From positions 23,103,168 to 23,167,167 of the forward strand of contig OZ316892.1 of the NCBI GenBank assembly GCA_973895155.1: a DNA stretch of 64,000 bases, read 5' to 3'. Position 1 is the first letter of the stretch, and each line of letters opens with the position of its first letter. A program made the position numbers and the translations under genes. This stretch comes from Marsupella aquatica. Its lineage: Eukaryota; Plantae; Marchantiophyta. The notes below the pieces were generated by a model, which saw only the letters and a list, made by a program, of their open reading frames with translations, ran no database searches and had not been told where the DNA came from. Shown here piece after piece: positions 1 to 64,000 of this stretch.

Positions 1-2694
1 ATGGGGCTCTTCTCCTATATATGGCGAGCAGCATTTACTAATAGAAAGAACCAAGGTTGAGACTGCAAGTTCCTGAATACTCTATTACCCATTTAAAATG
101 ACATTAGCAGGAGGTCCCAGGATTACTAACAAGAATTGTACTTCACTCCTTAATGTCTTTCTAACTGCTAGCCACTTAATTGCAATCAAGTCGGCTATAT
201 CATAGATGGACGCTGTGGAATTTGAGGAAAAACTGCATGTGAGCACTCCTTTGTGAGAATTTCATGGTGACTAGTGCCCCGGCTAGGCCTTTTGAATTTA
301 ACTTATAGGACAACTCCTGGGAATGAACCATCTACTGTAGCATAATTGATCATTCAGATTTCTTTTGAATAGTCCATGGATCATTGTAAGCAGCAATTGA
401 TGCATGCAACCTAAATTTGAGTGATGTCCATTTGGATCAAGCTAGAGTGAAATACTCAGATTATTCTTTAGTTAACTTCAATGACTACGTATTTCCTGGC
501 AGGAAGAAACTTTACTGGCGTGTAACCTTTTCTACAAGGTGTTACCATTTCCATAACCCTGTGCCCGGAAATTTTTACCTGGTAATCTTTTTTCCGGACA
601 TATATTACGTATGACTGTTTGGGTTGGGGTTCTAGTCTGAAACCTGTTCCCACAGAGCTCAAAAAAACTTCCTGGCTGCTGCCAGTCGGCATTTCCTCAC
701 TTTCTGGTTACAAGGTTACAGGCTAGTAACCCCATAGCAAACCGTCATTACCCTAGACTTTAAAATTATAGTCGCTATCAGCTGTAGTCAAGCTTGCTTT
801 CAAATCAATTGTAGAGTTGATAATATTGGTTAGAAAGCAAACTCAAGATTGGATTGGTAAGCTTCAAGTATTATTTGGTGGCTACTCTACTAACGGATAG
901 TAAAGATACATCCAGTATTTTCTCATATGTGGTGGTTTGTTGGGAATTTTTAAAAGTGGTGAGGTGGATTCAGGCTCAAAATTTCCCCAGGGGTTCTGTT
1001 GAGTAACTTGCTCAGGACAGAGGATTTTGGGATCCCATCCAAATGAATCTGAAGCTTGGCTGGCAGGTCTGAGCTCTTGCCATACAACCCCATGGACCTT
1101 ACCACCCTTCGTGCTTCTGAAAGCTTTTGAGCATATAAAATCTGACCTTCAATATTTCCCTTGATATTGAACCCAATTGGGTACTCTTGTCCTCATTTGG
1201 AAGTAGCTTGGAAAGAAATTTCTTACTAGAGAGTCTAATTAATATAGTCAGCTTTCATTTTGAAAAATAGAGAGCTACAAGTTTTCAAAGAATACGCCAT
1301 ACTTCACTGCCCACATTCATGCTTTCACAAGTTTTTGAGCAGCTCACTTGAACCTTCAATATGACACATCAGCATGATTTCAATTGATATCTCAATTGAC
1401 AACAAAATTCCCACAGTTCAGAAGAGGTTTGGGCGGTAATTAAGGGAGGGGAGGAGTCCAACAAAATAATATATATCACACACAGTGATTCCACCTCACT
1501 GAAAAGTATTGTCTTTGGCTAAAATTTGCTGGGGATTTTGTCTTCCATTAGCCAATTTCCTAACCCCTGGCCACAGACTCCATTAGACAGAATCTGATGG
1601 TTATCCTTAAATCTATGGAGACGTAAAGGTCAGAAATTAATCTGTGAAAATTAAAAGAGGAATATTCTTAGCATCTTCTCCTTACAACAAGGTGATGTTT
1701 GCCACCCCTTGTGAAAAAGTAAAAACCTTGAAAATTACGCTCTATCACACTGCCAAAAAGTAAACACCAAACTTAGAGACAAGATACCAAACACAGGAGC
1801 CTGAATAAATGGCATTTTGGCCCTTTGGTCTTCCTAGTTGTTTACTTTGCAATCTCCCTTTTATAGAGTCTCTTCCTTTGGGATAGTGTCTCCTGGTTGG
1901 GCGCCTATTAGGTCTTCTGTCTTTGTTATTGTGTCTCCCTATTGGGCTCCATTTGTTTTTTGGCAGTATGATATACAGTTGGCTCTCTCTAAGGACAAAC
2001 TCCTGAAGTGCAAAACCTGGGTAAGTGCAAGTCAGAAGTCCATCCTTGACTTTTGCAATGATCCCAGATTTGCACCAAATTTGTGAGAAAAAATGAAAGA
2101 ATTAACCTCATCAAATCTCACATAAGGATGCAGCACAACTGCTGTGCCTTTGAAGGACATGCATAACCACAATATACTTCCCCTTAGCCTTAAAGTTGTA
2201 CAGGTCCACTCTATCACAAAACTAAACCTGACTCGTCAGATTCATGTTTGGTACACAATATCACATTTGGAGGCAACTTCCATAATATCAGCGAATTCCT
2301 CCCAGGTCCCCCCCTTGTACAACATCAGTAGATATTTGAAAGCAATTTCCACCTCCTCTCAAACCCCTTTGAATCCCACTTGACGGTCAGAGAAAATGCA
2401 AGTGAATCAATCTGATATTCGATGTTGTTTCGCAAACCTACAAGTTGCCCTAGTTGAGAACTAATGTATAGTATTGTCACATTCCTCTTATGAAAGAGAT
2501 TAGCCAAGATTATGGACCGAGTTCTGAAGAAGTTTTGACCATTACAGAGAGTAGCAAGAGACACATTTTGACTGTGAAATCTAAGTGATTTTGAGAACAG
2601 ATTCTGCTCTTCAGTTATTGATTTACAGTCAATCCTACCTCAGATGAGTCCCAAAAATCTTCTCATCAGGTGGAGTCTATTCAGACTATACAGC

Positions 2695-3510
2695 ACAGCG
2701 TGTTAAATCTACAACAAGTTAATGCTCCCCATTTTCTGGAGGCTCCGTACACTGCCCGTCCCAGTCCCCGATGTTGCTGCCCGCTCCCGCCCGAGTTTGC
2801 CAGAACATAAACCAAGACTCTTCTATTTTGTCACCTGCTCCGGCCCGATCAACTTTGTGCCATCGACTTTGGGTTTATGTTTTGGCACCTTTCATTTGTT
2901 GTCACTTGCTCCGGCCCAATTGACTTTGTGTCATCAACTTCTTCCTCGTGGAGTCTTGGTTTATGTTCTGAAAACACTTCTTTCCAATGGAGTCAAGTTT
3001 GTTTTGTAATAGAGTCTAAGTGTTGCAGACTGAGCCTAGTACTTTGGTTAAGAGTCAAGATTGTTAGAGTCTTGGTCAATGTTTTGCCAAATGCTTCTTC
3101 TCTATGGAGTTGTGGTTTATGCTTTGGCGACATTTATTTCCAATGGATTCATGCCTGTTTAGTAATAGAGTCTAAGTGTTAAGGCAAAGCCTAGTACTTT
3201 GGATAAGAGTCAATCATGATTAATGATAGAGTCTTGGTTTATAGTGCAAACTTGGGCCGGGGGAGTGGGCAGCAGGATTGGGGACTTGGGCCCAAGAGGG
3301 TGACAACAAGTGAAGGGTGCCAGAACATAAACCTGAAGTCGATATCACAAAATTGATCTGGCCGGAGCGGATGACAAAATGGTAGAGTATTGGTTTATGT
3401 TTTGTCAAACTCCGTCCGTAGCGGGCAGCAGCATCGGGGACTGGGACGGGCAATGTATGGGGCCCCGATTTAGTGGGGAACATTAACTTGTTGTAGATTT
3501 AACGCGCGGT
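2695..3510. mobile_element. Mutator-like non-autonomous element (MITE/foldback) with long terminal inverted repeats
   Basis: Left end ACAGCGTGTTAAATCTACAACAAGTTAATG; reverse complement of right end ACCGCGCGTTAAATCTACAACAAGTTAATG. Inverted similarity extends more than 200 bp. 9-bp TSD CTATACAGC at 2686-2694 and 3511-3519. The paralogous site at ~14400 is empty. Confidence 0.85.
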
Positions 3511-4494
3511 CTATACAGCCCAGTGAAAGGAAAGGCACATTGTAAAGGGGAACCTAATTTAACAGAATGCCACAGGTTATGTCAGTTAACCCTGGTCAGT
3601 CATGAGAGATCTTAAGGTCTAAGATTGTCACAATTAGGGGTCTTAAAGCTTCAAAACTATGGAATGGTCACAACTTTCTAACAAGGTTACCGAAAAGATT
3701 TTTTAATTTTTATTTCACCAGACTGTAGCTAGAGTGACTAATGGTATGGCATACAGGTCAATCCTTATGGACTATGAATTTTGTAATCCCTAACTTTTTG
3801 TTTCCATAACCAGTCAAATTGTAACTGGGGAATTAAGGTCCATCAATTGCCAGCTTTGAGACTCCCTATTGAACAACCCACTGGGTTCCATCACCTCCAT
3901 CGGGTTAGATTCACTCACCACCACTTCTGGTTGGCTAGGGTTAAGTCACTCAAGATGTTACTAAACAAAGTCCCATTCTGTTAATTAATATAAAAAGGTA
4001 GCAAGTACTATATTTCAGAAAAAAAAGGCTTCACTCCACTAAAACACAGAATTATATTCCTGTTACTTGGCGTGTGGACTGACGAGACCAATACCATGAG
4101 CGCAGAAGCTCCGTTCCGTCCAAGAAGAACTCCAAAACCCACACCCGCACTTTGCCCAGACGAAGACACAATCTTCGATTGCGCGAAATTACTTCAGACG
4201 AGATTGGCCGTGTGTTTGGTTCTGTGTAAATGACTGGTGCTCGGTTTCATCGGAAGGCAGCAGTCATCTCCCCCTGTGAATTGAATGCCAACTAAGATGT
4301 CAAGACCAACCCCACAACACAGGCATAGCAACTTGGGAGCGCTTTGGCAAAGCAGATCCTTTCTTTTTTCCAAATTTCCATGACGCAATTCGAAGTGCTG
4401 ATAACCCGATTGGTCTGCCCTGGAGAATTGTGGATGGGGCTCCAACGACTATTTCCCCCGTCCATTTCTTCGGCCGGCACAAGTGATTGAGAAG

Positions 4495-7400
4495 ATGGGC
4501 CTGGACGCTGAAGCTGCTTTGAGTTCCCTCCTCGCCCTGTGGAAAAGGGCGCGACAGAGGCTACAGTCTTCTAATGAAGCTAATGAAGCTCCAGCTTCCC
4601 CGTTGATTCTGCCGGAGTCAAGAAAGCCAGCTAAAAAGGTTTGCAGTATGCCCTCCTCCCGCTATGCAGGAAGGTTTAGGAAAAAGTTGAAGCTTGGTTC
4701 CGTTTTGATTGGCCAAAATTGTATGTGATCTCCCGCTATACAGGAGGTTCAGGAAAAAAAATTGAAGCTCGGTTCCGTTTCGATTTGCCAAAATTGTATG
4801 TGATCTCCCGCTATACAGGAAGGTTCAGGAAAAAAATGAAGCTTGGTTCCGTTTTGATTTGCCAAAATTGTATGTGATCTCTCTGATCATTAGATTTACA
4901 CATATTTTCTCTGATCTGTCTGATCGTGTATCTTGTTTCTTACTAATAATCAGGATCCGCGTGATCTGCAGATCAATGAGATGGTGTACCTTGTGCATGA
5001 GCCTCCCGACAAGCCACAACTGGAAGTTGTCTTCTTCCACGGCCTTGAGCTCAAGCATACCGGACAGGCGCATGTCGCAACTTGGATGTCTCGTGATGAC
5101 TCCGAATTTTGGCTGCAAACTTGGTTACATGAATCATTTCCCGATGCTAGAATCCTGACTATCTCCTATGACTCTTCTGGAGCCCTCGACATGTTTCTCA
5201 CAGCAGAGAATTTGTTGTCTTCGCTAACTATGAATGGAGGTGATGTCGGAAAGGCCGGCTGCCCAGTGATATTTGTAGGGCATTGCCTAGGAGGTTTGAT
5301 AATCAAGGAGCTTTGCTTATTTGCATCCGATACAATAAGTCGGAACAGTCGGGAAAAGTTGGGAGTACAACGAGTTCATGACCTCTTTTCCAATCTGAAA
5401 GGAATGTTTTTTTTGGGGACTCCTCAGACAGGATCAGTGCTCGGTGACCTGTTGCACGATTTATTCGAAGGCGAAGGGGCACCCATTGAAGAGATAGAGA
5501 CTCTGAAAGCGTCTAGTGCAAGAAGAAACGAACACTTCAATGACTTGAAGTCACTCCACAAGTGGGCTACTTTTGGAATAGGCGAAACACGTGAGACTGA
5601 TTTGGTAAGCCTTGTTTAGTTAAAACTTTTGGGATGCAATGGTTGTTGGGTGTTTTTTTTACCTGATATCGTCTGAACTGGGGAATCTTTCTAATGTATA
5701 GATTAGCTTACAATCATGTTGGACATCCATCGCATTAAGGTGGCAAGGCAGATGAGTTCGGTGGCCTTATTTAATTGAGCTTCCGAGTTCCTTAGTAGAT
5801 ATGCTAGTTAGACGAGGAGAATTTATTGACGTGTGAGCTGTTGTTTTTTGGAATTGTTTCAGTATATCTAATGAGGCGGGTTTGCTCTGGACCTTTATAC
5901 TGACTCTCTACTTTCTCGTTTACAGAAAATATTAAGAAAATGTGTCCATGTGAGTCCCGAAGCCTCAACAAGACCATATATGGATGGATATTACTCTGTT
6001 GATGCAGATCATTATGACATTTGCAAACCAAAGGGGAAGGATGATAGTATATTTCTTCACCTTTCACAATTTCTAACAGAGGTAAACATTTTCAACAGAC
6101 ATGGCGTAAATTTTTGAGTGATTTGTCTTGGAAGTGCAGGTTGCGAAGAACAACAGACCGGACAGGTTTAGTGATGGTCGGGTCGATGATGTAAAACCTT
6201 TCCCTTCAGTTTTGTAGTCCATCGGGTGACGTACTTTAACGCACACGATAGTCGGGACGTGTTTTTGGTACCGATATTGGCAATCCTTTGGGATGGTTGG
6301 TAAAGTTCAAACCAACTGCAATGTCATTACGTGTGTAGATTTCTGCACCCTGCAGAGGTTGTAATCGCAGAAAAATTTGGAGTTCATCTGTAGTTTGACA
6401 CTAACACAAGTGTTTAAATGGAAACATCAGATGAAAAGAGGCGGAGTACTTGAAGCAGGAGCTAAGGCAGACATTATCAGCGGCCGAGAATATGTTGTAG
6501 ATCAGGAACGCCGTGCCGAAAAGTTAGAAGAGCAGTTAGCCCAGCCAGGTATCCACACAATCTTCGTACTTGGTTTGAGCGGTGTTGGGAAAACAACCTT
6601 GGCTCAGCAGGTCTTTCGCAACCTTAGTCACAGTTATGAAGTCATATGCTTTGTATCATTGGACAACATCAATTTGACCTCAAGTCATGGAGAAGTGAAT
6701 GAACAGGTTGTGAAAGAACAGGTTGTAGCAAGGCTTGTAACACAATTGGACGAAGTGGACAGAGGATTCGAGCAGAATAGGAGCAGAATGATTTATCGTC
6801 TGAAGGGAAGGAAGGTGCTAATGGTTCTAGACAATGTGGACTTACTAGTCCAACTGAAGGCGTTGTCCACTGAGGAGTGGCTAGAAACAAGCTCAAGCAA
6901 ACTTCTCATCACCACCAACAACCCCAGGGTCATCAGCCATACTAGTACCATTTTTGAGGTTAAATACCTGAGTGAAAGCGAATCCAAAGAATTGTTCAAT
7001 CACTACGCTTTCAACGGTAAAGACGGACCGGATCATTTGAAAGACGTCATCCAGCAAGTGATAGATAAATGCGAGAATCACCCGCTGTCTTTAAAAGTTT
7101 TGGGCGGTTTTGTCGGAAATATGGGGGACCATTACAACGAGGAATGGTGGTTGGAAATTATCCGTAAGCTCCAGAGGGCCGAAGAAGTAGATGGTGGCCG
7201 TGACAGTAGAATTTTCGGCAAGTTGAAGCTGTGCTATGATAATCTTCCGCATACTGAACAAGAAATATTCTTGGACATTGCTACATGCTTTCACGCTTTT
7301 GCATTGTCCTGGGTGGAGCGCATCTGGAAGGCCCGTTGGGGTTCGACGGAAGTACCACGGGCGAATTTGCAGCGACGGTTTCTTTTTAGTAATGAGGGGG

Positions 7401-10400
7401 GCTACATAAAGATGCACCAACTGTTGAGAAATCTTGGACAGAGTATAGCATGTCCCTCTGGAACAAGTATCGACCAATGGAAACGAATACCTGAATCGAC
7501 GTCTCGATGGGAAGAGATTGAAGAAGGACAGGTACTAATTCTGCTCTTTAGACGCAATATCAACTTTTGTTGAAAATACTTCTATTCTCCTTCCAAGTGT
7601 TGAGATTTTGGTGATAGGTAGAGTACGTGGCTAGTTCTAGTCATCATGTCATCTAAGAACATTTGAATGATTGCGTCATGCAGGGGGAAATGGAGACGTC
7701 GGTTCTGTGTGTTTATTGCTGGGAGATGGACAGTTTAAAGCTTCAAGAAACGTCCTTCCTGAAATGTCATCGTCTTCAATACTTGATACTGGATTTATGT
7801 CATAGGACAACACCGGAGAGACTGGAACTTCCCAGATCCTTGGTGTATTTGAGTTTGTCACGTGGCTCGTTTACTGCTTGCCCTGTGAATTTTACGCATT
7901 TGAGGAAATTGGTGGTTCTAGAACTTTCATATTGTAGATCCATGGAATCCCTTGTCGCTGATCTCGAGAACGTGAAGGAGCTTACTTGGTTGGAGCTTCG
8001 AGGCTGCCAAAAATTGAGAGAGCTGCCTCGGGGATTATCCAAAAAACTTGAGTACTTGGGCGTGAAGGATAATGGTCTGGAGAAGCTACCGGAGGAGCTT
8101 GGGAGGTTAATAAAACTCACTCGCTTGACGGTTACCTCGCGGCAGTTAACACGGGTTCCTGAAGGTGTAGGCAACCTGGGGTGTTTATCAGAGCTGGATC
8201 TATCTTCCACAAGCTTGACCAGCCTGCCCGAGTCCATTGGTCGTCTAGAAAAATTGAAGCGTTTGGATTTGAGATGGACATTGTTGAGTTCATTGCCAGA
8301 CAGCATATGTGAGCTCAAGTTGATGAGAAGTTTCGAGGTATCAAATACAGTGTTGGCGGCGCTGCCTGAAAATATAGGTCATCTGGTGAACTTGACGGAA
8401 TTGGGCTTGCACGAAACATGTTTGAAGTGGCTTCCTGAGTCAGTGGGGGACCTCTGTAAGCTGACAAAGCTAGATTTGCGCCACAGTCGGTTAGAATCTC
8501 TACCCAATTCCATCGGAGGGCTTATAAGCTTGGAGGAATTAGACTTGAAGAACACTTGTTTGAAGTGGCTTCCTGAGTCAGTCGGGGACCTCTTTAAGCT
8601 GAGGAAGCTGGAGTTGCGCAACACTCCGTTAGAATCTTTACCGAATTCCATCTGTCGGCTTATAAACTTGGAGGAATTAGACTTGGATAACACTTGTTTG
8701 AAGTGCCTTCCTGAGTCAGTGGGGGACCTCTGTAAGCTGAGGAAGCTGGAGTTGCGCAACACTTCGTTAGAATCTGTACCGAATTCCATCTGTCGGCTTA
8801 TAAACTTGGAGGAATTAGACTTGGGTAACACTTGTTTGAAGTTCGTTCCTGAGTCAATGGGGGACCTCTGTAAGTTGAGGAAGCTGGAGTTGCACAATAC
8901 TCCGTTAGAGTCTCTACCGAATTCCATCGGTGGGCTTTTAAACTTGAAACGATTAGTCTTGCACGACACGTGTTTGAAGTGCGTTCCTGAGTCGGTGGGG
9001 GACCTCTGTAAGCTCAGGAAGCTGGACTTGCACAATACTCCGTTAGAATCTGTACCGAAATCTATCGGTCGGCTTATAAACTTGGAGGAATTGGACTTGG
9101 AGAACACTTGTTTGAAGTGCCTTCCTGAGTCAGTGGGGGACCTGTGTAAGCTGACGGAGCTGGACTTACACAACACCCGGTTAGAATCTGTACCGAATTC
9201 CATCGGTCGGCTTATTAACTTGGAGGAATTACACTTCGAGAACACTTGTTTGAAGTGCCTTCCTGAGTCAGTGGGGGACCTCTGTAAGTTGAGGAAGCTG
9301 GGCTTGCGCAACACTGCGTTAGAAGCTGTACCGAATTCCATCGGTCGACTTGTACACTTGGAGGAATTAGACTTGGGGAAGACTTGTTTGAAGTGCCTTC
9401 CTGAGTCAGTGGGGGACCTCTGTAAGCTGACAAAGCTGAGCTTGCACAACACTCCGTTAGAATCTATACCGAATTCCATCGGTCGGCTTATAAACTTGGA
9501 GGAATTAGACTTGGAGAAGACTTGTTTGAAGTGCCTTCCTGAGTCAGTGGGGGACCTCTGTAAGCTGAAGAAGCTGGACCTGCAGAACACTCCGTTAGAA
9601 TCTGTACCGAATTCCATCGGTCGACTTATAAACTTGGGGAAATTATACTTGGTGAACACATCCTTAAAGTGCCTTCCTGAGTCAGTGGGGGACCTCTCTA
9701 AGCTGACGACTCTGGATCTGGACTGCACTCCGTTAGAAACTGTCCCGGATTCCATCGGTAAACTTGAATCTCTACGCTGGTTGTCTTTGCGTGGCACTCA
9801 GCTAAGGACGCTTCCAAGGACCATAGGAGATCTGAATCTATCTACTTTGCTGGTAAGCTCCACCAATTGGAGGGCATGGCCGTCGTCAGTCGCATTGTTA
9901 AAACTAGAGTTACTTGAAGCACCAATTAGCTCAATTTGGTCTAGTCGTGAAGCAGCTTCTTCGTACGAGGAAGTGGAAGGTGAAAGAGAGGACGGTCTTT
10001 CATCAAATCTGACGTCAGAGCAAGAAGATGGCCAAGGCGAAGAAAATGATGCATCCTGTTCCGGCTCAGAGCAGATTGAAGATCAACTAGAAGAGGATTC
10101 TGTCCTTCAAACTGACGCGACATACGTCTTCAAGATATATTCTCGTGCCTTTCAGAATGTGTCTCGCCTAAGATTAAATGGCAGATGTTGCCGGCAATCG
10201 TGGCTTCAGCCTCTGTTTCGTGCAATGCAGCAGGAAGGGCCATCCCTTGTGTATCTGCATTTGGAAGACTTCGTCTTTGCAGAGGAGATCCCTTGTGAAA
10301 TCGGAACATTGATGGGTTTACAGTACTTGTCTGTGACCGGTTGGAGCAGACTTCTGGAGTTGCCCGCGTCCTTGGGCGAGCTAGACTCCCTGGAATATCT

Positions 10401-11031
10401 GTATCTAGAAAACAATCCCAAATTACACAAATTGCCCGATTGTTTGAGTTCCTTGCCCGTCTTCCGAAGGCTCGACATCCTGCAGTGCGGGAGCTTGCAC
10501 AGCATGCCGCGCTCTTTCAGCCGCGAGTCTCCACTCCACAAACATTATTCAATGGATGTGTGCTCTTTGGGGAAGGACTATGGATGGTTGTCTTCTGTAG
10601 TTTCTGATTCATGGAGAATATTGCAATCCTTCTTGATGTGTTGCGGGAAGCTCGTCCCACTTAGTTTGAGTTACGTGGTTGAGTGCAACAAATTGGGAAA
10701 GGCACAGGAGAGAGCATTGAAAGCTCAAGATGGGGTTTATGAGCTAGAGAAGGAGGTGTTCATGGAGCTATTCAGCGAAGCGGATGGGCATCGTTGTAGA
10801 TGGGACACTGAGGAGCGTAGGCTCGATGAAGAAGAGTCTTCCACTTCCACATCCGCGATATCCTGTGGGTCGGAGTGCAAACAAAGAGATGATCCGGTTC
10901 ACGAAATGCGACCTTCCATGTGTCCTGTCCAAACCGTCGAACTTTGGTGCATGGCCGATTGTGATTTGCACGAGGAAGGGATTGAGGTCACTCTGTTCGA
11001 GGATCCCTTCAAATACTACCAATCCCCATAA
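4495..11031 (+). CDS. alpha/beta-hydrolase-NB-ARC-LRR (HNL) immune receptor, copy 1; predicted exons 4495-4638, 4954-5604, 5926-6081, 6431-7531, 7684-11031
   Basis: All junctions are GT..AG, phase 0, and conserved in copy 2. Hydrolase motifs VVFFHGL, FVGHCLGG, FFLGTP and DADHYDICKP (SERAC1/PGAP1-like). NB-ARC P-loop GLSGVGKTT, kinase-2 LMVLDNV, MHQ. Long 23-aa LRR array. Confidence 0.9.
4655..4881 (+). repeat. ~75-bp tandem repeat x3 in HNL1 intron 1
   Basis: The unit ctcccgctatacaggaaggttcaggaaaaa..gaagct(c/t)ggttccgttttgatttgccaaaattgtatgtgat occurs three times. Confidence 0.85.
8380..9760 (+). repeat. 138-bp (2 x 23 aa) coding tandem repeat, about 10 units, in the HNL1 LRR exon
   Basis: 'tgtttgaagtgccttcctgagtcagtgggggacctctgtaagctg...ccgttagaatctgtaccgaattccatcggtcggcttataaacttggaggaattagacttg' recurs every 138 nt. 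Confidence 0.9.
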
Positions 11032-11069
11032 GCCCTCCTATATATGCCATATATTATGCAGAGGCTGTC

Positions 11070-11350
11070 CCCTACTACCCGCTCTTTGAATGGGAGAGTA
11101 CAGTAAAATTGAGTATATTAGATTCCCCATTCTCATTCGTTTTACTACCCCCTCTTTGAATGGGAGAGTACAATAAAACTGTATATTATATTCCTTATTA
11201 TTCACATTCTGTCTACTACACCCTCTTTTGAATGGGAGATTACAACAAAGTATATACTATTCCCATTCTTTGAATAAGTATATACTATTCACATTCTTTG
11301 AAGATTAATGAAATGATAAAAAAATAATCATTTTAATATTCATACATAAC
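11070..11350 (-). repeat. AT-rich repeat with internal ~75-bp duplications, related to the 3' part of the Helitron-like element at 41542-42267
   Basis: 'tactacc(c)..tctttgaatgggaga' occurs three times. The reverse complement of 11300-11345 resembles 41980-42030. Confidence 0.45.
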
Positions 11351-12692
11351 ATACCATCCTTAAGCACACGCTATTGGAGGATACAAATCTATGCAATTCT
11401 GGAGTTGCTTGCATGAATCTAAGTTTAGTGGCACACTCCTACTGTTGGAGCTTTGTTTGGCCATCCAATGCTTGCAGGGGCAATTTAATAATTAATTTAG
11501 TTTGAATGCTGCTTAGTAGTGTTGTGAAATAATGAGGGTAAAACATGGGTGATAACTATGTAGTTAAGATTGAAGAATAGCGGGCAATTCCCCTGCAAGA
11601 CCCTGTAAAGGGAGTTTGGAGAGGGCATCAAGTTGGGTTGGTTTCAGCACACTTTATGATGAGATGGTGAAATCTGGGGGTAAACTTCACATTCTTCCGT
11701 AATTAGGGTATTAATTACAATGTTGCTACCAAAAGAGTTTGAGATTGACAAAGAAGATATGTAGGAGAAGTCCAAGGCCCTTTTCCAAGTCTTGCTGGAG
11801 GCATAAACCACCACTCTACCTTGTTAGCTCCTTCCATACTAGTAAGGACCTATCCATTAAACCACAACTACCCGTAGCTCTTATTATACAGGGTTCAGTT
11901 TCCTCATGAACGGACTTGGGCTCATTTTTTTTATAGTGAGTACACTGTTCATTGGGGGCAGGAGTGAATAGAAGTCAACACCCAATAGGGCTCTTCTATA
12001 TGGGTAGGTGTGGTTTAATAGCAATTTCCTCAAATGAAGGAACTTGTGAGAGTGCAGGGCAATGAGAGGCACCAAAACCCAAATATGAATGATGATGAGT
12101 TTACTAATAATGAGCAGCAGTTACTAATAAAAAGAACCATGGCCGAGACTGCAAGTTCCTGAATACTCTATTACCCATTTAAAATAACATTAGCAGGAGG
12201 TCCCAGGATTACTAACAAGAATTGTTACGTCACTTCTTAATGTCCCTCCAACTGCTAGCCATTTAATTGGAGTCAAGTTGGTTATACCATATATGGATGT
12301 TGTGGAATTTGAGGAAAAACTGCATGTGAGCACTCCTTTATGAGAATTTAATGGCGACTAGTGCCTCCGCTAGTGCCTTTCGAATTTTGACTTATAGGAC
12401 AACTCCTGGGAATGAACCATCTAGCATAATTGACCACTCAGATTTCTTCTAAATAGTCCCTGGATCATTGTAAGAAGACCTCCACTATTTCCCTTGATAT
12501 TGAACCCAATTTTCTACTCTTGCCCTCATTTAGAAGCAGCTTGGAAAGAAATTTCTTGCTAGAGAGTCTAATTAATATCATCAGCTTTCATTTTGAATAG
12601 AGAGCTACAAGTTTTCAAAGAATACACCATTCTTCACTGCCCACATTCATGGTTTCACTAGTTTTTGAGCAACTCACTTCAACCTTCAATAT

Positions 12693-12985
12693 TGTTGGGG
12701 ATAATCCCTATCCCGAGACACCATGCACATGTGAACACCGTACAAAGTAGTCGACACAACGAGTACGTGGTTCACCTCATGACCGAGGCTACGTCCACGG
12801 GAAAGCAAGAGACCTTTATTTATCTCTTGCTGCACTCCAACAATGAACTGAAGATCCACCAAGGATTGGCACCAGCCCTGGCTATATACACAACAGCACT
12901 ATCGCTAACCTTAGCTAAGTCCTAACCTGAGTTAGCCTAACTATGGTTAGCTCAAGAGTCACAAGACTAAGAACAATACCTAACA
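12693..12985 (-). mobile_element. Solo LTR (Copia-related)
   Basis: TGTTG...TAACA ends, 5-bp TSD AATAT (12688-12692 and 12986-12990), empty site in the paralog at ~1355. Its right half is similar to the Copia LTR. Confidence 0.9.
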
Positions 12986-14525
12986 AATATGACACATCAG
13001 CATGATTTCAATTGATGTCTCAATTGACAACAAAATTCACACAATTTAGAAGAGGTTTGGGCAGTAATTGTGGGAGGGGAGGAGCCAACAAATATATAAC
13101 ACACACAATGATAGTTTTAGTGGCAAAAATTCACTATATTCCACCTCACTGAAAAGTATTGTCTTTGGCTACAATTTGCTGGGGATTGTCTTCCATTAGC
13201 CAATTCCCTACCCCCTGGCCACAGTCTCCGTTTGACAGAATCTAATAGTTATCCTTAAATCTATGGAGATCTAATGGTGAGAAATTAATCTTTGAAAATT
13301 AAAAGAGGAATATTCTTAGCATCTTCTCCTTCACACAAGGTGATGTTTGCCACCCCTTGTACGTGAAAAAGTTAAAACCTTCAAAATTACGCTCTATCAC
13401 AATGCCAAAAAATAAACGCCAAACTTAGAGACAAGATACCAAACACAGGAGATAAATTAAATGGCGTTTTAGCCCTTTGGTCTCCCTAGTTTTTTTACTT
13501 TGCTATCTCCCTTTTATAGAGTCTTCTCCTTTGGGATAGTGCCTCCTGGTTGGGCGACTATTGGATCTCCTGTCTTTGGTATTGTGTCTTCCTATTGGGC
13601 TCCTTTTGTGTTTTGGCAGTATGATATACAGTTGGGTCTCTTTAAGGACAAACTCCTGAAGTGCACAACTTGGGTAAGCTCAAGTCAGAAGACCATCCTT
13701 GACGTTTGCAATGATCCCAAATTTGCACCAAATTTGTGAGAAGAAAATGAAAGAATTAACCTCATCAAATCTCAGATAAGGATGCAGCACAACGCCTGTG
13801 CTTCTGAAGGACATGCATAACAACAATATACTCCCCCCTAGCGTTAACATTGTACAGGTCCACTATTGATGGCCACGCCTCCCTTTAAAAATAAAAATAA
13901 AAACATTGTACAGGTCCACTCTATCGCCAAATTAAACCTGACTCGCCAAATGTGTGTTTGGTACAACAACATCACATTTGGAGGCAACTTCCACAACGTC
14001 AGCTGACTCCTCCCAACCCCTCCCACCTCCCCCCTTGTACAACATCAGTAGATATTTAAAGCATTTTCCACCTCCTCTCAAATCCCTTTGAATCCCCCTC
14101 GACGGTCATAGAAAATGAAACCAAACTGGTATTTGATGCTGTTTTCCAAATCTACAAGTTGCCCTAGTTGAGAATGAATGTATAGTATTGTCACATTCCT
14201 CTTATCAAAGAGATTAGCCAAGATTATGGACCAAGTTCTGAAGACAATTTGACCATTACACAGAGTAGCAAGAGACACACATTTTGACTTTGAAATCTAA
14301 GTGATTTTGAGAACAGATTTTGCTCTCCAGTTATTGGTTTACGGTCAATCCTACCTCGGATTAGTCCAAAAAATCTTATCACCAGGTGGAGTCTATTCAG
14401 ACGATACAGCCCAGTGAAAGGAAAGGCACATTGTAAAGGGAAACATAATTTAACAAACTGTCACACATCAAGTCAGTTAACTCTGGTCAGTCATGAGAGA
14501 TCTTACAGTCTAAGATTATCCCAAT

Positions 14526-14878
14526 TGTTGAGCATAGACGACAATCGTAACGGCAAGCCCATGAACCATCCAACGCACAAGGGTCGGTACAGAGAGATAC
14601 ATGGTTCACCTCCACATGAGACTACGTCCACGGGAACACACAAGAGCTTTATTGCACTCTAGGCCGCCCGGCCATACCAAATATCCACAGCACAAGCTCT
14701 CCCTATCTCTCAACTAACTCCGTAACAATGAGCCTGAGTTCCTACTCTCCAAGAAAACACCGCTTGGGTATAGAGTGTGCGCAACATGACTAACAAACCT
14801 AACCTAGTCTGCTAGTAAGGTTAGCCCTAACTGCGACACAGTCGTAACTCTAGACTCACCTAAGAGTAAATCCTAACA
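14526..14878 (-). mobile_element. Solo LTR (Copia-related)
   Basis: TGTTGAGCATAGACG...CCTAACA ends, TSD CCAAT/TCAAT with one mismatch, empty site at ~3630. The left ~215 bp are similar to the neighbouring Copia LTR. Confidence 0.85.
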
Positions 14879-14915
14879 TCAATTAGGGGTCTTAAAGCTT
14901 CAAAACTATGGAATG

Positions 14916-15259
14916 TGTTGAGCATAGACGACATTTGCAACGGCAAGCCCATGAACCATCCAACGCACAAGAGTCGACATAGAGAGATACGTGGTTCACC
15001 TCCACATGAGGCTACGTCCACGGGAACACACAAGAGCTTTACTGCACTCTAGGCCGATCGGCCATACCAAGCATCCACAGCACAAGCTCTCCCTATCTCT
15101 CAACTAGCTCCGTAACAATGAGCCTAAGTTCCACCAGGGTCTGGCATTAGCCCTGGCTTAATACACAACAGCACTACCGCTAACATTAGCTAAGTCCTAA
15201 CCCGAGTTAGCCTAACTATGGTTAGCTCATGAGTCACAAGACTAGAGCAATATCTAACA
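14916..15259 (-). repeat. Copia 3' LTR (PPT immediately internal, aactccccctt on + strand)
   Basis: Direct repeat of 40888-41230, adjacent to a polypurine tract on the minus strand. Confidence 0.95.
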
Positions 15260-15466
15260 AACTCCCCCTTGACTCTTGTCTTGGGGACTGGACTAAATGC
15301 TACCATATGGAATCCTCAGCGGGAAGTTCTAGACAGTCACCAAACCAGGTCTCCCCCTAAAAACCACAAGGGTTAACTAAGGGTTAACTAGAACTAAGCC
15401 GTAGCCAAACAGAAATGAGTAATCCATATACAAATAGTCACACATTGCTAAATAACTCTACTGACA

Positions 15467-16259
15467 CTACAACTGCAAAACCTGCAAAGTAGCACGGTGT
15501 CTTGAGAAACTCTCCAAATGAATCACTTTGGTAAAGGCATCAGCGGGATTGAGTTTTCCATCAATCTTGATTAGCTCAAAAGTTTTATCAGACACTGTTT
15601 GCCTGATAAAATGACACCTGATATCAATGTGCTTCACCCTGCTATCCATCACCTGGTTAGCAGCCAAGTGAAGAGCACTCTGACTATCACAATTTAGAGT
15701 CATTTTGCCATGCTCTAAACCCATCTCCGCGATCAACTTGTCCAACCAAATCGCTTCCTTTACAGCTTCTGTTGCTGCAACATACTCTGCTTCTGTAGTA
15801 GATTGAGATATACACTTCTGCAAGGTAGATTTCCAACTAATACATCCTCCTCCAAGAGTAAAAACAAACCCAGTTGTAGACCTCCTTGTGTCCAAATAGC
15901 CTCCATAGTTAGAATCTACATAGCCAACTAACGTTCTATCTGATCTGTTATCAAATAGTAATCCATAGTCATGTGTACCCTTGAGATACCTGAGAATCCA
16001 TTTCACAGCTTCCCAGTGTACCTTTCCTGGATTTGACATGAATCTGCTAAGTAACCTTGCCCATCGCTAGGGCCAAGTCAGGCCTAATACAAGTCATCAA
16101 ATATATCAGACTGCCTACTGCCTTCTCATAAGGAATCTTAGCCATCAGACCTTTCTCCACAGCATCCGTTGGAGGGAAAGCTGATGATAACTTGAAATGT
16201 GAAGCTAAAGGAATACTCACTGGCTTGCAGTTCTCCATGTTGAATCGTGCAAGTACTTT
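15467..16259 (-). pseudogene. Copia RT C-terminus and RNase H
   Basis: KVLARFNMENCKPV, AVGSLIYL, RPDLA, HWEAVKWILRYLKGT, GYVDS, STTEAEYVA, CDSQSA, KHIDIR, NPADAFTK; frameshifted near 16045. Confidence 0.92.
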
Positions 16260-17865
16260 CACTACAACATATTTGACACTTTTGCGAAGGTATTTTTGTC
16301 GACGCTCTTGTATTTCCGATGGGCGGTGCTTGGCATAATTTGCGAATCAACCCGCATTGCAATTTGTGATTATATCCCTATCGCAAAGATAATACTTGAA
16401 GCGCATTATATCGCTAATACGTTGCGAAGTAAGTGATTTTGCAAGTTTTACTGAAACGCGCCGAATGGAAAGGTGCCTTCTGAAGATGGGAAAATCGCTC
16501 GCCGACTCCGAAACTAACTGATAAAAATATTTGCAAAGAAGGTTGGATTGAAAATGTTTTGCAATAGTAGTTGTTTGACAAGTTTAAGAATGTCGGAGGA
16601 TGGAAGATTTGCGAAATGGTGAGAATATTAAATTTGTGATTGATTTTGAATCACAAGTTTGCGAAGAGTATAGTATGGAAATATTGAGAAACGAGAAGCT
16701 TCATAGAAATTGCGAGTCCGATGAGATTTTGTGAGCTTCGCAAGTTGTTCGCAAACTAAAAATTAAGATTATTGTGAGGTGAGACAATGAAGAGGGTGGA
16801 TGGGGCAAGAGGGAAGAGGAAGGGAGGATGGAGGGAGGTACAATGAAGGATGGAAAAGGGAGGGGAGTACAATGGAAGAGGAAGGAGGGAGGAGAAAGAG
16901 GAAGGGAGGAGGAGGGACAGATGTACCACGGAGGAGGGAAACACGAGGGTGAGAATGAAAATTATGGAATAAGTAGGAAATAAAGTTATATTGAGCAACA
17001 GAGGTTAGATAGAAAGTTGCATATAAAATTCACAAGTGATCACAATAAAACAATGCAATACATATGTCATGAGTATGACTCATTCAAAAGTGAATGGCAA
17101 ATATAAATATAGACAATACTTTTTTTATATCACCAAACATGAACAAAACAAATATAACATGAACAAATGTCTAGGCTGGACCCAAGTGCATATAAATATG
17201 TCCCTCACACTTGGTCCTCATCGGCCTCAAGGTCATCTAGGTCTGATACAATAACATCTGGCTTCTCATAAACAATGGAACGAGAACGTGGCACATAGGT
17301 GATGACAATTGACCACTCGGTGTCTAAGGGGTATGGAATGTAGAAACATTGCTCCAAGTGTGATGGGAAAGCAAATGGTTCTGATGTTTGCCAATGAGAT
17401 GCTTGAACACTAGTGGCACTTGTCTTCAACCGTGTAAACCCACTCTCATCTTGAAGTACAGTGCAATTTTGACCAACAAAGTTCACTTTGAACCACTTGC
17501 ACTTGAAGACATATTCCTCAAACTTTGAATGGTTGTCATATGATACCACCAAGATCTCCTCTATCTTCCCATAGTGTGGCACAACATCTCTAACAATGTT
17601 CCTGTCATGGCGGCTGCTTCTGGAGTCTTGAGAAAATTCCCCTTGAACTCCACAATCAAAAGTACGACCCCTCTTCTCATCAAGGGAAGAAACCCTGAAA
17701 TTAACAAAACCCACAAATTTTTATTACACAAAAGATACCATTAATGTAATAATCATCAAAATATGACACCCATCCCTAAATAGCCAAAACCCACATGGCC
17801 TATGGCATAAATATAGAAGCCAACATTACAGTTATGGATGTCATTAATGATAATAGAAAGTTTTT

Positions 17866-18196
17866 TGTCACACCATTCTGAGTAGTGTAATAGTATATTG
17901 TGCTATTAGAGTATGTACGTTTGGTATGAGTGCTATTGGAGCCGATAAGGTTCTGTCAGGTTTGTGTGAGAGGGTACTTCTCACTTGTGAGGCATTGAAA
18001 GGTCATCTTTCAATGTTGAGCCTTGGAGAGAGAGGAGCTTGAGTGTGGCTATGGTGGCTGTGAGCTCCGCTTGTGTAACGTGGATTCCTTGAGTAGTGCA
18101 AGGTGCGTTGGCTTGACATACGTGTGTGATCGGATCGGTGCGGGATCGATGGGGTATTGTTGACCGAGATCGTTGTGCCGATTGTATGGAGATTAT
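17866..18196 (+). repeat. Repeat A1 (331 bp) of the Gypsy-type element
   Basis: Matches 26992-27322 with one substitution seen (gtgtaatagt vs gtgtagtagt). Confidence 0.95.
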
Positions 18197-18463
18197 ATTG
18201 AAAGATCACATTCGAAATCTGTTGTACGGACTGTGCGGACAGAAGTTCGATTGATTGAGTTGTCGACGGTTCGTGGTAGCTCGGATCGTGTGTTGTTATC
18301 GAACAGATTGTTGGTATCTTGACCTGTATCGTTGTTGTCCGATCGGCCTGCTTCCCGATCGATGTACAGATCTGTGATTGGTGACAGGTTTTGAGTTGGA
18401 GGTCGATTGATGATTCGTGGAGGAAAGCGAATGTTGAGTAGATGTTGGACAGTGGAAGTCGAT

Positions 18464-19025
18464 CCGTGAGGCTTCAGATCCGATTGCCGGCTACTGTGAG
18501 GCTTCAGATCTGATTGTCGGCTACTATGGGGCTTCAGATCTGATTGCCGGCTATTGTTGGACGATGTTGGCAAGGCGCAGATGAAGCGACGGCTCTTTTC
18601 CTGAAGGAACGGAGCTGCCAATGCCCCGTGCGATGGTATCATCGTTTCAGTGAAAGAAACGAGGGTCAAGGGTGTTGAATCAAGCTGCTGCCAATTCTGT
18701 GGAAGGGCTGCATTTTTCATGAAGGAAATCGACAGTTTTCGGGAGCTTTTCGTGAAGGAAGTAGTCATTTTTGGGGTTAGGTGTGAGGCGCACGAGGTCA
18801 CCCATCCCGAAAGTGCTCGCGCGAGGCGACGCGTGAGGTCACCCATCCCGAAAGTGCTCCCAACCACGAGCGCGAAGTCACCCGTCGCGAGCGCAAGCAC
18901 GCAGGCAGGCGCGAGGTCGAGGTCACCCATCCCGGGGCTCTTCCGGGCTGTGAGCGCGAGGGGAGGCACAAGGTCAAGCGCGAGGAGGTCACCCATCCCG
19001 GGGCTATTCCCGGCCGCGAGCGCTT
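18464..19025 (+). repeat. Leader repeats: 30-bp unit x3 (~18464-18555) and GC-rich 'gaggtcacccatcccg' units x4-5 (~18790-19020)
   Basis: 'ggcttcagatc(c/t)gattg(c/t)cggctact' and 'cgaggtcacccatcccg' recur directly in the sequence. Confidence 0.8.
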
Positions 19026-22000
19026 AACTGGCAAGTTCTCATCCCACCTTGTGTACACACAAGCTTTGACAACTTGTTGTTTAGATTCAAGCGCCAGGGG
19101 GCTTTATATACTTCCCGGTTTGTTTAGAGGCCTATTCTAGGCCAAATCAGAGGCTGTTTGAGGGTTTTTGATACTTCTGAGTCCATCTAGACTCACAGAT
19201 TGAACCAATTTTGCCTTGGTTCTCATCTACAATATTGGAGTGCCATTGTGAAGCCTATTATGAAGGCTCTTCCTTGAACCTTATGCACATTGTCATATTG
19301 ATTTGCATTTGTTTTTGTGTGGAGAGTTGAATGGTATCCATTCTTGTTTCTGGATCCTCTTCACACATGTTTCCTGTTTATGCGCCATGTTAGTTTCGTG
19401 TGGGCGCTTGATTCCATAGGAGTGATCCGGGTTTGCAACTGGACATTCTAGTGTGCTGTGTATTTCTCTCTTGGTGATGTTGGAGTGATGCCCAACACAC
19501 CATGGTGAGTGCTTGTGGTGCTGACAGGGATAGATTGCCCTTAGGGTTAGCACATAGATTAGGTTAGGGTTGGTCACCACGGATTCTTCTGGTGCTGCTG
19601 GATTACCCGATGGACGACGGACCGGTTTCACTCGGAGTGGGGCACAGTTTCGGCCAGCGGCATTGGTAGCAGTCAGCAGTGCAGCTTCAGACAGTGATTC
19701 TGATGAGGACTCAGTGACCAGTTCTCCTCATCATCAGGTGGTTGCACCTTTGTTGTGGGATATGGACGAGATGTACGGGGCTACAAAGGGCCCACGACGA
19801 TACTCTGGTGCAGTTGGCACAATTGATCTGGATGACTTCATCCAGGAGTTTGATACGTGGTGCGATATGCAGACATTGCGTAATATCACGTTGTTTACCC
19901 CTTTCATGGCATGGAAGGGATTATTCCAGCATTTGGAGGGGCCACCCATGGATGACTACCATGAGTTTCGGAAGGCTCATTTGGTTGAAATTGAGGCATG
20001 GAGGCAGCATTGGTCGCCTAATTACGTGTCCATCACCTATGGCACTAGTGCGGCTGCCCAACCAATTGCCACAGCTGCTGCTTCTTCTAGCAGCACTAGC
20101 CAGAGTGGCACACCATCCACCAGCAGCACTCCAGCAACATCCACCACTACTCCTGCCGGTGTGATTGTGACAGGAACTGGAGTTGCGCCAGCATTTAATC
20201 CTGTGGTGGAATTCTTTGAGGTACTGAAGCAGAACTATCAGGGTGTGAGAATTGATAAGTTGAAGGGTCTTCAGGAGTTCCAACGCAAGATTGGAGAGAG
20301 CCTACGTGAGGCATACACACGTATGCGCAGATTGATCACTGTCACCAAGGGAGTGACAAAGGCTCAGGCAGTCCAATTTTGGTATGCAATTCTGGACAGA
20401 GAATTGCGACGCAGAGTGAGAGATGTCACTCTGCTTAGGGATGCAGATCCCACATTAGCAGTTGTTTTCACCCTTTCTGAGCGCATTGAGCTCAATATGG
20501 TGAATGAGAAGGTGGTGACTTTCGGATTTGCCAAGGAAGCACCAAAGGCTGCATCTACATCCACACCACAGCCTACTGCACGGAAGAGCCAGAGGGAGAA
20601 GCCTACTGCACGAGAGTCTACCAGCCAGAGACCTGTGCCCTCTTATGCTGGACAGCAGTCAGGATGTTGGACCTGTGGTGGGGATCATGCACAGAGATAT
20701 TGTCCAGATCATAGAGGATCAGGGGGAGCATCAGCGCCTGATCAACGATAGTGTGATCACTGTGGAGCTCCTGGACACACCAAGGATAGGTGTTTCTCAC
20801 TCCACCCTGAGTTACGGAGAGGAGGATCCCGTACACATGATCAGGGAAGAGGAGGTAGAGGTGGTGGATGTGGTCGTGGCATGCCACATGCAGGGAGACA
20901 GGGAGGTGACGCTGCCCCTACTATAACCATAGATCCAAAGGATGCTAAGATTGCTCAATTGGAGCAACAACTAGCTGCCATGGCTAGTTCCCAGGTGAGA
21001 CCTAATTCTGGTGATGGGGCATCTACATCCTATGGACCTTCCACATCCCATGGTCCTTCCACATCTTATGGAGCTGATGGAGACCTTGCCACCATGGGAT
21101 TCATGTGTGGCACTGCACATATTGATGCATCAGCAACTTTGACACGTGGGGCAGCCAAAGCTCTTGAGCCCCGAGGAGCAGTAGTGGAGTTAGATCCACA
21201 AAGGGGGGATGCACGTCGACAGACAAAGCTTCCTCAGTCTTTTACATTGTCAAAGACAATTCAGACTGCCTCTATGAACCCGGTTCGGACAAACCCTGAT
21301 GTGGGTAAGTTGGCAGAATCAGGTAGTGATGCAGCAGGGATGACATGTACCTTGCTGGGGGCGGCTACTGCCATAGTACGCACCCCATTATTTTCAGCGA
21401 CAGACATGCTGAACTTGGGAGTTGGTCCTGCAGAAGTGTTTAGATTGGCAGCTACACTCTGTGAGGACACTCCAGTGGTTGCTTCCCATGCAGAAGCAAC
21501 TTGCAGTGTTGATGCAGTGAAGACCATGCCACCTACTACTACTAGTGAGACATGGCATGCAGCAGCAGCGAGGTTGGTGGATTTACCAGCACGCCCTGCA
21601 TTTGAGAGGACTAGGTTTAAACCTAGTGTTGTGTCATTGGATAATTGGAGTGTATCTTCCGATTAGTTGGGCCTTCTGGAGCAGTATACCAGCCAGAGAG
21701 AGTGTTACTGGATACTGGTGCTCAGCCCTTGATGTTGGGGAAGTCTGCCATACGTGGATTGGGATTGCGTCCAGAGGATTTGGAGGATTGTCCCTTTCCC
21801 ATTCAGACTTCATTGGGGGGACCTACACCTACACAGCATATCACCAGGAGACCACTTGATTTGAGGATTCAGGAAGGTCATACCACAGATAGCTCACAGA
21901 TACAGGCGCGAGCTATTCTGACTAAGGCAGAGTCATATGATGTGTTGGTGGGATGTACAGTGCTCTACCCCATGGGATTTATTCTTGATTTTTGGGAGGA

Positions 22001-22409
22001 ATCAGTGTCATATAGACCTGATTGGCAGTCAGGAGATGCTCGATTGAGCAAATTGCCAATGAGATTTAGTGGACCTATGGGAGGCCCTAAATCCACACCA
22101 TTATCTTTGGCAGCATTCAGTGGTGTAATTGCTGGACCTGATGATTTGATTGAGGGTAATGCGCATGCAGCCGATGTTCCACCATTGGAGGAGTCTCATG
22201 AGGAGCACATCATGCGAGGATTACCTATTGGCAGTGTTGTGCCACCAGTGTGGGGCACTGCACAAGCCTTGCCACAGGCAATAGCACGATTGGTACATGA
22301 TGCATGGCGTCATGCTTTTACACCACAGTCAGGAGTAGAGCAGTCTCTTGCAGATGGACCTGTGACTCTTTCACCATTGGATACCACTCCTATTGCTTGG
22401 CAATATCCA

Positions 22410-23370
22410 CCGGAGGGTATTTGTTTGTTGGATCTTTTTGGTGGGATTAGCACTGGATTGGCTGCTGTTCTTCAGGCAGGAATTCCTGTGCGTCGTTATT
22501 TATATGTGGAGACAGATGAGACAGCACGGAGGGTCTCATTGCGACATGTGGCTATGTTGGTGGATAGATATCCACAGTTGCTACCAGTGGATGCTGTTCG
22601 TGGTTATCAGCATGCACTACCTGCTGATATTTCATTGCTGGGGGCGGATCATCTGCATCGTGTTGGCCCCATTGATTTGGTGATTGCTGGTTGGCCATGT
22701 CAGGGCCAATCTAGAGCTGGCGTTGGGCATGGACTTCATGATCCACGCTCTGCATTGTTTTGGGAGATGTTACGGGTGCTGCGTCACCTCTAGCTACATC
22801 AGACACAGTCTCCAGCATACATTTTGGAGAATGTGCCATTGTTAGGTGATGATCGTAGTCGGATTGTTGCCAGTGTTCACCAGGTGAGGTCTTGGATTGG
22901 ACCTGCTGTGTTATTGGATGCTGCACGTGTGGGTTCTCGTGCACATCGTCCACGCTTATGGTGGACTAATTTGATCCCATGTGAGGTGCTGAAGCGCGCA
23001 TTTGATAGCATTCTACGCTCACCAGCCTTAGTGGTGGATGATATTTTGGATCCAGGGCGTCGTGCACAGGGTGTGACCCAACCTGATAGACCTCCATTGG
23101 CAATGGTCAATGCAGTTGGGTGCCCACGTTGTGCATTACCCACTCTTGTAAGCCACTCTGCTTCATATGCATTCAGAGCAGGTGGCCCTGGACTTGTATG
23201 GGACACAGCTCTCCAGCAGTTAGTGGAGCCTACTGCTGATGAGAGAGAGCGTGCTATGGGATTTTTGACTGGCACCACTGTAGTTGCCTCTGTGTCAGAG
23301 GATTTGCGGCGCCAGGTTCTTGGTCAAGCAATGGATTTGAATTGTTTGACTTGGATTATCAGCTTGGGAG
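22410..23370 (+). pseudogene. Cytosine-5 DNA methyltransferase domain (DNMT3-like) embedded in Pol
   Basis: Motifs in canonical order: I LDLFGGI, II YVETD, III ADI, IV IDLVIAGWPCQ, V GLHDPRSALF, VI ENV, VIII AHRPRLWWTN, IX ERERAMGF, X RRQVLGQAM. One TAG at 22791-22793. Confidence 0.9.
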
Positions 23371-26300
23371 TAGCTGAACAGTTGCGGATGCGCTCTGCCG
23401 GAATTACTGATTGTCCCTTGGTGAGCTTGCGGTCCACTGAGACAGTATTGACCACAGCTGGGGGCGAGCAAATAGTCCATGGACCTATGACAGGATTGGC
23501 AGCTGGACAGATTGTTGAGCAGGAAGAGACTGCTCAATCTACTGCTAAATAGCAATCATCGGCTATCTCTTCTACCCTACAAAGAGATATTAGGGATTTG
23601 GTGGAGAGTTGGGAACCACAGCTTGGCCCTAAGTTAACAGGGGAGGAGAGACGTCGCATGCATCGATTCCTGAAGAGTTATTGGAATTGTTTTGCATTCA
23701 GCATGAAGGATTTGGGGACATTGAAGGGCCCTGGTATTCAGATTGAATTGGCTAGTGATGCACCAATCTTTCGTAGACCATACCGTTATAGTGACATGGA
23801 GAGAGCTCTGATTCAAAGCAAAACTCAAGATTTGTTGGAGGCTGGATTGGTGGAGATTTCATATGGGGAGTATGCATCTGCCACAGTGATGCCAGCCAAG
23901 AAGGATGTGCATGGCAATTACACAGATAGGCGCATGTGTGGTGATTACAGACCTATTAATCGCTAGACAAAATCTGATCGATATGCCATGCCCACACCTG
24001 AGGAGATCTTTGATGCTGTGGGGCATGCAAAGGTTTTCAGTTCATTGGATCTGAGGGCAGGATACCATCAGCTTCCAATTAGGCATGCTGACAGGTCCAA
24101 GACAACATTCTGGGGGATTGATTCTTATGGCAAAGATCGTTTGTATCAATGGTTATTCTTACCATTTGGGTTGAAGAATGCACCAGTTGAGTTCCAGAGA
24201 GTCATGGATCGAATCCTTGCAGGTTTGGATTTTGTCAGATGTTATATTGATGATATTTTGGTCTATTCTTCTAATGTGGAAGAACATCAGCAGCACTTGC
24301 AGACTGTGTTGGAGAGATTGAGAGCACATGGGTTGAAGCTCCATCCTAGCAAGTGTAAGTTCTTCAAAGACCAGATTGAGTATTTGGGCCACACCATATA
24401 CCCAAGGGGATTGGGTGTACAGCAGACTAAAGTGGAGGCCATTACACAGATTCCTTGTCCTACTGATGTGAGTAGAGTTCATGCATTCTTGGGATTGGCG
24501 AGCTACTACAGGAGGTATGTTAAAGGATTTAGCCAGCTTGCTAAACCTTTGACCATACTCACTAAGTTGGATCAGGAATGGATTTGGGGTGATGACCAGG
24601 AGCATGCCTTTCAGGAGTTGAAGCAAAGGTTGGCATCATCCCCTATTTTGAGAAGACCCATTTCAGGCAGACCATTTCAGCTACACACTGATTGGAGTGG
24701 AGTAGGACTTGGAGCAGTGCTGACTCAGAAGGATGATGAGGGGAATGAGTTTGTTGTGGCTTATGCCAGTAGATCAAACAATTCAGCAGAGGCTAAGTAT
24801 AGCTCTTATGAGGGAGAGTGTTTGGTAGCAGTGTGGGCTGTTGCACACTTTCGTTGCTACTTGTTTGGTAACCCCTTCACCTTGATCACTGATCATCAGC
24901 CTCTTAAGTGGTTAATGGAGTCTGACAAGCTTACAGGGAAGCTTGCACGATGGGCATTGTTGTTACAGGAGTATGATTTCCAGGTGGTGCATAGGCCTGG
25001 AAAAGTGAACTTGGATGCAGATGGATTAAGCCGCAATCCATGTACCAGTCAGCAGGATGAGACTGGAGCCAGATGGCATGATGAGTCAGATAGGGAGATG
25101 GTGCTAGGATGGCATGCATCTGCCTTTCTTTGTTGGGTGCCAGCATACAGTGAATCTGTGGACTCTACTTCATTGGATGGAGTGGGTGATGAGTCTTCAG
25201 ATGTGGATGTTGGTGAGGTAACTTCTGGACAACAAGATATTCACAATGATGTGAGAGTGTTGGAATATCTGCGCAGTGGTTCTATTGTTGGCAGTGTTGA
25301 TGCCAAGGAACGTGACAGGGTTCTACAGAGAGCCAAGAGATTTCGATGGGAGGGAAACCATCTTTTGAGAGTACTGCATGATGGTAGGATGTTGGTGGTA
25401 CCAAAACCATCACAACGAGTACATTTGGTGCGACATGCGCACGAGGAGTTGGGTCACTTTGGTGTGAAGCGCACTTACAGCTTGCTGCAGACACAGTATT
25501 GGTGGCGTGGTATGCACACTCATGTCCAACAGTTGATAGCTAAGTGTGTGGTATGTGATAGAGTGAGAGCATCATTTAATGCTCCCACTCCCCAGTTGCA
25601 CCCGTTGCCGATCATGGGTTTGGGATATCGTTAGAGTTTGGATTTTGCTGGTCCATTACCTCTTACCCAACGTCATAATCGGTATGTTTTGGTCATGGTG
25701 GAGCACTTCTCCAAGTGGATTGAGCTAGTGGCATTGCCAGATAAAGCCAGTGGAGGAGTTGCTGCTACATTTTTGGATCGTGTACTCAGTCATTTTGGAG
25801 CACCAGCTGAGGTGTTGACTGATCAAGGAACTGAGTTCCGTGGAGAGTTTGAGAGTTTGTGTGAACAAGCTCTGATTGATCATCGTACTACCTCTCGTGA
25901 TCATCCTGAGGCAGATGGATTAGCTGAGAGAGTTGTGCAAACTGTGAAGAGAGGATTGCGTAAGTATGGCTTGCAGGTTGGTCATCTGGGAGATTGGGAT
26001 CTCCAGCTACCTTGGTTAGCTATGGGCTACCGTTTCAGTCGGCAAGCATCACTTGCATCCTTCTCACCCTACTTTTTGCTCTATGGTAGAGAGCCAGATT
26101 TGCCAGCAACTATTCGTCGTCATGCTGCACCAGTTGTGAACTTGGATGATCCTGATGTTTGGGTCAAGGTGTGTTCAGAGAGAGCACGGGTATTTCAGAG
26201 AGTGATGCCCATGGCTTTTGACAACCTTGCCATTGCCCAACATCGTGATACTTTGAGGTATGCCACTATTCGTGGAGGAGGTTACCGTGCAAGCATTCGA

Positions 26301-26534
26301 CGATTTCATCCTGGTGATTATGTTTATTTGCAGCAGACAGCACCCACGACACTTGATGTGACCGCAGGCCGGACAATCTTACGTGTGCGTGAAGTGTTGC
26401 CTTCTGGTGTCCTGATGTTGGAGGGACGCGATGGTATGGTTTGGAAGGATCATGTGCGCAACTGTGCACCATGTCACCTTCCCAACATTGATGGTACAGT
26501 AGATCCAAGCTTGGCACATGTTCGTGCTGGCTTG

Positions 26535-26678
26535 AAATGTATGTTGTGTGGATCTGCTCAGGGAGCAGCTACTATGTTGATTTGTGATAAGTGTTCTAGA
26601 GGATGGCACATGTCATGTTTGACACCACCATTGCAGGTGATTCCTAGTGGATCATGGTTGTGTCCTCAGTGTCGGTGA
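26535..26678 (+). other. PHD finger (C4HC3) at the integrase C-terminus
   Basis: CMLC..MLICDKC..GWHMSCLTPPL..IPSGSWLCPQC. Confidence 0.9.
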
Positions 26679-26853
26679 AGCCGACTAGTTATCATTTGTG
26701 TTCTCTTGGCAGATATGGATTGCAGGTAGGTGATCGATGGGGCTCACTTGCACCCGGCCTCCTGATCTTCACACCTAAAAAGGTGTATATCAACCTTGTA
26801 GAACTCATGGCTAGCTAGAGTTAGGGGACCTTACTCCCAGCTAGGGGGGCGAT

Positions 26854-27458
26854 TGTGGGTTTTGGACATGTGTGGACATGAGTTCCACTTGTATTCCATT
26901 CTCTTGTATTTGTGATGTGGCAGTGTGACTATGTCTGGATGTATGTGACAAGCGATGTATGTTGTGTAGCGATATGTATGCGCACGACAGCTGTCACACC
27001 ATTCTGAGTAGTGTAGTAGTATATTGTGCTATTAGAGTATGTACGTTTGGTATGAGTGCTATTGGAGCCGATAAGGTTCTGTCAGGTTTGTGTGAGAGGG
27101 TACTTCTCACTTGTGAGGCATTGAAAGGTCATCTTTCAATGTTGAGCCTTGGAGAGAGAGGAGCTTGAGTGTGGCTATGGTGGCTGTGAGCTCCGCTTGT
27201 GTAACGTGGATTCCTTGAGTAGTGCAAGGTGCGTTGGCTTGACATACGTGTGTGATCGGATCGGTGCGGGATCGATGGGGTATTGTTGACCGAGATCGTT
27301 GTGCCGATTGTATGGAGATTATTGTGGGTTTTGGACATGTGTGGACATGAGTTCCACTTGTATTCCATTCTCTTGTATTTGTGATGTGGCAGTGTGACTA
27401 TGTCTGGATGTATGTGACAAGCGATGTATGTTGTGTAGCGATATGTATGCGCACGACA
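26854..27458 (+). repeat. 3' terminal B1-GC-A2-B2 array (B1 26854-26989, GC 26990-26991, A2 26992-27322, B2 27323-27458)
   Basis: B1 and B2 (136 bp) appear identical; A2 matches A1; the B1/A2 junction reads GACAGCTGTC. Confidence 0.93.
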
Positions 27459-30400
27459 TTTTTAACAATAGAAATAACTAATCAAAATAAGGTCTACATG
27501 AATTAATAGAGGAAGAAAGGTTAGGTACTAGTGGACCTGAAGTGTCTCCCTTGTGTCCACATAGCCGTCTTGGATGTCACCACTCTCAAAGGGCCATGAA
27601 CAATGGTCCGAACGTTATCTGTGATGGTAGGAAAGTGGGACACATCTCCTCCTTGTGTCACCATGTCATCCAACTCAAGCAACTTTTGCTTCATATACTC
27701 ATGCATCTTAGGAAAAATTCTTGCTCTTTGACTTGTTCTCTTGGCATTCTCATAAAACTCTCTCCATTTCTCCATGATATTACTATTACTCAACATAAAT
27801 GTTGTCAACTGTGACCACTCTGTTGATGTCAACATGCATGTTTTTGTGGCACCTGTTAAATGGTCCTCCTCCTCTTCTCTTTCCTCCATCCAAGTACGTG
27901 GACAAGTAGGATCAATGGTGGCCAAGATATTACTACAATAAAACATACTCTCTGCTGCCAAGTATCCTGTAGCTATGCTTCCCTCCACCCGTGCACGGTT
28001 ACGTACATAAGCCTTCAACACCGCCATGTAACGCTCAAGCCAATACATCCATCTACAATGCACTGGACCTGCAATGGCAACCTCCCGCACAAGATGCACA
28101 AGTAAATGAACCTGACAATCAAAGAAGGAAGGAGGAAGGGCTTTCTCCAACTTGCATACCACCTCAGCTGCCAATACCTCCATCCCAGGGATCTCTTCTA
28201 CATATATCTCCTTTGAGCATATCCATCTCAACAAATGACCCAATGACCAGATGGCATCTTGCACTTCTTCACTCCCTATACCTATAATTGCCACTGGCAA
28301 TATATGCTGCAATAGGCGATGATAGTCATGTGTCTTCAGATATCATGGCCACTTGTGATTGTCCTCCATCCCAAAAGCTTTTCGAAGGTTGGCACCATAG
28401 CCTGTAGGAAACCGCATCTCTCCTATACGGTTCCGAAATTCACGTCTTTGGCCAACACTCAACACCCAAGGAGCAGAAGGACGATTCTCCACACCTGTGA
28501 TAGGATCAGTTGTCACCCAAACATCTGGATGCATTTCCATCTCCTCGCATGCCTCCCTAAAATTAGTGTCCTTCTCCCCATAAAAATGCTTTATCAAAGC
28601 CTTCCCCACATTTCCCTCTATGTGCATGGGGTCTAAGAGATGGCGGATCTTCAACTCAGACCAATAGGGCAAAGTGGCTAGTATACTCCACCTGGTCAAA
28701 CCTGTCCTATCAAAGGTGAAGGAATCATTTGGGTCTGCCACCCTATCAGCTAGTGACTTCCAATGTGCAAAACTTGTTGCATCAGGAATTTCACGCTCAT
28801 GCATCACCAAATGGCATGTCAAAGGAGGAGAATAGAAGTGGGTCAAACCTCATCTCATGCCCCATGGGAAGAAACTTTGTATGCCCAATATAAACAATCT
28901 TTCTAATCCATGAACAATATGTGGCCATGTCCTCTAAGCTTGGGCCACAAGTAGAGCAAGCTTTGTACCCCTGAGTTTGCAATCCAGAGACAAAACCAAA
29001 CTCTGCTTACATAGAAGAAATCAAACCATGCAAACTTTATGTTAGGGTTGTCACATGAGAAACAACAATAGGAACTACACATTATTGAAGGGTTGCAAAT
29101 GGCATGGAAGTCATCTTACCAGGATAGTCATGCATTGTCCAACAAATGATCCCTCTCAATTGAAAGACACGTGGAAAACCTCCTGTAATTTTCCTGCCAT
29201 CATATGCCCACACTCCATCCCATAATTTTTGAAGTTCTCCAACCAATAGTGCCAAGTAAGTGTCAAAGTTCTTCACCTTTTTTGGACCTAGGATAATCAA
29301 AGACAATAAAAGGAACCCCTTCTTCATGGATAGCCATGGTGGGAGGTTATAATTCATGACAACCACAGGCCAAACTGATGTAGGTTGCCCCTTTTCTCCA
29401 AGTGAATGAGGGCTAACTCCATCAGATGCCAATCCTAGCCTCACATGGCGAGGATCATGTGCAAAGTCTGGCCATGTTGCCTCAATATGTTTGTGAGCAG
29501 GGGAGTCAACTGGCAACCGCATGACACCAGACTCTGATCGATGAGTCTTATGCCATACCATCAACTCTGCCAAGTCAGAACACCGATACATGTGCAACAA
29601 CCGAGGAATGATGGGAAACCAACGAACAGCCTTCCTTGGCACCTTCTTTGTTAGCATGTTGGGGTCATAGCGAGGCTCATCACATGTTGTACATTGTGTC
29701 ATGTTTGCATTGGCCCCATGAAATAACATGCAATCATTCACACATGCATGAACAATATGATATTCCATGCCAATAGATGAGAGAACACTCTTTGCCTCCT
29801 TCCAAGTTGCTGGCAACACATTCTCAGTGGGTAACATAAGGTCATGGCAAAGTGCAAACATATCAGATAACAAGGCATTGCTTGCCTTGTGTTTGGCCTG
29901 TAGGTTCATCAACCCCAAGATGGCTAAAAGACGACTCAAACGAGCACCCTCATAGATAGGTGTTCAGGCATGTTCCTCTGCTTCTTCCCATTGGCGTTGT
30001 CCCTCAGGGGTATGTCTTGGGCGTGGATCATTGGGGGGCACCTGCCCTTCATTGGGAAGGTCATCACCAGGGTTGTCGGCACCAAACCAATCAACCATAA
30101 AGTCATCCATGGCTCTATCCTGGTCATCAGTTACTTGTTCATCCGTCCGAGGTACCTCTTCATCAGGGTTACTGCTTCCACTAGCACTTGATGAGGAGTG
30201 TGACTCTGATCCATGTCCTTCTTCTGGCATTCCCATTTCTCGATATGTTGCTCTCAATCTCCGTGGTAACATATTTGGAGAGGGTCGCACATTCTAAAAA
30301 CAAAGCAAACAACTGAAAGTTATATTGCAAAGAGAACACACACAAAAATGGGCTAGGGGTGTGCAAAAATGAAATAATATTGGTTGTGGTGCAAATACAA

Positions 30401-30469
30401 AATGTGGCCAAAGGCCATATGTAGTGTCCTTTGATATGCAACATACCACCTATGACCCTTAACTTAACC

Positions 30470-31622
30470 CTAATCCCACTCATAGTGAGTAAATAACTCA
30501 TCCCCTGAGTTAATGATCCTCGTCGCTACAACTAGGCAATGGTCATGATGATATGTCTGGCCATAAGGTGCTGGCGGAGGACCCTCAATGAAAACCCACT
30601 CACAATTTTGCCTACGCTTAGGGCGAGTCCCCACGGTACTGTTTATGAAACCAGCAATATTCCCAGTCCGTATGGGGTCCCCATCTATGACACGCTGCTC
30701 ACTATACCTTCTAGTGTTTCCATCAAAAGTATCCATGTCCAATGCATAAGTCTTCCACTCAGGGTGTTGTGCAAGGATCATGTTCCAATGTCTTCTCTTG
30801 TAAATGGGTCCACCATAAGGAAACAAAGTAGGCCCCTCTCGGCCGCGTCCACCTCTACCACTCTCGGCGTCCACAATGATGTCCTCACAGGCAAAAACTC
30901 CATAGCCATGTCTATCCCCAAGTGTGGAAGGTTTGATAACCCAACGTCTACCCCAAACCTCTACCTCCTCACCGTAGGAAAGCTGTTGTGGTAAACCAAG
31001 AGTCTCAAGATCCCAGTCCTTGATGATAGGGACACATCTGCCAGTGAACTCACAATCACCCCACCTACCCGTAACCACTGCCTTGTACAAATCAGTATCC
31101 CCTCAGGCCCGCCTCTTGGAACGCTTTCTCCCTCTTGGGACAATAGCCTCAACCCCAACTTCCCTAGGACTGGTGGGCCTTGCCGCTAGACCCAAGGCTT
31201 TTGAGAATGCATTGCCTATAGCATCTAGAACACCTTGTGATGGGACATAGGGTGCTTGTGCCGCAGGTCTAGGCCTATTGGATACCTATTCCACCGAAAC
31301 CAAAACAAACAAAAGTAGGTGTGAAATTAAAAACCTTCAACCATTGAGTAATGGGAATAGGGTAGGAAAACTAAGTCATAACACTTACCATATGAGATGA
31401 AGAAGCCCCTGCCGTATGACGTCCACAACGCCCATATCTCTCAATATGTTGGGCACATATGTAAGATTTTTGGGAAACCTGACCCACACATCTGGAACAT
31501 TCACAAAGTTGACGGGGTGGACCGCGAGGAGGAGGTGCGGTCGTGTGATGTTGAGGTGGAGGTGGTGTATCTTCATCAGAGGAGGACGAGTCTGTGGTGG
31601 AGATTTCAGAAGATGAAGACAT
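30470..31622 (-). pseudogene. CACTA-borne SET-domain (lysine methyltransferase-like) gene; predicted exons 31622-31389 and 31285-30470, one in-frame TGA at 31103-31105
   Basis: IKPS..GYGVFACEDI, PYGG, IDG, GNIAGFINS, QNC, LVVATRIINSGDELFTHY. Phase-0 donor ATG|GTAAGT and acceptor AATAG|GTA. Confidence 0.8.
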
Positions 31623-32589
31623 ATCCCCTGTAACAAGATATAATTAAAATGGGTATGTTATGACCAAAACATACCACAAAATGATATAAATCAAAGTTCC
31701 CAAATAATGATGACAAGAAACCCAAACCAAAATGACCATAGCAATAAAAAAAGGTACCTTTATGAGACCCGGGCTCAGCAGTGCCAATAGGTCTTGTGGC
31801 TCTAAGATAATTAATGAACCCAATCTGAAAGTATGAGGGAAAAGCTGCAACCATTCCATGTATATGTAAGCACAATAATCTGGACCAGACAAGAACAAAA
31901 AACCCTATATACATGTCCCCTTTATACATAGTGGCAACCAAAAGTGTTAAGTACATGAAAGGAACACTTGAGCCGATCATGCAATGTTTACCTTTCAGAT
32001 CCCCGGGCTCTCACAATGCATATGCATTAGTATCAAATCATCAAAAAGTGCCGCACCCTGCAAGCTATCATATATTCCCCTCCTTTGTTAGCAAAACCCA
32101 TGCCAATCCCTTTTTGATTCATAAACCCAATGAACCTCTCTTAAACCCAAAAGGCTGCAATATAAATCTCATGAAACCTTGCTTTGTCTTATCCAAACCT
32201 TCAACCTCAAACCGCATCCTACCTATTAAACCTAAATCTGACTTACACACAAACCCAAACCTTTCTTCAACCCTAGAGACCTTTCTATTTAAAAACCCCA
32301 AACCCTAAAACCCTAAACCCAAACCTTACTTATTTCTTGTAAACCAAATCCCACACCTTTATTATTTCTTCTAAACTAATGTAAACCCAAACCTTAGCCT
32401 AAACCAACACCATACATAACCCATTAACCTGAAATCTGCCTAACCCTTCAAACCCGCCTTCAAGTATTATCTAACACCCAAAACATGGCCAAAAAGCATT
32501 CCAAATATGAGTATAGAGGGGTCCACTTCACCTTTGAAAAAAACCCTTTCAAATGAAACCAACATTCCCCCCAGGACGAGTTGCCAATG

Positions 32590-32860
32590 TCTTGCGAAGC
32601 CGCTTCCTTCGCAAATACCATCACAAATTAGAATTGAGGTTTGCGAAGCTGCTGCTTTCGCACGACCTTCAGAAAAACAGAGCTCGAGAGCATTTCTGCG
32701 AGAGAGCGAAGGTGTTGCGAAGCCTTTCACGTCGCAATGGTTTTGCAAAATTAAGAAACTACATGCGAAACGAGAAGGATCGCAACTTGCGAAACGAGAA
32801 GGATCGCAACTTGCGAAACGAGAAGGATCGCAACTTGCGAAACGGGTTGCTTCGCAAGTC
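32590..32860. repeat. Internal TTGCGAA/TTCGCAA motif array including a 24-bp unit x3, between the divergent CACTA genes
   Basis: gcgaaacgagaaggatcgcaactt occurs three times at ~32765-32840. The same core motif is seen in the subterminal regions and at 34150-34320. Confidence 0.75.
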
Positions 32861-32973
32861 TTTCCCGCTTGTACTTTTGCACTCGGCCACGGCGTACTCA
32901 ACGGCATTTGACAAATTTCAAGCGTAGGGAGGGAGAAGGGAGCTCGCGCGCGCTCGGGGGGTGGCTTAGCTAG

Positions 32974-34916
32974 ATGGATTCCAGTGGAGCAAATGGAGGT
33001 GATGGGGCAGGGGTGAGTGACAGTGGCAATGGGAATGAAGGCAATGGGGAGCAGGAGAGGAATTGATGGACCGATTTGATGGCTGAGCACCTCAATGCAG
33101 CACAATTGAGCCGCTTAGATTTGACTACACCAGTAGGGATTGCTTCTTTGAGTGCAATCCTAGGGCAAGCCTTGCAAACGGGAGTAGATGCAAGGAACAT
33201 TGCAAGGGAGGAGGAGCAAAGGAGTGCAGCTCAACAGAAGGCAAGAGAGAAGAAGCGTAAGAAGGAGGAGAGGGCCAAGGCAGGACTAGTCTCACCTGCT
33301 GCCCTAGAGAAGAAGAGGAGGAGAGAGGAACAAGATGAGATAAGAGCACAGCGGGAGGAGCAGCGAAAGAAGGAAGAAGCTGCCTATGATTGCCTTGATC
33401 AAAGGCATTCCTACTGAACTGGCCTACACCGGGGCAAAGAGCACTATCAGGCTTATGGTGTGCTCCAATTTTGCACGAGGAGTTGAGTGGGGGAAACTCA
33501 GCAAGGCAGACCAGAAGAAAGTAATGAGTCAAATCAAAGATTCATTTCGAAATGGAGCAGAGATTGATGAACAGTAGCTTGCAGATAGAATTTCCAATTC
33601 AATGTCTCAAGCACGGTACCATGATAGGAAGAAGGTAAGGGCCTACCTGGCAAACTTGGAGGAGTACAAAAACGTGAGGAGGCCGCTGCAATTCACTGAG
33701 GACGTGTGGAATGCCTTTTACAAAGTGGAGGTGCAAATGAGAGCTGCCAGGAACCTTCTCTTCTGGAAGGAGATGGAAGCCAAGGCACAGAAGGCCGGGA
33801 AGTCCGACCGAGACCTCAAGGCAATGGCTGAGAAGGTGTCTCACATGCAGCACATTCTGGATGAAGTGGGGGCACCACCCCAAAAATTCATCCTTGCAGC
33901 TGAGCGAGTCAGAAAACGGCCCAAGACCACGCACAAGATGGGCCAAGGTGGACTTCCCGGCCTCAAAGCACACTTTGTGAGTGGGCCCTCTCCTCCCCTG
34001 CTTCTGTTTCCTTGCTTTCGATTGGTATCCAAACCTGCAATGCCCCCCCTGCATACCTCTTGTTTCTTTCTTACGGCCTGCCTTGTACTTTAGGTCACCC
34101 TGACACATTGCGTGCCTTAGAGATTTCTTGGAATTTTTTAAAAACAGAGTTTGCGAAGCTTTTGCGATGCGGGTTGCTTCGCAAATGTTTCACAAAGTCT
34201 ATCATGACATTTTTTAAAGTTGTAGATGCGAAGCTATTGCAAACTAACCCGCTTCGCAAACTACTTCGCAAACAGCCAATTTATTTGAATTTGCGAAGTG
34301 GGGAGTTTCGCAAGTGTGTATTATGTTTAAAAAATACCGCTAAGGGTTATTGAGCCCAGTTTTGTGTTAGGGGGCACCCTATTAGCACCTCCATGCATTT
34401 TTCTTGGGTTTATGGCATATTAACCTCGATCGATTTTGGTTTTGGAATGTTTGGTTGTGGTAGTATAAGAGGTACCGCAGGAAGATAACAGCAAAAGAGA
34501 TGGAGATAGGAGCTGCGCATGGAGCCAAACATCTCTTTGACTTGGTTGACGCAGAGTTGGCGACTGTAAGTGCATGTATTCCCTTCAATTTTTCCCACCC
34601 AATCCACTTATCTTTTCATTCCGTAAACCTAAACCAATTTGGCGTTGTGCTGTGCAAACAGGATGATGAGGATGCCAGTGATACCAGCAGCACCGATGAG
34701 AACAATGAGGGGACCACGACAAAGGGGCCCAAGGTAGGAGGGAGTAGTGGATCTGGACCAGTAGGAGGAGTTTCCCAGCAGGAGGGGGAGGATGAGGACG
34801 AGGAGGAACCAGATGTGGAGGAGCAGCCAGCACCACCTCCTATGCCACGTCCGGATTGTTGCAAGAGGGACAAGGGGAAGAGGCCGGCGACAAGGAGTAG
34901 GAGGACCCCATTCTAG
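32974..34916 (+). pseudogene. Second CACTA gene (TnpA/accessory-like), degenerate and spliced
   Basis: ATG at 32974 in frame with the 33076 ORF across a TGA; charged coiled-coil; frameshift near 33400; HKMGQGG motif before a GT donor; acidic low-complexity last exon. The family assignment is tentative. Confidence 0.55.
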
Positions 34917-35599
34917 AGCTTGGTGGTGTAGTGCCTATGGGATGCCCATTTACTTAGTGTAGTATATAGTTTTGATATGGGTAGTCTTATAGGGACCTAG
35001 CTTGTCATATGACACCCATCTAGGGTTTAGGGTTTAGGAAACCCTAATTTTTGTGTACCTATCAATTTTCTATAAAGCAATTTTGATTCAGACCTCATTC
35101 TCCATGTTGGACAACAAGACCCCAACCATAATTCAAAACTCTAAATCTAAACCCTAGCCTCAAGACAGCTTGCGAAACCTATGCGAACAACCCAAATCGA
35201 ATATTTACCATACTGAAGGTATCGCAAACATTATGCAAACCACATAAGTTCACACAAATGCGAAGCGATCTTCATGGCATAACTACCATTCATTTAATAT
35301 CGCAAACATATTACCAAACTCCTGGGATTGCAAATATGGAACTTCTTCATTATTATCGCAAGCCTCTCGCGACGCCCACGGAGTCACTTAAATGTGAGTC
35401 CTTTGTGATTCTATTAGTGTCGCACGTTGCGAAGGCGTTGCGAAGGTCTTGCAAAAGACCGGATGCGAACCTTTGGGCTTCGCAGTTTGCGATTCTATTG
35501 CGATGCGCGATACTTCGCAAAGGCGAGTTTTGTTTTTTGATTTCCTTTGTTGTTTGCGATGCTTTCAAGTTTGCAAAAGGTGTAGGTAGTGTTGTAGTG

Positions 35600-38500
35600 T
35601 TTCCTCGCATAGTGGCCTTGACTCAAGCATAACTGTCTCGTATCAGAGTTCCTAAAAATCTCCATCCCTAAGATCTTCTTGGCCTTACCAAGATCCTTCA
35701 TCCTTCATCCTGAATTCAACACTTAATTTTGCCTTGATACTGTCAACCTCAGATTGATCTTTAGCCACAATCAACATGTCATCCACATAGATAACCAGTC
35801 AGAATGATGAAACCAAACACATCATTCTTGACTGATTTTGTATACACACAAAGATCATACACCATCCTTGTAAAACCTTGAGCAAGCATGAAATCATCAA
35901 ACCGCTTGTTCCACTGCCTGGGAGACTGCTTCAATCCATACAAGGACTTGAGCAATCTGCAAACTAAGTTCTCTTGGCCCTTCTTCATAAAGCCTAGTGG
36001 CTGTCTCATGAAGATCATCTCTTCCAAGTTGCCATAGAGAAAAGCAGTAACAACATCCATCTGATCCATCACCAGACCAAAAAACACAACAAACTGACAC
36101 AAGATCCGAATTGTGGAATACTTAGCCACCAGTGAAAAGACCTCCTTGTAGTCCACTCCTTTCTCCTAAGTGAACCCCTTGGCAACAAGCCTTGCCTTGT
36201 AGATCTTATCTCCACCCTTTGAAGGACTGTCCTTCAACTTGTAAATCCAATTGCTGTCCACCACTTGCTGACCTCTTGGAAGCTCCACCAGCTCCCATGT
36301 CTTGTTGTCACTCAAAGATTGCAACTCTCTCTGCATTGCTGCATCCCACTCATGCTTCTGCTCTAAAGCACAAGCCTCACTATACGAAGAAGGCTCTCCT
36401 TCTTCCAAGATCAAAGTCATGTCATCATCATCAGGTGCAATGTCAATATCATCTAGCTTAGATGAGTCTGCCCGTTGACCATACCTGGTAGGAGCTCTAG
36501 TAGAACGACTGGAAGTTCTTCTAGTAGATGACTCAAGCTAATCTACTGCTGCTGCTGGCTGAATTTGAGGTACCCCAACAACAATCTGCTTCTCTTATTC
36601 CATCATAGGAACCAGCTCCAAGCCCATAGCTTCTCCATCACTCCTGTCATGAACAACATCATGACTAATCTCCCCCTCAACCCAGTCCGGGATGAGAGAT
36701 TTCCCCTTGTCAGTATGGGAGTCTTGAGAACTCTCCCCCTCCTTTGATGATCTGGACTCATTAAAGGACACATCTCTACTGACAATTAGCTTATAGGTTA
36801 CTGGATCCCATAACCTATAACCCTTCAGACCTTTTTGATAGCCAAGGAAAATGCACTTCTTCGACTTGAAGGTGTAAGCACATACGCATCACATCCAAAA
36901 ATCCTCAGATGTGAGTAATCTGTTGGACGCCCGTACCTCATTTCAAATGGTGTCTTGAATCCAATAGAACTAGATGGAGAAAAATTTACCAAATAAGCTG
37001 TAGTGTTGACAACTTCAGCCCAAAACTCATGTGGTAAGCATGATTGACTCAACATACTCCTCGAGCGGTCCAATAGTGTTCGGTTGAGTCTCTCAAAAAC
37101 ACCATTTTGCTGAGGAGTATAACTTGTTGTGAGATGGCGGGTGATCCCCTGCTCCTTACAATACATTCCAAATTCCCCAGAACTGTATTCACCGTCGTTA
37201 TCCGATCGAAGATATCTCACCTTTTTACCAGTCTGATTCTCAACTTGGGCTTTCCACTCCTTAAAAGTGGCAAAAACATCAGACTTACTGTGTAGAAAGT
37301 ATATCCACACATACCTTGAATAATCGTCTATGAAGGTGACATAGTATAACCATCCAGAATGTGAGGGAGTAGGGCCTGGACCCCACACATCACTATGTAC
37401 ATACTCAAGTACCTCCTTGCTAGTGTGAGTTCCAACTCCGAAGGGTTTTCTGTGCTGCTTTCCAAGCACACAGTGCTCACAAAATTCCAACTTACAAGAT
37501 TGCAAATTAGAAAGTAATAATTTCTTCGGAAGTATAAGCAAACCTTTTTCACTCATGTGGCCCAAACGGAAGTGCCACAACCGGGCCGTCTCCTCATGAG
37601 ATAAGGTTACATTGGCTTCATCACAGACTACATTGCCCTCCAAAATATATAGATTGTTATGTCTCTTTCCCTTCAATACAACTTTAGTATCAGTTGAAAC
37701 CTGAAGGACACCATTAGCAGAACTCCAATGATGGCCATTTGCCTCTAAAACTCCAAGTGAAATGAGATTTTTCATCATGCTGGGAATGTGTCTCACATTC
37801 CTCAACGTTCTTACAGCATCATCAAACATCTAAAATCTAACAGATCCAAGTCCAACTACTTGACATGGTTTTCCATTTCCCATCAACACTGACCAGTTGG
37901 AAACCGTGTAAGAACTGAAAAAATCTCTCCTAGAGCAAATGTGAAAAGTACATGCACTATCTAGAATCCAGTCATCACTACTTGGATTTGACACTATGTT
38001 GAGAGCATAACCTTGGCATCACAATATGTCATCATCATCGAGTAAATCTACCTCATGCAAACTCGATGCCGCGTTAGCAGATGCAGTAGGGTTCTTTACT
38101 CGACAATCCCTTTTCATGTGGCCTGGCTTGCCACAATTTCAACATGCAAGAGGCTTCCTCTCTTGCGATTTCCCTTTGGATTTAGATCTCCCCCGTGATG
38201 TAGATCTAAATCTGTTCTGGCCATTCGTGCGTTGCGCTGCTCTTCCCCGATTCACGTTCAGCGCAGTGCCAGAAGTAGATGCTGTCTGTGATTGACCCAG
38301 CTTCTTCTGAGCATCATCAGACGGCAAGGAGCTCACCACCTCATTATACAAAATGGACTTCAGATCTCTATACAAGAGCACCTGTTTCAAGCCCTGATAT
38401 GACGGCGGTAAGGAGCTTAGCAGAAGCAAGGCCTTATCCTCATGTTCAACTCCTTTTCCCAAGTTTGACAAATCCACCGCTAGACTGTCAAACTCATCCA

Positions 38501-39083
38501 AGTGATCCTGCATCTTGCTCCCTTCCTTGAGTCTAAGGCTCATCAAGAGAGACTTCTTGTACAGCCGGTCTGACACATCTTCCCGGTAGTACTTCTCTCT
38601 TAGAGCCTTGAACAGTGATGCACAATCCGCATAATCATCCAGCTGCTTGATGATGTACGGCTTGAGATAAAGCATCACTGCATTGATAGCAATCACCTGC
38701 TCCTGTCTCCATTGCTTCTCTGAGATCTCCTCTTCTCCATCATACTGCTCTCGCGAAGAGAGTAGATGAGCTAAGCCCATGGCCCGTAGAACACCCTTCA
38801 CTTGCTTCTCCCACAACAAGTAGTCAGTACGACCATCATACTTCTCCACCTCAAACTTCACTCCTCCAAATCTAGCCATCTCCCTCTTCTTTCCTACTAC
38901 CGACAGCTCTGGTAGTAGTACAGCTTCCTCCACTGCTCGTCGCACCGGTGATCGTACCGATGTCACTAGTTCCTCCTCAAACGGTAGCAGCTCCTCCTCA
39001 GACTCTCCGTCTGACCGTCGCGATCCTGAAGCTCCACCGACACCAATTCTTCTAGTATCCTCCGAGTCACTCATATGAAACAA
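35600..39083 (-). pseudogene. Copia gag, protease, integrase and RT N-terminus
   Basis: FEVEKYDG..YLLW, LLSSLP, CxxCGKPGHMKRDC, WILDSACTFH, LWHFRLGH, HSDVWGP, FIDDYSR, LRSDN, PQQNG, YKARLVAKGF, QMDVVTAFL, SLYGLKQSPRQW. Several stops and frameshifts. Confidence 0.93.
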
Positions 39084-40873
39084 TCACAAAAAAACGTCTT
39101 TTTTTGAAACTTCTCATAAAACTCAAAACTCAACACCGCCGCGTAGCCCATGAAGCTAGGAGTCCAATACTGAAAGCCAAAATCAAAATCAAAATTCAAC
39201 GGAAAAGTTATTCAAATTTTGGTTGGGGTGGGTAAAACCTTGGGAAACTCCCCCATTTTGACCACCTCAGGGAATAACCAAAATACCCAGTACAACCCGT
39301 CGTCAGAATCGTGATGTGATTGGTGCGCCGCGTTGCTAACTTCAATGGCTACGACCTCGCCGAAAAAGAACCAAAAAAGTTACCGTTCGGCGGACAAAAT
39401 TTTTGTCGGACGGCCAAAAAATAGCTCTCTATTTTTTGGGAATATTCTCGCATAGTCCGACAGGTCTCACAAGGGGCCGTTCCCCCTGTCCAAGCAGTTG
39501 AAATGCACGGTCACCAGTCCCGGGAAAGCCAATAGCATCAAACCGGGGAAAAAACCAAAAAAGGGCCCTTAAAAAGGGGGGTTTAAGCCCCTTTATCCAA
39601 AAATACTGTGTATAAGGGCCGGGACCCAAAGGGCGTACGACCGGGGGCGTACCTGGGAGGCTGCGTACGCAACCAAGTACGCTGAGAGGGAAAGAAACGG
39701 CGCGGGGTGGGGAGGAGGGTGACCGGCGGCAGCAGCCGGTCGTCGCGAGGCGGAGGAGGGGAGAGCGAGTCATGAAGGACTCGTGAAGGGCCGAAGCGTG
39801 CGGGAGGAAAAAAACGGGCGAAGCAGCAGCCGTGTACTGTGCGAGGCAGACGCAGGGTGGGCGGCTGTTTTTGCGCCGGCCGGCGCTCCAAAAACAGTCG
39901 CATCAAGGGAAAGCCGGGTACTGAAAGGGGATGCAAGAGGTAGTGTAGTGGGTATGGGCGGCCGGGGTACACACTGAAAAAAATCACACTAAAGTAACCA
40001 AAAAAATTGCCACTAAAAGTGAGAAAATCCCAAGTTTTTGAGTAGCGGAAGCGTGGTGGGCCCATAACCCAGGGGAGTATCAGGGTCGGGAGGGGGGGGG
40101 GAAGTTCGTGTGTATACACACACGATTGTGTGTATAAGCACACACAAGGGGTTAAACCCCTTTAAAAGCAAAAATGACCCCCCCGGGAAAACAAAATGAA
40201 AAACTCACCTTGATAAGCCGCTGTTTGAGACAAGGAAAGTGAATGCCGCCGACGGTAAAAGTGGTCAAATTTCACCGGCACAATCTGTTGCTCCAGCAGA
40301 GTAAATTATTTCCGCCGCGTGGCCTTCACTCCGCGTCAAGTACCAATCCCGGGCTCAAAACGGCCGCCTCGCCGCAATCAAACCGTTGAGCTGTGGCACT
40401 TCGAGTCTCTTCCACCGAGTCGGACGTCACAAAGAGAAACCCGGTTCAGATGGGAACAAGCTCCATAGCTTGTGAAAAAACCTGAACGCCTCCTTCACTC
40501 GTCACGTCGCACTCGGTAACAACTCGGCAGCAATCCAACTACCGAAACGACCAGCTTGCTTCAACCTTCAACTTGAGCTATAATGTGCGATCCCTCCTGC
40601 ACCGCACAGCTCACACCGTTGAAAAACGCAAACTCTGGTCTCTCCCCCGAAAACCTGTCAAACATGAATAAAACCCTGAACGATGCAAACTTTGATTCCT
40701 CCACACCACAGATACCGATCAGCGAGTTCTAACCACCGTTAGAAAGCCCTCTCACTAACCTATCCGCTCAGCCACACACATTTGAGTTTCATGCGATGAA
40801 ACTCCGAATGTACCACCGACAATGAACGCTGGAAAAAACCTGTCACGAAAAAACCTCGTCACCTCCCAGGCAT

Positions 40874-40885
40874 GCTCTGATACCA
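40874..40885 (-). promoter_or_regulatory. Primer-binding site complementary to initiator tRNA-Met
   Basis: The minus strand reads TGGTATCAGAGC, 2 nt inside the 5' LTR. Confidence 0.9.
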
Positions 40886-40887
40886 CT

Positions 40888-41230
40888 TGTTGAGCATAGA
40901 CGACATTCGCAACGGCAAGCCCATGAAGCATCCAATGCACAAGAGTCAACATAGAGAGATACGTGGTTCACCTCCACATGAGGCTACGTCCACGGGAACA
41001 CACAAGAGCTTTACTGCACTCTAGGCCGACCGGCCATACCAAGTATCCATAGCACAAGCTCTCCCTATCTCTCAACTAGCCCCGTAACAATGAGCCTAAG
41101 TTCCACAGGGTCTGGCATCAGCCCTGGCTTAATGCACAACAACACTACCGCTAACATTAGCTAAGTCCTAACCCAAGTTAACCTAACTGTGGTTAGCTCA
41201 TGAGTCATAAGACTAGAGCAATATCTAACA
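40888..41230 (-). repeat. Copia 5' LTR
   Basis: Direct repeat of 14916-15259, followed by TSD GAATG. Confidence 0.95.
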
Positions 41231-41541
41231 GAATGGTCACAACTTTCTCGCAAGGTTACGAAAAAGATTTTTTGTTTTTTCTTTCACTAGATTCTAGAGT
41301 GACTAATGGTAATGGCATATGGCCTATCCTTATGGCAAAAAGTTATGGAGTGTGAATTTTATAATCCGTAACTTTTTGTGTCCATAAGCTGTAACTAGGG
41401 AGTAAAGCTCCATCAAATTTCCAACTTGAGACTCCCTATTGAACAGCCCAATGGATTCCATCACCTTGGGTTGGATTCACTCACCACCACTACTGGTTGG
41501 CTAGGGTTAAGTCACTCAAGATGTTACTAAACAAAGTTCCA

Positions 41542-42267
41542 TCTTACTTATAAAATGCCAATTACAAACTAGAGTTGGGGCCTAGGTTTCTAGAGTGAAG
41601 CCTCTAGACGGTAACTCCATGGTTCATGATGTGGATGGGAAAACTCAGGACTATGATGTAAGTCAAATGATAATCATATATCTTTTTTGTCATGATTTCT
41701 ATTTATATTAAAAAATGAGCACTATGGCCCCCATAACATATGTGCATCTTATTATAAAAGCGGAGACTCAAGTCTACTTTTAAAAGCCTAGGTCTAGAGT
41801 GAAGCCTCTAGACCTTAACTCTATGACCATCATGTGCATGGGAGAAACTCATAACATGACTATGATCTGTGTACATGTCAATTTTTGGTGATAATTTCTA
41901 TAGGCACTATGGCCCCACCACAACATATAGAAGATAGATGTGCATACAAAAAATACTCATGTGCACATAAAAAAGAATATATGATTATTAAAATGATAAT
42001 TTTTTTATCATTTTATTAACCTTCAAAGAATATAAATAGAGAATATATTTTGATAATTTTTTATTGTCCTCTCTTCTATTTACGTTCAAAGAACAGGTAA
42101 TCAAGGCTAGTAGAAAAGAATATGATATATTATATATGATTATTAAAATAGTAACATATATGATAATTTTTTAATCAGTTCATTAACTTAAAAATTATGA
42201 ATAATAAATATATTTTGGTGACATTTTTATTGTAATTCACTTTCAAAGAAGGGATAGTGGAGGCTAG
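41542..42267 (+). mobile_element. Non-autonomous Helitron-like insertion upstream of HNL2
   Basis: Begins TC(TTACTTATAAAA), ends CTAG, inserted between A and T with no TSD. The paralogous site (~3970, 'gtccca|ttctgttaa') is empty. Confidence 0.7.
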
Positions 42268-42796
42268 TTCTGTTAATTAATATAAAAAGCTAGCAAAGTA
42301 CTATATTTCAGGAAAAAAAAGGCTTCACTCCACTAAAACACAAAATTATATTCCTGTTACTTTGCGTGTTGACTGAGGAGACCAATACCACGAGCGCAGA
42401 AGCTCCTTTCCGTCCAAGAACAACTCCAAAACCCACACCCGCACTTTGCCCAGACGAAGACACAATCTTCGATTGCGCGAAATTACTTCAGACGAGATTG
42501 GCCGTGTCTTTGGTTCTCTGCAAATTATTGGTGCTCGGTTTCAGATTTTCATCGGAAGGCAGCAGTCATCTCCCCCCGTGAATTGAATGCCACCTAAGAT
42601 GTCAAGACCAACGCCACAACACAGGCATAGCAACTTGCGAGCGCTTTGGCAAAGCCGATCCTTCCTTTTTTCCAAATTTCCATGACGCAATTCGAAGTGC
42701 TGTTAACCCGATTGGTGTGCCCTGGAGAATTGTGGATGGGGCTCCAACGACTATTTCCCCCGTCCATTTCTTCGGCCGGCACAAGTCATTGAGAAG

Positions 42797-45700
42797 ATGG
42801 GCCTGGACGCTGAAGCTGCTTTGAGTTCTCTCCTCGCCCTGTGGAAAAGGGCGCGGCAGAGGCTACAGTCTTCTAATGAAGCTCCAGCTTCCCAGTTGAT
42901 TCTGCCGGAGTCAAGAAAGCCAGCTAAAAAGGTTTGCAGTATGCCCTCCTCCCGCTATGCAGGAAGGTTCAGGAAAAAGTTGAAGCTTGGTTCCGTTTTG
43001 ATTGGCCAAAATTGTATGTGATCTCCCGCTATACAGGAAGGTTCAGGAAAAAAATTGAAGCTCGGTTCCGTTTTGATTTGCCAAAATTGTATGTGATCTC
43101 CCGCTATACAGGAAGGTTCAGGAAAAAATTGAAGCTTGGTTCCGTTTTGATTGGCCAAAATTGTATGTGATCTTCCGCTATACAGGAAGGTTCAGGAAAA
43201 AATTGAAGCTCGGTTCCGTTTTGATTTGCCAAAATTGTATGTGATCTCTCTGATCATTAGATTTACCCATATTGTCTCTGATCTGTCTGATCGTGTGTCT
43301 TGTTTCTTACTAATAATCAGGATCCGCGTGACCTGCAGATCAATGAGATGGTGTACCTTGTGCATGAGCCTCCGGACAAGCCACAACTGGAAGTTGTCTT
43401 CTTCCACGGCCTTGAGCTCAAGCATACCGGACAGGCGCATGTCGCAACTTGGATGTCTCGTGATGACTCCGAATTTTGGCTGCAAACTTGGTTACATGAA
43501 TCATTTCCCGATGCTAGAATCCTGACTATCTCCTATGACTCTTCTGGAGCCCTCGACATGTTTCTCACAGCAGAGAATTTGTTGTCTTCGCTAACTATGA
43601 ATGGAGGTGATGTCGGAAAGGCCGGCTGCCCAGTGATATTTGTAGGGCATTGCCTAGGAGGTTTGATAATCAAGGAGCTTTGCTTATTTGCATCCGATAC
43701 AATAAGTCGGAACAGTCGGGAAAAGTTGGGAGTACAACGAGTTCATGACCTCTTTTCCAATCTGAAAGGAATGTTTTTTTTGGGGACTCCTCAGACAGGA
43801 TCAGTGCTCGGTGACCTGTTGCACGATTTATTCGAAGGCGAAGGGGCACCCATTGAAGAGATAGAGACTCTGAAAGCGTCTAGTGCAAGAAGAAACGAAC
43901 ACTTCAATGACTTGAAGTCACTCCACAAGTGGGCTACTTTTGGAATAGGCGAAACACGTGAGACTGATTTGGTAAGACTTGTTTAGATAAAACTTTTGGG
44001 ATGCAATGGTTGGTTGGGTGTTTTTTTTACCTGATATCGTCTGAACTGGGGAATCTTTCTAATGTATAGATTAGCTTACAATCACTTTTGGACATCCATC
44101 GCATTAAGGTGGCAGGGCAGATGAGTTCTGTGGCCTTATTTATTTGAGCTTCCGAGTTCCTTAGTAGATATGCTAGTTAGACGAGGAGAATTTATTGACG
44201 TGTGAGCTATTCTTTTTTGGAATTGTTTACGTATATCTAATGAGGCGGGTTTGCTCTGGACCTTTATACTGACTCTCTACTTTCTCGTTTACAGAAAATA
44301 CTAAGAAAATGTGTCCATGTGAGTCCCGAAGCCTCAACAAGACCATATATGGATGGATATTACTCTGTTGATGCAGATCATTATGACATTTGCAAACCAA
44401 AGGGGAAGGATGATAGTATATTTCTTCACCTTGCACAATTTCTAACAGAGGTAAACATTTTCAACAGACATGGCATTAATTTTTGAGTGATTGGTCTTGC
44501 AAGTGCATGTTGGTAAGAATCAACAGAGAGTTTGTTGTAGGAAGGCTTGAGGTTTAGTGATGGGGTCGGGTTGATTATGTACAGTCTCTCTCGTCAGTGT
44601 TGTAGTCCATCGGTTGACGTACTTCCACGCACACGATAGTTGCACGGACGTGTTTTGGTCCTCCAATTGGCTATCGTTTAGGCTGGTTTCTATATGTTAA
44701 ATAAATTTCAATCAGGCAGACGTTCCAATCACGACAACAATTGAAGTTCATCACTAGTTTGACTCTGTCTAATAGAGGTGTCCTTGTTTGGAAAATGGAA
44801 ACATCAGATGAAAAGAGGCGGAGTACTTGAAGCAGGAGTTAAGGCAGACATCATGAGCGGTCGAGAATATGTTGTAGATCAGGAAGGCCGTGCCGAAAAG
44901 TTAGAAGAGCAGTTAGCCCAGCCAGGTATCCACACAGTCTTCGTACTTGGTTTGAGCGGTGTTGGGAAAACGACTTTAGCTCAGCAGGTCTTTCACAACA
45001 TTAGTCACCGTTATGAAGTCATGTGCTTTGTATCTTTCGACAACATGAATCCAACTTCAAGTCATGGAGAAGTTAATGAACAGGTTGTGAAAGAGCAGGT
45101 GGTAGCAAGGATTGTAACACAACTGGGAGAAGTGGACAGTGGATTCGAGCAGAATAGGAGCAGAATGATTTATCGTCTGAAGGGAAGGAAGTTGCTAATG
45201 GTTCTAGACAATGTGGACTTACTAGTCCAACTGAAGGCGTTGTCCACTGAGGAGTGGCTAGAAACAAGCTCAAGCAAACTTCTCATCACCACCAACAACC
45301 CCAGGGTCATCAGCCATACTAGTACCGTTTTTGAGGTTAAATACCTGAGTGAAAGCGAATCAAAAGAATTGTTCAATCACTACGCTTTCAACGGTGAAGA
45401 CGGACCGGATCATTTGAAAGACGTCATCCAGCAAGTGATAGATAAATGCGAGAATCATCCGCTATCTTTAAAAGTTCTGGGCGGTTTTATCGGAAATATG
45501 GGTTACCATGACAACGAGGAATGGTGGTTGGAAATTGTCCGTAAGCTCCAGAGGGCCGAAGAAGTAGATGGTGGCCGTGACTGTAAAATTTTCGGCAAGT
45601 TGAAGCTGTGCTATGATAATCTTCCGCATACTGAACAAGAAATGTTCCTGGACATCGCTACATCCTTTCACGACCGTCCGTTGTCCTGGGCGGAGGCGTT

Positions 45701-48700
45701 CTGGAAGGCCCGTTGGGGTTCGACGGAACTACCACAGGCGAATTTGCAGCGACGGTATCTTTTTAGTATAAAGTGGGGTGCCATAAAGATGCACCAACTG
45801 TTGAGAAATCTTGGACAGAGTATAGCATGTCCCTCGGGAACAAGTATCGATGAATGGAAACGAATACCTGAATCATCTTCGCGATGGGAAGAGATTGAAG
45901 AAATAGAGGTACTAATTCTACTCTGTAGACGCGATATCCTCTTTTGTTGAAAATACTTGTATTCTCCTTCCAGATGTTGAGATTTTGGTGATAGGTAGAA
46001 AACATGGCTAGTTCTAGTCCTCATGTGAACTAAGAACATTGGAATGATTTCATCATACAGGGGAAAATCGAGACATCGTTTCTGCAGGTTCAATTTTTGA
46101 CAATGAAGAATATAATGCTTCAGGAAAGGTCCTTCCTGAAATATCATCGTCTTCAATACTTGATACTGGATTTTTTGTTCGTGACAATACCGGAGAGACT
46201 GGAACTTCCTAGATCCTTGGTGTTTTTGAGTTTGGAGCACGGGTCATTTACCGTTTGCCCTGTGGATTTCACCAGCTTGAGAAAATTGGTGGTTCTTGAA
46301 CTTACAAATTGCAAATCCATGGAACTCCTTGCCGCTAATCTCGAGAATGTGAAGGAGCTCACGAGGTTGGAACTTGGAGGTTGCAAAAAATTGAGAGAGC
46401 TGCCTTCGGGATTATCCAGAAAACTCGAGTACTTGGGCGTGCAAGGGACTGCCCTGGAGAAGCTACCGGAGGACCTTGGGAGGTCAATAAAACTCACTCG
46501 CTTGGAGGTTCGCTCGCCGCAGTTAACACGAGTTCCTGAAGGTTTAGGCCAACTGGGTTCATTATCGGAGCTTGATTTATCTTTCACAAGCTTGACCAGC
46601 CTGCCCGAGTCCATTGGCCGTCTCAAAAAATTGGAACGGTTGGATTTGAGATCGACATTGTTGAGTTCTTTGCCAGACAGCATATGCGGGCTCCAGTTAA
46701 TGGGAAGTTTCCAGGTATCAAACACAAGGTTAGCGGCGCTGCCTGAAAACATCGGTCGGCTGGTGAAGTTGACGACATTAGACTTGCACGAAACGTGCTT
46801 GAAGTGCCTTCCTGAGTCAGTGGGGGAACTTTGTGAGCTGACTAAGCTGGACTTGCACAACACCTCGTTACAATCTCTACCGAATTCCATCGGTCGGCTG
46901 GTGAAGTTGACGACATTAGACTTGCACAACACCCCGTTACAATCTCTACCGAATTCCATCGGTCGGCTGGTGAAGTTGACGACATTAGACTTGCACGAAA
47001 CGTGTGTGAAGTGCCTTCCTGAGTCAGTGGGGGACCTCTGTAACCTGACCTTTTTGGGTCTGGACTACACTCCGTTAGAAACTTTACCGGATTCCATCGG
47101 TGGGCTTATAAGCTTGGAGGGATTAGTTTTGCACAAGACGTGTTTGAAGTGCATTCCTGAGTCAGTGGGGAACCTCTGTCAGCTGAGGACGCTGGACGTG
47201 CACAACACTCCGTTACAATCTGTGCCGAATTCCATCGGTCGGCTTATAAACTTGGAGGTATTAGACTTGCGCGAAACGTGTGTGAAGTGCCTACCTCAGT
47301 CAGTGGGGGACCTCTGTAACCTGACGATTCTGAATCTGGACTACACTCCGTTAGAAACTGTACCGGATTCCATCGGTAAACTGCAATCTCTATGGTCCTT
47401 GTCTGTGCGTGGCACTCAGCTAAGGACGCTTCCAAGGACCATAGGAGATCTTAGTGTGTGTACGTTGATGGTAAGTTCGACCAAATGGAGGGCATGGCCG
47501 TCGTCCGTCGCATTGTTAAAAGTAGATGTGCTTGAAGCACCAATTAGCTCAATTCGGTCTACTTGTGAAGCAGCTTCGGCGGCTGAGGGAGTTGAAGGTG
47601 AAACAGAAGACGGTCTTCCATCAAATCTGACGTCAGAGCAGGAGGATGGCCAAGGCGAAGAAACTGATGCATCCTCTTCCGGCTCAGAAGAGATGGAAGA
47701 TGAAGAAGAAGAGGTTTCCCTCTTTGAAACGGACGCGGCATTCATATTCAAGATATATTCTCCTGCCTTTCAGGATGTATCTTGCCTAATATTAAATGGC
47801 AGACGTTGCCAGCAATCGTGGCTTCAGCCCCTGTTTCGTGCAATGCAGCAGCGAAGGCCATCATACCTCGAGCATCTGCGTTTGGAAGACTTCGTCCTGG
47901 CAGAGGAGATCCCTTGTGACATCGGAACATTGACGAGTTTACAGACCTTGGCTTTGTCCGGTTGGAGCAGACTTCTGGAGTTGCCCCAGTCCTTGGGCCA
48001 GCTACATGCCCTGGAGACTCTACACTTATCAAACAATCCAAAATTACACAAACTGCCCGAATGTTTGAGTTCCTTGCCCGCCTTCCGAGAGCTCGACATC
48101 CGGCAGTGCGGGAGTTTGCAGAGCATGCCGCGCTCGTTCAGCCGGGAGTCTCCACTCCACAAACACTATTCGATGGATGCTCCGGGGAGCTCATCGTCGT
48201 CTGTAGTTTCTGATTCATGGAGAGTATTGGAATCCTTCTTAATGTGTTGCGGGAAGCTCGTCCCACGTCGTTTGGACTACGTAGTTGAGTGCAACAAATT
48301 CGCAATCGCACAGGAGAGAGTGTTCAGAGCTCAGAATGGTGGGGTTGATCAGCTAGACAAGGAGGTGTTCAAGGAGCTATTCACCGAAGCGAATGGGCAT
48401 CGTTGTAGATGGGACAGTGAGGATCGTAGTCTAGATGGAGAGCCTAAAAAGAGTAGTAGGCCTTCCACTTCTTCATCGGTATCTTGTGGGTCGGAGAGCA
48501 AACAAAGAGCTGACCCGGATCTAGATCAATTCCTCAGACTTTTTTGCATGGCCGGTTGTGATTCACACAGGGGTGGAATAGAGGTCACTCTATTCTCTTT
48601 GGGCTACGTGTGGACAGGGAAACCATTGTGGGGACCTGAAGGTGCCCCATTATTGTGGGACGGCGGAGGTGCATTTTTCAAAACCCCTGGCAATGCTTCT

Positions 48701-48751
48701 TACACAAACCCCACCCAACAGTGGGCTTTTTTACACTTGGAAGGGAAATGA
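42797..48751 (+). CDS. alpha/beta-hydrolase-NB-ARC-LRR (HNL) immune receptor, copy 2; predicted exons 42797-42931, 43321-43971, 44295-44450, 44808-45908, 46061-48751
   Basis: Same exon structure and phases as copy 1, open frames, same hydrolase, NB-ARC and LRR motifs, shorter LRR array. Confidence 0.9.
42948..43248 (+). repeat. ~75-bp tandem repeat x4 in HNL2 intron 1
   Basis: Same unit as 4655-4881 with one extra copy. Confidence 0.85.
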
Positions 48752-50357
48752 TTATATTTAATTTCAAGTGGAGCAGATGGATGCCAATGGGCAAGGGTTT
48801 TTAGTCTGAACATAATAATAATTGACTTCCCTGGGACTCGTCTTAGTGAATGACTTTAGAGGGACTAGTCTTGCTGAATCTCTGTACAAGGCTTGCTCCA
48901 GATATTACCAATCACGATAAGCCATCCTATCCTATATCCTACACTATATATGCAGAGGCTGCCCTAGGACATAAATTACATATGTTTTAACAGCACTGCA
49001 TATTACATGTGTTCAGTCAATTAATGTAAAGCTTTGAATGATATTCTTGCAAGACAATTTTGGGGAGGGAACACAACAAATCAGTGCCCAAAAATTGTTT
49101 CTGCTCCTCCTGGAAAACAACATTAGGGAGGGGGCCAGGACGGAGATTTTTTGATGGGGAGTGGGGCAATTTTGGGTGGGGTTTCTAAGAGATGGGCTGG
49201 GGCCAATTTTTGGAGAGGGCCGAAAAGGGGTTACATATTAGGGAGGGTAATAGATCTGGAAGGCGGGAGGGAACTATGCTGAGTAAAAATTTAATGTGTT
49301 TTATTCTAACATAAGTCATATCTAGGTTGGACTAACAAACCGAACCTATCATGTGTACTTTTGGATGGTGTACTTAAGCAATCACTTACTCTAATTAAAG
49401 AAAGAGAATAAGAAATAGCAGTTGGTTTTCGATCCATAGCAAGTGGATCATGTCAACCTTTGAGCCGTGTACTTAAGCGACCACTAGGGTAATTAAAGAA
49501 AGACAATAAAAAATGTAGTTGGGGTTTCTGAGAGGTAGATCTGTGCAAGGAAATGAATGAAATTAGCCAGGCAAGTTCAGGTCAGTCACTCCAATGGTAC
49601 ATGGCATATTGTTAAAACTGAGACTTCTGTGAAAGTGATCTAAAATTGAGCAAGCGTTGAGCCATTGCATAAGCTCCTTTCTATTAGTTTGTTTTGTAAG
49701 CTATGTACAAATTTCAGGTGAGATTCAACAATGACAAGGACACCGCAAATGTCGGGTCAGGTTCAACAATGACATGGACACCGAAGATGGGAGCACAGTG
49801 AAGCTTTGGCAATTTGCACCTTCACAACAGAGAAAAGTAGCTGGGTGAGGTTCAACAATGACAAGCACACTGAAGATGGGAGCACATTGAAGCTTTGGCC
49901 ATTGGCACCTTCACATAGGAGAAAACTACCTGAGACTCATTACATCAAAGTAATGATTTGTGAAGCTAAGCTAGATAACAGCTTATGGTCCGTACATAAG
50001 AGTGACTATTCTTAAAACAAATTGTGACCATAATGGTTTTGTAAGAAAGAATCCATTTTATTTCACACAATGCACATTTCTTTTCACCTCTGTTTGCATT
50101 CAAAGAATGGGTAGTCGGGCCAGTGGCTATGGTGCTAGAAATGGCACACAATTTTCCAAATTCTGACTCCTATTTCATTATGTCACCATAGCCTGAAAAT
50201 AATGACCATTATGGTCCTATTTCATATGTGGACCACATTTCATTATGAAATAGGAGTCAGAAATAGTTGACTCCTATTTTATTATGTGGACCAAAAAGGT
50301 GTGTTTTCAAAGTCATCTAATTTCTTAATAAAGGCACATTTTATTCTCAGTTGAAAG

Positions 50358-50702
50358 TGTTAGGAATTACTCTTAGGTCTAAAGTTACAAGTGTATCGTA
50401 GTTAAGGTTAACCTTAGTCGTAGACTTGATTAGATTAGTCATGATGTGCACACTCTATACTCAAGTGGTGTTTGCTTGGAGAGGTGAAACTCAGGCTCAT
50501 TGTTACGGAACTAGTTAAAAGATAAGGAGAGCTTGCGCTATGGATGCTTGGTATAGCCGGTCGGTCGAGAGTACAATAAAGGTCTTGTGTGTTCCTGTGG
50601 ACGTAATCTCATGTAAAAGTGAACCACGTATTTCTCTGTGTCGATTTTTGTGCATTGGATAATTTATGGACTTGCCGTTGCGATTGTCGTCTATGCTCAA
50701 TA
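50358..50702 (+). mobile_element. Degenerate solo LTR, same family as 14526-14878, opposite orientation
   Basis: Its reverse complement matches 'ttgagcatagacgacaatcg(c/t)aacggcaag...ggttcac...tacgtccac..gaacacacaaga...cctaaca'. The TSD is decayed (GAAAG/AAAAA). Confidence 0.75.
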
Positions 50703-51205
50703 AAAAAAATAAATATATATATATAAATAATGCTTTAATGGGTTTATGAGGCCCACCACCCAATACTAGTCTCCCATAGGCAAGATGCCTCACACACACA
50801 TAGCATTAGATTTGAACTCATGATCATACTATGGAAAATCACTTAGCAAAATTTACTTAGAAGTCTTGAAATCGAATATCATGTTGAGCTTTTGTCCGAG
50901 TTCCAAACGAGAAGCCTTGTAAATTTACTCCGCTTACAATCCTCCCGAGAAGATGCGCAGGATATCTATTAACGTACACCGTTGGATTCATTTATTGGCG
51001 GCCTCGATGCATTCTCCGACTTCCGCCGTTTACTCTACGTCCTTACAGGTATGTCATGCACCTGTAAGAAGGACGCACGGGACCCTGCTCAAAACTTCCA
51101 AGTTCCAAACGAGAAGCGTTGTGATGAGATCGTTCGACGAGAAAGACCGTCAGTTGTGATTGATTATTCAGACTCGAAAAAGGAGGGAGCTGATCGAGGA
51201 GGGCG

Positions 51206-54791
<3,586 letters not shown>

Positions 54792-55429
54792 GACAATCAC
54801 AACCTCCAGATAGTTGATTCTCAATTCATGTTGGTTTATGTGGAAGAGCTACACAACAGAAGTGTGCTTGTGGCCTCCTGCTTACTGCAGAAGTTCAATA
54901 TGTTCCAGCTGATGGCGCCAAGCTCTGCTCATTTCTCTGTTTCAAACATAGTAATGCTAGAAGGAAATTCTTGGGCACTACGAGTGGTACGCTACACTGG
55001 GTCGTTGCGTGGAGCACATGTGCTCCAAATACTTCAGAATGACGTTGATACACATTTGAGGACTCTTGCAGATGACCACCGAATTGTACAGGAGAAATAG
55101 TGCAACAATGATTAGCCTTCACTATGGTTTAAATCTAAAGCTCAATGGAAAGCAACACGAATCTGTGGTCTCGCAATGTTTTTTGGATGAAGAACCGTAG
55201 GCAACTCTTCTCTGTGATAAGAAAGCGACTGACGCTAAAAGTCCATTTTTGGGGAGGCTTATGGGAAACACAACCCCGGTTTGAGGTTCATTAATCACTC
55301 TACAGTAGACAGGAATACAGAGTTGTCCATGCCAATGCAGAATTGGGAATGAGCTACACCCTTCATGACAATTAGCGTGGGTAACTCTAATTATAGATTG
55401 ACCAAGTTTTCCCTCTTCTCTGGATAATC

Positions 55430-56060
55430 GGTAGTGCTAGTCGAACTAATACCGTCATAACAGTATTACCGTGTGAACAAATTAGTGGTCCATACCTGTA
55501 GTCACTAATAACGTGTGTGCAAATTAGTGTTACCGTAGCTGTAGCGACTAATTGCGTGAAGGGTGTACATACGTCGTGGGCAACACTAACCTAAGAGTAA
55601 CACAAATTAGTTAAACCCCGCTATAACACTAATACTGTGTACGAATTAGTGTTACAAACCGACTGGTAGCAGCTAATTACCGTAAAGGGTATACATATGT
55701 AGTGGGAAACACAACGAGTAATTATGGCGAAGGGTGTACGTGTGTTGTGGGTTACACTAATTTACTTACCCCACACTGACTATTTTCTCCTCCCATAGCT
55801 TTTTCAAATCCTGGTGGATCCATGTTACCTTATTAGTCATTAAAAAATTAAGCAAAACAATGAGTGGGCAAAAAGTGACTATTTGTCCTCCCATAGCTTT
55901 GGCAAAGAGTGTACATGATGTGTTGTGGGTAACACTAAGTGGCTATTTTGTCCACACAGAGCTTTTTCAAAACCTGGTGGATCCAGGTCACCTTAATTAG
56001 TCAATAACTTTAACAGAATAAAACAATGGGCAAAAAGTGACTATTTGCCCTCCCAAAACT
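55430..56060. repeat. Cluster of short direct and inverted motifs (CACTAAT/ATTAGTG, gtgggtaacactaa) and ~170-bp duplicated blocks; probable TE terminal remnant
   Basis: The motifs recur; 'gctttttcaaa..ctggtggatcca.gt.acctta.tagtca' occurs at ~55795 and ~55960. Confidence 0.4.
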
Positions 56061-56743
56061 TCTGGGAGAGTGGGGGTTTACGACTGAATGTTAGATGTTC
56101 GCATTGGCAGCCCTCTATGAACATCCTCATATGTATTTTCATACCATTTGATAACCACATATGGTAGAGTAAAGGCCAAGAGATGGGCACCAACAACAAG
56201 AATGGCACTGTTGCAATTTCCCATACTATGACCTTATTGGATGCATCTGGTTCTGGTTGGTAGGTTGGATGCTTGGATTGTATGTTGATCAAGGGGGGTT
56301 CCCTTCCAGTATATACTTCCGGTGTAAGTAATGCATTCCCTTGAAAACCAGGTCCATGACTAAAGAATATTTGTTCACAAAGACGTAGTGAACACTCTCT
56401 CCTGTCTTGGATATTGTTGTCCATACATGTTTGTGACAACAGAGACCAAACTGCAGCTACCGTACATGCGGACACATTGTGCAATGAAATGTCACCAATG
56501 TAGGCTTGAACTGGATCCCTATCCCATTTTTTTTTGCTTGGATAGGATTCTTGAGCTCTGATGGGATGTATGGAAACCTATATATTTCACTAGGATGAAA
56601 TAGATTTAATGTAACTCCAATTGATTTCAAGCAGAGAGGATTTTGGGGATCTCATCTTCAGTCAAAGGTTTACCACAGTGCACAGTGAAGCCATTCTGCT
56701 GACCGACACAGTGTCAGTCATGTATACAATGGCTAGTACTTTT

Positions 56744-57017
56744 TGTTGGGAAAACCCGTCATGACACAACCAAGAGCACAATCATCAAGCAAGCACATAC
56801 CAAACCAAGATATATGCGGTTCATCTTCGTCAAGGCTACGTCCACGGAATGCTACTTTTCCTCCTAGCATCTAGCTAGCTCCCTCAACAATGAGCATGAG
56901 TCTCCAAAAGGAGCTCTCCCTAGCCCCTCTATATGCTAGATACTAGAGTCACGGTTAATCACCATTAACACCTAAGTAACTAGAGGGGTTAACCCAAGAC
57001 AGTACTTAACCCTAACA
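56744..57017. mobile_element. Solo LTR
   Basis: TGTTGG...CTAACA ends, perfect TSD CTTTT (56739-56743 and 57018-57022), and the 'ggttca..aggctacgtccacgg' core shared with the other solo LTRs. Confidence 0.85.
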
Positions 57018-60000
57018 CTTTTAGGGTTTGACGTACCGTTGATCTAGGGCCATTTTGTTTTGGCATCAAACTGCCTGCAATGAGGGAGATAGGAGGGTGT
57101 TGCCCTGTTTTCTTGATGCATCCAAGCAAGCTAGAAGTCATTGTAGACCAGGCGGGATGGGAGAGAAAACCTGGCAGGATGTGAGAAAGAAAGTTAACTC
57201 CTCAGAGACGCAATAGTAAGGTGACAAAGACTTGCAAAATAGGCTCTTGCAAATTTGGCTACATAATTTGAATTTAAATATGTTCAATGTCAATATTTCT
57301 CAAAATGCCCTCTTAAAAGGCAATTCTCCCCCTTTGTTGCATAGCGCGAGTTTATGGGGCTATTAGTGCCCATAATGCCCTCTTAAAAGTGTGTTAGTAC
57401 ACAAGGGCCCAGGATATTTTTAAGTTCACTCTTTTCACTAAAACCAGAGGTGAAGTTTCATAATTCCCCATCCAAATCTGGACTGTGCGTTGTTCTCCTC
57501 TATTTTCTAAGCATCCAGAATTAGAAAAATAAAAATTACTAGGGGCAATAATTATGGTAGGGGACAACGGGACGTCTTGCAGTTAGGCAGGTTTTGCACT
57601 TATGTAGTGTGCACCTAGAGAGAGACGGCTGTAGAGTAAGTTTCTTCCAGCTATGGGGTTAACGCCGTCCCGTCTGGTCAAAACTTAGTTGAGGCTGTCG
57701 GTCGTACGAGAAATCGCGCCCATGGAATTATTTGTGACAGAGCAGCGAAATGATTGCCAGATTGCGGAATCACTGTGCTTTCATTCATTCATTCTGTCCG
57801 TGATTTCATCGAGGAAAGTGGCGCTTGTGCATAAATGCATCGATGCGAGCAACAGGAAATCGTAGAATGATGGCAGTCAGGGTTTGGGGTTTGGTATGGT
57901 CGGGTTTGGTTTGTGGAGTGGTGTACCGCATGCAGTGAGGTTTGGTCTGCTACTGTACTGAGTTCGGTGGGAGGTTGGTCATCGAGAGAATCGAGAAATC
58001 CCTCAGGCAGCAGTCTTGGCCTTTCTTAGAAATTGCACTGCTGCTGCCGTCTGCTTCGGTTTCTTCAGCAGTGGTCCGTTCTTGCTTCATACGATCGGAA
58101 CAGAATTTTATCGGAAAGCGGCGGTGAAATTAATAATTGAAGAAGCCCCAGCGAAGTCGGACGGTGGTGATCGGCGGCATGTCAGCAGGGTTCTCAGGAA
58201 TTCTGCAGATACGAATGTTGAGAAATACGACGGAGTGGACGACCGTACATTACGGAATGTTGGAGACAGTAATGGGAGACAGGAGACGGGAGAGCTTGGG
58301 GTTCGGTTTGCGCGATTAGAATTTTACTTGGTTTGGTGGTTTGGTCGGAGGTGGAAGGGAGAAATTCTCGCGGCGAGTTTTGGCTTTCTTTAGACTGCTG
58401 CTGCTGTTCCTTCTTCAGGAGTGGTCCGTTCTTTCTTCATCCGATCCGAGGGTAATTTTATCTTAATAGAACGGCGCTGAAGATATTGGAGGCGCCGCGA
58501 GGTCGGGCGGTGGAGACCGAGCAGGCTGGGTGGCAGGTTCTCACAGGAATTTGTCAGATACGGACGTTCAGTAACAGAACGAAGTGAATGGCTGTAGGAA
58601 GTGAATGGCTGTAGATTACGGTATGTTGTAACAGGAGAAGGGGAGAGCTTGTGATTATAAGACGGCTTCGGCTGGTGCACTTAGGATTCACTTCGTTCCT
58701 AGAGTCTCAGATTGAGAGGATAGGAGAGTTCTTTGGGATTCCACAAGAAGAATCAAGTGCGTTGGAATTATGGGTGCGTGGTGTTCAAAAAGGTCGATAA
58801 GGCGAATCTTTCTGCAAGGAAAGAAGTTGTGAGATGAGGATGGATTGAACGGCGCCAATTGTTAAGTGTTAGAGCACTCTTAACGGAAAGAGCGTGGAGA
58901 ACTTGGAAACAGCTGAGTGGTTTCAAAGCTGGAAAGCCAGCGAAAGCAATTCGGGAGGATGCCATGAATGATGGAAAGGCTTATTGTTGTGTAGGTTTAT
59001 TCCTCGAATAGAAAGATTTTGACGTTTAAGCATGGAGGAGGAGAGGGATGAATCTTGACAAGCTGACAGCTCTAGTATGAGCGAAGGGAACGAACTAGCA
59101 CGAAAGGAAACGAAAGAAAAGAAAAGAAACTGAACTCGACGCGATGGATAGGATACAGAGGAGATCGAATCCGACACCACAGACATTGTGAGGGTTGGGA
59201 ATTTTGGAATGCGGGGGTGACTTCTGACCAAGGGCAGCTCAGAACGACAGAAAAGATCGCGATCTGTGATTTGGCGTAGGCTGATGCGCTAGTAGCAGCC
59301 TTATGAAGGCCTCCTGGCAGACAAGTAAGTGCGTACGACCCCAGTTCCGATTGTAGTGTCGATGACATTCGACTTAGAAGCCATTTGATTTTGTGGGATC
59401 TCTTTGACTGTTGCGACTGAAGCGTATCTTCGGATCGTTGTATATGCCGGACTGTCCGTCATGTTGGGAGAGGACAAGCGATAGACATCTTTGAATCGGT
59501 CCGCTTTATCTCTCGTTCATTATCACGTGTCGCAAGGTGTGTGGAGGGAATTGGTTTGCGACGGACATTTCAAAGTCAAGAAATCACACATGATGTGGAT
59601 TCTTTGGGATGAGAGGGTTACTCAATCTCGCCGGTAGTCGAACCAAAGTGTTTTCTTGAAGAACCTAAAAGCTGTTGTGATGCGATTGCGACTCCTCTGA
59701 TTGGACGCCAGAAAGGTTGAGTCAGTCTTCAGAAATTGATGCGCATTCCAGCTCTAGCAGTTTTCTGCTGTATGGAACGTCAAGAACGCCCGAATTTGGA
59801 CGGACGTTCGTTCCATCGTGGACATGCGCAGCAAGCCAGCCGTAAATTTAAAATTAAAGATTACTTTGATACGACACGCGTGCACTAGCAAGCGGTCTGT
59901 CTTGTGCTTCTCTGGGCCTTCCGTAAAAACTTTGGAACAAAGTTTATTGTATCCGCTGCGCTTTTTGAGTCCGCGGTATTATTGGCGACACTGCCGATGG

Positions 60001-61835
60001 CTTGCGTTGAACCTCTCACCGAGATATCCGCTGGCAACAGCGCACTGCATTACAGAAGGTAGGACGTGATTGTTAGAGGTGGCTTCGTTTACGCGCATAA
60101 TTTGTAGTGATTCATTTGCGCAACAGAGCTCACTCCACAGATTTAGCCAATCTCGTCCGTTATACGACGCCTACTGTTTCTACCTTTTCCTTCTTGCTCA
60201 CTTGGCACTCTCCGTAATTTGGCCCTATTCACGATAGAATGGATTGGGCAATCAATGCATCCATCCACTCCTGTAAATCGCTGCTGTATTGCGTCAGTGT
60301 CTGGCACATTTCTGGAGTTCGAGAAACAGAGCGATTCAGATAGATGATGCGGTGGGTTGTGAACGGAACGATAAGTTCACCTCGGAGTCAGTGGCGCCAT
60401 GTTCTACTCTCACTTCGAAGGTGGACAACAATTAACATCGTCAAACTCCTGATGGACTGACTCAGCTAGAAATTTGATGCTAAGCTCACTGCCCCATCAT
60501 TTCTCTTTCTTGCAGGGCACTGTCTTTAACGACCGTGCGTCTCGAGTGCTCTGCATGCAACCATGGCGAACTCCGACATCGAAAATTGTGCATCAGGTGT
60601 GCATTTCACTTCCATCGGTGTTTCGGCAGCACTGAAAGTCAATCAGTTTATAACATCCAGCTCTCCCGCTACTCTTGAAAATTTGTCGGGCCTATTGGAC
60701 GAAAGTCGACACGTTGTTGTTGGCCTTGGCATTGGAGCTGAATTTTCCGCCTTCTAACCACTTTGCTTTCGTTTGCATCTCTCAAGAGTTTGGACTGTCC
60801 AGTCCTCGCGTCAGTGCGTGCACCAGCCCAGGTCCCGTCCGGGATCTCAAATCGCTTCTTCCAATTGCAAGGTTTGTGCTCCTTCATGCTGTCAATTCAG
60901 TATCTCTCCCGCTCGTGTTATTGACAGGCTTTTCTTTCTTACTGGACCGTCTTGGCCTGCGAATGTACACGTAGGTTCCATTCGTGTTTGTCGGTCCTTC
61001 GTCATTAATATTAATCCCATGTCACCGTACGCTTCGGAATCTGCAGACAGGAGCGAGCACCTCTGGAAAGTTCAAACACGAGCAACTGCGTACACAGTAA
61101 TAGCAGTCAAGTGGTCCCTTTCGCTGCTGCGACCAAGGTCAGTCACTGAATTTGATTGTCATGCAACTTCGACGGGAATGACTACGTGGTGACGGTTGAT
61201 CTGAGTGATTATATTAATGAACTACATACTACTGGAGTTGTTCACGCGAGAAGGGCATAATTTTTTTGATTTTAATAAGGTTCCCGTGGAGCATCGTGGA
61301 AAGGTCGGCCAACTGCCCCCTCCCTGCGAAAAGGTGTCCCACCACTGGGAAGGAAGCTGGCCGGAGCTGGTAATCAAAGTTAGCGTTTAACGTGGCAGCA
61401 GGAGAGAGAGAGAGAAGTAGAGTAGAGAGAGATATCTCGTAGCCATCTCTCATTGTCCTGGAGAGATTGGTTTACCGTACTTCACCAGCCCTGTGGGCGA
61501 GGTTCTGCTGCGCTAGTACGCAGTCTCAGCAGCATGAGCTTGTTGGAGGCCATTCATTTTCTTAGGACTCCGTCTAGGAGCCGCTGAAACGTTTTATTGG
61601 GATTGAGGTATTAAAACTGTTCGGATTTCTTAAGTTTTCGCGGTGTACTGTACGTTTGTGAGAGATCGACTCACTTTTCTAACAGCTCTCAACATTTGCT
61701 AGTAACGAATACAAAATGCTGTTGAAGGGTTTCTTCTCGATTTTGTATCCACGGCCATGTCCACCGCAATCGTCTTCCTCCCGTTTTAACTTTTGAGGTT
61801 TTCAACTTTTAGAATTGGGTTTGTTTGGGGTCTGA

Positions 61836-64000
61836 CCTGAGACCGCTAATGAAATTCTGAGCCTTGACGCCGTGATCGAGCAGAAACGCCAACAGGAGCA
61901 AGGGCTTAATGGAAAGACAGCAGCAGCGGCAACCGCGGACCACATTTCGAAGAGGCCATCGGTTGAATGTGGTGTTGGTCAGCCGGGTGATGAAATATCG
62001 ATCGATAACGAAGGCGACTCGAGACAAAGACGATGGGATATACTTTCCGCACAGCTAGACCAAGAGGGTGACACCAGCTACTCGCTCTTCCACGACACCG
62101 CGGCAGACGACTCATTAGAATTCGATAGAGAGACAGTGGAAGCTGCCGTACAGAACAGCTTTAGGCAACTCTGCGCTCCAAGACAGGTTGATCAACGCTC
62201 TCATAATTTCTTCGAGGGGATCATTGACGTAGACTGTGAAGTCGGGTTCGGCGAGGATGAAGACTTCGAACGAGAGCAGAATGGATTCGGCAGCGAATCT
62301 TGCAAACCGTCGGAGTTTCACACCACTACGTCCTGCGGAGAACGCACCGTTGAGAAAGGGAGGCAGGAAGGCCATCTACAAGGCCCGTTCGGGGTAATCG
62401 TTTCGAATAGCTACGCTCAAGGAGGAGACTCGGAGCTTACGCGAAAAAGGAACAGGAAATTTTCAAGAAGTCGTAGCTCAATTGAGTCCGGCAGCAGAGC
62501 AAGACCAGTGCAGATCGAGGACCTCATGAGATATGCTTCTCTACCAGAGCCAGCAATTCGTAGAAGTCTTTCAACTCAGGACTTGCATTTCTCTTCTCGA
62601 GAGGATGATGAAATTTTGAACTCCGAGAAGCCCGAGGAGCTCGCGGGAGAAGACTCTTTGGTGGATTCCGAGGAGGAACCAGGAGATGAAGCATGGATGC
62701 CAACGAAATCGGAGTCCAGGGAGGAAGGGATCTATGTGGAGAACAGGGAGTGGGAGATGGAGCGTAGAGGTGCGCACGTAGAGGAGGAACAGGAAGAGAA
62801 CAATACGCCTTACGCTGGACAGGATTGCCGGTTGGAAAGCGAGTCGGAGGACATGGACGAGGCAATACAGGACATGCTTGCAGAAATGAGAGAGGAAAAC
62901 AGTTTTCACGAGGGGAGTGAAGAATCTAGTACCAGCCAGGACGAAGAGCCTGAGAGGATGAGTTTGGTACATGCTGCAATAAGGAACAGAAGCACTGACA
63001 ACAATGGCAATCCCTACAGCCTCATTTTTCTTGGCTTTGAGGATCTTTTAAGGGAAGCAGACGGAAGGGCTGAAAGAGAGCGGAAAACCGTCGAAGATAT
63101 GGTTCGAGTTAAGGAGGAAACGGAGGAAGCCTTGGAGCATCAACAGATGCGGTGGTCTGAGGCCGAGAAGCAGATGCAGAGCCGAATCAACTCGCTGGAA
63201 ATGCGAAACGGCAGTCTTTTAGACACGCAGAGGGAGACTGAGGCCGCTTTGACCACCGAGAAGGAGAGACGGAAGGAATCTCGGACTGAGGTGGACAGAA
63301 TTTTGGATATGTTGAAGAAAGAGAGAAAGTCCCACAAGGAAACTGTCGAGAAATTGAGCACTTGTGTTAATTCTCTGATGAAGTTAAGGGGAAACCTCGC
63401 AGTGCAGAAATCACGATCCTCCGAAGAAGGAGGGCCGTCCTATCTCCAGGTAGTAGACACAGCTCTTGAGGACACGGACAGGGAGCTGCAGGTAAACTTA
63501 ACCCAGTGGACAAAGAAATCATCTGAAGTGGACCATCGCGCCTCGGACATCGATGAACTCAGCAGGTGGAAGCAGCAACGGGATGCGTTAGAAGAAGAGC
63601 GAGATCAGGTGGAGGAGAACATGACTTCGCTGCTCAGAAGGACGAGAGACAGACATGAAGAGATGGAGCTCCTCTGGCTGGAGAGGGAAGCTTTGTTGGA
63701 ACAGAAGGTGGGCTGTCTGGAGGTCGAGCTACAACATTACGAGATGAAGCAGGGAAGGAAAGAAGCCGAGATCCTAGCTGAAAGGGTGCGGTGGGTCGAG
63801 GAATTGCAGAAGCACCGGAAAGCCTGGGCTCGTGAAAGAATCGCATGGGAAGCGACTGTGAGAGGGAAAGAAAATTGGGATTGTATGCCAAAGCCGTCCG
63901 AAGAGAATTGCCTCGTTCTTGCAAACGCAGCCAATGAGGACACCCTAGACAATTCTTCTGGACGATCCCAATACACCTTAAACGAGATGGAAGCCAAGGG
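61836..64000 (+). CDS. Long open reading frame (more than 700 codons, truncated by the window end): acidic disordered region followed by a coiled coil; unknown protein
   Basis: Manual translation shows no stop from 61836 to 64000, so it is absent from the ORF track. First in-frame ATG at 62526. E/K/R-rich heptads such as EREALLEQKVGCLEVELQHYE. The true start or upstream exons are unknown. Confidence 0.7.

Follow-up and report, generated by a model that had tools for sequence, protein, structure and literature searches.

A Gypsy-type retrotransposon of Marsupella aquatica with a DNMT3-like domain, a conserved stop codon and split direct repeats

The window analysed here, a 64-kb stretch of Marsupella aquatica DNA, contains a Gypsy-type retrotransposon with a DNMT3-like domain at positions 17866-27458 (Table 1). 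The coding order is Gag-protease-DNMT-(TAG)-RT-RNase H-integrase-PHD and includes the Gypsy succession of protease, RT, RNase H and DDE integrase, which bears out the element type assigned in an earlier sequence-only reading. The frame 21645-26678, then taken as the feature, is retained; the element itself, however, starts at 17866. Pfam scans of all element ORFs revealed no match to the tyrosine recombinase family, with rve present instead, and a PHD finger was found at the integrase C-terminus in place of the chromodomain of chromoviruses. The Marsupella copy is dead, with four nonsense codons and one frameshift. Two lesions disrupt its gag, a TAG at 20749 and, near 21652, a frameshift; at the latter point 52 of 56 loci matched by tblastn continue in a single frame. 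Within the frame 21645-26678 there are four internal TAGs (22791, 23550, 23964 and 25632) and not only the one that had been proposed for repair. At position 25633 other copies carry a different letter in at least 96% of the depth in 4/4 runs. The gag TAG, the frameshift, the PHD finger and the repeat layout were absent from the sequence-only reading.

Table 1. Features of the Marsupella element, in window positions
Feature	Position	Strand	Remarks
Left target-site duplication TTTT, 4 bp	17862..17865	.	empty-site joint comparison
Repeat A1, element 5' end	17866..18196	+	begins TGTCA; 330/331 identical to A2
Stretch in A1 complementary to primer-binding position	18002..18014	+	predicted transcript 5' end / self-primer
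Predicted self-priming primer-binding site	18197..18209	+	directly after A1; not tRNA-like
gag, two zinc knuckles	19762..21651	+	tblastn of P0004, P0439
Frame from protease to PHD finger	21645..26678	+	protease, C5-methyltransferase domain, RT, RNase H, integrase, PHD finger in order
Aspartic protease	21687..22034	+	LDTGA at 21708; PF13650 E 0.004, below cut-off
DNMT3-like C5 cytosine methyltransferase domain	22407..23369	+	motifs in canonical order; nonsense TAG at 22791
Conserved stop TAG-CAA-TCA	23550..23558	+	CAR-YYA readthrough context; closes Gag-protease-DNMT ORF
Reverse transcriptase and RNase H	23712..25019	+	YIDD at 24243; nonsense TAG at 23964
DDE integrase with HHCC finger	25440..26144	+	nonsense TAG at 25632
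PHD finger, integrase C-terminus	26538..26675	+	PF00628 E 3.6e-11
Polypurine tract	26843..26851	+	directly upstream of B1; G run kept in 6/6 aligned
Repeat B1	26852..26989	+	ends CACGACA; 138/138 identical to B2
Palindrome GACA-GC-TGTC at B1-A2 joint	26986..26995	.	halves are ends of integrated element
Repeat A2	26992..27322	+	330/331 identical to A1
Repeat B2, element 3' end	27321..27458	+	2-nt overlap with A2
Right target-site duplication TTTT	27459..27462	.	

The C5-methyltransferase motifs recognised earlier between protease and RT, in the same frame, were located in canonical order at 22434 (motif I, LFGG), 22689 (GWPCQ), 22827 (ENV), 22944 (HRPR), 23241 (ERAMGF) and 23319 (LGQAMD), with the catalytic PC codons at 22695-22700. 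The HMM search proposed at that time gave a PF00145 match with E 1.3e-9 on the X-read frame. A PDB sequence search with the domain revealed DNMT3A/B/C in 29 of 32 matches (best E 2.3e-12; M.HaeIII: E 6.6e-5), and DNMT3A/B were also the best structural matches (DNMT3B: Z 26.9, rmsd 2.9 over 274), ahead of bacterial M.MpeI (Z 24.1) and M.HhaI (Z 21.4), DNMT1 (Z 19.1) and ZMET2 (Z 17.7). Both searches agree with the resemblance to DNMT3 noted before. By similarity and fold ranking, the domain is an intronless, unpermuted, DNMT3-related methyltransferase with its key residues.

Codon comparisons indicate purifying selection on the domain. Ten between-family pairs with finite dS gave dN/dS values of 0.07-0.19, all below a Ka/Ks of 0.2, with dS mostly near saturation; the unsaturated pair among them (L022/L023) showed dN 0.032 and dS 0.265. 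Four within-family pairs of decayed copies gave 0.43-0.63, and the Marsupella domain compared with 60 loci a median of 0.14. The dN/dS check suggested in the sequence-only reading thus does not support a neutral capture in one copy, which is ruled out by the shared relatives together with purifying selection. The catalytic C is retained in 72 of 73 loci. Another reading is that the domain was retained for nucleic-acid binding or for a structural role, or as an RNA methylase, rather than as a DNA methylase. This would fit the Klebsormidium domain, which gave no methylation in yeast, a result that its authors call inconclusive (PMC5890265), and the replacement of GWPC by GWEC in 59 of 144 distant relatives. 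We consider it unlikely, as nearly all bryophyte-type loci preserve catalytic C, ENV, RXR and SAM-binding motif I, and CG is reported to be methylated by SymbioDIRS-Dnmt3 domains (PMC5890265).

The domain had been described as lying inside Pol. It closes instead the Gag-protease ORF, and DNMT, RT and RNase H are in the same frame here, with the DNMT cut off from RT by a conserved stop that has a readthrough context. Some deeper relatives have all three in a single open ORF, and the stop is absent from P0045, P0307, P0486, P0491, P0057 and P0300. UAG followed by CAR-YYA is the TMV-type readthrough motif (PMC2754532); the Marsupella stop has this form, with the downstream ORF in frame. TAG or TAA followed by CAR is the first stop upstream of RT in the RT frame in 49 of 59 distinct spacers (TAA, not TAG, in 15 of the 49), compared with a CAR background of 2.4% of spacer codons. 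The full CAR-YYA context was found in five of six lineages; the moss-type family has CAA-CCC, without YYA, and L059 has TAC at the stop position. The remaining stop sites are mostly sense codons in other loci (22791: 65/79; 23964: 37/57, with a stop codon in the other 20; 25632: 22/30). The proteins P0003 and P0439 end one codon upstream of 23550, and the cluster includes 14 stand-alone RT-RH-INT-PHD proteins, each 1013-1056 aa long. In four runs no alternative letter at 40% depth or more was listed for 23550-23558, as was also the case for the control site 23964 near the stretch edge, which makes this comparison uninformative. The CAR-YYA context and the stop with CAR in 49 of 59 spacers make it likely that a leaky stop sets the DNMT at Gag-level abundance. 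As in TMV and MuLV gag-pol, an in-frame stop with CAR-YYA would set the ratio of two products (PMC2754532; PMC5009743); unlike there, the pre-stop product would join a DNA methyltransferase to Gag and protease.

The Marsupella element is a land-plant relative of KnitGypsy-Dnmt3 from Klebsormidium nitens (de Mendoza 2018; PMC5890265), and its kind is thus already known; the name 'Gypsy-DNMT3' of streptophytes appears in bioRxiv 10.64898/2026.05.21.726589. Both elements have Gypsy domains, an intronless unpermuted DNMT3-like domain under purifying selection and, according to a figure legend, DIRS-like A-coding-B-A-B repeats (PMC5890265). They differ in the land-plant host of the Marsupella element and in the DNMT, which ends the Gag ORF here, whereas it shares an ORF with RT and RNase H in KnitGypsy-Dnmt3 (PMC5890265); the conserved, probably leaky stop is new relative to the known kind. 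The main text on KnitGypsy-Dnmt3 has 0 mentions of PHD and its passages give no repeat mechanism; its figures and supplement may show the domain order, a PHD finger or further hosts (PMC5890265).

KnitGypsy-Dnmt3 was reported as an independent acquisition of K. nitens (PMC5890265), whereas the relatives found here span bryophytes to chlorophytes. DNMT-bearing relatives were found in Marchantia, Calypogeia and Sphagnum, also in Coleochaete, Closterium and Mesostigma, and with another domain order in chlorophytes; among the proteins listed none bore the name Klebsormidium. They form two clades, with the DNMT before RT (streptophytes) or after RNase H (chlorophytes). Quick IQ-TREE trees of chosen subsets (64 rows for RT and RNase H, 58 hand-picked rows for DNMT), midpoint-rooted without an outgroup, were congruent and as such are compatible with one or two DNMT acquisitions. 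The split and the congruent trees suggest an association far older than a Klebsormidium-specific capture. The 81 loci belong mostly to one moss-type family, and some represent a single insertion recovered in more than one sample; locus counts therefore overstate independence. Viral contigs revealed no relative with the P0003 query, and six weak prokaryotic-type matches with the A1 query; genome contigs revealed one true relative (L081, probably a plant contaminant) and four weak Streptomyces matches. Neither a Gypsy-DNMT3 family of bryophytes or chlorophytes nor its readthrough or mid-LTR ends turned up in a literature search that left subscription papers mostly uncovered.

The repeats are arranged as A-internal-B-A-B, that is, as DIRS-like split direct repeats, with a 4-bp target duplication. 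The empty-site joint has six letters, compared with T-TTTT...TTTT-T in the Marsupella copy, which fits 4 bp. Among seven elements having both ends the 4-bp duplication is perfect in four and has one transition in three; a 5-bp duplication fits the Marsupella copy only and was rejected. The split A1-B1-A2-B2 repeats and a methyltransferase domain are shared with PAT/Ngaro/SymbioDIRS elements (PMC4157794; PMC5890265). Unlike these, the Marsupella element has a DDE integrase without tyrosine recombinase, a polypurine tract, TG...CA ends and a 4-bp target duplication. The palindrome at the B-A joint (GACAGCTGTC) is conserved, and it is kept, together with the polypurine tract and the B 3' end, across lineages 50% identical in DNMT.

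The predicted primer-binding site is the sole one among 8604 internal 13-mers with a complement of at most one mismatch in A. Self-priming is predicted in the Marsupella copy and in L056 with differing sequences, and MFE folding recovered the L056 stem but failed to yield that of the Marsupella copy. Priming by tRNA was rejected, with no TGG after A and no tRNA genes in the window. Predicted self-priming and a chromatin reader at the integrase C-terminus are shared with Tf1/Sushi and plant Tcn1 chromoviruses; these have a chromodomain instead of PHD and, as described, no DNMT, and Tf1 has ordinary LTR ends (PMC6317226, PMC11042837).

LTR retroelements are taught to integrate via the outer ends of linear cDNA. 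Here, a polypurine tract before B and a self-priming site after A define the LTR as B+A, and the genomic footprints place the integrated ends at the B-A joint, inside this LTR, which is new relative to the known kind and suggests an unusual mode of insertion. Mid-LTR ends would also explain the DIRS-like split repeats in a DDE-integrase element that were noted without explanation in 2018.

We infer enzyme activity, readthrough and insertion route, and consider it just about probable that the DNMT of this element family, represented here by a dead copy, methylates its own cDNA, that RT and integrase arise by leaky readthrough and that the integrase cuts a mid-LTR palindrome. The RNA would start inside A1 and prime itself as in Tf1/Tcn1, yielding linear (B-A)-internal-(B-A) cDNA. 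Ribosomes would mostly halt at UAG-CAR-YYA, with Gag-protease-DNMT as the bulk product, and the protease would release many DNMT copies next to new, unmethylated cDNA in the particle. The integrase, directed on chromatin by the PHD finger, would find both of its ends in the left LTR, at the CA-GC-TG joint. The severed left B would be joined to the right cDNA end, by a circle before or by end-joining after strand transfer, and the outcome would be A-int-B-A-B, the sole form with repeated R and able to be copied again. A one-LTR circle, or cuts at both joints, would give A-int-B. In foamy virus, integrase similarly cuts a palindromic 2-LTR junction whose halves become the ends (PMC1180852), and cleavage of this junction is likewise described for HIV-1. 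There, the palindrome arises when outer ends are joined, whereas in the Marsupella element it is encoded in each LTR and the outer-end joint would land inside the element (PMC1180852).

Copies with A-int-B-A-B were the Marsupella copy, L052 and L056; B-A-B was found in L024 and L038, A-int-B-A up to the contig end in L005, and A-int-B at nine distinct loci. The start of B is joined to the end of A in five copies including the Marsupella copy, to A plus priming site in L032/34, to the RT interior in L049/59 and to post-PHD sequence in L028, always at the identical base. These joints make a mid-LTR cut on end-joined cDNA likely. Cutting of a simple 2-LTR circle at one or the other joint also predicts A-B-A-int-B, and none of 17 distinct 5' A copies has B upstream, compared with five having B-A after the polypurine tract; the mechanism must therefore assume asymmetry. 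Furthermore, the A-int-B copies are obtainable through B-B recombination, which would preserve the target duplication. Both points fit a PAT/Ngaro-like route, whose elements have the identical layout: RNA would run from A1 to B2, the internal B1-A2 joint would template the ends, and A-int-B-A-B would be the sole primary product, with A-int-B forming afterwards. We give this route a small chance, as the polypurine tract preceding B1 and the priming site that follows A1 point to ordinary two-primer LTR reverse transcription. Moreover, in three independent copies the precise B start sits on truncated internal sequence or a retained priming site, a pattern of free DNA ends; a primer-binding site copy is described as retained in about half of Tf1 cDNA. 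L052 has three non-majority bases common to B1 and B2, and such sharing was uninformative in three of four elements compared.

Methylation of the element's own cDNA is plausible, and more so given the probable expression of the DNMT at Gag level; the putative leaky stop suggests that the element invests in the methylase. Candidate benefits are a fit into the methylated host genome, protection and self-dampening. Alternatively, the DNMT could act in trans on host chromatin, near the insertion or on competing elements, with the PHD finger as reader (cf. DNMT3-ADD). The PHD finger is kept across the clade, chlorophyte-type elements have the DNMT directly before integrase-PHD, and an excess at Gag level would permit such action. 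In the bryophyte-type subclade, however, stop, RT and RNase H lie between writer and reader, which the protease would separate, and the Klebsormidium methylome was reported as unaltered (PMC5890265); we regard action in trans as quite improbable. Returning to methylation of own cDNA, a green-lineage clade that integrates end-joined cDNA at a mid-LTR palindrome and pre-methylates its copies, including conserved CpGs adjacent to the palindrome, with an active DNMT3 at capsid level is a tentative and rather doubtful extension.

The CpG o/e is 0.35 in the element and 0.30 in the neighbouring CACTA, so that depletion is no stronger in the element; as a sign of methylation it was rejected, not being element-specific. 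A methylase made at Gag level would make the role of transposon-borne DNMTs testable. Family members in Marchantia polymorpha, a tractable model host with methylation mutants, are represented by gene models such as Mp4g09160 and Mp8g17980.

The main reading frame of the element encodes a protease, a methyltransferase domain of about 320 aa (DNMT), reverse transcriptase (RT), RNase H, integrase and a PHD finger, in this order. Its methyltransferase motifs keep the canonical order, confirming the in-frame domain between protease and RT that the sequence-only reading had claimed. The DNMT3 resemblance claimed there also held: a sequence search with the domain returned DNMT3A/B/C for 29 of 32 PDB matches. 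A Foldseek search with an AlphaFold model of the domain (pLDDT 86, pTM 0.89) placed DNMT3 chains first (E 7e-19), and structural ranking against 48,161 representatives gave Z scores of 26.9 for DNMT3B, 26.1 for DNMT3A, 24.1 for M.MpeI, 21.4 for M.HhaI, 19.1 for DNMT1 and 17.7 for ZMET2.

That reading had also considered that the domain might lack a methylase HMM match or be a lone neutral capture with dN/dS near 1; instead, it has many relatives, and pairwise NG86 dN/dS of the DNMT between families was 0.07-0.19. The median for the window element against 60 loci was 0.14, one unsaturated pair of loci gave 0.12, and decayed copies of the same family gave 0.43-0.63. The value of the unsaturated pair is comparable to that of the protease (0.12) and higher than that of RT (0.04). 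The catalytic Cys is retained in 72 of 73 loci.

Searches revealed 62 long and 237 shorter protein relatives (120 of the shorter ones listed); genus names among them are Marchantia, Calypogeia, Riccia, Sphagnum, Closterium and Mesostigma. Among named proteins, those of Marchantia (74%), Calypogeia (72%) and Sphagnum come closest, and the window element clusters with sequences of these three genera (SH-aLRT 99), which makes a liverwort or moss the likely host. At E<=1e-30, a profile search gave 523 clusters (50% identity), 150 of them listed. Integrase-PHD relatives numbered 338; the 120 listed include a Coleochaete transcript, Pleodorina, Tetrabaena and Haematococcus, and 55 of these 120 carry a DNMT in the same protein, mostly between RNase H and integrase. 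The group with DNMT after RNase H splits from that with DNMT before RT in both the RT-RNase H and the DNMT tree, which are quick trees without outgroup. In chlorophyte-type relatives (e.g. proteins P0285, P0229, P0266), the DNMT follows RNase H and precedes integrase. Pfam annotation misses many of the distant DNMT domains, and GWEC replaces GWPC before the catalytic Cys in 59 of 144. Two family members occur in bacteria-labelled records, locus L081 (cyanobacterial assembly, assembled with a 127-nt terminal overlap) and protein P0082 (MAG), most likely as plant contamination.

A Gypsy element with DNMT3 is already described in PMC5890265; bioRxiv 10.64898/2026.05.21.726589 names 'Gypsy-DNMT3' of streptophytes, PMC12344493 mentions this kind, and PMC6673714 reports PHD fingers in retrotransposons. 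In the literature accessible to our search, we found no account of the family's occurrence across bryophytes and chlorophytes, of the predicted leaky stop or of the mid-LTR ends.

The stop at 23550 reads TAG-CAA-TCA, a CAR-YYA context, which drives readthrough in plants according to PMC2754532. The two closest proteins terminate one codon before it, and many intact-looking Gag-protease-DNMT proteins stop 77-163 residues past motif X. Both anchors were present in 62 loci, giving 59 distinct spacers. In 49 of these spacers, the RT frame has TAG or TAA followed by CAR as its first stop upstream of RT, against a CAR background of 2.4% of spacer codons; the other ten are mostly frameshifted or further mutated, and one has TAC. 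Five of six lineages show the full CAR-YYA; a large moss-type family has CAA-CCC instead. In some deeper relatives this stop is absent and the ORF is continuous. The other three TAG sites of the frame are mostly sense codons in relatives (65/79, 37/57, 22/30). Judged from these comparisons, the TAG at 23550 is not damage. The bulk translation product would thus likely contain Gag together with the DNMT, and RT-IN-PHD would be produced through readthrough.

The two split direct repeats, A and B, are arranged as A-internal-B-A-B, the layout in the Fig. 4c legend of PMC5890265 for the Klebsormidium nitens element KnitGypsy-Dnmt3. Related loci L052 and L056 share it, and L005, L024 and L038 do so partially. 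A polypurine tract (PPT) directly precedes the first B in 6/6 aligned elements. The 13 bases 3' of the first A are the sole 13-mer among 8604 internal ones with a near-perfect complement in A; L056 has the same complementarity after A, but its sequence differs. This reads as predicted self-priming in both elements, likened to that of Tf1/Tcn1. With the PPT before B and the priming site after A, the LTR would by standard LTR logic span B+A. The integrated ends nevertheless lie mid-LTR, where B meets A: they are the two halves of a palindrome, GACA-GC-TGTC. This palindrome and the B 3' end are conserved among lineages just ~50% identical in DNMT. Target duplications of 4 bp are perfect in four of seven elements with both ends and one transition off in three.

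Downstream of the PPT, B runs on into A in 5 distinct loci, whereas in 9 it borders host DNA; A-internal-B copies might alternatively arise by B-B recombination. B starts were found joined to the A end, to A plus priming site, to a point within RT and to one shortly past the PHD, matching the footprint expected if the free left end of the cDNA had been joined to its right end, either complete or shortened. None of 17 distinct 5' A copies is preceded by B, which disfavours a simple symmetric circle; one possible reason is that the left LTR may turn double-stranded first during reverse transcription. One copy (L032 12560-13456 / L034), flanked by a perfect 4-bp duplication, is truncated in RNase H and continues with an inverted internal segment, A, a retained priming site and B; it resembles what auto-integration or end joining would produce.

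We infer that the DNMT would methylate cDNA in cis inside the particle, which the predicted Gag-level amounts fit. PMC5890265 proposes this for the DIRS-type SymbioDIRS-Dnmt3. In yeast, the SymbioDIRS-Dnmt3 domains methylate CG, whereas the Klebsormidium domain did not. Rival readings are methylation in trans and a non-catalytic role. The element is CpG-poor (CpG o/e 0.35), and despite this general loss the 3' end of B, beside the cut site, retains three CGA sites spaced by ~16 nt in the window, L005, L038, L022, L062 and L081, which is at most a hint.

In the window copy, a frameshift near 21652 separates gag from protease; 52 of 56 related loci matched run through this point in a single frame. 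The repeat copies mismatch at 1/469 positions, which suggests a recent insertion; the lesions are therefore probably older, and the copy was likely mobilised in trans. Gene conversion or assembly polishing are alternative explanations. The insertion lies inside a CACTA transposase region, and empty-site joints are present in 2/4 runs. A SET-domain ORF lies just upstream of this transposase; the CACTA element may thus carry a domain of histone-methyltransferase type.

Positions of the element's parts and of neighbouring features in the window
Feature	Position	Strand	Basis or remark
Repeat A, first copy	17866-18196	+	repeat comparison
TAG in gag	20749	+	gag reading frame
Main reading frame	21645-26678	+	
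In-frame TAG codons	22791, 23550, 23964, 25632	+	main reading frame
Repeat B, first copy	26852-26989	+	repeat comparison; GC, then second A
CGA sites	26950-26989		3' end of B
Repeat A, second copy	26992-27322	+	repeat comparison
Repeat B, second copy	27321-27458	+	repeat comparison
SET-domain ORF	30470-31102	-	PF00856, E 1.3e-5
NB-ARC-LRR genes	4924-11031 and 43291-48751	+	paralogous
Copia-type element fragments	36825-39083 and 15467-16066	-	side observation
AAA ATPase exon	53797-54276	+	PF00004

Each NB-ARC-LRR gene is preceded by an ORF that by look resembles an alpha/beta hydrolase, without Pfam match; we take these pairs to resemble the hydrolase-NLR class of bryophytes. The AAA ATPase exon presumably belongs, by look, to a proteasome regulatory subunit. 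The LRR exons of both NB-ARC-LRR genes contain 138-nt repeat arrays of unequal length.
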